Assembly: GCF_008000775.2 (NCBI RefSeq)
Contig: NZ_CP042905.2
Location: 1,050,001 to 1,082,000 of the forward strand
Direction of reading: 5' to 3'
Source: Promethearchaeum syntrophicum
GTDB taxonomy: Archaea; Asgardarchaeota; Lokiarchaeia; Sigyniarchaeales; Promethearchaeaceae
Length of the DNA: 32,000 nucleotides
A program made the position numbers and the translations under genes. Below, piece after piece: positions 1 through 32,000 of the stretch. Each line of letters starts with the position of its first letter. Positions within the stretch are counted from its first letter, which is position 1. The notes beneath the pieces are model-generated. The model saw only the letters and a program-made list of their open reading frames with translations. It was not told the origin of the DNA and did no database searches.

Positions 1-1
1 T

Positions 2-388
2 ACAAGGGAGCAATTAATCGACATTGGAATATTGAGTGGTGTTGATTTTTTTCCAGGAATCAGTGGAGTGGGAACCAAAACCGCGTTCGATCTTATCAAG
101 AAATATGATAATCTGGATATAATGTTAGAAAAAAATATTGTAGTTCGCAAGAAACCTATCAGTGAAAGCATAAGTTTAGATACAATAAAGCAAGTTAGGG
201 ATATTTTTCTTAATCCAGCGATTAATAAGGATTATCAAAAACCAAAATGGAAACATCCAGATAGTGATAAAATAAAGGAAATTCTTTGTAAAAGACATAA
301 TTTTTCCCTAGAAAGAATAGATAATGCTTTAATTAGGTTAAAAAAAAAAGCGGGAACAACTCAGAAACGTATTGATAGTTTTTTTTAA
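2..388 (+). CDS. fen: Flap endonuclease 1 (FEN1), C-terminal part; the 5' end lies upstream of the window
   Basis: The frame is open from nt 2 (TREQLIDIGILSGVDFFPGISGVGTKTAFDLIKKY...), matching the H3TH/helix-hairpin-helix region of FEN1/XPG-family nucleases. It ends in QKRIDSFF, a canonical Qxx[ILM]xxFF PCNA-interacting box. Confidence 0.85.
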   Translation, partial: TREQLIDIGILSGVDFFPGISGVGTKTAFDLIKKYDNLDIMLEKNIVVRKKPISESISLDTIKQVRDIFLNPAINKDYQKPKWKHPDSDKIKEILCKRHNFSLERIDNALIRLKKKAGTTQKRIDSFF

Positions 389-454
389 TTGATTATATTC
401 TAGTATCAATAAATATTTACGAAAGTTTAGACTAATTAAATGTGAAAATAAAAG

Positions 455-2692
455 ATGAGCACACAAGGAACTCCTAAGAAGAAATCATCCAAATCGAAAA
501 ATACTCAACTAAAATTGAAAGTTCAGGAAGCCCGCAAAAGAGACGTAGGACGTAGCATCATTCGATTAGACTCCGATTCGATGAAGCAATTATCTGTTAA
601 TACGGGAGAAATTATTGAAATAAAAGGAAAGGAACGGACTACTGCTGCAATAGCATGGCCTTCCTACCCTCAAGACCAAGGATTGGGCATCATTCGTATT
701 GATAGTCGCGTACGGAGAAATGCTAATGTAAAAATCGATGATTTCGTCAATGTAACAAAAGTAAAAGAAGTTACCTCAAAATCAGTTATTCTTGCCCCTA
801 TTTCATTAAAAATAACTCCAAATGTTCGATTCGAGAGTTTTGTTAAAAGAAAATTACTTAATTTTCCAATTTCTAAAGGTGATTTAATTTATATTAACAT
901 TGGCATGACCAAGGAAATCGTATTTCGAGCAATTTCAATTAAACCTGCCGGGATCTCTATTATTAAACAAACAACCCAACTGTCAATCAACGAATCTACT
1001 TCAGAAGAAATCCCAACGGGAATTGCTTATATCACTTATGAGGATATCGGTGGGTTAGATAATGAGATTCAGCAAGTGAGAGAAATGGTCGAACTTCCAT
1101 TAAAACACCCTGAGCTTTTCATACGCTTAGGAATTGATCCTCCTAAAGGTGTTCTATTACGTGGACCTCCTGGATGTGGCAAAACTCTTCTAGCAAAAGC
1201 AGTCGCTAATGAAAGTCGTGCTCATTTTATTTCTATTAATGGTCCTGAAATTATGAGCAAATTTTATGGTGAATCTGAGAAGAAATTAAGAAGTTTGTTT
1301 AAGGAAGCGGAAGAAAAGGGACCTAGTATTATTTTTATCGATGAAATTGATGCGATCGCTCCTAAACGCGAAAATGTTACTGGTGAAGTTGAACGTAGAG
1401 TAGTGGCACAACTGCTTGCTTTGATGGATGGCTTAGAAACTCGAGGCAGGGTTGTTATAATTGGTGCCACGAATCGACCTAATGCTGTGGACCCCGCATT
1501 GAGAAGACCCGGACGTTTCGATAGAGAATTAGAAATAAAAGTCCCTGGGGAAAAAGGAAGATTAGATATCATCCATATTCATACCCGTAAAATGCCTTTA
1601 GATAAAGATGTTGCCCTACGCGAAGTTGCCCGAATAACCCATGGATTTGTAGGTGCAGATATTGCAAGTTTAGTTCGCGAAACTGGAATGTATGCCTTAC
1701 GTAGGTACCTTCCAAACATCAATTTAGAGGAGGATGATGTTGATCCTAAAATCCTTGAAAATATGTTTGTTGAAAAGAAAGATTTTGATAACGCCTTTAA
1801 GGAAATTATCCCATCAGGAATTCGTGAGGTCTTTGTTGAGATCCCAAGTGTTCATTGGAATGATGTTGGAGGATTAGATTATACAAAACAACAATTAATC
1901 GAATCAGTAGAATGGCCCATTAAAAACCCTGCTGCTTATATGAGAATGGGTGTGTCTCCTCCAACAGGTGTTTTATTGTATGGTCCACCTGGTTGTGGAA
2001 AAACTTTGTTAGCTCGAGCAGTAGCCACTGAGTCGGAGGCAAATTTTATATCAATTAAAGGACCGGAATTGCTTTCAAAATGGGTAGGTGAAAGTGAAAA
2101 AGCTGTTCGGGAAGTTTTCCGGAAAGCTAAATTGGCTGCACCGTGTATTATTTTCTTTGATGAACTTGATAGTATTGCTCCACGTCGTGGAAGTGGTGGT
2201 TCTGATTCAGGAGTAACTGAACGAGTGATCTCTCAACTTTTAACTGAATTGGACGGACTCGCTCAGACAAAACAAATAATTCTTATTGCTGCGACAAATC
2301 GACCAGATATAATGGACCCTGCATTAATGAGGCCTGGAAGGATTGATAGATTATCATATGTCGCCCCACCTACTGCCGAAGATAGAGAAGAAATCTTTAA
2401 AATTTTTACTAAAAGTATGCCTCTTGCTGATGATGTAGATATACATGATTTAGCCATGAGAAGTGAATTCTTCTCTGGTGCAGACATTGAATCGCTTTGT
2501 AGAGAAGCAGCAATTAGAGCGTTAAGAGAAGATATTAGGGGTGAAAAGATTGATTATAAACACTTTAAAGAGGCAATGGAGGATATTCATCCAAGTGCAT
2601 CACCTATGGTTTGTGAATTTTATGAGAAATTTGAAGAATCTCTTAAAAGCCGAAGAATTGGAAAACACAAGCGAACTGATTTATACGCATAA
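455..2692 (+). CDS. cdc48: CDC48/VCP/p97-type double-ring AAA+ ATPase
   Basis: 745 aa. CDC48-like N domain ([15 protein letters not shown]...[15 protein letters not shown]). Two AAA modules, each with Walker A GPPGCGKT, Walker B IIFIDEID / IIFFDELD, and RPGRFDR / RPGRIDR second-region-of-homology arginines. C-terminal ...DLYA resembles an HbYX tail. Confidence 0.95.
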
Positions 2693-2701
2693 ATGCAAAA
2701 A

Positions 2702-2708
2702 TTTTTTT
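2702..2708 (+). terminator. Oligo-T tract (T7) 10 nt after the cdc48 stop; candidate archaeal termination signal
   Basis: TTTTTTT read directly at 2702-2708. Archaeal RNAP commonly terminates at oligo-T runs. No experimental support. Confidence 0.3.
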
Positions 2709-2817
2709 AATTTAATCACCTATTTACACTTGATTTTTTAATTATATCATTTGGTAATATTTTTCTTACATTTTAATGAGAAATTAGATTATTAAAACCT
2801 ATTCTTGGTAATATAAT

Positions 2818-3105
2818 ATGGCAAAAATGAAAATTGCATGGAATGCAGAGCCGATTGAAAACGAGATCTTGTATGCTTTAATTGATAATAGGGGTGAAAT
2901 GCTCACTACAGATTTACAACGGAAGTTATCCAATATGTATGAAGATTTCACTCGCGCTGATTTGATGAAACATCTTTTTAAATTAGAAGTCCGTTCTTTT
3001 ATCCATGTGGTGGGAATTAAGAAAGATGTTTCTAAAATTGAACTTAGCAAATATGGGCAATTTTCCGATGAAGTTCGAAAAAAAATTAAAGAATTTATGC
3101 ATTAA
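2818..3105 (+). CDS. Small (95 aa) hypothetical protein, winged-helix-like
   Basis: The ORF has a plausible helix-turn-helix plus beta-wing pattern (ILYALIDNRGEMLTTDLQRKLS...LMKHLFKLEVRSFIHVVG). The overlapping antisense ORF 2799-3050 looks non-protein-like. No family recognised. Confidence 0.55.
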   Translation: MAKMKIAWNAEPIENEILYALIDNRGEMLTTDLQRKLSNMYEDFTRADLMKHLFKLEVRSFIHVVGIKKDVSKIELSKYGQFSDEVRKKIKEFMH

Positions 3106-3129
3106 TTTTATCAATAAATCCTTGAAATC

Positions 3130-4893
3130 TTAACTATCTTCTTTAAGCTCAAATGTATCCAATTCTAAGAAATTTTCTTGAATAAAGATCGGTGAAATCT
3201 TTGTTATTGGCTGTTTTGAGTTATTGAAAACATCCTTATTTAAGTATTTCTGACACATTTCAGATATTGATTTTTCTCCCCGGGGATTGGGTAGCTCTCT
3301 TTTTCTAATTTTGGTAAAAATTGGATAATTTAAGGCTGCACCCATTATGAGAGCATTACCCGTAGGTAATGTGCTAATTATTTCGATTGAACTATTTGTT
3401 AATGCTTCTGATGTCTGCTTTATATGGTTAAGATCATAGGGATTTGTGATTCTCATCACTATTTGAGTATTGCATTGCGATAAGGCTGTTGTACTCAGTC
3501 GGACTGGACGTTGAGAGACAAGAACTAATTGAGCAAAAAATTTCCTTCCTTCTCGTGCAATTGTTTCAAAAATATTCTTTGTAATTGCATCTTTTCCACC
3601 TGATTCCGGTAGAAAATTATGCGCTTCTTCAAGAAAAATTATAAAAGGGGGTATTTTTCCGCTTCTGCGATAATAAAATACTTTTGAAGTTAGGTAATGG
3701 AGTAAAATCTGTTTTTTTCTCATCGAAATTATTGATGATAAATCTAGTATAGTTAACTCACCCATCTTTATCAATTCATAAATAGAAGGTGAACTTTTTT
3801 TGCTAAAAATTCTTAAATTGTTTAGATCTGCTAACCAACCAATCAAAGTTGATTGTAATTTTGAATTAATATCAGGATTTTCTGATAGTTCTGTAATTAA
3901 GTCATTGATATCATATCCTATTAAAGTACCATCATCTGCTGACTTTTCACTCTTTTTAAATTTTTTTCTGCAATTTTTAATTGCTTTTCGAAGTTCACGT
4001 AATTGTGGGATAGAAATACCTGGTTGATAACGTTTAAAATCATATTCTGTCAAGTCTGGGACTCCAATTTGAATAAATAATCCATTAAAACTTGTGATTC
4101 TATTTTGGATTGATTTCATAGAGGAAATTTTTGATTGTTCTAATTTTTCAAGAGAATCCTCGGCTTTTTCTTTTAAAAAACGATATTCTCCATGAAGATC
4201 TACAAGAAACATTGCGGGAGTTCCCAGATCTTTTGGGCGTGTAAGAAGTTCTTCAAATAAAACCGATAAAAGATAACTTTTTCCCGCTCCTGATTGTGCT
4301 AAAATTGCTACATGTTTATTAAAAAGACGATTCATATTCAATGTAACATCAAGCTTATAACTACTTAACTTTCCAATATTTAACCCGTTTTCATCCAAAC
4401 CTAAAAAATGTCTAAGAAAATTTCCTTTTAAAAGGAAAACTTTATTTCCGGGATTTACGGGAAATCCTACTCTTTGTATTCGTTTGAAAGTAGCAGGATC
4501 TATTTCATCAGAAAGATTGTTTTTGCAACGAACTGTTCCTAAAAGATGAACATCGACAATATGACACTCCCATTGATCGCTAGGAAAGAAGTTTTTCATG
4601 TTAACCTTCGCAAGATTGAAATTTTTTACCGTTTGAACATTGGAAAAATATTGGTTATTCATTCTTATCTGCTCAACTATACCTACTACGAAGCCTTCAT
4701 GTGATTCTACTAAACAATATTGGCCTTGTTGAACGAATGGTGAATTTTTTGAATTGGATACAGACTGATTATCTGTAAGAATGAAAGAATATTCAAATAT
4801 ATTAGGAGATAAGTTATTAGATCCCGATATTACAATGCCGATTGGTTCAATTTGAGGTACTGATTTTGAAGTAAGAACTTTACGAAGTGTCAT
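3130..4893 (-). CDS. HerA-like / DUF87 (COG0433) FtsK-HerA superfamily P-loop ATPase
   Basis: 587 aa. Walker A AQSGAGKSYLL, Walker B-like FIIFLEEAHNF, and the block REGRKF..LVSQRP..LSQCNTQIVMRITNPYD typical of HerA/DUF87. The beta-rich N-terminus is consistent with a HAS barrel. No NurA-like neighbour. Confidence 0.85.
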   Translation of the reverse strand: MTLRKVLTSKSVPQIEPIGIVISGSNNLSPNIFEYSFILTDNQSVSNSKNSPFVQQGQYCLVESHEGFVVGIVEQIRMNNQYFSNVQTVKNFNLAKVNMKNFFPSDQWECHIVDVHLLGTVRCKNNLSDEIDPATFKRIQRVGFPVNPGNKVFLLKGNFLRHFLGLDENGLNIGKLSSYKLDVTLNMNRLFNKHVAILAQSGAGKSYLLSVLFEELLTRPKDLGTPAMFLVDLHGEYRFLKEKAEDSLEKLEQSKISSMKSIQNRITSFNGLFIQIGVPDLTEYDFKRYQPGISIPQLRELRKAIKNCRKKFKKSEKSADDGTLIGYDINDLITELSENPDINSKLQSTLIGWLADLNNLRIFSKKSSPSIYELIKMGELTILDLSSIISMRKKQILLHYLTSKVFYYRRSGKIPPFIIFLEEAHNFLPESGGKDAITKNIFETIAREGRKFFAQLVLVSQRPVRLSTTALSQCNTQIVMRITNPYDLNHIKQTSEALTNSSIEIISTLPTGNALIMGAALNYPIFTKIRKRELPNPRGEKSISEMCQKYLNKDVFNNSKQPITKISPIFIQENFLELDTFELKEDS

Positions 4894-5000
4894 TAATTTA
4901 GAGTTATTTTATTGCCTCTTTTTAAAACAACGAGTCTGTCGGTTTAGTTCATTTAATTCAAAAAAAAACTTCAATCAAAGCTTAAATTTCTCTTTTTGAA

Positions 5001-5024
5001 AAATGTTGCCATATGGAAACATTT
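5001..5024. promoter_or_regulatory. Near-perfect 24-bp palindrome (AAATGTTGCCAT|ATGGAAACATTT, 11 of 12 arm positions) abutting a TATA-like TTTATATA at 5022-5029; candidate operator/promoter of the 5063 operon
   Basis: Read directly from the sequence. The TATA-like box is about 35 nt upstream of ATG 5063. The palindrome lies in the divergent intergenic region between the HerA-like gene and the operon. Confidence 0.45.
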
Positions 5025-5062
5025 ATATATTTTTACACTATATTTTTTTTGATTAAGAAATT

Positions 5063-6433
5063 ATGACACCCAGAGATCAAGAAAAAATAAGAGAAATTCC
5101 AATAAGTTTACGAGGTATCGAATCAATACTACGTGTTTTAAATAATGAACTTAAGGAGCCTTCTAGTATTAGACAAATTAGTGAAATAACTGGTCTTTCA
5201 ATGCGGGTAGCTAAAAATATTTTAATGCAATTAGAAAATCTTAAACAAGTGGAACGTGTAGTTGATAGGGGTCAAATATTGCCAAAATGGGGTTTAACTA
5301 GATTAGGTAAAGAAAATGCTAAAGCCATTGAAAAAAGTTCCAATGGTTTGAATAAAAACCCAAGTAATAGATTATCAGATCTATTATTAAATAATATTCA
5401 AATACCGAAAAATGTAGAGGAACAAAATATAAAGATTGGAGCGATCCATCGAAATTTCCTAAAGATATTAGATAAATTAAAATTAAATCTGAGTAAATCT
5501 ATGGGTATTTGTTATAACCTGGAACAACCGATTTTTGCCGAACGAATGGGTAATCTAATTAATAAATTAAAATCAATTAAAACCAATTTTTCGAGTTTCC
5601 GGGTAAATCCATTATCTTTCTATGATTTACATAAAAAAGGAACTAAAAAGAAGAGTTCGGCTCGAAAAAAGAAAGATTTTATTTCAGAAATTTTGTTTAT
5701 CAATCAAATTTTGCTTAATCAGCTTAATAATATCTCAGAATTAGAATTAGAGTTAAGTAATGTACTCGAACAAGAAAATTATAGATTATTTAATGAGATC
5801 TATAGACAGATCACAGATCAAATCAGGATTTTGAATTACTCGCTACAAAAAAGAACTAATGTTGATGATGGTATTCATATTCTTACTGAAGATGAATTAA
5901 TGCTCCTCCAAAAAAATGAAATTCGGCTAAGTTTCCTTAAGAATTTCATACCTCCAATATTACAAGATAATAGAAAAGAAGAATTGCTAAAAGAATGCCT
6001 CTTATCACTCATTTCTGATTTATTAGCCGAGAATTCAAAAAATTATAATAAACCATATAATATCCCTCTGGTTTCATTTTATGAATTAGCTAAAGACCAA
6101 TGTAAGTTTACAGGTTTTTCTGTAGAGAATTTGGAAGAGACACTAATTCAAATTGCTGAAAATGGTTTAATTTCCGGTATAATTGAAATTCAAGATGATG
6201 AAAACCATATTTTCAAAATTGTTCAGTTGAAACCATATGATGTTTCGGTCGATGAAATAAAACTTCTTCGATTAGCGATTCATTTAAAATCTTTTTCAAT
6301 GGCGGATGTTATGGAAAAACTAGATTGGAATCAATCGAAAGTCGAAAAAATTCTTCAAACTATGACAAATAACGGATTACTCAGGCATTCCAAATCATAT
6401 TTACAAGGAGATAAATGGTATATATTAATGTAA
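5063..6433 (+). CDS. Hypothetical 456-aa protein: N-terminal MarR/TrmB-like winged helix, long helical middle with a Lys-rich patch, two C-terminal winged-helix-like repeats
   Basis: N-terminus SIRQISEITGLSMRVAKNILMQLENLKQVERV is wHTH-like. C-terminus has ...LEETLIQIAENGLISGIIEIQDD... and ...SFSMADVMEKLDWNQSKVEKILQTMTNNGLLRH.... It is the first gene of the operon. No family recognised. Confidence 0.7.
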   Translation: MTPRDQEKIREIPISLRGIESILRVLNNELKEPSSIRQISEITGLSMRVAKNILMQLENLKQVERVVDRGQILPKWGLTRLGKENAKAIEKSSNGLNKNPSNRLSDLLLNNIQIPKNVEEQNIKIGAIHRNFLKILDKLKLNLSKSMGICYNLEQPIFAERMGNLINKLKSIKTNFSSFRVNPLSFYDLHKKGTKKKSSARKKKDFISEILFINQILLNQLNNISELELELSNVLEQENYRLFNEIYRQITDQIRILNYSLQKRTNVDDGIHILTEDELMLLQKNEIRLSFLKNFIPPILQDNRKEELLKECLLSLISDLLAENSKNYNKPYNIPLVSFYELAKDQCKFTGFSVENLEETLIQIAENGLISGIIEIQDDENHIFKIVQLKPYDVSVDEIKLLRLAIHLKSFSMADVMEKLDWNQSKVEKILQTMTNNGLLRHSKSYLQGDKWYILM

Positions 6434-6452
6434 AAAAAAAGGAGAAAATATA

Positions 6453-7349
6453 ATGTTTAGAAAGAAAAACGGCAGTATTGGTAAAGATCGATTTCCATCA
6501 ATTATATCATGGACCCAAGTTGAATCAAAAGATAAAAATTCCCAATTGATTTATTGTTATCCGAGACAGAACGATAATATTAAGAAAGGAAAATTCTTTA
6601 ATGTGAAAGAGCATGAACGTGCCATTTATTTAAAACATGGGGAATTGATTGCGGAACTGAGTGGTGGAACCTATGAATTAGAGAAAAAATCTCGAGTTAA
6701 GGGTACAGAGATTATTTGGTTTGACACTTCAATGCATCAAATCTTTTGGGGGATCCCGAAAATCAATGGTATTCCTAGTCGAGATGGTTTTATATTTGGA
6801 ATGTTTGGAGATCTCAAATTAAATATTTATAATGTTAACATTTTCTACAAGTACGTTATTGGGGGCAATAAAGAATGGTCTTTACAACAAATGAAAGATT
6901 GGATAATCAGTCTTTTTCATGTAGTTCTCCGGGATATCTTTAAAGAATATGATATTTCAGAAATATTCCAAGAATCTCGAGATATAATTATGAATAAAGT
7001 TGTTTCAAAAGTATGTGAAGAAATGAACCTGTATGGATTGGAGTTGGACGCATTTAATATCTTAGGCTTTAAACCTCCAGATAATGCGAAAGAGATTCTT
7101 AACTCTAAGCAAGAACAAGCCTATCGATTTAAGAATTGGCTTGAAAATGAAAAAAAGCGAGATATCGAAGATCGAATTTTTATTCAATATCGGATCAAAT
7201 CTTTAAAGAGTCGTCTACAAGGGCTTCAAAACGATTTGCTGGAAAATAAAATCACCAGGGAAGCATACGATTCCAAGCGCCAAACTATCAATGAGTTTAT
7301 AGAAGAAGCAAATTCTGAATTGGAACCTGACAATAGATATGAAAAATAA
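6453..7349 (+). CDS. SPFH/Band-7 superfamily protein of the YdjI/COG4260 type with a C-terminal coiled coil
   Basis: 298 aa. The N-terminal pattern (IISWTQVESKD...LIYCYP..NDNIKKGKFFNVKEHERAIYLKHGELIAELSGGTYELEK) resembles COG4260 SPFH proteins. The C-terminal heptad-like region is KNWLENEKKRDIEDR...LQGLQNDLLENK. GGAG lies 8 nt upstream of the ATG, and the gap to the previous gene is 19 nt. Confidence 0.7.
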   Translation: MFRKKNGSIGKDRFPSIISWTQVESKDKNSQLIYCYPRQNDNIKKGKFFNVKEHERAIYLKHGELIAELSGGTYELEKKSRVKGTEIIWFDTSMHQIFWGIPKINGIPSRDGFIFGMFGDLKLNIYNVNIFYKYVIGGNKEWSLQQMKDWIISLFHVVLRDIFKEYDISEIFQESRDIIMNKVVSKVCEEMNLYGLELDAFNILGFKPPDNAKEILNSKQEQAYRFKNWLENEKKRDIEDRIFIQYRIKSLKSRLQGLQNDLLENKITREAYDSKRQTINEFIEEANSELEPDNRYEK

Positions 7350-7369
7350 TATTAAGGAGAAAAAACAAA

Positions 7370-10300
7370 ATGAGAAATGGAAATAAAAATAGAACACTTA
7401 GTCAAATTACACTAATTATACTAGGAATTTGTATCATTCTTATATCAAGCATTGAAACTCATGCATCATATAATAATCCTGCACAAAACCAAGAGAAAAA
7501 TATTGAAATAAAAGCAGCAACGTTTCTTATTTCACATGACCCAATTCGAATAGATGGTAATAATGCATTAGAATCTTTTTGTGCTGGAAATGGAACTGAT
7601 GGCCTATCTTGGGAAACTGCCTTTAAAATCGAAAATTATTCAATTATTTCAGGAGAGGAATCGGGAATTTCTATAAATAATACTGATAGATTTCTAATAA
7701 TTAACAACTGTTCGATTGAAAATTTTTGGGATACAAATTATGGTGCTACTGATAATGGGATTAAAATTCTAAATTGCTCAAATATTAAAATAACGGATTG
7801 TTCTTTGACAAATAACACATTGGGGATCTTTTTAGACTCATCAACCGATATTACTTTAATCCAAAATAATTGTTCACATAATGATTGGGGATTTACCTTA
7901 TTGCGCTCCGAAAATAATACCCTATTTAATAATACTGCATTATATAATGAACATGATGGAATTAGAATATGTGAAGGTGACTATAATAATATTACTTCTA
8001 ATGTTGCTAATTTTAATTATCAGAATGGTATAAATATTGCTTCACATTTTCCTCATATTGGTTATGCACATAGTTATGGGAATTCCATTGTGAATAATTT
8101 ATTAATGCAAAATCAAGATGATGGTATTCAAATAGAATATTCTGATTCTAATTCAGTGTTAAATAACTTTGTATTCAATAATGGAAATTCTGGAATTAGC
8201 TTACAAGATTCTTCTCAGAACATTTTATCACTTAACGTAATAGATAGAAATAATAACGAAGGAATTGAAATTGAAGATGGATCTAATTGGAATTTGATTA
8301 CAAAAAATAAAATTAGTAATAATAGTTACGGAATCATGATCAGTCTTTCAAGTTATAATACTATTGGAGAAAACTTGATTGTCAATCATAGTCATAATGG
8401 GATTTTAATTTTTCATATGTTTGAAGATCATTTAGAGCAAAATATTTATGGAAATACTTTTGAAAATAATTCAGGAAATATAGCATATATACAAGTGAGT
8501 TCTGGCCGCTATGAACCCCCCTATGAATATATTGGTCTTGCAGTTTTAATTATTGGTATCGTAATCTTTCCACTTATTTATAGAAAAAAAATAAAAAAAA
8601 ATTTGATTGAGAGTGATTCCAAATTAATTTATAAAATTCTTAAAATTGCCCTTTGGATATCAATAGTTTTCACTATGGCAATATTGATTTTTGTTAGCTA
8701 TGGAGCACCAATTTTTCTGGTCGATATTCCAATTTTGATTATTGTCCTATTGGTTTTGAATCGAAAAAAAATAACAAAGCGAAGGAAAAAATTCATTGCT
8801 GAGCGTGAAATTAAGAAAAGCGAACAAAAAATTGCTAAAGCGAATAAATCTAAAGAAGCAATTGAAGAGAAGAATGAAAAACCCATTAAATCTAAGAAAA
8901 AAAGTTTAAAATCTTCAAAAATTTTGATAAAAAATATGAATCGGAAAGATTCTAAATTAATTAATAAAATTCTTAGAGTATTTTTATGGTTTGTTATGGT
9001 ATGTCTATTTATACTTCTCAGTATCTTTACACTTGGAATATTTGATATTATTGTGATCATTATTTTGATTATTTATAATAAAAAGACCAAATATTATTTT
9101 AATAATTTAAGATCCAATAAATTCATTAAAAGAGGTCAAAAGAGAACTATAAAAGCCATAAATTATGCAAAAATGCATTATTATAAAAAATCCCGATATT
9201 ATTGGTTAAGGTCGGAACGAAATTATCATCGAGCTCTAAGAATAATACCAGATTTTCATAAAATTGATTTTCTTGAGAAAAAAATAATTTCCATTAAACA
9301 GAATACATTAGCTACCTATCTATCTGAAGGGATTGTTTTAAGTAAAATTGCTTGGTTCCAATTTCAGGAAAATAACTTTTCCCAAGCAAAGAAACAATAT
9401 TCTAAGAGTATTACGTTAATTGAAGGAGTCTTAAAAAATATTGACACAGATTATGTTTTCAACCAAAAAGTAGAGTTTCCAATTACGGCCTCCTTAATTT
9501 TTGAAATTTTGCAATTTTTAAGGAAAAACACAGAACAAATTAAAAATAAAGCAAATTATAAAAACAAATCAAAGGTTTTTATAAAATCCAGTGATATACA
9601 AGAGATAAATGAGAAAATTGTTAAATCTTTAAAGGAAACGAATGAATCTTTATGGATTTATTGTCAATCTCTTGACTCTTATGAGGATTTAATCAATTTA
9701 GAAGGATTATCGAATCTATTGGAAAATAAATTAACAAAATCAGAAAAGATGTTGTTATCCGCTCAAGACCAAATGCAATATTTATTAGCATACATGCAGA
9801 GATCAACCAATAGATTTGAGAGAAAGGGTATTGAAACAAAATCAATAGCGATGAATAAAAACCGCACTTCGGAACAAGAAAGATTTGAAAATAAACATCT
9901 GAATATTATTCGAGAATATGAATATATCGGAGGTAAAATTCGCTTGAAAGTTGGTATTGTGAATCATTCAGATAATGTACTAACAAATTTAGCTCTAAGA
10001 TTCGATTTACCTGATGCTTTAAAGTGGATTATCCATGAACCGAACTTAAAACGCAGAGGTGATACGATTCATATTGCAAGGTTGGGAGGAAATGAAAAAA
10101 TAGCCATATCTCTTTATTTGGAGCCTATCAACTGTTTAGAAAGTATGATTAATGCAACTTTAACCTATTTTGATTCAAAAGATCAACCTCAAGCAGTTAT
10201 TATGACACCGAAAAAAGTTTCGATATCCTGTCCAATTTTCTTTACACGAGAAGAAGCCAACATAGCGCGTGTAAAAAAAATACAATTGCAACTGAAATAT

Positions 10301-10771
10301 GAAGATCATAAAATTTTCCCACTGGTTAAATCGAATAAATCTGAGTTAATTTTTAACAAAATACTAGGCTCTATTGGAAAACATGATGTCAAATTAGTTC
10401 AAAAAGAATTCTCACTTGACAATAACAAGGGTGAAGCATATTTCTATGGAGTAACCAAAGTGAAGAAGGATAAAATGATAATTCATTTAATATTGGATTC
10501 AAATCATCAAATTATTGAAATATCCGTGAATGGCGATGAACAAGAACCTATTACAGGGCTGCTTGCTGAACTTGAAAGCGAAATTCGCGATAAATTGCTT
10601 GTTCATAATATCATTGAAGATTCTGATAAATTCCATGATATTAATACATCAATTCTTTTGGGGAATTGTCCTTTTTGTAACGGTCCCATTTCACAAAGTA
10701 ATATTGCATTTTTCAAGAAAGGAGAAACGATATCATGCAAATATTGTGATACTACTTTAAGTCCCTATTAA
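7370..10771 (+). CDS. 1133-aa multidomain membrane protein: signal/anchor, extracellular parallel beta-helix (PbH1/CASH/NosD-like repeats), 5 further predicted TM segments including a duplicated TM hairpin, Lys-rich linker, large cytoplasmic region, C-terminal CxxC-x19-CxxC zinc ribbon
   Basis: N-terminal hydrophobic segment LSQITLIILGICIILISS. About 12 repeats of roughly 22 aa of the form N.s.N..GI.l..s..N.i..N between aa 85 and 375, carrying about a dozen N-x-S/T sequons. TM segments at about aa 388-404, 422-466 and 533-569. C-terminus CPFCNGP...SCKYCDTTL. AAGGAG lies 10 nt upstream of the ATG. Confidence 0.85.
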   Translation: MRNGNKNRTLSQITLIILGICIILISSIETHASYNNPAQNQEKNIEIKAATFLISHDPIRIDGNNALESFCAGNGTDGLSWETAFKIENYSIISGEESGISINNTDRFLIINNCSIENFWDTNYGATDNGIKILNCSNIKITDCSLTNNTLGIFLDSSTDITLIQNNCSHNDWGFTLLRSENNTLFNNTALYNEHDGIRICEGDYNNITSNVANFNYQNGINIASHFPHIGYAHSYGNSIVNNLLMQNQDDGIQIEYSDSNSVLNNFVFNNGNSGISLQDSSQNILSLNVIDRNNNEGIEIEDGSNWNLITKNKISNNSYGIMISLSSYNTIGENLIVNHSHNGILIFHMFEDHLEQNIYGNTFENNSGNIAYIQVSSGRYEPPYEYIGLAVLIIGIVIFPLIYRKKIKKNLIESDSKLIYKILKIALWISIVFTMAILIFVSYGAPIFLVDIPILIIVLLVLNRKKITKRRKKFIAEREIKKSEQKIAKANKSKEAIEEKNEKPIKSKKKSLKSSKILIKNMNRKDSKLINKILRVFLWFVMVCLFILLSIFTLGIFDIIVIIILIIYNKKTKYYFNNLRSNKFIKRGQKRTIKAINYAKMHYYKKSRYYWLRSERNYHRALRIIPDFHKIDFLEKKIISIKQNTLATYLSEGIVLSKIAWFQFQENNFSQAKKQYSKSITLIEGVLKNIDTDYVFNQKVEFPITASLIFEILQFLRKNTEQIKNKANYKNKSKVFIKSSDIQEINEKIVKSLKETNESLWIYCQSLDSYEDLINLEGLSNLLENKLTKSEKMLLSAQDQMQYLLAYMQRSTNRFERKGIETKSIAMNKNRTSEQERFENKHLNIIREYEYIGGKIRLKVGIVNHSDNVLTNLALRFDLPDALKWIIHEPNLKRRGDTIHIARLGGNEKIAISLYLEPINCLESMINATLTYFDSKDQPQAVIMTPKKVSISCPIFFTREEANIARVKKIQLQLKYEDHKIFPLVKSNKSELIFNKILGSIGKHDVKLVQKEFSLDNNKGEAYFYGVTKVKKDKMIIHLILDSNHQIIEISVNGDEQEPITGLLAELESEIRDKLLVHNIIEDSDKFHDINTSILLGNCPFCNGPISQSNIAFFKKGETISCKYCDTTLSPY
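8615..8770 (+). repeat. Intragenic duplicated module, copy 1 (DSKLIYKILKIALW... TM hairpin ...NRKK)
   Basis: Protein and DNA similarity to copy 2. GATTCCAAATTAATTTATAAAATTCTTAAA versus GATTCTAAATTAATTAATAAAATTCTTAGA; DSKLIyKILkiaLW versus DSKLInKILrvfLW. Confidence 0.6.
8948..9085 (+). repeat. Intragenic duplicated module, copy 2 (DSKLINKILRVFLW... TM hairpin ...YNKK)
   Basis: See copy 1. The copies are separated by a Lys/Glu-rich linker (KRRKKFIAEREIKKSEQKIAKANKSKEAIEEKNEKPIKSKKKSLKSSK). Confidence 0.6.
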
Positions 10772-10812
10772 AATTGTGAAAATGGGAAGATATTACAAGC
10801 TCGTTTCTTTTA

Positions 10813-10825
10813 TTTTTTTATTTTT
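10813..10825 (+). terminator. T-rich tract (T7 A T5) downstream of the 1133-aa gene
   Basis: TTTTTTTATTTTT read directly about 40 nt after the stop at 10771, in a convergent intergenic region. Confidence 0.3.
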
Positions 10826-10848
10826 ACTTTTACTTAGATCCTAATCAG

Positions 10849-11481
10849 TTATAGCAAATTAATAAAATTGTTCAGCAAAATGGTTCCATCTTTAAACGTT
10901 AATGGATCATCGGGGTATTCTGGATGAAACTGGACTCCGAATATTTGTTGAGATTTATGTTTAATTATTTGAATTTTACAAGATGGGCTGGAAGCATATA
11001 TAGTGAAGATTTCTAAAAATTTTGGAACGAATTTGATTTCTTCAAAATGACTTTCGTACACATGGATTTGATCCGTTGGGAATAATTCAAAATTGGGATT
11101 GATATTTAGAAATAAAGATTTTTCATTTTCAATATTCGTATCTGTATTATTAATTGCTATGATTTCAAAACCAAAGGCACATGCGATTAAATGTATACCA
11201 AAACATATACCTAATATTGGTTTTTCATATTCCCTAATGATTTTCTTTTCCGTTTGATATTTTTCAATTATTTTTTTATCAGATAACATTTGATATGAAC
11301 CTGTTAAAAGTAAACCATCCATTTTTTTCAAAATATCGTGTGTTTCATGGTTGTTTAATTGTGAGTAGTGTATATATTCCCAAATTAATTGTTCTTCACA
11401 ATTTTTAAAGGAATTGTTAAACCTTTCTTTGAATTTATCGATTTCTTTATCAAAATTAATTATTATTCCAAGATTTTTCAT
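10849..11481 (-). CDS. Class I (triad) glutamine amidotransferase, GMP-synthase-like GATase1 domain protein
   Basis: 210 aa. Nucleophile elbow PILGICFGIHLIA and the GVQFHPE His/Glu motif. Confidence 0.8.
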   Translation of the reverse strand: MKNLGIIINFDKEIDKFKERFNNSFKNCEEQLIWEYIHYSQLNNHETHDILKKMDGLLLTGSYQMLSDKKIIEKYQTEKKIIREYEKPILGICFGIHLIACAFGFEIIAINNTDTNIENEKSLFLNINPNFELFPTDQIHVYESHFEEIKFVPKFLEIFTIYASSPSCKIQIIKHKSQQIFGVQFHPEYPDDPLTFKDGTILLNNFINLL

Positions 11482-11607
11482 TAAACTATTGAAAGAAAAA
11501 TGCGACCCAATTTGAGATTTTCCAATATTTAAGACCAGAAAAAAAAAGGAAAAAAAAAGGTAAGGTATGAAAAGATGAGAGAAGATGAGATAAGAAAAAA
11601 AAATAAA

Positions 11608-12267
11608 TTATGCAGAAATTGGTAAATTGTTTACTTGATTGAATTTTCTACCACAATGTTCACAAAATGTATATTTGTTCTCTGTTAACATAGCTTTCAT
11701 TTTTGGTGTGAATTCTTCTCCACAATCTGTGCAGAAAAACTTTACTTCATTGTGGGATGAAGTTTTTGGGTGAGAAACAATCATTGTTCTTGAATTTAAT
11801 TCCTCAGATCTAGAAGTATATTCAGGTTGATTTACCCGAACTGTCTTCATTTCTTTAGGTCTTGTGACAACATATTTTCGAGGTTGATGATGATGCTGAT
11901 GATGATAATGATAGATTTTTTTATGCGTCTCTTCTTTGAACAATTTAGGATAGAATACATGAACAATTTGTTTTAAATTTGAAAGATAATTATCAACAAT
12001 TGTTGCTATGTCTTCTCCCCTTGAAATCAGTCCAATGGGCGCAGTTATAAATACAACAATTAATGTATAGAACATAATTGATAATCCCATAAAGGTTGCT
12101 TTCAAAATTTCAATAGTCAACAGGAAGGTTAATTTTAAAATTTCAAATGTAAACCAAATTGACAAAATCGTTATAACAATTGCAAGAATTAAACCAATAA
12201 TTCTTGTTTCTAAACCACCGCTTAAAAACCAGTTTTCAAGCGTATTCCATGAGTAATCGAGTATCAT
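11608..12267 (-). CDS. Membrane protein with a cytoplasmic His-rich tract and a C-terminal CxxC-x19-CxxC zinc ribbon
   Basis: 219 aa. Hydrophobic N-terminal half with at least 2 TM segments. YHYHHQHHHQ tract. C-terminus FCTDCGEEF...FCEHCGRKF. Confidence 0.7.
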   Translation of the reverse strand: MILDYSWNTLENWFLSGGLETRIIGLILAIVITILSIWFTFEILKLTFLLTIEILKATFMGLSIMFYTLIVVFITAPIGLISRGEDIATIVDNYLSNLKQIVHVFYPKLFKEETHKKIYHYHHQHHHQPRKYVVTRPKEMKTVRVNQPEYTSRSEELNSRTMIVSHPKTSSHNEVKFFCTDCGEEFTPKMKAMLTENKYTFCEHCGRKFNQVNNLPISA

Positions 12268-12497
12268 TTTTTTTTCACGTTATTTTTTATTAACTTAATT
12301 TAATCAAATAAGATAGCATTATTGAAATTATTAGGAGCCACTTTTTATCACCAGAATTTTTTATAATAAAAACTTGAAAACGAATACCATGAAGAATGCG
12401 AATCAGGTTTACTTCATTTAAAGATTTACTCGTCATAATTTGAATAAAAAAGATTAAAAATAAGAAAAAAAGGGAGATAAAAGGAAAAATTGTGTTA

Positions 12498-14531
12498 CTA
12501 TCCTTTTATCAAGGAGAATTCGTAATCAGCTAACCCAATTGTAGGACTAACTAATAGATAACAAAATTCTTCTGGTTCGACGAATCCCGCTAGATCAATT
12601 GGTGATTCTAATGCATTTTCTAGTTCACTCAATGTGAAATATATAATATCATGGTATTCCATCCCAAGGTCCGTTTCAACAGCTGTGATCATAGTGACAT
12701 AAAAATCAGTTTCAGCAGGTGGTGGTACTATGAAAGAAATAAGTCCATCCGCATCGTCGATTATTTCACCATTAAGTGCTATGTTATCCACCCACCAACC
12801 TGGATCTTCGTATCCCCAATCAGTCATATAACGGAATTGTAATTGAACCACTTGACCAGCATATGCAGAAAGGTCAAAACCCATGTTGATCCAACCTAGT
12901 GAATCACCACACAATCCAGGTAATTCTTCAGCGATGGCAGGATAACCTTCGTCCTCGATATCATAAGTCGTATATTCATTTGCTAAAGATGTCCAAGTAG
13001 TACCATAATCAGTGGAAATTTGCACAAATCCATAGTCCCAATTTGGTTCAATAATATATTTAGTGTCGAAACTAAACAAAGGTGAAGCACCATAGGCTGA
13101 CAAGTTAATTTCTGTATACAATTTAATATCACTCTCTGGAGCAGACGGAGTTGAATAATATTCGAGGTCGCCATCACCATCTTCATCAACTAATTCCCAT
13201 GTTGCCAAAGTGGCATAATTATCACCATCAAAATCAAAAGTGGTTATAAAACGATCATGAATGTTGCCCAATTTAATATAATCCGTTCCATAAGAGCCAG
13301 TCATATAAAACCCTGTTTTATCTTGGAGATAACTCACTGTTTCTCCCAATTCAACCCCCGTTACTGTATCATAGGGTTTATTTATATTGTATATCCGGAG
13401 ATAATCTACTGTGTTTAAATCAAACATCTCGTAATTGTACTTTCCATCGCCTATGGAATCGGTATGGAGTAAATTCGCAATGGTCCAATCGAGATAAATG
13501 TCCTCAAATTTTTCCGTATAACCAAAATGTGATAACGTATTCTCAATCCCTGCTACATCTGGAATTCCCGCTTGCACAAAATAACTTAGAAATTCAGCTC
13601 CAAAATGATCCGCTAGATATGCTGCCCACATGAAGGCTTGTCCATAATCCGCGAGAATATTCAAACCTCCTTGATCTCCCCATTCTGTTAGTGAATTGTC
13701 GGGAGTAGCCAAAAAGGCTTCGATATCACCCCAAGGGATATTATACCCGCACAATGGTTCAGCAAACATGGAGCATCCTTCATTCATCCATGATCCATCC
13801 AAAGGGTTATAATCATCATGAATTAAATGTTGATATTCATGGGCAAGTGTAGGTGCATAAACTGTTTCTTTTCGATTAGCAAAATCAGCCGAATCAATGG
13901 ATACGATATTGCGATCAAAAGCATCTTCAAATACTCCCCAATAAAATCCAACAACATAATATGGATATTGTTGATCGTAATATCCCTCATCACGAATGTT
14001 GGAAATCAGAATTACATTACGTCCGGTGGGTTCGAGGTAGAGATCTCCTAAAATGGAATCACTTCCGTTATGGAAATTAGGTGTTCCGAAATATTCGGTA
14101 TCTTTTGGATAAATATTGCTTTCAAATTCAGCTACAAACCATTCGGCGTCTTCAGTAGTAACAACAGGTGTTTCTCGTGAATCTGGATAGCTCATATCAA
14201 TTTGTACCCAAACTTCCGAAAGGTTACCTAGTGCCATTAATTGAAACGCATCGACAATTATTCCCCCTTCAGCATTGTCATCGCTGACATACCATTCCAA
14301 GGTATCTCCTACTAAGTAATAGGAATCACCAGAAGACTGTGGTGAGATACTAAGACTTGATGTCATTGGATATTCTGATATTTTTCTAGAGCGCAGTTCG
14401 GGACCCGCATCATAGGGTTTTTGTTCGACATATTCGGTATTCGGTGAGAGTAATGAGAAACTTGTAATTCCCCCAAAAATTCCTCCTACTATGATCGTTA
14501 CCAATAATATTGGAAAATATTTCGATTTCAT
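12498..14531 (-). CDS. Secreted zinc metalloprotease, M6 / immune inhibitor A (InhA)-like
   Basis: 677 aa. N-terminal signal/anchor KYFPILLVTIIVGGIFGG. HExxH in TLAHEYQHLIHDD followed by WMNEGCSMFAE, as in M6 peptidases. Acidic, Lys-poor mature region. Confidence 0.8.
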   Translation of the reverse strand: MKSKYFPILLVTIIVGGIFGGITSFSLLSPNTEYVEQKPYDAGPELRSRKISEYPMTSSLSISPQSSGDSYYLVGDTLEWYVSDDNAEGGIIVDAFQLMALGNLSEVWVQIDMSYPDSRETPVVTTEDAEWFVAEFESNIYPKDTEYFGTPNFHNGSDSILGDLYLEPTGRNVILISNIRDEGYYDQQYPYYVVGFYWGVFEDAFDRNIVSIDSADFANRKETVYAPTLAHEYQHLIHDDYNPLDGSWMNEGCSMFAEPLCGYNIPWGDIEAFLATPDNSLTEWGDQGGLNILADYGQAFMWAAYLADHFGAEFLSYFVQAGIPDVAGIENTLSHFGYTEKFEDIYLDWTIANLLHTDSIGDGKYNYEMFDLNTVDYLRIYNINKPYDTVTGVELGETVSYLQDKTGFYMTGSYGTDYIKLGNIHDRFITTFDFDGDNYATLATWELVDEDGDGDLEYYSTPSAPESDIKLYTEINLSAYGASPLFSFDTKYIIEPNWDYGFVQISTDYGTTWTSLANEYTTYDIEDEGYPAIAEELPGLCGDSLGWINMGFDLSAYAGQVVQLQFRYMTDWGYEDPGWWVDNIALNGEIIDDADGLISFIVPPPAETDFYVTMITAVETDLGMEYHDIIYFTLSELENALESPIDLAGFVEPEEFCYLLVSPTIGLADYEFSLIKG

Positions 14532-14902
14532 TTTTTTCCCCTTAATTTTTTCATATAGTTTTACCCATTTTTGTATATTATATTTAAAATCACACTATTT
14601 ATGGGTAGTTATGAGTTCTTTTTGATTTGTATATAAGAAGTCTAGAACACTTTTCCCCATTTCAAACAAACGGTTAATTATTCAAAATTTCAATTAAAAA
14701 TTCATGAAATAAAGTATCAGAGAATATATTGAAGAAGGGATTACTTAACTAGAGTAGGAAATTATATTGAAATCGTTAGAATTATTGATGAGGCTAACCT
14801 TAAGATTTTTAAATCTCAATCAGTTATTTTTATTTTCGACTTTCTGGAAAGTCTACCCACAAAATAAAAGGTTCTATAAAAATAAAATCAATCTTGGATA
14901 AA

Positions 14903-15883
14903 ATGAGAAAATTAAGCGTGAAAGGTTTAAATATTGAAGAAATCCTTCCGGAGATATTTTTTATACATCAAATTCATGCATCGGCATATTTTACGCGTTG
15001 TGATGGATTACTTATTATGCCTCAAGATAAGAGGAATTTATGTCCAATCATTATTGATTTAAACATCGAGCCTGAATATATTCAAAAATTACATTATGTT
15101 TTCAAATTAAACCAATATTCAAGAATTGATTATATATGTTCCCATGGACATATGGATCATATTGCCCATGTATATAAATGGGAAGAATTAGGTGCATTTA
15201 TACATTGTCCGTCTCCGCATCAGAATAATTTAGTAAGTCTGGATGCTTTTATAGGTGATTTCGGATTTTTGAAGGAATTAGATATAGATATTGTCAAACA
15301 TTTAGGAAAATTAAATCATTATAAACCTTGTAAAAAAAAACCTAATGTATTTCAGCCTGGTGATATTCTATTCTTTGATAACCTTAAAATTCAAACGATT
15401 CCGTTTGAAGGACATTCACTAGGGCATATTGGCTTCTTATTTTCTAAAGAGAGACTATTCCATATCAGCTGTCTCGGATTTGATCTACAAAAACCTGGCG
15501 AGGATCATTTCGGTCCTTGGTATGGATTTGAAGAATGTTCAATTGAATTGTATAAAGAGTATATAGATAATGCGGAGAAAATCTTTTTCAATTCTTCTGA
15601 TATTTTAACCTCAAGTCATTCTTATGTTGTTAGAAAAAAAAATCGTCAGCCTTTTGATTATATACGTAGGAAAATAACGCAAAATCAAATAAAAATCAAG
15701 AATGCAGTTCAAAAGTATAATGAAAAGCAAAATAAAGGCGTTCTAATAGAATATTTACTATCTTTAGATTTAATATATCCTAAGTCCAAAATGGAAGATC
15801 CTTTACGTTCTATTTTTAGGTTTTGGGAATCTTGGATGATTAAAAATCACTTAAATTCCATAACTAATTTAATAGAAGAGTAA
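14903..15883 (+). CDS. MBL-fold metallo-hydrolase
   Basis: HxHxDH zinc motif in CSHGHMDHIAH; further His residues (FEGHSLGH). The ORF track starts at TTG 14894. ATG 14903 sits about 26 nt after a TATA-like CTATAAAA (14874-14881), consistent with a leaderless start. Confidence 0.8.
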   Translation: MRKLSVKGLNIEEILPEIFFIHQIHASAYFTRCDGLLIMPQDKRNLCPIIIDLNIEPEYIQKLHYVFKLNQYSRIDYICSHGHMDHIAHVYKWEELGAFIHCPSPHQNNLVSLDAFIGDFGFLKELDIDIVKHLGKLNHYKPCKKKPNVFQPGDILFFDNLKIQTIPFEGHSLGHIGFLFSKERLFHISCLGFDLQKPGEDHFGPWYGFEECSIELYKEYIDNAEKIFFNSSDILTSSHSYVVRKKNRQPFDYIRRKITQNQIKIKNAVQKYNEKQNKGVLIEYLLSLDLIYPKSKMEDPLRSIFRFWESWMIKNHLNSITNLIEE

Positions 15884-15911
15884 TTTTATCATAAAAATCG
15901 AAAAAGAAAAT

Positions 15912-15961
15912 CGAGGAGGAAGTATTTATCAGCAGGCCCCACTGCATGAATTTCCTCCTCG
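15912..15961. other. GC-rich hairpin: perfect 10-bp stem CGAGGAGGAA / TTCCTCCTCG, with an inner GCAG/CTGC stem, 29 nt after the MBL stop
   Basis: Complementarity checked base by base. It stands out against an AT-rich intergenic background. Strand of action unknown. Confidence 0.5.
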
Positions 15962-16142
15962 CGGATCAGTCCACCTTCTCCGAATATATATAGATAATTT
16001 CCTCCTTATAAACTTAACGCGATTTAATTCGACAAAATGTCAATCAATACATAAATTTTCTACACTTCGATTAGAAAGCTTTTTTTTATCAATTGAGTAT
16101 ATTAGTTAATTGGAGAAAAACAAACAATTAAAGTGAATTTTA

Positions 16143-16685
16143 TTGTCATCAGACCTAGAAAAGAATCAGATTATGAAGAATTTCAATTATACAAGGAAAT
16201 ATTTTAAAGATATTCATGCATTTTTTTGGTGTGAGATATGCCAGGAAATCTTATCTGTTCCCATTGATAGAAATATTATTGCAGAAAAATTAGATACAGG
16301 ACTCTACGTACACTTGTATTATCACACCAATCCTTTATATGATCCTGAAGATCCGGAAGATAAAAGTAATATTCCCCACACAAGTTTAATATATATTGAT
16401 AATAATCATGATGTTCGGGGTGTTCGGTCATTTTTCGGAACGGAAATGTCTTCTGATGAAATTAAGAAAGGCTCGAGAATTCCGATAGTAATAAAAGAGA
16501 TTCCTAAGATGGTTCTTCAACTAGGGATGTTAACTCAAGATGAATTTAATATCCTTAAATTGTGTGATGGGAATAATTCTGTTGAAAATGTTGCAGAAAT
16601 TGAAAAAAAAACCCTTAAATCAATTGAGAAATTAATTTTTAAGCTAAAAAAAAAACGGCTGATTAATATAATTACAAGAGCTTAG
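16143..16685 (+). CDS. Hypothetical 180-aa protein: N-terminal CxxC plus His-rich beta-like region, C-terminal winged-helix-like region
   Basis: FWCEICQE, YVHLYYHTNP, HTSLIYIDNNHDVRGVRSF, then LTQDEFNILKLCDGNNSVENVAEIEKKTLKSIEKLIFKLKKKRLI. TTG start in the track; alternative ATG at 16173. No family recognised. Confidence 0.6.
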   Translation: MSSDLEKNQIMKNFNYTRKYFKDIHAFFWCEICQEILSVPIDRNIIAEKLDTGLYVHLYYHTNPLYDPEDPEDKSNIPHTSLIYIDNNHDVRGVRSFFGTEMSSDEIKKGSRIPIVIKEIPKMVLQLGMLTQDEFNILKLCDGNNSVENVAEIEKKTLKSIEKLIFKLKKKRLINIITRA

Positions 16686-16719
16686 GTTAGATAATCAAAA
16701 AAAAGGTTAGTAAAGTAAT

Positions 16720-17643
16720 ATGAATTCTGAAGAAAAAAATATTGGAGATCCAATGGTATTTGATAATTCAGAAGATGATCTTGATTATAATATAGAAGAA
16801 ATTTACAAAAAGTTACAAAATATTGGCTCTTTTACAATAAATGATTCAAAAATTTATGTTACACTTTTAAAAATTGGATTGTCTAACCCTGCTGTTATTT
16901 CAGAGAAAAGTAAAGTTGATAGAGCTAGGGTTTATGATTCACTAAAAAGATTAGTAAAAAGAGGAATTGTTGAAGAAGAACCTGTGAAAAGAGCACCTCG
17001 TTACCGAGCTTTTCCTCCAGATGTAGTTTTTGGCACAATAAGAAAAAAATTGAATAACCAAATTAACCTGGCAACTTCTTTAGAAAAACAGCTAGCTCAA
17101 ATAAAAACAGAATCAACTGAAAAAAATTCCGTTTGGTCTATTCAAGGGAAGCATAAGATCAATAAGAAATTTTACGAAATTATCCAAAATGCTGAAGAAT
17201 TTTGCTTTATCTTCCTAACTTTAGACTATTCTATAAGTTCAATTAATGAATTAGAATTATTAGAAGGTGTAATAATGGAAAAACTTCGATCTAATCCTTC
17301 ACTAACCATTAAAATTGCATTAAAAATATTCCCGGAAAAAGATGATCAGAAATCAATTTTAAATAGATTATTCCATGCAAATATTGAAATTTTTCGCTGG
17401 AAACCAAAAAGTGTGCTTCCTTTTGGCTTAATTCTTACAGATTCTGAATTTATGCAAACATTCTTGAGTGGAACAGTACCAAAGCCTATGTATGAATTTG
17501 GAATTCTAATGGAAAAAGCTGGACAGGATCAGTTAATGGGATTTAAACATCTCTGCATCTGGGTTTTTTATCAATTGTGTAAAAAGTTGGTTTTTACGAA
17601 GACCCAAAGAAATATTCAAATTGAGGGCGATGATGATGAATAG
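16720..17643 (+). CDS. TrmB-family transcriptional regulator-like protein
   Basis: 307 aa. After an acidic N-terminal extension, YVTLLKIGLSNPAVISEKSKVDRARVYDSLKRLVKRGIVEE matches the TrmB wHTH pattern. The C-terminal domain is of TrmB-like length. Confidence 0.75.
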   Translation: MNSEEKNIGDPMVFDNSEDDLDYNIEEIYKKLQNIGSFTINDSKIYVTLLKIGLSNPAVISEKSKVDRARVYDSLKRLVKRGIVEEEPVKRAPRYRAFPPDVVFGTIRKKLNNQINLATSLEKQLAQIKTESTEKNSVWSIQGKHKINKKFYEIIQNAEEFCFIFLTLDYSISSINELELLEGVIMEKLRSNPSLTIKIALKIFPEKDDQKSILNRLFHANIEIFRWKPKSVLPFGLILTDSEFMQTFLSGTVPKPMYEFGILMEKAGQDQLMGFKHLCIWVFYQLCKKLVFTKTQRNIQIEGDDDE

Positions 17644-17745
17644 AAAAATAAATCTTAAATTGGATAACTCAGAAATAGGTATAAACTACCCAAAAACTTT
17701 TATATTTTTTAAAATTTAATTCAAATGGCTTAAGAGGTAAAATTA

Positions 17746-18285
17746 ATGGATTACAAATGTAAAATGAGCATTATAGGTGATGAGAACGTTGGAAAAACCT
17801 CCATAATTCTAAGATATTTAAACAACACATTTACAAATCAATATATAACCACTCTAGGGGCTGATTTCGTTGATAAAGTATATTTTAAATCTGATCTTCC
17901 TTCTCTTAACCCAGAAGATAGTTTAACAGTAACAATTTGGGATTTAGGAGGACAAAAATCCTTTCAAGAAATATCTACACTATATTGCGAAGGATCTGCA
18001 GGCATTATGATTGTTTTTGATGTGTCTAATGTAGAAACTTTTAATTCGGTTCCAAATTGGATCGATTTCGCTAAAAATTGCTGTCCCAAGGCTCAATTAG
18101 TATTAATCGGAAATAAAAGCGATTTAGAATCGACTATAGATGCCGATAAGATTCGAAATTTAGAAAAGGAAATTGGGAGTAAAGTATATTTTAGTTCAGC
18201 CAAAGTGAGTTTAACAAACAAACTCTCAAATATCAACAATATATTTGAAAATATGGCCGAAAACTTATTGAAAATTTCGCGATAA
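17746..18285 (+). CDS. Small GTPase of the Ras superfamily, Rab-like
   Basis: G1 GDENVGKTS, switch I YITTLGADF (Rab-like IGxDF), G3 WDLGGQ, G4 GNKSD, G5 SSAK. 179 aa. No C-terminal Cys prenylation motif (ends LLKISR). GAGGT lies 9 nt upstream of the ATG. Confidence 0.9.
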   Translation: MDYKCKMSIIGDENVGKTSIILRYLNNTFTNQYITTLGADFVDKVYFKSDLPSLNPEDSLTVTIWDLGGQKSFQEISTLYCEGSAGIMIVFDVSNVETFNSVPNWIDFAKNCCPKAQLVLIGNKSDLESTIDADKIRNLEKEIGSKVYFSSAKVSLTNKLSNINNIFENMAENLLKISR

Positions 18286-18630
18286 TTTTTTTTCTTCTAA
18301 TTTAAGGGAACAAGAAGCTTTCTATCATCTATAATATGATCATTTACTACTGTAAGTTAATTTAATACAAAAAAAAAATTCGTGGTTAAAATCGTTTGAT
18401 GGAAAAAAAACTTATAAGTAGATATACAATATGAATGGTCCCTATGAGAAATTTTATCCGAAATAAGGAATATTAAATATTTCAACACGCCTCGATCATT
18501 TTCTATTACTCGAGTCATTTTATTTTTTGAATTAGAAAGACCAAATTAGAACTAAAATTTTCTTTCTCATTTTTCATTTTATTGAATAAATAACCTCGAA
18601 TTCAATTAATAATTTTTATCTGTAGTAAAA

Positions 18631-19041
18631 TTATAGAGTTAAGAGATCTTTTAGAACCGGTTGGGCATTTTCTATTGCCCAATCAAGTAATTTTGCTTGA
18701 TATTGCAAAGTTTCTATATCTTCTTCAGGTGGGGCGACTGTAGCTATTAAAAAGCTTGTACTCTCTAATTTTGAATTTATAACTACAACATTCCTGCATA
18801 TAATCGTTGCATCTGCATATTTTATCTTAATTTCGCGCATTTCTGAAGTTAAAGATAACTGTACCTTAGCTTCTGAGCACGTTTCAGAAAATAGTGCCAC
18901 TATTGGAGCGAGTGTTTTTTCATTTATCGCAGGTGTGGAAACCCCTGCCAGAGGAAGCCCATCGCTTTTTGCGAAAACGGCGGCTTTAAATCCATTTTCT
19001 GTTAATCCTTTCAATATCTCTTTTAAAATGTGAATACTCAT
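18631..19041 (-). CDS. Roadblock/LC7 (MglB-like) domain protein
   Basis: ILKGLTENGFKAAVFAKSDGLPLAG... matches the Roadblock/LC7 pattern and size. The ORF track starts at TTG 19056; ATG at 19041 (MSIHIL...) is preferred. Confidence 0.8.
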   Translation of the reverse strand: MSIHILKEILKGLTENGFKAAVFAKSDGLPLAGVSTPAINEKTLAPIVALFSETCSEAKVQLSLTSEMREIKIKYADATIICRNVVVINSKLESTSFLIATVAPPEEDIETLQYQAKLLDWAIENAQPVLKDLLTL

Positions 19042-19091
19042 AATTAAAAATCCCAATATTTGTTCGTATAATTTTATAATTTCCTTAGAAA

Positions 19092-19607
19092 TTAAAGTTT
19101 TTTTATGAAAGCGCTCACAAGCCCATTTTCTAAATTTAGAAAAGCTACCGAGGGTCGTGCTTCAGTTTCTCCAGTAAAACCTCTTAAATTTTTTTGAAAT
19201 CGAGGTTTTAATAAAGATCCCGGGTTTATCATCAATACTCCTTGAGGACTATCTTTAATTGAAGGTAAATGAGAGTGTCCATATATAAAAACTCTGATAG
19301 ATTTTTCAGGAAAAGATGCAAAATCATTAAGATCGTGTGTAATCCCGATTTTTATTCCTTCAAATTCCAGTGTTAATTTTTTAGGCCATTTAGAATTAAA
19401 ATCTACATTTCCAGAAACTGCATTAACTGGTTTTCCCGTTTCAGTTGATAGGTCATCAATAAATTGATCAACGCTGATATCACCTGCATGGATTATAGAA
19501 TCTACATCTTTGAAAATGGTTTTTAAAGTTTTAAGCAATTTCGGATATCCTACTGATTTCAATTGAGTTGCAGTAATATGCGAATCAGATAGAATACCGA
19601 TAATCAT
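19092..19607 (-). CDS. YfcE/MJ0936-family metallophosphoesterase
   Basis: 171 aa. Motifs GILSDSH (DxH), HAGD (GD), GHSH (GHxH). Confidence 0.85.
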   Translation of the reverse strand: MIIGILSDSHITATQLKSVGYPKLLKTLKTIFKDVDSIIHAGDISVDQFIDDLSTETGKPVNAVSGNVDFNSKWPKKLTLEFEGIKIGITHDLNDFASFPEKSIRVFIYGHSHLPSIKDSPQGVLMINPGSLLKPRFQKNLRGFTGETEARPSVAFLNLENGLVSAFIKKL

Positions 19608-19651
19608 AATTTTAACCTAAATCAATTTTTATAATCTAAATTCATTTAAAC

Positions 19652-20701
19652 TTAGAATAGACTCATTAACCATAATATAATTATCAAGGCAAAATCTAAT
19701 GCGAAAAATGCCTTATTTGGTATTTCAATAATATAGTCTTTAAAGAAATTAAATATCCCCTTAATATGTATAATCAAAGATTTCCTATATTTTACCAAGA
19801 AAACAATACTAAAAACAAAGATAGGCAAGTATATTATTAAAAAAGTTTCTTGCCAAAATGGAACTCCATCCATATTCCTTCTGAGAATAATCGCGGAAAT
19901 GACATTATTTGTCCAATGTGCAAAAATCAACGGCCATAATTGCTTTTTTGAGATATAGAAATATGCAGATGTAATTCCAATAACGGTTCCATTGAATCCC
20001 CACCAAAATGGATAGAAAATCGGACTTGCGCCTTCATATGGTAAAAAAATATAAGAAAAATGAGCCATACCGAATAAAAACGCACTAAAGATAAAAGCAG
20101 TGCTCTTATTTACCGTTTTTTCTCCCATATATATGTAAAATCCTCTAAAAACAAATTCTTCCCTTAAAGCAATAAAAAAATGAATAATAAATGTCATTAT
20201 TATCATCAGACCGATATCATACAGCAAATAATTTCCTAAAATAGATTCTGGTGATATAAGTGCATCTGCTTGATATTCCAATACATCCAATTTAAATATT
20301 AAAGGAATGACATAACTGAAGAAATCTAATGGAATATATATTACACAGATTAAAAACAAGGCAGATTTTAACTGAGAACGAAAATTTTTAAATGTAAATC
20401 CTTGAAATAATAATTTTAAGCTGGGATCTGCCTTTTCTTTAATACTAAGTGATTCTTTTTCAGATGCAGAATCGTCTTCGTCCAATCTTAAAAATGATTT
20501 ATTCATAAAATAAAATACAATCATGGCTGCAGATATATTCATTAAAGCATGACCTAAATAGGTCAAAATAATTCTCACGGGTTCATTTAATGGAATAAAA
20601 TCGAGAATTACATCAAAAATCATACGAAAAATAAAATAAAATACTGCTAGAAATATTATAGATAGAGCAAAATACATTCGTTTTTCAATATTTTTATCCA
20701 T
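19652..20701 (-). CDS. CPBP-family (CAAX/Abi) intramembrane glutamic endopeptidase
   Basis: Polytopic membrane protein with REEFVFRGF (EExxxR), FGMAHF (FxxxH) and HWTNN motifs. Confidence 0.8.
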   Translation of the reverse strand: MDKNIEKRMYFALSIIFLAVFYFIFRMIFDVILDFIPLNEPVRIILTYLGHALMNISAAMIVFYFMNKSFLRLDEDDSASEKESLSIKEKADPSLKLLFQGFTFKNFRSQLKSALFLICVIYIPLDFFSYVIPLIFKLDVLEYQADALISPESILGNYLLYDIGLMIIMTFIIHFFIALREEFVFRGFYIYMGEKTVNKSTAFIFSAFLFGMAHFSYIFLPYEGASPIFYPFWWGFNGTVIGITSAYFYISKKQLWPLIFAHWTNNVISAIILRRNMDGVPFWQETFLIIYLPIFVFSIVFLVKYRKSLIIHIKGIFNFFKDYIIEIPNKAFFALDFALIIILWLMSLF

Positions 20702-20731
20702 GATTATAATCCCTTTACTTAATTAAATCGG

Positions 20732-21919
20732 TTAATATTTAAATTTGCCCACAGTTGATGTAATTGTCAGTTGATTTTCATTTTGTACATTAGATTTTTC
20801 AAGTCGTCCAATTATTCTGGCATCGACTGAAAATTTCCTTGCCATGGGGATAATTATATTTTTAGCATATTCTTTGGTGCAAATAATTTCTAATAAATTA
20901 CCCATATTAAATACTCGATACATTTCGTCCCAAGGTGTTTTTGATGATTCCTGAATCATAGAAAATAATGGAGGTATTGGAAATAAATTATCTTTAATAT
21001 AGTGGATTTCATGTCCAAATTTCAAACATTTTGTCTGCCCGCCGCCCGTATTATGAAAAATTGCATGAATTTTTCTATAATCTTCCTTGAAAATCTCCAT
21101 TAGAATCGGTGCAAAAGTTCTTGTAGGAGATAATAATGCTTCACCTACAGATAGTGGTGTGTCAGGAACTTTATCGTTTAAATCATGTTTTCCGAAGAAA
21201 ACAAATTCTTTATCAATTTCAGGAGCGAAACATTCTGGGTATTTTTCATAATATTTATGATTTAATAAACCATGGCGAGCTAAAGTTAATCCGTTGCTAC
21301 CGATTCCAGAGTTATATTCTATATTTTCATAACTTGTTTTTCCAAAGCTGCTCAAACCAACTATAACATCACCTTCACGAATTGTTTTTGGATTAATAAC
21401 ATCCTTTCTCTTCATTCGTGTAATTAAAGTGCTGTCTACAATCAAAGTTCGAACAAGATCTCCAACATCGGCAGTTTCTCCCCCTCCAGTGTAAATGGGG
21501 ATACCATGATCTCTTAATTTTTTAACATATTCTTCATAAGATTGAATTATTTTTGCAATAATTTCTCCCGAAATTATTTTTTTATTGCGTCCAATCGTGT
21601 TTGATAACAGAATCGAAGTAGGTTTTCCTACGCAAATAATATCATCGAGATTCATTATTACACTATCTTGAACTATACCTTTGAAATATGATAGATCTTT
21701 TGTTTCTTGATACATCATATATGCTAAAGTGGATTTTGTTCCTGCCCCATCTGCATGAAGTATCGAACAAAATTCATTATCCAGAGCAATATCTTCAATA
21801 ATTTTACAAAAAGCTGAAGGAAATAATCCTTTGTCAATATTTTTTAAAGCCGAATGTACATCTTCTTTTTGCGAAGATACACCTAGATTTTCATATGAAG
21901 GTATTTTTTTTTGGGACAT
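20732..21919 (-). CDS. purM: AIR synthase (phosphoribosylformylglycinamidine cyclo-ligase, PurM)-family protein, long form
   Basis: 395 aa. HADGAGTKS (compare the PurM DGVGTK motif). The N-terminus ...GVSSQKEDVHSALKNIDKGLFPSAFCKI resembles the long-form PurM I recall from Bacteroidetes-type enzymes (memory only). It is 16 nt downstream of purB. Confidence 0.7.
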   Translation of the reverse strand: MSQKKIPSYENLGVSSQKEDVHSALKNIDKGLFPSAFCKIIEDIALDNEFCSILHADGAGTKSTLAYMMYQETKDLSYFKGIVQDSVIMNLDDIICVGKPTSILLSNTIGRNKKIISGEIIAKIIQSYEEYVKKLRDHGIPIYTGGGETADVGDLVRTLIVDSTLITRMKRKDVINPKTIREGDVIVGLSSFGKTSYENIEYNSGIGSNGLTLARHGLLNHKYYEKYPECFAPEIDKEFVFFGKHDLNDKVPDTPLSVGEALLSPTRTFAPILMEIFKEDYRKIHAIFHNTGGGQTKCLKFGHEIHYIKDNLFPIPPLFSMIQESSKTPWDEMYRVFNMGNLLEIICTKEYAKNIIIPMARKFSVDARIIGRLEKSNVQNENQLTITSTVGKFKY

Positions 21920-21935
21920 TTTAATCAGATAGTTC

Positions 21936-23321
21936 TCAAAGCTCTATTTGGTATTTCTTTTTTAAAATTTCAATTAAATTCTCAACTTGACTAACCGCAC
22001 TTCCTAAATAATTCTCGGGCTTAAGTAATTCATCTAATTCGTTTTCTGTAAATTTGTCTTTGATAGAAATATCCTTTATTAATATCTCTTTCATTGGTAA
22101 ATTTAATTCACGAGCTTTGATCGCTGCTAATCTAAGGATTTCATGGCCTTCTTGTCTTCCTATTCCCTTATTTACCATATCTACCATAATTTTTTCAGCT
22201 AAAAATGCCCCATGAGTAAAATTTAAATTACGTTGAATTGCTTGAAGATTAAATTCCTCCCATTCTAAAATTTGGGCTAATTGATGAAGCATATAATCCA
22301 AAAGTATGAAATTTTCAGCAAAGATGATTCTTTCATTAGCCGAATTTGTTAAATCTCTTTCATCTTCAAGACCAATATTATCTATTCCGATGATAATATT
22401 CGATTTTAGCACTCTAGCAATGGAACAGAGGCGTTCAGCTTTGTGGGGATTTCGCTTATGAGGCATAGTTGAGCTACCTACTTGTTTTTTTCCAAATGCT
22501 TCGAACATCTCTCCAATTTCTGTTCTTTGTAGAATTCTCATTTCCCGTGCGATTTTATCTATAGTTCCCCCAATTAATGCCGTTAAATTTAAAACTTCTG
22601 CATGTCTATCACGTTGAATAACTTGATTTTCGATTGTGGCTGGTGTTAAAGGAATGTTAAATTCGTGTGCCAATATTTCCATAACTTTCTTTTGAATTTT
22701 AACACCGTCTTCTCCGAAAGATGCCATGGTTCCTACTGCACCGGACATTTTACCAACTGCAATTCTTGGGCGAATTTGATCTATTCTCTCAAGATGACGC
22801 GCAATTTCAGATGCCCATACACCAAATCTCATTCCATAGGTAGTAGGTAATGCTTGTTGTCCGTGAGTTCTTCCAACACAAATTAGTTTTTTATTTTTAT
22901 CCGCTTGTTTTATTAAAATTTTTAATACTCGGTGAATGGTTTTGGTTAATACATCTAATGAATTAACCATTTGGATCGCAGTGGCTGTATCCTCAATATC
23001 ATAAGACGTTGCTCCAAGATGAATGTATTTTCCTGCATTTCCTTCACATTTTTCACTAAGGGCTCTAACCATTGCCATTAAATCATGATGAATTTCATCT
23101 TCAATTTCTTTTACCCGTTCTAATTTAACAAATTCAAGATTTGCTTTACGATCTATTTCTTCTGCTTCATTTTTTGGTATTCTCTCTAAAGAAGCATGAG
23201 CATGCGCCAAAGCTGCTTCAACACGGAGCCATCTATAAAGTTTAGCACTTTGTGTAAAAATTTTAGCCATTTCCTTTGTTTTATATCGATTTTCAATCGG
23301 ATGTATCGTGTCATTCATCAT
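21936..23321 (-). CDS. purB: Adenylosuccinate lyase
   Basis: 461 aa. Fumarate-lyase signature GSSTMPHKRNP. N-terminal IENRYKTKEM typical of PurB. Adjacent to purM. Confidence 0.9.
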   Translation of the reverse strand: MMNDTIHPIENRYKTKEMAKIFTQSAKLYRWLRVEAALAHAHASLERIPKNEAEEIDRKANLEFVKLERVKEIEDEIHHDLMAMVRALSEKCEGNAGKYIHLGATSYDIEDTATAIQMVNSLDVLTKTIHRVLKILIKQADKNKKLICVGRTHGQQALPTTYGMRFGVWASEIARHLERIDQIRPRIAVGKMSGAVGTMASFGEDGVKIQKKVMEILAHEFNIPLTPATIENQVIQRDRHAEVLNLTALIGGTIDKIAREMRILQRTEIGEMFEAFGKKQVGSSTMPHKRNPHKAERLCSIARVLKSNIIIGIDNIGLEDERDLTNSANERIIFAENFILLDYMLHQLAQILEWEEFNLQAIQRNLNFTHGAFLAEKIMVDMVNKGIGRQEGHEILRLAAIKARELNLPMKEILIKDISIKDKFTENELDELLKPENYLGSAVSQVENLIEILKKKYQIEL

Positions 23322-23340
23322 TTTTCCACTCTCATATATT

Positions 23341-23775
23341 TTAAATTAATAATAAATTAAAAGTGCCAGTATAGTTTTCATTAGCTGATTTATAAAACCT
23401 CACATCTCCAGTTAATATAGTATCATCTGTGTGTAAAGTTCCCATAAACGCAAAAAAATAACCAATTTCTTCAGCCATAAAAGAAAATTGGACATCTTCC
23501 CTTCTACAAATATAATCTCCTTCATAAGTAAGAGTATCGTTTGAAAAATTCATTGTTCCATTGATTAATCCAAATCCATCAAAATAGATTTCCATTGAAA
23601 TTACAGGTTGATTTTCTATTGTTAACGACCCCGAAAATCTTCTTGAAGTTAATCGTTCATTATCAAAATTATTATTTGCGATGAGAAAATTAATAAAAAC
23701 TATGGAAGTGATTATAACCAAGATTAAAAGTATTAGAGTTATTCCTCGATTAGTCGTAATTTTCTTACTATCCAT
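23341..23775 (-). CDS. Hypothetical single-pass membrane-anchored protein with a beta-rich ectodomain
   Basis: 144 aa. TM segment GITLILLILVIITSIVFINFLI. It lies 19 nt upstream of purB on the same strand. No family recognised. Confidence 0.55.
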   Translation of the reverse strand: MDSKKITTNRGITLILLILVIITSIVFINFLIANNNFDNERLTSRRFSGSLTIENQPVISMEIYFDGFGLINGTMNFSNDTLTYEGDYICRREDVQFSFMAEEIGYFFAFMGTLHTDDTILTGDVRFYKSANENYTGTFNLLLI

Positions 23776-23963
23776 CTACAATGCGTACAATGTTTGGTTT
23801 TTCATAAATTTTTTTTATTTTTAAAACCTTTTCTACATGGAAGTGAGACCTAACAATTTATAAAATAATTAAATGCTCTAAATGTGGTTGTCCTCAATAT
23901 ATTTCAAGTTCGCAGAGATCTCGCCGATGTCCAAAATGTAGAACAGTCTTAAATTGCTCAAGA

Positions 23964-24395
23964 ATGAATGTATTTGCAAAGGCATTAACAATTAAAGAAG
24001 CCTCCCAACTCGTTAGATCTATGAAGACTCCCAATGAAGTTGAGCAAAGAATTAACAAATTAAAAACTCTCTCTTCAATCAATGATTCTAAAAACAAATA
24101 CCACCTTTTAGGAAAATTAATAACTGAACTTCTTGCAATTTTTCCCAATACTATGCCAAAATTCTATCTAATAGAGAAAGGGGAAAAAGAATTTAGTTTA
24201 CAAGAAGAGTTTATAGAAAAAGTAATAGAAAACTTAAATAAAATCGGGCTAGTTCTTATAAATAAGATCGATAATAAAGTTGTTTTAAAATTTCCCAGCA
24301 TTCCGTTTTCAGCTATGAACGGGAAGCTTAATGTTTCACACCCAAACCCTATAAAAAATCGTCATGGAAGAAGTAAAAAAACCAAAAAGAAATGA
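23964..24395 (+). CDS. Hypothetical 143-aa protein with a basic C-terminal tail, immediately upstream of tldD
   Basis: The ORF ends 4 nt before ATG 24400 of tldD. It is preferred over antisense ORF 23894-24148. The in-frame upstream sequence encodes a Zn-ribbon-like CxxC...CxxC but has no canonical start (see findings). Confidence 0.5.
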   Translation: MNVFAKALTIKEASQLVRSMKTPNEVEQRINKLKTLSSINDSKNKYHLLGKLITELLAIFPNTMPKFYLIEKGEKEFSLQEEFIEKVIENLNKIGLVLINKIDNKVVLKFPSIPFSAMNGKLNVSHPNPIKNRHGRSKKTKKK

Positions 24396-24399
24396 TAAT

Positions 24400-25794
24400 A
24401 TGGAGCAAATTTCCTTAGAACCAAACGACCTGAGCTTTCTTCGTGATCTAGCTAATAATCAAGGTATTCAATATTTCAATGCTAGATTTACAAGCGGTCA
24501 AACCACATTATTCTCTTTACTTGATGGAATATCCAAATCCTCAAGCTCTGGGATTGGAAAAGGATTTTCCATCCAAGCTTACACCAGAGGAGGTTGGGGT
24601 CTCGCAGTTGGAAAAGATTTCACAAAGGCATCAATCGAAAGTATATTTATTAAAGCGAGTAAATTGGCAAAATTTAGTTCCAAATTTTCAAAAGGAAATT
24701 ATGTAATTAACCCGACTTCCAATTCTAAAATATATCATGAAATAAAACAAAAAATCCCTTTACTTTCAATTTCCCTTGATGAGAAAATGAAATTACTTCT
24801 CGATATTGAAAAAAATGCCCACATTGATTCCAGAATTGTATCTACTCTTATAAATTATTCAGATGGAGAGAGTGAGAAAATTACTTTCAATAATTTCGAC
24901 CAATTTATTAGAAGAAAAGAAAGCGGTTTACTACTTAATATGCAAGCAATTGCGAAGCAAAATGGAAAGCAAGAAGGCTATTTTCTGAATAAAGGCGGTT
25001 TGGGAGGTTATGAAATTTTACAAAAATCACAAAATATCGGTATAGAAGCAGCCAAAAACGCTTTAGAATTACTTGGCTCGAAACCTGCAAAACCTGGAAA
25101 ATTTGATATAATAATGGATCCTTCTTTAAGTGGTACATTTGTTCATGAAGCATTTGGTCATGCTGCTGAAGCCGATGGTGTAATCGCTGGGGAAAGTATA
25201 TTAGCGGATAAAATGAATAAGAAAATTGGAAAAGATATTGTTACCATTATCGATGATGGTTCAATCGAAGATCAATTTGGGTTCACACCTTATGATGATG
25301 AGGGTACTAAGGGCCAAAAAAATGTTATTGTAAAAGATGGTGTGTTAGTTGGTTTCATGCATAATTTGGAAACAGCTTCTAAAATGGGAGTAAAACCAAC
25401 AGGAAATGCCCGAGCTATGAATATTTCTAGTAGTCCACTTGTAAGGATGACAAATATATATCTAGAACCTGGAAACGCAACTTTAGAAGAAATGATTCAA
25501 GAAGTAAAAAATGGATTATTATGCGTTGGTTGGACTTATGGATATTGTGAAATAACGGGACAATTTATGTTTAAGATGGCAAAAGCTTATTTAATTGAAA
25601 ACGGAGAGAAAACACAAGTAATTAAAGATGCTGCTATAAGTGGGTTGACTTTATCGGTATTAAAACGTATAAAAATGCTGAGCAAAGATTATGAAATGGA
25701 TCCTGGTCATTGTGGGAAGGAAGGGCAATCAGTTTCTGTTGGAAGTGGCGGACCGTATACATTAATTAAAGATATGGTAATCGGAGGTCAATAA
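24400..25794 (+). CDS. tldD: TldD-family metalloprotease
   Basis: HExxxH metal-binding motif in FVHEAFGHAAEADG. About 465 aa. The ORF track start 24364 overlaps the upstream ORF; ATG 24400 (MEQISLEPNDL...) follows the upstream stop by 4 nt. Confidence 0.85.
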   Translation: MEQISLEPNDLSFLRDLANNQGIQYFNARFTSGQTTLFSLLDGISKSSSSGIGKGFSIQAYTRGGWGLAVGKDFTKASIESIFIKASKLAKFSSKFSKGNYVINPTSNSKIYHEIKQKIPLLSISLDEKMKLLLDIEKNAHIDSRIVSTLINYSDGESEKITFNNFDQFIRRKESGLLLNMQAIAKQNGKQEGYFLNKGGLGGYEILQKSQNIGIEAAKNALELLGSKPAKPGKFDIIMDPSLSGTFVHEAFGHAAEADGVIAGESILADKMNKKIGKDIVTIIDDGSIEDQFGFTPYDDEGTKGQKNVIVKDGVLVGFMHNLETASKMGVKPTGNARAMNISSSPLVRMTNIYLEPGNATLEEMIQEVKNGLLCVGWTYGYCEITGQFMFKMAKAYLIENGEKTQVIKDAAISGLTLSVLKRIKMLSKDYEMDPGHCGKEGQSVSVGSGGPYTLIKDMVIGGQ

Positions 25795-25797
25795 AAA

Positions 25798-27177
25798 ATG
25801 ACAAATAAATTATTATTTTTTAATCCCGACTATTTTGCATCATTATTCGAAAAAATATCAAAAAAATTGGATAAATATAATGGGATAAAGCACTATGAAA
25901 TGTATTCTTCATCGAATAAGCAAACAACCATTTCTTATGAAGAAGGATTTATCAAGAAAGCTTTTAAAAAGAATTCAAGTGGTATGGGTTTAAGATTAAT
26001 TGGGCTGAATGGAAAAGAGGGGATGACTTTTACATCGGATTACTCTGATTCAGCAATAGAACGTATCATTAAAGATGGAAGGATAATGATGAGAGTTTCT
26101 ACAGAAAACCCCGAATTTAAAAATCTTGCAATTCCTTCCAAAAATTATAATTCTGTTGAAGATATTTACGATCCTGAAATAGATAATTTAAACTTGGAGG
26201 AAATCAAGGATATAATTAATCCGATTTTTGATTTAAAAAAGAAAGAAATTGCTCTACATTCACTTTCGGGAAATTTTTCTTCATCAATTCAAAGTGTTTA
26301 TATTTTCAATTCAAATGGTATTAACCAAAACGAAAAAAAATCTTCCGTAAATATAAATTCAGAAATTTCTCTATTAGGAAATAGCGGATTTCCAAGTAGT
26401 GGGTTTAGCTGGCAATCAGAATCTCATTTAAAAGATTTATCAGTTGAAAATGTTGCAGAAAAAAGTTACCAAATGGCTTATCGTGGTTTAGATAAAATTT
26501 CTGTTGAAACTGGTAAATATCCTGTTCTTCTATCTCCATTAGCAGTGGCCTTTTTCCTAGTTGATCCTATATCCAAAGCAATTAATTCCGAAGCTGTTCA
26601 ACATAAAATGTCATTTTTAGGGGATCATTTAAATGAAGATATTGGTGTTAAATCATTCACTTTAATTGATGATCCTCATATTCCTGGAAAACTAAGTACA
26701 TCCTCTTTTGATTGTGAAGGTGTTGCTACTAAACCAATTAAAATTATAGATAAAGGCGTTCTTAAGGATTTTTATTATAATTCTTTTACTGCAGGAATAG
26801 AAGGGATTGAAACAAATGGTCACGCTTCAAGATCTCATTACTCGAGTACTTTAGGGATTTCCAATCATAATTTAATTATGTCTGAAGGAAAAGAAAAATG
26901 GGAAGAAATTTTATCTGGAATTAAAAAAGGGATTTATTTTGATTATACTGGAGATAGTCCGAATTATGTCTCGGGAGATTTTTCAGGATTAATTTTAACA
27001 GGGAGTCTCATTGAAGATGGAAAAATTACGAAATCACTATCGGAAGCATTAATCGGGATTAATTTGTTAGATGCTTTTAAAAAAATAGAAACGATAAGTA
27101 AGGAACGAATATGGATTGATGAAGCCTACGTTCCTTGGGTGAAATTATCCGAAGCAACGATCTCCGGTCGGAAATAA
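25798..27177 (+). CDS. pmbA: PmbA/TldE-family protein (TldD partner subunit)
   Basis: 459-aa paralogue-like sequence lacking the HExxxH motif, 3 nt downstream of tldD. This is the classic TldD/TldE gene pair. Confidence 0.8.
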   Translation: MTNKLLFFNPDYFASLFEKISKKLDKYNGIKHYEMYSSSNKQTTISYEEGFIKKAFKKNSSGMGLRLIGLNGKEGMTFTSDYSDSAIERIIKDGRIMMRVSTENPEFKNLAIPSKNYNSVEDIYDPEIDNLNLEEIKDIINPIFDLKKKEIALHSLSGNFSSSIQSVYIFNSNGINQNEKKSSVNINSEISLLGNSGFPSSGFSWQSESHLKDLSVENVAEKSYQMAYRGLDKISVETGKYPVLLSPLAVAFFLVDPISKAINSEAVQHKMSFLGDHLNEDIGVKSFTLIDDPHIPGKLSTSSFDCEGVATKPIKIIDKGVLKDFYYNSFTAGIEGIETNGHASRSHYSSTLGISNHNLIMSEGKEKWEEILSGIKKGIYFDYTGDSPNYVSGDFSGLILTGSLIEDGKITKSLSEALIGINLLDAFKKIETISKERIWIDEAYVPWVKLSEATISGRK

Positions 27178-27181
27178 CCAA

Positions 27182-27868
27182 TTATTGCTCCCCTTGTTTG
27201 ATATCCTCCGGAAAAAGCAAACTACTTGCTAATAGAAATATATTCAAAGATAACATAATCAACCATTGCCAAGTAGGTCCTCCAAAAGTCCTAAATAATA
27301 AATATACTCCGATTAATTCTACAATAACTAAGGAGAAATAAAAGGGGTGCTTCATTGTGCGATTTATTTTTGGTGTTCTCAAGTATATTATTGTGATCCC
27401 AAGAAATACTAAGGTTGCCGACACAACATGACCCAAAAATGAAAAAGTTGCCCCAAACCAATGCATGAACCCAGAAAGTTCTGGATTTGGCCAAAGACCA
27501 TCGAAAATACCTACAAATGCTACATTTATTAGACTAAATTCAAAAACAATCCATAAAATGAATGCAAATGTTTTACTCACTTTTTTAAACTGTTGGAATA
27601 GATAGAAATTCCATGCAGTTCCAATTATAGGAAAAAGACAAAAACCAATAAGAAATATCCATGCTCCAATATTCCCTTCCAACCGTCCTGCACCAAGTGT
27701 GCTTATGTATTGAGTGAATGGAACATATTTCCAACTGGCTTCCAACCATATCGGTCTTAATGCCCACGCAATCAAGAGCGTGCCTAAAAATTCCGCAATT
27801 AAAATTAAACATAATCGTTTCCAAAATTTATTGTCATATCTTCCTACAAAAAAATCTGTGATTTTCAT
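27182..27868 (-). CDS. Polytopic membrane protein (possibly DUF998-like)
   Basis: 228 aa with about 6 hydrophobic segments. YISTLGAG is reminiscent of DUF998; this is a weak assignment from memory. Confidence 0.6.
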   Translation of the reverse strand: MKITDFFVGRYDNKFWKRLCLILIAEFLGTLLIAWALRPIWLEASWKYVPFTQYISTLGAGRLEGNIGAWIFLIGFCLFPIIGTAWNFYLFQQFKKVSKTFAFILWIVFEFSLINVAFVGIFDGLWPNPELSGFMHWFGATFSFLGHVVSATLVFLGITIIYLRTPKINRTMKHPFYFSLVIVELIGVYLLFRTFGGPTWQWLIMLSLNIFLLASSLLFPEDIKQGEQ

Positions 27869-27947
27869 TTTTATTGATTATATTTTTTCTTTTTCTTTTT
27901 TATAAAATTTTCTCAGAAAAAGCTAGTTCAGTGTTATTCTACAATTT

Positions 27948-28472
27948 TTATAAATATACTGCAAATCTTTGAATCAAAATATATTCTGGAAAATAATCCC
28001 ATCCATTTTCTGTAAATGTCCACAATTCAAGGATAATTGACTGGTTGAGACCAGCTTCAATAAATGAGACATCGATCATATCAGAAATTATGGATTGTTC
28101 ATTTTCCAATGTATAAGTATAATTGAATAAATAAGATGCATTGATATTTTCAGAAACTCCTATACTTCTATTAATGGATATATTTGAATTTCCTCGATAA
28201 ACTCTCACTGAAAAATTTTCAGTATATCCTAATTGGTTTTCAATAAAAGTATAAATGGAAACATTTTCTCCCACTGTGGAATTCGTTTGAAAGTCTTTCA
28301 TTTCCTGATTTTCGTTTAAAAGAAAAAAAAGTAAATCTGGTTCTTCAGTTTTTGTAAAAGTATAAATCATGGCTCCAGAAACGACAATAATTCCGGCGAT
28401 TAGAACTATTTTGGTTATTTTTTCTAATGTTAGCCCTGATTTCCAATCAAAATTTTCACTATCTTCAGACAT
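27948..28472 (-). CDS. Membrane-anchored hypothetical protein (possibly DUF1616-like ectodomain)
   Basis: 174 aa. One TM segment (ITKIVLIAGIIVVSGAMIY) followed by a beta-rich, N-x-S/T-rich domain. Its start overlaps the stop of the upstream SDR gene by 8 nt. Confidence 0.6.
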   Translation of the reverse strand: MSEDSENFDWKSGLTLEKITKIVLIAGIIVVSGAMIYTFTKTEEPDLLFFLLNENQEMKDFQTNSTVGENVSIYTFIENQLGYTENFSVRVYRGNSNISINRSIGVSENINASYLFNYTYTLENEQSIISDMIDVSFIEAGLNQSIILELWTFTENGWDYFPEYILIQRFAVYL

Positions 28473-29523
28473 TTTGCATCTTATACCATTCTATGGTTTT
28501 CTTTAAACCAGTTTCTAAATCCGTTGTAGGTTCCCATTTAAGAATTTTCTTGGCCCGTGTGAGAATTGGTTGCCTCCTAATTGGATCATCTTTCGGCATT
28601 TTCTGATATATTATTTCTGAATTTGAATTTGTTAATCGTTTGGTTAATTCTGCTAATTCTAAAATAGTAGTTACTTTGTTATGTCCTAAATTTATTGGAA
28701 TTCCTCTCGCTTCAGGAATTAATGTATCTTTCAAAATCCCTTCAACCTCATCAACAACATACGTGAAACAGCGAGTTTGTGATCCATCCCCAAAAACTGT
28801 TATAGGATCATCATTTAGACATTGTTCTATAAAATTAGGTAAAGCTCGCCCTAATTCTTCTCCTGCGCGAATTCTTGGACCATATGTATTAAAAATACGC
28901 ACAAATCGTACATCGATATTATGTTGTAATTCGTAAGCTTTTGCAAATGCTTCTCCTGCTCGTTTTGATTCATCGTAACAAGATCTCGGTCCGATTGTGT
29001 TCACATTTCCAAAATAACTTTCAGGTGTTGGAACTTTATCTGCAGGTGGATTTCCGTAAGTTTCTGATGTTGAAGCGTAAAAAAATTTTGCATTGTGATC
29101 TTTAGAACAACCCAGCGCATTCATTGTGCCTAATGTGTTCGATTTTAAAATTGAAATAGGAAATTTCTCAAATTCGAATGGTGAGGCACGACTTGCTAGA
29201 TGCATTACTATATCAAATCGTTCATCAATACTTGGATAACAAATTTTATTTGGTATTATTTTTCCGAAATATATTGGGATTGAAATATCGTGTTTGATGA
29301 ATTTGAAATTCGGATTTTTTTCTAAATGTGAGATATTCTCCCAACGTCCAGAGCTTAAATTGTCTAAAGAAACAACTGAATTTGCATTCATCTCTAATAA
29401 AACTTCACAGATCCATGATCCAATGAATCCAGCTCCCCCAGTCACTAATATATTCTTTCCCTTGAATGAATTTTTTTCAAGCCGATTTATAATTTCTTCT
29501 AGTTCTTTTTGATGATCGTACAT
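28465..29523 (-). CDS. Extended-SDR NAD-dependent sugar-nucleotide epimerase/dehydratase, UDP-glucuronate decarboxylase (UXS)-like
   Basis: Rossmann motif ILVTGGAGFIGSW. Catalytic YDESKRAGE (YxxxK). TSETYGNP...NTIGPRSCYDESKR resembles UXS/RmlB-type enzymes. Confidence 0.85.
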   Translation of the reverse strand: MYDHQKELEEIINRLEKNSFKGKNILVTGGAGFIGSWICEVLLEMNANSVVSLDNLSSGRWENISHLEKNPNFKFIKHDISIPIYFGKIIPNKICYPSIDERFDIVMHLASRASPFEFEKFPISILKSNTLGTMNALGCSKDHNAKFFYASTSETYGNPPADKVPTPESYFGNVNTIGPRSCYDESKRAGEAFAKAYELQHNIDVRFVRIFNTYGPRIRAGEELGRALPNFIEQCLNDDPITVFGDGSQTRCFTYVVDEVEGILKDTLIPEARGIPINLGHNKVTTILELAELTKRLTNSNSEIIYQKMPKDDPIRRQPILTRAKKILKWEPTTDLETGLKKTIEWYKMQNV

Positions 29524-29587
29524 TCTATTGTATAATCAAGTAAATAAAAAATAAAAATTTAAACATTCAAATCAATTTAAATTTAGG

Positions 29588-30229
29588 ATGAGAAAAAAAG
29601 AAAACACTAATAATTCAAAGAGAGAAGATATTTCATTTTTCCAACGAATTTCTCCATTTAACAAATCAATCATGATCCAAATAATTTTTCTCTCAATTTC
29701 TATTATATCTGCTTTTTTGGCTTTATACTACATTTCCTATCAAGAAAGTATTGATATTTTAATTTATGAAGGAATTTTACCTAGTAATCTTAATTGGATG
29801 TTATATTTTATTGGAGTATCTTCTTTAATTCTTATCGTGATACTTTTTATGCCTTTAGATGATTCTTTTAACCTAAAAAGAGAACTTTTAGATAGAATTC
29901 CGGATTTGAAGGAAGAAATTGAAGCCAAATTTAACGAAGAATTGTTTAAAGATTCTATAAACCTTATTGAAACATATTTTGATGAATTAGATTCAAATCA
30001 CATATTCAAAAAGAACGAAGAATTACTTCGTCTCTACAAACAAGCTCAAATCAATAAAGAATTTAAAAATACGTTAAGGAAAATTAATGAATTGTTTTTA
30101 GTTAATGCATGGGATGAATTCAATCAAGAAGTTCATTCAGCTTTGATAATTCTTGAAAATAATTATGAAAATATTTTGGAAAGTCAAAAAATTAAATTAG
30201 AAGAATTTTCAAAACGTTCAAGATTCTAA
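29588..30229 (+). CDS. Hypothetical membrane protein with a C-terminal helical/coiled-coil region
   Basis: 213 aa. Two hydrophobic segments (IMIQIIFLSISIISAFLALYYI; WMLYFIGVSSLILIVILFM) followed by a charged helical region. No family recognised. Confidence 0.55.
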   Translation: MRKKENTNNSKREDISFFQRISPFNKSIMIQIIFLSISIISAFLALYYISYQESIDILIYEGILPSNLNWMLYFIGVSSLILIVILFMPLDDSFNLKRELLDRIPDLKEEIEAKFNEELFKDSINLIETYFDELDSNHIFKKNEELLRLYKQAQINKEFKNTLRKINELFLVNAWDEFNQEVHSALIILENNYENILESQKIKLEEFSKRSRF

Positions 30230-30670
30230 AGTTAATCTAACCAATTTTTTAAGAGTTTCATCAAATTTTCGTTGAATTTCATCCAAATCTGTGAGGATTT
30301 TAGTGAATTCATCAAAAATCTCCCATTTATACAAAACGATTAACTTTATACTATTCGCTTCTTTTGGGAAATAATATTGGGTTAATTTTATTCCATTAAA
30401 ATTCATGGAAACTAACATTTTTCTTGCTATCATAATTAATAGATCAGAAGATTGTCGCGTTAATAAAATACCTAACAAATTTAGAGATTTTCCTTGAAAA
30501 AAAATATAAGGATAATATTTCTTTTTACTTTGAAATATGATAATTTGTTCAATCGCTTCGATTTTCTTATCAATCTGAAGAGGGATAAGTTTTCCTTGCA
30601 CACTTTTAGATGATTCTTGCGTTTTAACTAATTTTAATAATATTTTAGTCGATTTATTCACATATATCAA
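30218..30670 (-). CDS. Hypothetical soluble 150-aa protein
   Basis: ORF with a non-ATG (TTG/GTG) start. It overlaps the convergent 29588 gene by 12 nt. No motif recognised. Confidence 0.4.
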   Translation of the reverse strand: MIYVNKSTKILLKLVKTQESSKSVQGKLIPLQIDKKIEAIEQIIIFQSKKKYYPYIFFQGKSLNLLGILLTRQSSDLLIMIARKMLVSMNFNGIKLTQYYFPKEANSIKLIVLYKWEIFDEFTKILTDLDEIQRKFDETLKKLVRLTLES

Positions 30671-30709
30671 TATAAAAGAAAATAAAAAAAGTTTTTAGCT
30701 TGATTCTAA

Positions 30710-31261
30710 TTAGAAATTCGTGGAAAACATTGCTGCCAATCCACCGAAGAACGCTCCATTGAAAATTGCAGCTAAAATTATAATAAGATATGGTGTATGA
30801 TACATGCTTGGGACTATTGTTGCTCCAATTGCAGTTACCGATGAAATTCCTAAAGCTGGAATCAATATAAATATTATAGGCAGTACTGATAAAATGAAAA
30901 TTGCTAACATCAGTCCGAAAAATGCAGATTTACTTGATTCATTTGATGATTTACCAGCAAATATTGCTGCAACTAATCCTGGAACTAACACCCAAACCAT
31001 TCCAAAAATATTTGTTAGAACTGGGTAAGGATTTGCTCCCATATTTACATGATACATCAAAGATGTAAAGACATCAGCTTGTACTCCACCTGGGCTTAAT
31101 AAAGCGGTAAAGAAACCCCAGAGATCATCACCGATCAAACCAAAGAATGCTCCAATAGTTGCACCTCCAACTCCACCTACTGCTGCGTAGACGAATAGGA
31201 AGATAGCGTTCAATAGGAAATATATACCTATACTAATACCAAAAGTTTTTCCAAAACCCAT
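30710..31261 (-). CDS. Gly/Ala-rich polytopic membrane protein, unknown function
   Basis: 183 aa with about 5 hydrophobic segments containing GxxxG-like strings (AAVGGVGGATIGAFFGLIG; NGAFFGGLAAMF). Confidence 0.6.
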   Translation of the reverse strand: MGFGKTFGISIGIYFLLNAIFLFVYAAVGGVGGATIGAFFGLIGDDLWGFFTALLSPGGVQADVFTSLMYHVNMGANPYPVLTNIFGMVWVLVPGLVAAIFAGKSSNESSKSAFFGLMLAIFILSVLPIIFILIPALGISSVTAIGATIVPSMYHTPYLIIILAAIFNGAFFGGLAAMFSTNF

Positions 31262-31434
31262 TTTAATTTACTCCAATTATTGATTTAATTACTTATTATA
31301 ATAATCAACACGAATATTAATATAATTTTGGAAGTGATGAATTAAAAATATATGCGAATAATCTGATTTTACTGAAGATAGGAGTGGAAATTTAGAAAAA
31401 TAAAAAAAAAATGAAAATATTTTTCTTAAAATTC

Positions 31435-31965
31435 TCAGTGTATTGTTATTGTAACTCCAGATGACAGTGCAGTGAACATTACGATAGTTATTATTAGTGC
31501 TGCAAGTAAGAATGATAATTGACGTTTTTTAGGATCCATATCTTCATCAGCAGAATACCCAATAAAACCAACCATTACAAAAATCAAACCGAAATTGACT
31601 CCAACTCTCGCAATATTTTCAAATATCACCTCTTGAAATCTCATCCAATCTGCTTTAGCATATATCTCTCTATCTCTTTCGAGGTATTCTTGGTATCCAT
31701 AATCACCTCTCCAGTATCCCAAATCATTTTCATGTAACTGATAGTTTTCCCAGTCATAGGAATTGTTTGCCAGAGAAATACTTATCAATGCTGTGGTTCC
31801 AAAAATTATTGCAATTATCATGCCTCCAATAATAAATTTGGTTGCTTTCCTTCGATCAATATCAATTAATCTGTCCCATAAGCTTACTTCTTCATTTTCT
31901 TTAGCGACTTTTTTAATAGGGTTATCTGCAATGATCGCTTTTTTACTTGTTGTTTTTTTTGCCAT
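31435..31965 (-). CDS. Hypothetical membrane protein with a basic N-terminus, aromatic-rich loop and 3 TM segments
   Basis: 176 aa. KKTTSKKAIIADNPIKK N-terminus, TM segment FIIGGMIIAIIFGTTALISI, W/Y-rich loop (YDWENYQLHENDLGYWRGDYGYQEY), then two more TM segments. Confidence 0.6.
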   Translation of the reverse strand: MAKKTTSKKAIIADNPIKKVAKENEEVSLWDRLIDIDRRKATKFIIGGMIIAIIFGTTALISISLANNSYDWENYQLHENDLGYWRGDYGYQEYLERDREIYAKADWMRFQEVIFENIARVGVNFGLIFVMVGFIGYSADEDMDPKKRQLSFLLAALIITIVMFTALSSGVTITIH

Positions 31966-32000
31966 ATCTTATCCACTCCTGAATTTTTTAATGGAATAGT

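Follow-up and report, generated by a model that had tools for sequence, protein, structure and literature searches.

The genome of Promethearchaeum syntrophicum MK-D1 contains a three-gene operon, encoding a winged-helix protein (g1), an SPFH protein, and a large membrane protein (g3), that diverges from a gene for a HerA-like ATPase. A sequence-only reading had grouped all four genes into one candidate uncharacterized system, and the locus raises the question of which genes belong together and what they might do. We analyzed a 32-kb stretch of DNA around the operon (the window), in which the operon corresponds to DSAG12_01531-33 and the four proteins to QEE15703-QEE15706. The main features, in window coordinates, are:

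3130-4893, minus strand: HerA/DUF87-like ATPase, DSAG12_01530, 587 aa (ORF and domain matches)
5063-6433, plus strand: g1, DSAG12_01531, 456 aa, divergent ESCRT-II/EAP30 superfamily protein (ORF, AlphaFold2, Foldseek, profiles)
6440-6444, plus strand: Shine-Dalgarno AGGAG of the SPFH gene, ATG 8 nt further on (sequence)
6453-7349, plus strand: SPFH protein, DSAG12_01532, 298 aa, Band_7_1/YdjI-type (ORF, Pfam PF13421)
7355-7359, plus strand: Shine-Dalgarno AGGAG of g3, ATG 10 nt further on (sequence)
7370-10771, plus strand: g3, DSAG12_01533, 1133 aa, polytopic membrane protein (ORF, Pfam, AlphaFold2, hydropathy)

The layout given by the sequence-only reading was verified in the sequence: gaps of 19 and 20 nt separate the three plus-strand genes, Shine-Dalgarno motifs precede genes 2 and 3, and the 169-nt divergent region (4894-5062) holds a palindrome.

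The g1-SPFH gene pair is the invariant core of the operon

We observed g1 followed directly by an SPFH gene, with gaps of 13-99 nt, in all 44 related loci having downstream DNA (34 clusters at 90% identity and 23 at 70%; genes called with a simple ORF caller). The third gene is tightly coupled to the SPFH gene – at spacings of -23 to +20 nt in the window-type cluster loci with a complete third gene – but differs between lineages. In most lineages its product has membrane attachment, a C-terminal zinc ribbon, or both, and the zinc ribbon recurs in unrelated third-gene products (L006, L080, and L121). About 10 loci have no co-directional third gene, so a membrane tether is not universal in cis. 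The invariant core is therefore the g1-SPFH gene pair, not the three-gene triad. Synteny in related loci supports the earlier view of the three plus-strand genes as a genuine, conserved membrane-associated module not described before; we read it as self-contained, probably autoregulated, and restricted to Lokiarchaeia-type Asgard archaea.

The HerA-like ATPase is an unrelated neighbor

Gene-neighborhood conservation, which held for g1-SPFH, did not extend to HerA: a HerA homologue adjoins the operon in the window and in a congeneric metagenome-assembled genome (MAG; L013), and is absent at the other ~45 loci. This result bears on the original four-gene model, in which a surface beta-helix receptor, coupled to SPFH and a nucleic-acid-binding protein, is powered or complemented by a HerA-like translocase – with anti-virus defense as a variant. 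The divergent arrangement around a shared 169-nt region containing the operator agrees with such a model, as do the ATPase's matches to PADLOC HerA models (1e-55). The within-genus adjacency largely refutes it, and it is further opposed by g3 orthologues that lack the beta-helix and by the housekeeping genes that flank the operon in the window (Cdc48, FEN1, GATase, and purine genes). Nor did PADLOC defense models match the SPFH protein or g3, and for g1 they gave weak winged-helix matches alone.

The ATPase itself matches only the general DUF87/HerA superfamily (Pfam 1.6e-25), falling far below the equivalog cut-offs of NCBIfam helicase_HerA (148.7 bits; cut-off 970) and HerA_antiphage (122; cut-off 800). 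As had been pointed out before, no NurA partner is present among the window ORFs scanned. In family score, adjacent partner gene, and conserved linkage, the locus thus departs from HerA-NurA and HerA defense systems. We consider the four-gene model highly improbable: the ATPase is a bystander to the conserved module.

The SPFH protein is of the soluble YdjI type

The SPFH protein consists of an SPFH domain (aa ~33-223) and a helical C-terminal tail. It matches Pfam PF13421 (Band_7_1) with 42.8 bits (cut-off 24; E 5.9e-11), a domain carried by all 13 SPFH family members found, and its PDB profile match is stomatin (2.6e-5). Hydropathy identified no transmembrane segment in it. The protein is thus soluble and YdjI-type, as initially proposed, and polytopic g3 starts 20 nt downstream of the gene for this anchorless protein. 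The analogy to the zinc-ribbon and membrane partners encoded by ydjG/ydjH is likewise apt.

The conserved part of g3 carries an adaptin/COPI appendage

The g3 protein comprises, in order, a signal/anchor, a beta-helix ectodomain, ~5 transmembrane segments, MIT/TPR-like helices, an adaptin appendage, and a zinc ribbon:

7631-8491, plus strand: right-handed NosD-like beta-helix ectodomain, aa ~88-374 (Pfam NosD 4e-29, Beta_helix 8e-28)
8516-9088, plus strand: polytopic membrane region, aa 383-573 (hydropathy)
9089-9814, plus strand: juxtamembrane helical domain, aa 574-815, MIT/TPR-like at family level (AlphaFold2 helices)
9899-10603, plus strand: adaptin/COPI appendage ('ear'), beta-sandwich aa 844-950 and platform aa 965-1078 (Foldseek)
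10640-10768, plus strand: C-terminal zinc ribbon, CPFC...CKYC (sequence and model)

Hydropathy confirmed the polytopic character of g3, with one N-terminal and ~5 internal membrane segments; aa 383-573 form one transmembrane segment and two duplicated transmembrane hairpins with a basic linker between them. Within the family, the helical domain matches Pfam MIT in 4 of 10 members (best 1e-5), TPR_2 in 8 of 10, and the VPS4A MIT domain in the PDB (E 0.0016). The window protein alone gave a TPR match that is not significant (0.03) and no direct MIT match.

Foldseek was run on the AlphaFold models of g1 and g3, a route that the sequence-only reading had suggested, and led to SNF8/Vps36 for g1 and to adaptin/COPI appendages for the C-terminal half of g3. 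For the latter, matches spanned E 1.9e-10 to 1.7e-7 and included a COPI leaf chain (9qpq_H, 1.9e-10), AP2 alpha (1e-9), AP2 beta2 (1.5e-8), and the gamma-COP appendage, over ~245 columns and with both subdomains covered. Pfam Alpha_adaptinC2 is found in 12 of 52 g3 family members; the window protein has no direct Pfam match to it. The soluble 'Znr360' products of some third genes likewise combine an appendage with a zinc ribbon, in divergent form (hhalign 88%, E 3e-6).

The membrane anchor, appendage, and zinc ribbon are all retained in g3 orthologues from L002, L003, L013, and L029; those from L002, L003, and L029 have no beta-helix. The beta-helix, once taken for a receptor that was key to the system, is a genus-level addition found in Promethearchaeum only, and the conserved part of g3 is the membrane anchor with the cytoplasmic adaptin/COPI appendage and zinc ribbon. 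The appendage in this cytoplasmic half had gone unnoticed in the sequence-only reading.

A conserved palindrome precedes g1

The divergent region contains two elements upstream of g1:

5001-5024, no strand assigned: candidate operator, 24-nt palindrome with left arm AAATGTTGCCAT and right arm ATGGAAACATTT, core CCATATGG (sequence and conservation across lineages)
5022-5029, plus strand: TATA-like box TTTATATA, 34 nt before the g1 ATG (read from sequence)

The arms are complementary at 11 of 12 positions, and no second match to the pattern lies in the window (0.04 matches expected by chance). Judged by its sequence, the TATA-like box is probably the archaeal promoter of the operon, and the right operator arm overlaps the BRE/TATA position – a juxtaposition also present in L006, L008, L011, and L013. 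Upstream of the operon in every lineage, TGTTnCCATATGGnAACA adjoins the TATA box; elsewhere in 1.26 Mb it is essentially absent. In 987 kb there are 11 copies of the strict palindrome, each 54-69 nt upstream of a g1 start. All 44 loci have an operator in the 130 nt preceding g1, against ~0.25 matches expected by chance, and loci with g1 proteins only 38% identical to each other carry the identical site. This conservation in every lineage bears out the suggestion that the strong palindrome looks functional. The palindrome is a dedicated candidate operator, essentially specific to this operon.

g1 is a divergent EAP30-like protein

The AlphaFold2 model of g1 (pLDDT 84) confirmed three winged helices, two of them in tandem behind a helical bundle:

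5090-5317, plus strand: N-terminal winged helix, aa 10-85, candidate operator-binding domain (conservation, weak family matches)
5360-6022, plus strand: helical bundle, aa ~100-320 (AlphaFold2 model)
6059-6430, plus strand: tandem winged helices, aa 333-456, EAP30-like core (AlphaFold2, Foldseek, hhalign)

The model shows the ESCRT-II fold, in which tandem winged helices come after a helical N-terminal region, and hydropathy identified no membrane segment. Its best Foldseek matches are human SNF8/Vps22 (3cuq_A and 2zme_A; E 4e-4, ~232 columns), with 1u5t_A and Vps36 (2zme_B) among the top matches; MarR chains were also retrieved. The tandem winged helices weakly match SNF8 in PDB profile searches (E 0.07-0.3). 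We searched the g1 profile exhaustively against 1.8 billion proteins and found that, of 60 proteins scanned from the distant tail, 50 are Pfam EAP30 (PF04157) and 7 match TrmB. The nearest EAP30-like relatives, from Helarchaeota, share the g1 helical bundle, with matches spanning profile positions 105-450. An hhalign comparison of g1 with A4 gave 99.8%, a result with some circularity, as the g1 profile had itself been used to choose A4. Searched directly against Pfam, g1 has no EAP30 match at E<0.1 and gave weak winged-helix matches alone, including TrmB and IclR on the last winged helix.

Conservation within g1 is highest in the N-terminal winged helix (61-76% identity, against 26-38% in the helical domain), which weakly matches the DNA-binding winged-helix families FaeA (8 of 13) and Rrf2 (7 of 13). 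We infer that it binds DNA, which would make g1 the putative operator-binding protein; operator variants and recognition-helix residues yielded no clean covariation. By fold and profile, g1 is a divergent member of the EAP30 (Vps22/Vps36) superfamily to which a strongly conserved winged helix has been added at the N-terminus. The sequence-only reading had missed the ESCRT-II/EAP30 likeness of this protein.

A UFM1-like cassette adjoins the gene pair in one g1 clade

In 14 loci, UFM1-like conjugation genes adjoin the g1-SPFH pair, in three different arrangements. The five genes encode Znr360, a ThiF-type E1, a JAB protein, an 88-aa ubiquitin-like protein ending in RGIVG, and a UFC1-like E2.

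The module might accordingly be read as providing a UFM1-like pathway with its platform at the membrane, in the role of a receptor or E3-like scaffold that sorts or recruits modified membrane proteins, with the MK-D1 conjugation genes encoded elsewhere. Besides the cassette itself, an operator copy upstream of it in L081 and the reported Asgard fusions of adaptin/COPI C-terminal domains, Vps28/23, and UFM1 E3 (bioRxiv 10.1101/2020.10.19.343400) fit this reading. Yet the linkage is confined to one g1 clade, the cassette is absent within the 32-kb window and from L002, L003, and L005, and the 88-aa ubiquitin-like protein has no significant sequence match. We regard a UFM1 platform as improbable.

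A proposed membrane module

The sequence-only reading thus stands for the conserved operon, the YdjI-type SPFH protein, and the palindrome, and falls for HerA as a component and the beta-helix as key. We slightly favor, over all other readings combined, a self-contained membrane module with a g1-SPFH core, a third-gene tether, an ESCRT-II-like adaptor, and operator-based autoregulation. The third-gene product would tether the SPFH platform at the membrane, as YdjG/H tether YdjI in Bacillus, and the EAP30-like half of g1 may dock on this platform. There, g1 could provide an ESCRT-II-like link to either ESCRT-III or cargo bearing a ubiquitin-like tag, both encoded elsewhere. Its N-terminal winged helix would bind the operator and repress the operon, such that expression would come to depend on membrane state through the capture of g1 at the membrane.

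No ESCRT-III, Vps4, or PspA/Snf7 gene was found in annotated g1-locus contexts or in the top 25 families (132 neighbor proteins), and Vps25 and ESCRT-I/III genes were likewise absent from the annotated contexts and recurrent neighbor families listed. The Cdc48 gene of the window (455-2692) encodes a double-AAA Cdc48, not Vps4. With no ESCRT-III, Vps4, or PspA gene among the listed neighbor families, the ESCRT link rests on homology and analogy.

The absence of ESCRT-III/Vps4 among these neighbors also fits a simpler view, that g1 is a plain TrmB/MarR-like winged-helix transcription factor controlling a stand-alone SPFH membrane-stress operon, an archaeal YdjGHI counterpart. TrmB-type regulators combine a winged helix, long helices, and a C-terminal domain, a layout that g1 recalls. 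The conserved operator, the hyper-conserved N-terminal winged helix, the weak TrmB/IclR matches, and the MarR chains in Foldseek point the same way. MarR- and TrmB-type regulators are, however, very common among prokaryotic proteins, and the g1 profile nevertheless retrieved mostly EAP30. The strict one-to-one adjacency and tight spacing of g1 and SPFH genes also argue against a plain regulator, as does the recurrent linkage to appendage proteins and the UFM1-like cassette, which are typical Asgard ESCRT contexts (PMC10936438). We therefore judge this transcription-factor role rather unlikely, and equally so its corollary that the EAP30 and adaptin resemblances are shared folds without trafficking-type function. 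In the favored membrane module as in the operon itself, three relatives of eukaryotic membrane-trafficking parts are encoded together in a cultured Asgard archaeon.

Comparison with known systems

At the level of profile and fold, g1 resembles Vps22/SNF8 and Vps36 (Pfam EAP30) in its helical N-terminal region and tandem winged helices. It differs from ESCRT-II in its extra N-terminal winged helix and much longer helical bundle, in lacking a direct Pfam EAP30 match, and in not being encoded with Vps25, Vps23, Vps28, or ESCRT-III. The g3 appendage shares the bipartite beta-sandwich and platform of AP2 alpha/beta2 and COPI appendages over ~245 columns. Adaptin appendages sit on a HEAT-repeat trunk, whereas that of g3 sits on a polytopic membrane protein with a zinc ribbon, its N-terminal part being beta-helix and transmembrane segments.

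Among known systems, the 'Meth_adaptin' archaeal ESCRT loci and Bacillus PspA-YdjGHI come closest to the operon. Meth_adaptin loci (Makarova et al. 2024, mBio, PMC10936438), for example Methanosalsum zhilinae WP_013898571-78, encode SPFH, appendage-zinc-ribbon, and coiled-coil winged-helix proteins with Vps4 and ESCRT-III. The sequence-only reading had overlooked this close analogue. Likened by protein kind, both have an SPFH protein (arCOG15283 in Meth_adaptin), an appendage-zinc-ribbon protein (arCOG15284 in Meth_adaptin), and a winged-helix protein. The Meth_adaptin loci also encode an appendage protein joined to another domain via a transmembrane linker, and their coiled-coil protein with a C-terminal winged helix is the counterpart of g1 by kind. 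Meth_adaptin loci are built around Vps4 and ESCRT-III, neither of which was found in window Pfam scans or related loci. Their SPFH protein has its own coiled coil and zinc ribbon, unlike that of the window, and their description includes neither an operator nor a winged-helix protein extended at the N-terminus by a DNA-binding-type domain (PMC10936438).

In Bacillus, YdjG/H recruit the soluble protein YdjI, which in turn recruits PspA, a homologue of ESCRT-III (PMC8581546; bioRxiv 10.64898/2026.02.06.704340). As here, B. subtilis PspA-YdjGHI (SamGHI) encodes a soluble Band_7_1 SPFH protein beside tethering membrane proteins, and it shares a zinc-finger motif, an ESCRT-superfamily partner, and coupling to transcriptional signaling (same sources). 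The partner is ESCRT-III-like PspA in Bacillus and ESCRT-II/EAP30-like g1 in the operon. An adaptin appendage on the membrane partner is a feature of the operon and not of YdjGHI, and regulation is by sigma-W for YdjGHI versus a dedicated palindromic candidate operator for the operon.

The g1–SPFH gene pair is conserved in Lokiarchaeia-type Asgard archaea

The four proteins considered here are QEE15703–QEE15706 of P. syntrophicum MK-D1, with the 456-aa protein being DSAG12_01531. Our coordinates for the four ORFs agree with those of the sequence-only reading:

3130–4893, minus strand: HerA, a DUF87/HerA-like ATPase gene divergent from g1
5063–6433, plus strand: g1, the 456-aa gene
6453–7349, plus strand: SPFH, the 298-aa gene
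7370–10771, plus strand: g3, the 1133-aa gene

The intergenic gaps of 19 and 20 nt, the AGGAG motifs 8 and 10 nt 5′ of the second and third ATG, and the 169-nt divergent region with its palindrome (24 nt, 5001–5024, a pattern unique in the window) were also borne out, as were the domain calls of DUF87/HerA, Band_7_1, and NosD/beta-helix. The 456-aa protein gave weak winged-helix matches only. The earlier observations thus stood, and the interpretation of these genes as one membrane-associated system stood in part.

We gathered g1 homologues by protein search, by look-up of the encoding contigs, and by scanning metagenomes with the g1 profile. Genes at each locus were taken from a simple in-house ORF caller and scored by family HMMs. 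The protein search returned 19 matches, Asgard in every case, and the metagenome scan gave 49 loci; related loci carry L numbers below. Clustering the full-length g1 proteins of these loci gives 34 groups at 90% identity and 23 at 70%. SPFH lies directly 3′ of g1 on the same strand in all 44 loci whose downstream sequence extends for 400 nt or more, at a distance of 13–99 nt (median 42).

This invariant pair upholds part of the neighbourhood conservation that the sequence-only reading had proposed checking. Its further suggestion that HerA belongs to the system fell away, as adjacency is not kept outside the genus: a HerA homologue adjoins the operon in the window and in L013, a congeneric MAG, and is missing at all other loci. 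Genes 5′ of g1 change with lineage (HIRAN, DsrE, Alba, and unknowns), and a search across loci for a conserved fourth gene in this position found none. Because its adjacency is limited to the genus and the 5′ genes differ in each lineage, we consider HerA a genus-level neighbour rather than a component.

A linkage to Cdc48 was considered and rejected, with full-length Cdc48 nearby only in the genus (window 455–2692, two genes 5′ of g1) and proteins consisting of CDC48_N only too sparse. These CDC48_N proteins are adjacent to and divergent from g1 at L104:5050–5820 and L106:59–829 and lie a few genes 5′ of it at L119:214–1137; they may represent a weak recurrent link to the segregase N-domain.

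The surroundings in the window are housekeeping in character, with no defence island:

2818–3105, plus strand: 95-aa ORF without a family match, convergent with HerA
11608–12267, minus strand: 219-aa protein with a C-terminal zinc ribbon (Zn_ribbon_8, 4e-4, below cut-off), 0.8 kb 3′ of g3
12498–14531, minus strand: 677-aa protein with an InhA-like MAM domain
16720–18285: TrmB-family regulator (3e-15), then a Ras/Roc-family small GTPase (5.5e-34)
19652–20701, minus strand: Rce1-like CAAX protease
20732–23321: purine genes (adenylosuccinate lyase, AIR-synthase-like)
24364–27177, plus strand: TldD/PmbA pair

The 95-aa ORF is kept in the congeneric MAG (L013:3618–3905), and the gene calls of the Logan assembly include it as well. 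The Ras/Roc small GTPase is a typical eukaryote-like gene of Asgard archaea, and such GTPases recur, together with LRR proteins, among the neighbours of g1 loci.

The g1 protein resembles ESCRT-II

An AlphaFold2 model of g1, built from an 18-sequence alignment (pLDDT 84), resolves the following parts:

aa 16–78: N-terminal winged helix
aa ~100–320: long helical bundle
aa 333–453: two C-terminal winged helices

Comparison of AlphaFold models by Foldseek, suggested in the sequence-only reading, was carried out for g1 and g3 and led to ESCRT-II, along with MarR-type proteins, for the former and to adaptin/COPI appendages for the latter. The best PDB matches of g1 are human ESCRT-II SNF8/Vps22 (3cuq_A and 2zme_A, E 4–5e-4, ~232 columns), followed by yeast Vps22 and Vps36, with MarR-type regulators ranking below.

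Sequence profiles point the same way. Searched exhaustively by HMMER against 1.84 billion cluster representatives, the g1 profile retrieved 113 proteins at E<1e-3, approximately 26 of which are members of the g1 family itself (E up to 1e-30). We scanned 60 of the more distant matches, each longer than 200 aa, against Pfam: 50 contain EAP30/Vps36 (PF04157, best 5.8e-26) and only seven match TrmB. A profile–profile comparison of g1 extends across the tandem winged helices (99.8%, E 3.6e-28); it is to some extent circular, since the alignment on the other side had been selected with that of g1. A Pfam scan of g1 itself gave no direct PF04157 match. The nearest outgroup comprises Helarchaeota hypothetical proteins, which have the helical bundle in common with g1. 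We therefore place g1 in the EAP30 (Vps22/Vps36) superfamily, as a divergent member that has gained a winged helix at its N-terminus. This addition is by far the best conserved part of the protein (61–76% identity versus 26–38% for the helical bundle) and bears a weak likeness to the DNA-binding winged-helix families FaeA and Rrf2.

SPFH is followed by a variable third gene that in several lineages encodes an adaptin-like appendage

The SPFH protein scores above the gathering cut-off for Band_7_1 (PF13421), and its profile matches stomatin structures. A word-indexed homologue search gave 13 close matches, all from Asgard archaea. The protein has no membrane segment and, by analogy with B. subtilis YdjI, whose arrival at the membrane requires a partner (PMC8581546), should need a partner to get there. 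A second SPFH paralogue occurs in the MAG that holds L005 (L016:1–3371), where an appendage–zinc-ribbon gene lies 5′ rather than 3′ of SPFH and the contig shows neither g1 nor the operator.

Hydropathy orders g3 as a signal/anchor, a beta-helix ectodomain, one transmembrane segment, and two duplicated transmembrane hairpins with a basic linker between them, which places aa 574–1133 in the cytoplasm. An AlphaFold2 model of this cytoplasmic half (pLDDT 82) resolves four parts:

juxtamembrane: helical region
aa 844–950: beta-sandwich
aa 965–1078: alpha/beta platform
aa 1091–1133: zinc ribbon

Foldseek matched the model to a COPI leaf chain (9qpq_H, 1.9e-10) and to the appendages of AP2 alpha-adaptin (1e-9), beta2-adaptin (1.5e-8), and gamma-COP (1.7e-7), with the matches spanning ~245 columns and covering both subdomains. 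Alpha_adaptinC2 is detected by Pfam in 12 of 52 g3-family members. The juxtamembrane helices are MIT/TPR-like at family level only (Pfam MIT in four of ten members; PDB VPS4A MIT, E 0.0016).

The cytoplasmic half places g3 in a large archaeal family whose members differ in their N-terminal parts and are found in Promethearchaeia, Hermodarchaeota, Thorarchaeota, Thermoplasmata, and Methanoperedens. Orthologues lie 3′ of SPFH in L002, L003, L013, and L029, probably in L111, and possibly in L005, the last two being cut by contig ends. The coupling to SPFH is tight, at −23 to +20 nt in loci with a complete third gene. The N-terminal parts of these orthologues are polytopic and lack a beta-helix; the beta-helix stressed in the sequence-only reading is thus not a conserved feature.

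The third gene varies among lineages. In L008, L082, L085, and L086 it encodes large signal-anchored beta-helix surface proteins, in L006 a GRAM-domain and zinc-ribbon protein (Pfam GRAM 3e-7), and in L121 a 72-aa zinc ribbon; another type, Znr360, is a soluble family of ~360 aa that aligns with the appendage–zinc-ribbon profile (hhalign 88%, E 3e-6, 224 columns). Approximately ten loci lack a co-directional third gene. What the third genes tend to share is a device for membrane targeting, a zinc ribbon at the C-terminus of the product, or the two together.

The appendage–zinc-ribbon module is itself a large, paralogue-rich archaeal family. Its genes form tandem pairs in Promethearchaeia (L021, L022, L025, L026, and L028), and in Thermoplasmata (L045–L068) the module is found close to the C-terminus of giant ORFs of up to ~3,600 aa. 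A genome scan with the appendage profile reached Methanoperedens and Methanogaster, where appendage genes adjoin AAA ATPases and FGE-sulfatase domains; in the Methanoperedens clusters L054, L059, L061, and L062, which also have FGE-sulfatase domains, a single-AAA ATPase gene lies immediately 5′. Locus summaries for these two groups list no Snf7 or SPFH.

A UFM1-like cassette adjoins the pair in sister lineages

A cassette of five genes, numbered here for reference only, lies beside g1–SPFH at 14 loci:

gene 1: Znr360, a soluble appendage-like zinc-ribbon protein of ~360 aa
gene 2: ThiF-type E1 (Pfam 3e-54)
gene 3: JAB protein (3e-7)
gene 4: 88-aa ubiquitin-like protein with C-terminus RGIVG
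gene 5: UFC1-like E2 (PDB UFC1, E 3e-4; Pfam UFC1, 1e-4)

Cassettes are located at L078:8511–11963, L087:3114–7308, L109:315–4374, and L081:1669–5735, with further examples in L080, L091, L097, L102, L104, L110, L117, and L124. In L081 the ubiquitin-like protein and E2 are fused. We take the RGIVG end of the 88-aa protein to be comparable to the RDRVG of UFM1; a PDB search with this protein gave no match. The cassette lies downstream of, upstream of, or divergent from the pair, and because the arrangement changes among loci, its recurrence argues for a functional link to g1–SPFH. No such cassette was found in the 32-kb window.

A dedicated operator precedes g1

A TATA-like TTTATATA (5022–5029) abuts the palindrome 34 nt 5′ of the g1 ATG. 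The operator is perfect in L013 and identical in L008–L010, though g1 in these last loci is only 38% identical to the window protein; variants in L002, L005, and L003 keep an identical CCATATGG core. The strict palindrome N6-CCATATGG-N6 occurs 11 times in 987 kb of related-locus DNA, each time 54–69 nt 5′ of a g1 start. Relaxing the search to TGTTnCCATATGGnAACA with at most four mismatches in 16 (1.26 Mb) placed a match within 130 nt 5′ of g1 at 44 of 44 eligible loci, against a chance expectation of ~0.25 estimated from the background rate. Matches elsewhere with at most two mismatches are also just 5′ of g1 (partial or with a mis-assigned start), the single exception being a copy 5′ of the ubiquitin-like cassette in L081.

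In L029 (Promethearchaeota CR_4), a three-mismatch copy lies ~100 nt 5′ of the first gene of the operon, a small zinc-ribbon/transmembrane gene. Its 105-aa product (L029:2594–2911; zinc ribbon and two to three transmembrane segments; 5′ of and co-oriented with g1) resembles B. subtilis YdjG/YdjH.

Since the operator is conserved and specific to the operon, a dedicated regulator presumably travels with it, and g1 is the obvious candidate. Regulation is likely by repression, because the operator covers the BRE/TATA position. Comparing operator variants (GATCCCATATGGGATC and GTCCCCATATGGGGAC versus TGTTnCC...) with residues of the g1 recognition helix and wing gave a loose trend only. A promoter/terminator scan of the window with a bacterial consensus was uninformative (48 promoter-like sites versus 54 expected).

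The main rival reading, which is compatible with the data, makes g1 a mere transcription factor of an SPFH stress operon, a role in which its winged helix and the operator would have their place. Against a purely regulatory g1 stand the specific retrieval of EAP30 proteins by its profile and the appendage and UFM1-like contexts of its gene.

A putative sorting platform and its relation to known systems

The domain identities, the invariant gene pair, the close coupling of SPFH to g3, and the operator are shown by the data, whereas the mechanism is inferred from them. These considerations favour a g1 that acts at the membrane as well as on DNA. Its EAP30-like half would dock, and g1 would bridge to ESCRT-III or to ubiquitin-like-tagged cargo, both encoded elsewhere. 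It would also repress its own operon, with membrane sequestration of g1 giving feedback. Taken jointly, the operon could be a forerunner of a eukaryote-style sorting platform, in which an adaptin-ear protein holds an SPFH cage at the membrane and an ESCRT-II-like adaptor, doubling as a membrane-sequestered autorepressor, recognises UFM1-like-tagged membrane cargo and passes it to ESCRT-III. We consider this full picture unlikely. If true, membrane state would feed back directly on transcription, and a single genetically tractable module of an Asgard archaeon in culture would bring together the ancestors of ESCRT-II, of flotillin/stomatin scaffolds, of coat-adaptor ears, and of UFMylation.

Asgard archaea encode many homologues of eukaryotic trafficking proteins, few of them in compact conserved operons that show which parts cooperate. 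Here an ESCRT-II paralogue is encoded together with an SPFH scaffold and an adaptin ear anchored in the membrane, and in sister lineages a UFM1-like cassette joins them. The operon is of real interest because its host is a cultured Asgard archaeon and it is directly testable: MK-D1 offers a defined 24-bp operator and a candidate autoregulator, which makes experiments concrete. Annotation is also corrected by recognising the ESCRT-II-like and adaptin-ear proteins, currently hidden behind the names ‘hypothetical protein’ and ‘NosD domain-containing protein’. SPFH baskets have reportedly been imaged recently in a Heimdallarchaeon, and adaptin-appendage domains are already known from Asgard archaea in general. 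Our literature search found no mention of DSAG12_01531-33 or QEE15704-6, though an earlier entry in the asCOG tables of PMC10936438 is possible.

The closest known system is Meth_adaptin. Makarova et al. 2024 (PMC10936438) describe these ESCRT loci of Methanosarcinales as combining Vps4 and ESCRT-III with SPFH, a coiled-coil winged-helix protein, and adaptin-appendage proteins, of which one bears a zinc ribbon and another a transmembrane linker; they also point out the parallel to YdjI and PspA. The Asgard operon shares the three accessory kinds. Unlike in Meth_adaptin, no Vps4 or ESCRT-III gene appears among the families listed for the neighbours of g1 loci. What the Asgard operon has in addition is a protein of EAP30 type bearing a DNA-binding-type domain, as well as an operator of its own. 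The operon is an archaeal module of the ESCRT/SPFH/adaptin type, and with it the connection put forward on the basis of Methanosarcinales genomes reaches the archaea most closely related to eukaryotes.

Follow-up and report, generated by a model that had tools for sequence, protein, structure and literature searches.

The last gene of a conserved three-gene operon of the cultured Asgard archaeon Promethearchaeum syntrophicum MK-D1 (gene 3, positions 7370..10771) encodes a membrane protein of 1133 aa (QEE15706.1). In this protein, a NosD-type beta-helix is joined to a predicted cytoplasmic module resembling the appendages of adaptins and COPI. With middling confidence, it is interpreted as a membrane-anchored interaction hub, which couples a surface protein to a machinery of SPFH and ESCRT-II-like proteins, and not as a classical signalling receptor. 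All positions refer to the window, i.e. the whole 32-kb stretch of the closed 4.32-Mb genome that was analysed, and to its + strand unless stated otherwise.

The reading frame starts with ATG and contains no internal stop codon, and the identical sequence is found in the records QEE15706.1 and WP_147662608.1, titled 'NosD domain-containing protein'. The layout which a preliminary description of this DNA had proposed proved to be real: an anchor or signal, a beta-helix of ~12 coils, one transmembrane (TM) segment and two TM hairpins, a cytoplasmic part of 559 aa and a C4 zinc ribbon. The same description had considered that the gene might be a frameshift-joined pair. In related MAGs, the syntenic orthologues are each encoded by one ORF (1161 and 1249 aa) and have the same layout, as has a distant relative of 909 aa. 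A single ORF kept in three related genomes and in this relative rules out a fusion or frameshift; as judged from these sequences, the 1133-aa protein is not an artefact.

The N-terminal segment (aa 1-32, 7370..7465) is, according to hydropathy and charge, a signal peptide or an anchor. Its hydrophobic h-region (residues 10-28) is preceded by an n-region with a charge of +3, cleavage presumably occurs between ...THA and S, and the segment is 73-90% identical among orthologues. Behind it follows a right-handed beta-helix, predicted to be extracellular (aa 33-383, 7466..8518). It was recognized by Pfam (residues ~88-374; NosD 4.1e-29, Beta_helix 8e-28), by NCBIfam (six stretches of para_beta_helix repeats, TIGR03804, in the 1133-aa protein) and by its periodicity. 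The self-similarity of the ectodomain is maximal at a period of 23 residues and therefore corresponds to about 12 coils. Its identity to the orthologues is 57-59%.

About a dozen N-x-S/T sequons had been noticed in this region, and 13 were counted in residues 31-383; a specific enrichment was not confirmed, since shuffling of these residues gave 9.7 +/- 2.6 sequons (p about 0.14). The density reflects the Asn share of 17.5% in the segment; it is ~2.6 times that of the cytoplasmic part (8 sequons per 558 residues). The beta-helix is probably N-glycosylated and probably binds a glycan or a surface.

Hydropathy revealed a first TM segment (TM1, aa 387-404, 8528..8581), which runs out-to-in and is followed by YRKKIKK. 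It is succeeded by hairpin 1 (aa 421-463 with the segments 421-443 and 446-463 and the short uncharged loop SYGAP; 8630..8758), a Lys/Arg-rich, putatively cytoplasmic linker (aa 464-532, 8759..8965) and hairpin 2 (aa 533-570 with the segments 533-553 and 556-570; 8966..9079). The net charge over residues 480-560 is about +12. A weak Pfam match to Sec20 in the linker was judged to be spurious (21.6 bits vs a cut-off of 27). Local alignment identified the two hairpin units as mutual duplicates (score 100 vs 38 +/- 7 in shuffles). The gene 3 protein and its two syntenic orthologues possess 2, 2 and 3 units; the gain of a hairpin adds TM segments pairwise, and the TM count is odd in all three proteins. 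The K/R-rich loops all face the same side as the C-terminal part; both hairpin loops are uncharged. This positive-inside pattern and the odd TM count in every orthologue bear out the earlier proposal that the membrane separates the two halves. The same topology is indicated by relatives with a single TM segment between ectodomain and module (P0017, P0006, P0066) and by soluble relatives without a signal peptide (P0002, P0007, P0044), because of which the module is placed in the cytoplasm.

The cytoplasmic part behind hairpin 2 comprises 559 residues, ends with CPFC (1100-1103) and CKYC (1123-1126) and gave no Pfam match above threshold. Residues 575-1133 were modelled with AF2 (mean pLDDT 80.8, pTM 0.42). 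In this model, the membrane-proximal part is a TPR/MIT-like stalk of seven long helices (aa 575-815, model residues 2-241; 9092..9814). Profile comparison linked the stalk to consensus TPR proteins and to the MIT domain of Vps4A (1yxr, E 0.0019), and single members showed weak Pfam matches to TPR_2 (8 of 12) and MIT (3 of 12); the MIT signal is indistinguishable from generic TPR. A disordered hinge of ~30 residues (aa 816-843, model residues 238-267 with pLDDT <50; 9815..9898) is 43-60% identical among orthologues. It leads to an Ig-like beta-sandwich as appendage subdomain 1 (aa 844-952, model strands 270-378; 9899..10225), which has a pLDDT of 83-92 over most of its length and of 78 in one block. 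Subdomain 2 is an alpha/beta platform (aa 961-1078, 10250..10603) built of a helix and a beta-alpha-beta4-alpha unit (H387-400, E403-410, H414-429, four strands 434-481, H484-504 in the model). Identity between orthologues amounts to 96% in the sandwich and 93-98% in the platform, and the sequences show the module to be under strong purifying selection. The protein ends with the C4 zinc ribbon (C1100, C1103, C1123 and C1126; 10667..10747), recognized by near-invariant Cys columns; 94 of 185 family representatives include this portion of the profile.

The top 11 Foldseek matches in the PDB were all two-subdomain appendages (E 2.8e-9 to 1.8e-7), and the alignments (244-255 columns on targets of 233-250 residues) spanned the whole appendage. 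Among them were COPI gamma (9qpq_H, 2.8e-9), AP2 alpha (2vj0, 1w80 and 1b9k, 5e-9 to 3e-8) and AP2 beta2 (1e42, 4.5e-8); BBSome subunits with GAE and platform as well as GAE domains ranked next. The sandwich matched adaptin/COPI appendages, GGA GAE, gamma-ear and TRAP-beta. Sandwich and platform of an adaptin/COPI ear were thus both found on the predicted model (pTM 0.42); due to this pTM and an rmsd of about 11-13 A to the appendages, the relative placement of the subdomains is uncertain. In sequence comparisons, a profile search of PDB sequences with the module recovered no adaptin, and the gene 3 protein stayed below the gathering score of Alpha_adaptinC2 (PF02883, 12.8 vs 27.6 bits). Weak matches to Alpha_adaptinC2 and DUF11 occurred in 7 and 10 of 15 module members, respectively, the best Alpha_adaptinC2 score of a family member being E 1.8e-4 (2.5e-4 in the trimmed-core scan). 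No platform family of Pfam, such as Alpha_adaptin_C or B2-adapt-app_C, had a match among the members scanned. According to the model, the cytoplasmic part is therefore described as an adaptin/COPI-appendage-like module on a helical stalk, with a link at the level of the fold only.

The archaeal family defined by this module numbers at least 954 clusters (50% identity), and the module profile reaches loci of Methanomicrobiales, Methanoregula, ANME-2 and Thermoplasmata. The module is almost always located C-terminally and is usually preceded by a TM segment and exchangeable ectodomains. The coupling of an ectodomain to a cytoplasmic module, which had been regarded as unusual, is common within the family: a large ectodomain followed by a TM segment and the module was found in 64 of 161 complete representatives (~40%). 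Many other members are polytopic, soluble or devoid of an ectodomain. Both halves also occur independently, the module behind many other N-termini and the same type of beta-helix in P0214, which possesses only a C-terminal TM anchor with a tail of 8 residues.

The proteins encoded upstream of gene 3 are the most probable partners of this module. Gene 1 (5063..6433) encodes a protein of 456 aa (QEE15704.1, DSAG12_01531), whose AF2 model (pLDDT 84, pTM 0.69) shows one winged helix at the N-terminus and two in tandem at the C-terminus, separated by a long helical bundle. Its top five Foldseek matches in the PDB are ESCRT-II structures (3cuq_A with E 4.9e-4, 2zme_A, 2zme_B, 1u5t_A and 3cuq_B); with alignments of ~200-236 columns and E values of 4.9e-4 to 2e-2 this similarity is modest. 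The helical region and tandem winged helices of ESCRT-II (Vps22/Vps36) are thus present at the fold level only. Neither Pfam nor NCBIfam gave an ESCRT-II match for gene 1; Pfam yielded only weak HTH matches (TrmB/IclR/Lrs14-type), and single winged-helix domains also match MarR-type regulators in Foldseek. Gene 2 (6453..7349) encodes an SPFH protein of 298 aa with a C-terminal coiled coil and without a TM segment (QEE15705.1; Pfam Band_7_1 5.9e-11, Band_7 5.3e-9). It starts 19 nt behind gene 1, with AGGAG 8 nt 5' of its ATG; the gaps within the trio are 19-20 nt, and AGGAG precedes both gene 2 and gene 3. A TATA-like element (TTTATATA, 5022..5036) ~30 nt upstream of the start of gene 1 is the putative operon promoter, and an oligo-T tract between convergent genes (10803..10835, no strand assigned) may serve as archaeal terminator.

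An SPFH gene lies directly upstream of a module gene in six loci. The order winged-helix, SPFH and module gene is repeated in the window, L003, L007, L009/L010, L011 and L013, with homologues of gene 1 in the same position in L003, L007, L009, L011 and L013, while the ectodomains differ (beta-helix, fn3, polytopic). In addition, P0007 is a fusion of SPFH, stalk and module without any TM segment. Only one Asgard subclade shows the association with SPFH and winged-helix genes; in other subclades, paralogues form tandem pairs instead, and no ESCRT or SPFH genes were found among the upstream ORFs scanned at two euryarchaeal loci. Among the ORFs of the 32-kb window, no genes for Vps4, Vps25, ESCRT-III or the ESCRT-III/PspA family were detected, and no genes for an adaptin trunk or mu/sigma subunits. 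The window encodes CDC48 (TIGR01243, 1006 bits), not Vps4. The PADLOC models for anti-phage defence did not match the SPFH and gene 3 proteins and gave one marginal match for gene 1 (E 0.001). A neighbouring DUF87 ATPase matches generic HerA models in PADLOC and is not kept beside the trio in L003 or L007.

In the proposed mechanism, the surface-exposed NosD-type beta-helix would face outward, and the TM segment and the two duplicated hairpins would lead the chain into the cytoplasm. There, the TPR/MIT-like stalk and the flexible hinge would present the appendage-like module, followed by the zinc ribbon. By analogy to eukaryotic appendages, the module may bind partners as a hub for protein-protein interactions. 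The likeliest partners would be the presumably co-transcribed SPFH scaffold (flotillin/stomatin-type) and the ESCRT-II-like winged-helix protein, which together with the module could anchor the surface protein in the membrane, cluster it or sort it there. The outcome would be membrane organisation or sorting.

The preliminary description had recognized the layout of a transmembrane receptor. The order of ectodomain, TM region and large cytoplasmic domain stands; a signalling output was not found, as Pfam and NCBIfam detected no kinase, HAMP, MCP or cyclase domain in the gene 3 protein. As modelled, the cytoplasmic part is an adaptin/COPI-appendage-like interaction module on a stalk, which fits an adaptor for anchoring or sorting better than a signal transducer. 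It is rather unlikely that the protein is an outside-in receptor, in which a glycan on the beta-helix would shift the oligomeric state, the tail would bind or release the winged-helix protein as a transcription factor and the SPFH protein would modulate clustering only. Besides the layout, the three winged-helix domains of gene 1 with their HTH and MarR-like matches and the exchange of ectodomains while the module stays constant, a trait of receptor families, would fit such a function. Gene 1, however, resembles over its whole length ESCRT-II subunits best and not DNA-binding dimers, the family includes many proteins that lack an ectodomain, are soluble or span the membrane several times, and the fold of the module is that of an interaction ear and not of an enzyme; the missing transmitter domain likewise argues against it.

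The ESCRT-II-like fold of gene 1 and the weak MIT-like signal of the stalk would also agree with an adaptor that supplies cargo to ESCRT-driven budding and is analogous to ESCRT-0 as Makarova et al. understand it; for archaeal appendage proteins, such a model exists in the literature (PMC10936438). Stalk and appendage would then recruit ESCRT-II-like proteins and an ESCRT-III encoded elsewhere, and vesicles or protrusions carrying the surface protein would bud. This is improbable: the window contains no ESCRT-III and Vps4 genes, the MIT signal cannot be separated from generic TPR, and gene 1 resembles ESCRT-II only modestly.

About as improbable is a purely structural role, in which the beta-helix would be part of a glycoprotein coat, the tail a passive anchor, e.g. 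to the cytoskeleton, and the operon neighbours functionally unrelated. The fast-evolving ectodomain (57-59% identity) with its many sequons is as expected for exposed coat proteins, and P0214 carries the same ectodomain type on a simple C-terminal TM anchor. However, a passive anchor does not need ~560 residues at 93-98% identity, and the operon with SPFH and winged-helix genes is kept across differing ectodomains, a direct SPFH fusion being known as well. Finally, a NosD-like periplasmic maturation factor for copper or sulfur delivery, suggested by the Pfam NosD match and the database name, is effectively refuted by 40.7 bits against a cut-off of 300 for NosD_copper_fam (TIGR04247, NCBIfam) and by the lack of nosZ, nosF and nosY genes in the window, just as a fusion or frameshift artefact is by the conserved single ORF.

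The interpretation as a membrane-anchored hub can be compared with several known systems. With NosD itself, the gene 3 protein shares only the generic beta-helix fold. As in NosD/CASH-type surface proteins, a right-handed parallel beta-helix with PbH1-like repeats follows a signal peptide; in contrast to them, the protein has a large cytoplasmic extension, which is absent from simple anchored relatives such as P0214. Gene 1 resembles Vps22/EAP30 and Vps36 of ESCRT-II (3cuq, 2zme, 1u5t) in that tandem winged-helix domains follow a helical region. The 456-aa protein differs from them in a further winged helix at its N-terminus and a far longer helical bundle, and its gene is not located beside Vps25, Vps4 or ESCRT-III.

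SPFH proteins are known from operons with partner genes, such as stomatin/flotillin with NfeD or YdjI of B. subtilis with YdjG/YdjH and PspA; YdjI presumably belongs to the Band_7_1 family, as gene 2 does. Here too, the direct neighbour of the SPFH gene encodes a membrane protein whose C-terminal domain is soluble, and by analogy this arrangement suggests a scaffold-client pair. Unlike in those operons, the partner lacks the OB-fold of NfeD, there is no PspA gene, and the SPFH protein has no TM segment.

The AP2 alpha/beta2 and COPI gamma-COP appendages (2vj0, 1b9k, 1e42, 9qpq_H) likewise consist of an Ig sandwich followed by a TBP-like beta-alpha-beta4-alpha platform and are placed C-terminally behind a flexible hinge, here of ~30 residues. 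The archaeal module has no significant sequence similarity to adaptins, sits on a TM region and a TPR-like stalk instead of the HEAT-repeat trunk of a heterotetramer, and is accompanied by an additional C4 zinc ribbon.

Archaeal adaptin-appendage proteins (IG+TBP) with a Zn ribbon and SPFH neighbours were already described in 2024, together with Vps22/36-like winged-helix proteins and an appendage that a TM segment links to a GOLD domain, and were proposed as interaction hubs in protein sorting (Makarova et al. 2024, PMC10936438). The ESCRT-linked loci of that study are the Meth_adaptin and Halo_adaptin systems (arCOG15284), and in the Asgard appendage proteins named there, Vps28-C and longin domains occur, neither of which was detected here. 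By description, IG+TBP, one component with a Zn ribbon, a coiled-coil SPFH protein and a duplicated Vps22/36-like winged-helix protein are common to the Meth_adaptin/Halo_adaptin loci and the operon studied here, in which IG+TBP lies beside the SPFH and duplicated winged-helix proteins. In both, a TM linker joins the appendage to an extracytoplasmic domain (GOLD there, the beta-helix here). In contrast to those loci, the operon has no Vps4 or ESCRT-III gene nearby (32-kb window), belongs to an Asgard host and combines the appendage-like module with a NosD-type beta-helix ectodomain and TM hairpins.

An intact open reading frame of 1133 residues was confirmed at 7370..10771 (+) in the window, which has a GC content of about 30%. 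The gene product is identical to a database entry of strain MK-D1 (QEE15706.1 / WP_147662608.1, 'NosD domain-containing protein'), whose closed genome measures 4.32 Mb. Both the GC content and a Ras/Arf-type small GTPase encoded in the window agree with this origin. Hydropathy, Pfam and NCBIfam showed that the layout given in the preliminary description, consisting of an anchor or signal, a beta-helix, a transmembrane (TM) segment, two TM hairpins, a large tail and a zinc ribbon, was accurate. According to hydropathy, the N-terminal signal or anchor comprises residues 10–28, the TM segment residues 387–404 and the hairpins residues 421–463 and 533–570, with a Lys/Arg-rich linker between the latter; the 559 residues that follow end in the zinc ribbon (CPFC...CKYC). 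Pfam detected NosD (4.1e-29) and Beta_helix (8e-28) at residues ~88–374 and nothing else, NCBIfam recognized six stretches of para-beta-helix repeats, and the approximately 12 coils counted earlier are in line with a self-similarity peak at 23 residues. A sub-threshold Sec20 match (residues 476–549, 21.6 bits vs. a cut-off of 27) falls within the Lys-rich linker and was discarded as an effect of composition. The designation 'glycosylation-rich' was an overstatement, as 13 sequons compare with 9.7 ± 2.6 expected from the Asn-rich composition, and a shuffle test gave no significant enrichment.

All loops rich in Lys and Arg face the same side of the membrane as the C-terminal domain, and those within the hairpins carry no charge. 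The syntenic orthologues from related Promethearchaeum MAGs possess one TM segment plus two hairpins (L009) or plus three hairpins (L011), so that the number of TM segments is odd throughout. A distant relative (P0017, 909 aa, 35% identity) shows a signal peptide, beta-helix, single TM segment, helical stalk and C-terminal module, P0006 has three fn3 domains followed by one TM segment and the module, and P0002, P0007 and P0044 are soluble proteins without a signal peptide. Because of the loop charges, the odd TM counts and these single-TM and soluble relatives, the module is cytoplasmic and the beta-helix extracellular, and the two halves thus occupy opposite faces of the membrane, as had been proposed. 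Each hairpin unit consists of an amphipathic Lys-rich lead-in and two short TM segments; two units occur in the window protein (8528..9079) and in L009, three in L011 (6157..9906). Those of the window protein are duplicated from one another (score 100 vs. 38 ± 7 in shuffles).

A function like that of NosD, or an artificial fusion of two genes, can practically be dismissed. The orthologues are single ORFs (1161 aa in L009, 1249 aa in L011) with the same flanking genes, and together with the layout of P0017 this argues against a fusion artefact. The database homologue closest to the cytoplasmic half (P0001, 800 aa, on a 4.8-kb contig) begins just before the first TM segment and has no beta-helix. 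It aligns with the 1161-aa orthologue type and seems to be a gene call cut short rather than a naturally shorter protein.

Pfam gave no match in the cytoplasmic half. Its 44 close homologues differ in their N-termini, and all source names given among them are Asgard (Promethearchaeota, Lokiarchaeia, Thorarchaeota). An AF2 model based on the homologue alignment (mean pLDDT 80.8) predicted a set of seven long helices and, after a disordered hinge of ~30 residues, a beta-sandwich, a platform unit (helix plus beta-alpha-beta4-alpha) and the zinc ribbon. In a Foldseek search against the PDB, all of the top 11 matches were two-subdomain appendages aligned over the full length (244–255 columns); the best was gamma-COP of COPI (9qpq_H, E 2.8e-9), and the others were AP2 alpha (2vj0, 1w80, 1b9k and others) and AP2 beta2 (1e42, 2iv9). 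BBSome GAE+platform subunits, TRAP-beta, complement MG domains and GAE domains of GGA and gamma-ear type ranked lower. At the sequence level, the link to adaptins is faint: Alpha_adaptinC2 was matched weakly in 7 of 15 members (window protein 12.8 bits, cut-off 27.6) and DUF11 in 10 of 15, platform families of Pfam were not matched among the module members scanned, and a search of PDB sequences with the module profile did not find adaptin. On these grounds, the modelled module is called appendage-like by fold. The stalk profile matched consensus TPR proteins and, weakly, the MIT domain of Vps4A (E 0.0019); an MIT identity was not adopted, as the weak matches are inseparable from TPR. Vps28-C and longin domains, known from other Asgard appendage proteins, were not detected by Pfam or Foldseek. 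Candidate Roadblock/longin-like sequences were seen by eye ahead of the module in P0092 and P0115, two related proteins.

Identities of the window protein with L009 and L011, respectively, were highest in the sandwich (96 and 96%), the platform (93 and 98%) and the zinc-ribbon tail (89 and 89%), followed by the stalk (77 and 65%), the ectodomain (59 and 57%) and the TM region (51 and 46%). Judged from these values, the strongest constraint acts on the cytoplasmic module, and the ectodomain is the free-running part.

The module profile retrieved at least 954 clusters (50% identity) at E ≤ 1e-3 and 370 at E ≤ 1e-30, from genomes of Promethearchaeota, Hermodarchaeota, Thermoplasmata, Methanobacteriota, Methanomicrobiales/Methanoregula and ANME-2. 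The proteins range from 213 to 4911 residues, and the module nearly always forms their C-terminus. Of the 161 representatives that are complete, 64 carry an ectodomain or loop (200 residues or more) ahead of TM segment(s) and the module, 44 are soluble, 31 polytopic, and 22 have 1–3 TM segments with a small N-terminus. The ectodomains include beta-helix, fn3, CARDB/DUF11, beta-propeller, PKD and glycosidase-like domains, and some soluble members carry a CHAT domain. In P0214 (42% identity), a beta-helix of the same type is tethered by a C-terminal TM anchor alone, with a tail of 8 residues. Both halves therefore occur separately and represent independent modules that were combined. The module is thus a widespread archaeal 'cytoplasmic tail' behind very diverse ectodomains, which helps to annotate many large archaeal surface proteins. 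Two giant surface proteins (P0137 and P0151, 4911 and 4052 aa) end in it, and distant members combine it with a CHAT caspase-like protease (P0115, P0129) or an FGE-sulfatase-like domain (L040, 5926..7779).

The gene of the window protein is third and last in a row of genes with the same orientation. The intergenic gaps measure 19 and 20 nt, and genes 2 and 3 are each preceded by AGGAG. A TATA-like element precedes gene 1, and the stop codon of gene 3 is followed by an oligo-T tract. Gene 2 (6453..7349 (+), QEE15705.1) encodes an SPFH/Band_7_1 protein with a coiled coil and without a TM segment. For the product of gene 1 (5063..6433 (+), QEE15704.1, 456 aa), no Pfam match exceeded the threshold. 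In its AF2 model (pLDDT 84, pTM 0.69), a long helical bundle separates an N-terminal winged helix from a tandem winged helix. The five best PDB matches of this model were ESCRT-II chains (Vps22/EAP30, Vps36; E 4.9e-4 to 2e-2, ~200–236 columns), and MarR-type single winged helices ranked after them. The order gene 1, SPFH gene and module gene recurs in L003 (fn3 ectodomain), L007 (polytopic), L009/L010, L011 and L013, i.e. in every locus of that subclade with sufficient upstream DNA; L016 has its SPFH gene downstream. In P0007, SPFH, stalk and module are fused directly into one protein that lacks a TM segment, which provides a 'Rosetta stone' argument that SPFH and module proteins cooperate physically.

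Other Asgard subclades have tandem paralogue pairs in place of the trio. In MAGs of Thorarchaeota and other Promethearchaeota (L004, 2606..7331; L018, L019, L021, L022, L035), two polytopic module paralogues stand in tandem with no SPFH or winged-helix neighbours beside them, and this is a second, different genomic context of the family. Among the upstream ORFs of two euryarchaeal module loci (L040, L041), no ESCRT or SPFH neighbours were found.

A HerA-like DUF87 ATPase (3130..4893 (-)) is transcribed divergently from the operon and adjoins a CDC48 AAA ATPase (455..2692 (+)). Both are syntenic in the close relatives L009 and L011 only and probably do not belong to the system, because they are absent beside the trio in L003 and L007. 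A defence island, suggested by the HerA-like neighbour, was rejected, as PADLOC gave a single marginal match on the trio (E 0.001, gene 1) and HerA is not kept beside it. Two antisense ORFs overlapping the operon (7215..7397 (-), 60 aa; 8698..9060 (-), 120 aa) are very likely not genes, since their Phe/Ile/Leu-rich translations mirror the AT-rich, Lys/Asn-rich coding sequence. Downstream lies the gene (11608..12267 (-)) of a 219-aa protein for which no family match exceeded the threshold. This protein has TM segments in its N-terminal part, a run rich in His (HHQHHHQ) and, at the C-terminus, a CxxC...CxxC zinc ribbon, and related MAGs encode syntenic counterparts of 219 aa (L009) and 215 aa (L011). 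It is followed by a secreted InhA-like metalloprotease (12498..14531 (-), 677 aa) with a MAM-type domain and an HEYQH motif, a TrmB-family winged-helix protein (307 aa) preceding a Ras/Roc/Arf-like small GTPase (179 aa; together 16720..18285 (+)), a typical Asgard signature gene, and an adjacent TldD/PmbA metallopeptidase pair (24364..27177 (+)). In L003, LRR proteins and a small Ras-like ORF lie just upstream of the trio.

In the model preferred here, the window protein is a surface protein whose helical stalk holds the conserved ear-like module in the cytoplasm, where it would bind one or both of its co-encoded partners, the SPFH scaffold and the ESCRT-II-like protein; the surface protein would thereby be anchored, clustered or sorted in the membrane. 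We regard this reading as having about an even chance of being correct. The earlier interpretation as a receptor is supported in part, namely by the ectodomain, the membrane passage and the large cytoplasmic part, but not with regard to signalling, as the tail has an appendage-like interaction fold; a signalling receptor with the winged-helix protein as its transcription factor is therefore unlikely. A cargo adaptor coupled specifically to ESCRT, for which the structural matches of gene 1 would speak, is improbable, and no Vps4 or ESCRT-III gene occurs within the 32-kb window. A passive anchor of a coat protein is a shade less probable again; in this protein the module is the most conserved part.

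The proposed anchoring, clustering or sorting by the ear-like module can be extended, quite doubtfully, to a primitive self-contained cargo-sorting unit, in which the glycoprotein's own ear recruits the ESCRT-II-like protein and the SPFH scaffold for clustering and packaging into vesicles or protrusions, the module being a genuine homologue of coat-adaptor ears that represents a pre-eukaryotic stage of them. If so, an ear of the coat-adaptor type would already have been at the membrane and linked to cargo before eukaryotes. MK-D1 is known for forming vesicles or protrusions, and Asgard archaea, which include the closest relatives that eukaryotes have in culture, are being screened for precursors of eukaryotic trafficking machinery. 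In a cultured species open to experiment, a protein annotated just as 'NosD domain-containing' passes through the membrane and joins a surface domain to a cytoplasmic hub resembling an adaptor ear. This compact three-protein system could serve as a testbed for appendage-like modules as membrane-proximal hubs, a genomic proposal of 2024.

Archaeal 'adaptin appendage regions' (IG + TBP) in ESCRT-linked loci were described by Makarova et al. 2024 (PMC10936438). In Methanosalsum, one such protein has a Zn ribbon and another is linked via a TM segment to a GOLD domain, and the loci also hold a coiled-coil SPFH protein and Vps22/36-like duplicated winged-helix proteins; Asgard proteins joining the appendage with Vps28-C and longin are mentioned, and appendage proteins were proposed as interaction hubs and ESCRT-0 analogues (PMC10936438). 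A full-text search on the accessions of the window protein and the MK-D1 operon gave no match in the searchable literature, a search for further papers on archaeal adaptin appendages gave only irrelevant matches (the term also matches 'adapting'), and appendages do not come up in a 2026 structure-based survey of Asgard proteomes. The window protein thus represents a further form of an archaeal protein type that was described only recently. The MK-D1 operon resembles the loci of Makarova et al. (PMC10936438) in composition. It differs from them, however, in that Vps4 and ESCRT-III are not encoded nearby, in its ectodomain, which is a beta-helix with TM hairpins, and in its host, a cultured Lokiarchaeial-type organism.

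Follow-up and report, generated by a model that had tools for sequence, protein, structure and literature searches.

A TrmB-like DNA-binding protein and a Rab-like small GTPase encoded as a conserved gene pair in Asgard archaea, with a Roadblock-fold gene as an inconstant neighbor

Which neighbors of a Rab-like small GTPase gene in an Asgard archaeon belong with it, and do they tie the GTPase to a Roadblock partner or to gene regulation? The window analyzed here, a stretch of 32,000 nt, comes from the cultured Asgard archaeon Promethearchaeum syntrophicum MK-D1, in agreement with the Asgard origin inferred in a preliminary description made from the sequence alone. Four genes, DSAG12_01538 to DSAG12_01541, are concerned. 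On the forward strand, the gene of a protein of 170-180 aa with a CxxC motif and a winged helix (CxxC/wH, DSAG12_01538, 16143-16685) lies 34 nt (16686-16719) 5′ of a TrmB-like gene (DSAG12_01539, 307 aa, 16720-17643), which is followed after 102 nt (17644-17745) by the GTPase gene (DSAG12_01540, WP_147662615, 179 aa, 17746-18285). On the reverse strand, 345 nt further (18286-18630), lies the gene of a Roadblock-fold protein (DSAG12_01541, 136 aa, 18631-19041, with the ORF open to 19056). The four ORFs, and the three gaps computed from their coordinates, agree with those described before. Among the PADLOC defence models, no match was found for the GTPase or the Roadblock protein, and the two wHTH proteins gave weak wHTH-level matches only (E ≥ 3e-4), which do not place them in a defence system.

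The GTPase is a single-domain protein of the Pfam Ras family (PF00071, E = 5.5e-34, 117.5 bits for a cut-off of 21.6). All five G motifs claimed for it could be located: G1 GDENVGKT (11-18), switch I TLGADF with T36, the G3 motif WDLGGQ (DLGGQ at 66-70, catalytic Gln70), NKSD (123-126) and SAK (151-153). The 60 best matches listed among PDB sequences were all Rab/Ypt/Sec4 proteins (E down to 7e-28), the best of them being eukaryotic Rab3, Sec4, Rab35, Rab1 and Rab8. The Rab-like character proposed earlier thus held: the existing annotation is "Rab family GTPase," and Supplementary Figure 5 of PMC10933270 already places WP_147662615 among the MK-D1 Rab-clade paralogues. Read by eye on an alignment with Rab3C, the segments LGADF, TIWDLGGQ and IVFDVS resemble RabF1, F2 and F5; at RabF3 and F4 (SFQEIS, YCEGSAG), the likeness is weak. 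The cysteines are located only at positions 5, 81, 112 and 113, and the C-terminal end (NLLKISR) carries no prenylatable or lipidation cysteine, as had been noted. Because such cysteines are absent from the C-terminus, the protein is Rab-like rather than a eukaryote-type Rab; archaeal Rab-like proteins usually lack them (PMC4915359).

Other Asgard Rab-like GTPases (Thor-Rab, PDB 7EZB; the MK-D1 Rab clade of Tran et al., 2024, PMC10933270) share with DSAG12_01540 a single G domain, all G motifs and the catalytic Gln, closest similarity to eukaryotic Rabs, and also a short C-terminus without prenylation cysteines. DSAG12_01540 differs from them by a 7-residue insertion in the β2-β3 interswitch hairpin: the distance from P-loop to G3 is 47 residues, whereas it measures 39 in H-Ras and 40 in the other Asgard Rab-like paralogues.

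The TrmB-like protein matched the Pfam TrmB wHTH (PF01978) over residues 38-100 (E = 3e-15, 56.3 bits for a cut-off of 25.6), and no other Pfam domain was detected in it. Its scores against the NCBIfam TrmB, TrmBL1 and TrmBL2 equivalogs were all far under the cut-offs, and assignment as a TrmBL2 orthologue (NF041141) was rejected at 25.1 bits for a cut-off of 530. The AF2 model (pLDDT 78.9) showed a wHTH (25-97), a helix (100-127) and an α/β domain (137-289). With Foldseek, the full-length model retrieved TrmBL2 (5bpd, 5box, 5bqt) at E ~1e-14. The C-terminal domain retrieved, all at ~1e-5, the TrmB sugar-binding-domain entry 2f5t, in a match limited to 156 columns of the 233 residues of the target, and the PLD-fold proteins Zucchini, PLD3 and phosphatidylserine synthase. 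The complete sugar/effector-binding domain that TrmB and TrmBL1 carry at the C-terminus was not found in it. The model therefore points to a TrmBL2 architecture, with an N-terminal wHTH, a long helix and a C-terminal PLD-like α/β domain.

TrmBL2 is understood to lack the sugar-binding barrel, and to our knowledge no GTPase partner has been reported for it. The TrmBL2 of Thermococcales and the Asgard protein thus have in common this predicted three-part architecture and the lack of the C-terminal barrel; they differ in sequence, with an identity of only 17-19%. Across the clades surveyed below, the recognition-helix segment S64-x-VDRARVYDSL-x-RL78 is invariant, and the C-terminal domain also holds invariant residues. 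TrmBL2 is described in PMC3031468 as an abundant chromatin protein and global repressor. The abundant TrmB protein of MK-D1, DSAG12_03376, is encoded by a gene separate from DSAG12_01539.

The tie between this regulator and the GTPase, which was the most speculative point of the preliminary description, turned out to be the best supported one. We collected 96 loci with a TrmB-like homologue, 74 of which extended 700 nt or more beyond the TrmB-like gene on its downstream side. A Ras-family GTPase was the next same-strand gene in 73/74 of these, at a median gap of ~93 nt, a count that is largely phylogenetically non-independent, since 3-5 contexts and ~3 deep clades lie behind it. The exception (L087) has a TrmB-like gene without a GTPase. 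The loci formed 60 clusters at 90% and 3 at 50% identity of the TrmB-like protein, and the order of the pair was kept down to about 33% identity. This tie also separates DSAG12_01540 from the other Asgard Rab-like GTPases. At least three flanking contexts were observed, namely a histone gene upstream on the opposite strand with a CofC-like gene downstream on the same strand, an unknown gene (unk219) upstream with a metallophosphoesterase gene downstream, both on the opposite strand, and the CxxC/wH gene upstream on the same strand with the Roadblock gene downstream on the opposite strand, besides minor variants. The pair thus outlasts full replacement of both flanks between clades as well as several smaller rearrangements. 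Also, the pairwise identities of the TrmB-like proteins are correlated with those of the GTPases, at r = 0.95 within clade A and r = 0.85 within clade B. The TrmB-like proteins of the distant loci, whose phylum labels are unreliable, are 77-84% identical to each other, so the true breadth of the pair is below what these labels suggest. No paper describing the pair was found in the literature searched, including the available parts of PMC10933270.

In a neighbor-joining tree, the GTPases of the two main clades were each monophyletic and did not group together, and no signature residue was common to both and absent from other Rab-like paralogues. This could mean that the partner was recruited on two occasions or that it diverged quickly. 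The enlarged switch-I/interswitch segment is common to both clades.

The spacers were compared for transcription and translation signals. A Shine-Dalgarno-like GAGGT (17734-17738, forward strand) within the 102-nt spacer, 7 nt before the GTPase ATG, was kept in 8/8 aligned Promethearchaeum-type loci; the distant clade seldom has such motifs (9/57). Terminator-like runs of at least six T were rarer between the TrmB-like and GTPase genes than downstream of the GTPase gene, with 0.36 versus 1.38 per 100 nt in clade A and 0.07 versus 0.55 in clade B. In MK-D1, an insertion of roughly 40 nt in the TrmB-like/GTPase spacer carries a T6 run and a TATA-like stretch, and the GTPase may thus have its own internal promoter too in this strain. 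The AT-rich 345-nt spacer after the GTPase (18286-18630), with a T8 run directly after the stop codon, is specific to MK-D1 and shrinks to 7-35 nt in relatives.

On balance, we lean towards a cassette of a TrmB-family DNA-binding protein and a Rab-like GTPase that are co-transcribed, the GTPase tuning the DNA binding of its partner. The two genes would share one transcript. The GTPase, soluble since it has no membrane anchor, and bearing an enlarged interswitch hairpin, would bind the TrmB-like dimer, most likely on the conserved PLD-like C-terminal domain, which stands where classical TrmB has its sugar-sensing domain. Its GTP/GDP state would then directly control DNA binding, either of a repressor/activator or of a TrmBL2-like chromatin coat. 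This "Rab" may thus act in gene or chromatin control, not in membrane traffic.

Conserved pairs of a regulator and another gene arise most often because a transcription factor is encoded beside its target, and the TrmB-like protein could simply be such a factor, possibly autoregulatory, with the GTPase operon as main target. The two proteins would never touch, and the GTPase would act elsewhere, e.g., at the membrane or the cytoskeleton like other Asgard Rab-like proteins. The conservation of the pair is accounted for equally well in this manner, and a recognition helix invariant across clades is what a specific conserved operator would lead us to expect. However, the conservation of a full-length PLD-like C-terminal domain without a ligand-binding subdomain is then left unexplained, and so is the need of one particular GTPase, among the 74 of MK-D1 (PMC10933270), for a dedicated regulator retained through so much divergence. 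No conserved operator came to light in passing. We consider this account rather improbable, though it deserves serious attention.

The preliminary description had put its emphasis on the Roadblock gene as partner and had hinted at a GTPase module with a link to transcription. Taken further, this would make all four genes one signaling module, comparable to the actinobacterial conservon, in which the Roadblock protein would be a GAP and a wHTH protein a GEF or the output. The identity of the Roadblock protein was borne out by its predicted fold, and not by sequence. It scored below the threshold of Pfam Robl_LC7 (PF03259; 12.6 bits, E = 0.12, for a cut-off of 23), sequence and profile searches of the PDB with it gave nothing relevant, and a 45%-identical homologue has a precomputed "weak" Robl_LC7 match. 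Translation more probably begins with the ATG at 19041, giving the 136 aa called in all relatives. One of five AF2 models was confident (pLDDT 76.7, the others 48-54), with an α-β-β-α-β-β-β-α topology ending in a C-terminal helix. The top Foldseek matches were all Roadblock/LAMTOR/MglB proteins (probability 1.0, E 3e-7 to 4e-5, TM 0.6-0.75), among them 9jue (MK-D1 Roadblock3), 3kye, LAMTOR2/3 and MglB. At the level of the fold, the model indicates a genuine, divergent MglB/LAMTOR2-type Roadblock protein; UniRef and JGI already call it Roadblock, and it belongs to a small subfamily, with 28 representatives in a set of 1.8 billion.

The linkage of this gene to the GTPase is patchy. The Roadblock gene ends a converging string on the opposite strand (purB, purM-like, Rce1-like, metallophosphoesterase), in which the metallophosphoesterase gene (19092-19607, reverse strand) and the gene of the Rce1-like CPBP intramembrane protease (19652-20701, reverse strand) are its steady same-strand upstream neighbors. 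The TrmB-like/GTPase pair is kept without it throughout the distant clade and in eight clade-A loci whose sequence extends beyond the GTPase (L005-L008, L015-L017, L023), and in two loci (L098, L099) the subfamily follows Rce1-like or metallophosphoesterase genes without a nearby GTPase. Genomically, it is a member of the neighboring purB string rather than a fixed component of the cassette. In the deeply diverged L009, the Roadblock gene still adjoins the GTPase gene (44% and 39% identity, respectively), so an ancestral functional link is possible. Where present, the Roadblock protein may be a putative GAP/GEF-type accessory of the GTPase.

The CxxC/wH gene is even more restricted. The protein does have the CxxC motif and winged helix claimed for it, as C30-x2-C33, which forms a putative zinc site with the invariant H57 and H61 (C30xxC33…H57xxxH61), and as a weak C-terminal match to HTH_47 (E = 0.0034). 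The gene is confined to close relatives, seven Promethearchaeum-type loci (among them L001, L002, L004 and L012-L014) and L020-L022, the sole homologue elsewhere being 44% identical (L099). It is a recent genus-level insertion, and a metallo-beta-lactamase-like gene and a conserved hairpin came in with it. This highly conserved, GC-rich hairpin of 50 nt (15912-15961) lies upstream of the CxxC/wH gene in a conserved 259-nt spacer (15884-16142) and is a candidate structured RNA or leader.

A module of four genes is thus unlikely. All four do occur together in Promethearchaeum-type loci (L002, L004, L012-L014) and in part in L003, L010, L011, L019 and L020, the Roadblock/GTPase adjacency reaches L009, and among Promethearchaeum-type relatives the Roadblock protein is more conserved (76-90%) than the GTPase (74-84%). 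Nevertheless, the arrangement is restricted, and the conserved unit is the TrmB-like/GTPase pair, which persists where the Roadblock and CxxC/wH genes are missing. The expected linkage of GTPase and Roadblock genes in related genomes was largely refuted, and the Roadblock gene, being convergent, cannot share the GTPase transcript.

The genes of the bacterial polarity GTPase MglA and of its Roadblock GAP MglB usually run in the same direction within one operon. The present locus resembles them by a Roadblock-fold gene beside a small GTPase gene and by a model matching MglB (TM ~0.65-0.70). It differs in that the genes are convergent and patchily adjacent, without stable co-oriented coupling, and in that the GTPase is of Ras/Rab type with the G3 Asp and Gln, not of MglA type. 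Prokaryotic Ras-like "Rup" GTPases were never MglB-coupled (0/121; PMC4316618). The conservons (AGPS) of actinobacteria consist of the histidine kinase CvnA, the Roadblock protein CvnB, the DUF742 protein CvnC, a likely GEF, and the GTPase CvnD. They are, like the four-gene module considered here, prokaryotic small-GTPase modules that unite a Roadblock protein with further regulators and control gene expression programmes (PMC4316618). Membership was rejected, leaving a mere analogy, as no histidine kinase or DUF742 was detected in the four proteins or their neighbors; also, the GTPase is of another family, the genes are not one operon and the constant partner is a TrmB-family protein. A conserved Asgard operon of a LAMTOR1-like Roadblock protein, a Rab-like GTPase and a DENN protein (Liu et al., bioRxiv 10.1101/2020.10.19.343400) likewise joins a Roadblock-superfamily protein and a Rab-like GTPase, but no DENN-domain gene was detected at the DSAG12 locus, the Roadblock protein is of LAMTOR2/MglB type with a C-terminal helix and the conserved partner is a DNA-binding protein.

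Finally, mere inherited gene order or chance could be invoked, given the 74 small GTPases of MK-D1, the hugely expanded Roadblock-superfamily and GTPase families of Asgard archaea, the synteny of a wider block from unk219 to PmbA/TldD among clade-A genomes and the reduced breadth of the distant loci with unreliable labels, but this is very unlikely for the pair, which survives replaced flanks while its neighbors (Roadblock, CxxC/wH, MBL-like ORF, InhA-like gene) come and go, and for which a GTPase as next gene would be expected at ~0.02 per locus if GTPases make up ~2% of genes, as estimated from 74 in a 4.3-Mb genome. For the Roadblock adjacency, chance is quite plausible.

The Rab annotation of DSAG12_01540 was already known, as were, for Asgard archaea, the lack of prenyl cysteines and the abundance of Roadblock genes (PMC4915359, PMC10933270 and the preprint of Liu et al.). 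Within the literature consulted, the TrmB-like/GTPase pair appears to be new. It has a precedent in the same lineage in the fusions of Rab GTPase and histone fold exclusive to Lokiarchaeota (Schwab et al., 2024, PMC11390915), which also couple a Rab-like GTPase to a DNA-binding or chromatin module, by fusion there and by a separate gene beside a wHTH/PLD-like protein here. Another precedent is the linkage of MglA group 3 GTPases to receiver-wHTH proteins (PMC4316618).

The small GTPases of Asgard archaea are generally seen as precursors of the eukaryotic switches of membrane traffic, although a partner or a function is known for hardly any of them. With DSAG12_01539 and DSAG12_01540, a cultured organism provides a specific partner pair that lends itself to testing, with gene or chromatin regulation, not vesicle traffic, as a possible function of the GTPase. 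Since the Roadblock gene travels here with a different gene string, a GTPase gene beside a Roadblock gene in an Asgard genome need not mean a functional MglA/MglB-like or Rag/Ragulator-like couple. More tentatively, we suggest that a subset of Asgard "Rab-like" GTPases could be dedicated sensors of the nucleotide state, binding a TrmBL2-like DNA-binding or chromatin protein and switching its hold on DNA, and not trafficking switches. If true, and together with the Rab-histone fusions, control of the genome by small GTPases, which in function recalls Ran or the sensing of GTP levels, would predate or parallel their membrane roles in the lineage that founded the eukaryotes.

Promethearchaeum syntrophicum MK-D1 is the first cultured Asgard (Lokiarchaeial) archaeon. 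ORF calling placed the four genes of the locus where the preliminary description had them: a CxxC/wH gene (16143-16685), a TrmB-like gene (16720-17643) and a GTPase gene (17746-18285) on the plus strand, and a convergent putative Roadblock gene on the minus strand (18631-19041, extendable to 19056). The reported gaps of 34, 102 and 345 nt are consistent with these ORFs, and the products are QEE15711-15714 (locus tags DSAG12_01538-01541). The G+C content of the window is ~30 % throughout, and no tRNA or Rfam family was found in it. Scans for sigma-70-type promoters and intrinsic terminators gave counts at shuffle level, both models being uninformative for an archaeon. Defence-system models gave no assignment for the genes of the locus, and a role in defence was rejected after this search.

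Neighbourhoods were fetched for GTPase orthologues, Roadblock-subfamily members, TrmB-like homologues (drawn from one-genome-per-species and metagenome collections) and three further MAGs, and every ORF was HMM-scored. A TrmB-like homologue was present in 96 loci, 74 of which extended at least 700 nt downstream of it; clustering by TrmB-like identity gave 60 groups at 90 %, 8 at 70 % and 3 at 50 %. The next same-strand gene encoded a Ras-family GTPase in 73 of these 74 loci, at a median distance of about 93 nt as estimated with an ORF-start heuristic. The sole exception, locus L087, carries a 509-aa ORF on the opposite strand and no GTPase; its TrmB-like ORF (5001-5843 of that locus) was called N-terminally short, yet the tblastn match spans residues 13-293. 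The pair persists in three main flanking contexts and several minor ones. In the large distant clade (clade B), where the TrmB-like protein is 32-39 % and the GTPase about 27-35 % identical to those of MK-D1, the surroundings are entirely different: genes for a DUF2299 protein, a HIT protein and a divergently oriented histone are followed by the TrmB-like, GTPase and CofC-like genes, beyond which a 410-aa ORF and seryl-tRNA synthetase lie on the other strand.

Among the source labels of the TrmB-like homologues are Loki-, Thor-, Hermod-, Hod- and Heimdallarchaeota. A single 12-gene synteny is common to three MAGs labelled Heimdall, Hod and Thor, whose TrmB-like proteins show 77-84 % identity to each other and to a Loki's Castle sequence. 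An Asgard-wide distribution based on these labels was therefore rejected, and we restrict the distribution to a small number of deep clades, which most probably lie within Lokiarchaeia.

Two of the neighbours deserve mention on their own. The distant-clade histone (L025-L103; for example L102, 3200-4001) is an archaeal histone with a lysine-rich N-terminal tail, separated from the TrmB-like gene by roughly 500-600 nt, and downstream of the GTPase gene, in the same orientation, comes the CofC-like guanylyltransferase gene; these neighbours could reflect a chromatin or GTP-related theme, or simple synteny. In clade A, the side of the family that includes MK-D1, genomes without the insertion described below conserve a divergently oriented 219-aa ORF (11608-12267 in MK-D1) as the upstream neighbour of the pair; its one signal is a weak zinc ribbon at the C-terminus (Zn_ribbon_8, E=4e-4).

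Pairwise identities of the TrmB-like protein and the GTPase co-vary within the two clades (r=0.95 and r=0.85). Oligo-T runs are the usual archaeal termination signal; counted per nucleotide, runs of T6 or longer are depleted 4- to 8-fold in the spacer relative to the first 80 nt beyond the GTPase gene. Also, every aligned Promethearchaeum-type locus has GAGGT 7 nt upstream of the GTPase ATG. These three features favour co-transcription of the pair, without proving it. In MK-D1, an insertion of roughly 40 nt brings a T6 run and a TATA-like stretch into the spacer.

Pfam recognises only the N-terminal wHTH of the TrmB-like protein, and the protein falls far under the cut-off of each of the NCBIfam equivalogs TrmB, TrmBL1 and TrmBL2. 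Conservation nevertheless spans the whole length of the family: the recognition-helix segment S64-x-VDRARVYDSL-x-RL78 is invariant, as are W139, D169, P234-F-G236, P256, Y258, G261, E265, Q271 and G274 of the C-terminal domain. In the AF2 model (pLDDT 78.9), residues 25-97 form a wHTH, residues 100-127 a long helix and residues 137-289 an alpha/beta domain; the model's best structural matches are full-length TrmBL2 (E about 1e-14). Taken by itself, the C-terminal domain matches the 2f5t entry for the TrmB sugar-binding domain as well as PLD-fold proteins (Zucchini, PLD3, phosphatidylserine synthase), and inspection by eye revealed no HxK-type PLD catalytic motif. The protein is thus a TrmB-family member of TrmBL2-like architecture, which is neither a sugar sensor nor an orthologue of TrmBL2; the latter is described as a Thermococcales chromatin protein and global repressor (PMC3031468). 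The ten top-ranked proteins of the MK-D1 proteome (PMC11284389) include a 'TrmB family transcriptional regulator' (DSAG12_03376) and a 'GTPase' (DSAG12_02329). Identity of this abundant regulator with DSAG12_01539 was rejected, as it is a different gene.

The GTPase scores 117.5 bits against Pfam Ras, and the five G motifs noted earlier could be located: G1 GDENVGKT (11-18), switch-I T36 within TLGADF, G3 DLGGQ with the catalytic Gln (66-70), G4 NKSD (123-126) and G5 SAK (151-153). Its cysteines occur only at positions 5, 81, 112 and 113; there is therefore no prenylation site, as had been proposed. All of its best 60 solved-structure relatives are Rab/Ypt/Sec4 proteins, and the existing annotation reads 'Rab family GTPase'. 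In Tran et al. 2024 (PMC10933270), 74 small GTPases are counted in the MK-D1 genome and WP_147662615.1 is among the single-domain 'Rab clade' paralogues; archaeal Rab-like proteins are generally without prenyl cysteines (PMC4915359; also PMC10933270). The Rab-like, prenyl-cysteine-free nature of this protein is thus correct and already known.

In a crude neighbour-joining tree (BLOSUM distances, no bootstrap), the GTPases of clade A and those of clade B each form a monophyletic group, and the two clades are not sisters. No residues were found that are common to both and missing from other Rab-like paralogues. Neither result supports an exclusive common origin of the two clades, so that the partnership is not proven to go back to one ancient event. 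In both TrmB-linked clades the switch-I/interswitch segment is enlarged: the stretch from the end of the P-loop to the G3 Asp is 47 residues long in all 19 clade-A GTPases and has a median length of 58 in clade B; other Asgard Rab-like paralogues have 40 residues there, and H-Ras has 39. Aligned with Rab3C, the MK-D1 insertion maps to the beta2-beta3 hairpin, which is a plausible candidate for a partner-binding surface.

The identity of the parts and their near-invariant gene order over rearranged contexts are established. We infer from these a mechanism in which the two genes would be co-expressed, the soluble GTPase would bind the TrmB-like dimer via the conserved PLD-like domain, which sits where TrmB has its effector domain, and the nucleotide state of the GTPase would thereby modulate DNA binding. 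By analogy, GTPase control of a DNA-binding protein is plausible because precedents exist: Rab-GTPase/histone-fold fusions, exclusively in Lokiarchaeota (PMC11390915), and bacterial MglA group 3 GTPases linked to receiver+wHTH proteins (PMC4316618). The main rival is a plain regulator-and-target relation, in which the TrmB-like protein and the GTPase would never be in contact.

A four-gene module including the Roadblock gene is a less likely explanation of the pair. By sequence, the Roadblock/LC7 identity proposed for DSAG12_01541 was not confirmed: Pfam Robl_LC7 gave 12.6 bits (E=0.12, cut-off 23), and searches of the PDB by phmmer and with a 10-sequence profile returned nothing relevant. A word-based search retrieved only relatives at 76-90 % identity, and HMMER, run exhaustively against 1.8 billion representatives, gave just 28 matches at E<=1e-3; the subfamily is therefore small and divergent. 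By fold, the assignment held. One AlphaFold2 model from the 10-sequence alignment (pLDDT 76.7, pTM 0.72; the other four were poor) has the topology alpha-beta-beta-alpha-beta-beta-beta-alpha, and its top Foldseek matches in the PDB are all Roadblock proteins (probability 1.0, TM 0.6-0.75): MK-D1 Roadblock3 (9jue), Streptomyces Robl/LC7 (3kye), LAMTOR2/3, MglB and a Thor Roadblock. UniRef and JGI names of cluster members (Roadblock/LAMTOR2 or Roadblock/LC7/MglB) agree with the topology and these matches, and the predicted Roadblock fold is thus supported, the sequence alone being insufficient. The start is likely the ATG at 19041 (136 aa), since it is called thus in all relatives.

Close relatives (GTPase 74-85 % identical) retain the CxxC/wH, TrmB-like, GTPase and convergent Roadblock genes, with only 7-35 nt between the last two. 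Eight clade-A loci that extend beyond the GTPase gene (L005-L008, L015-L017, L023; GTPase 46-56 % identical) have a metallophosphoesterase gene directly after the TrmB-like and GTPase genes, and tblastn (1e-3 and 1e-2) found no Roadblock, CxxC/wH or 329-aa genes in them. Harpocratesius repetitus, of the same family as MK-D1 (PMC8813620), is within the L015-L017 set. The deeply diverged locus L009 retains the Roadblock gene (GTPase 39 %, TrmB-like 39 %, Roadblock 44 %). At L098 and L099, Roadblock members lie downstream of an Rce1-like or metallophosphoesterase gene on the same strand, facing an alpha/beta-hydrolase gene, with no GTPase or TrmB-like gene within reach. Roadblock contexts are a thin sample of four independent neighbourhood look-ups. 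As the pair with Roadblock, the pair without it and Roadblock without the pair all occur, the two show the pattern of independent units; the proposed GTPase-Roadblock link is weak, the four-gene arrangement is confined to close relatives, and the adjacency is reasonably read as chance or mere neighbourhood. For the pair itself, pure synteny or chance is likewise a less likely explanation.

In MK-D1, the Roadblock gene is the last of a minus-strand string (144-aa ORF, purB, AIR-synthase-like, Rce1-like CPBP protease, metallophosphoesterase, Roadblock) with gaps of 16-50 nt. The subfamily lies directly downstream of an Rce1-like CPBP protease and/or YfcE-like metallophosphoesterase gene (L009-L011, L098, L099, window 18631-20701), and this same-strand placement holds even without a nearby GTPase gene (four look-ups). 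Judged from gene order, this could be a Roadblock/membrane-protease association, of which we know no description. The 345-nt spacer (18286-18630) is an AT-rich insertion unique to MK-D1, with a T8 run directly after the GTPase stop codon. No other copy was found in the window or any fetched locus, and a repeat or mobile element was rejected.

The spacer upstream of the CxxC/wH gene (15884-16142) is 83 % column-identical over six Promethearchaeum-type loci and GC-rich relative to the 30 % GC genome. It holds a hairpin (15912-15961; 12-bp and 4-bp, -30.5 kcal/mol, z=-4.6, one compensatory C-G to U-A change), without a match among Rfam families, after which come a TTATAAA box and a T8 run. The hairpin could represent a small RNA or a regulatory leader; because it is restricted to loci with the CxxC/wH insertion, a tie to the conserved pair was rejected. 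The preceding 329-aa ORF (14894-15883) has no significant Pfam match (Lactamase_B E=0.21) and contains SHGHMDH. This HxHxDH motif is typical of metallo-beta-lactamase-fold hydrolases. The ORF occurs only in those close relatives having the CxxC/wH gene, and the two therefore look like a single insertion. Between the 219-aa and 329-aa ORFs, in MK-D1 only, lies a 677-aa InhA-like/MAM-domain gene (12498-14531), missing from L002 and L004; its raised G+C (0.37 vs about 0.30) suggests a recent strain-specific acquisition.

The locus is not the same as the MglA/MglB couple, the Rag/Ragulator unit, the Asgard LAMTOR1-like/Rab-like/DENN operon or the conservon, a defining component or arrangement of each being missing here. 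A full-text literature search for Asgard or Lokiarchaeota GTPases with TrmB, winged helix or operon returned no account of the TrmB-like/Rab-like pair. The individual genes are known and annotated, and the conserved cassette seems to be a previously undescribed variant among prokaryotic small-GTPase signalling modules. For an Asgard Rab-like protein of a cultured organism, the pair offers a concrete candidate partner that can be tested.
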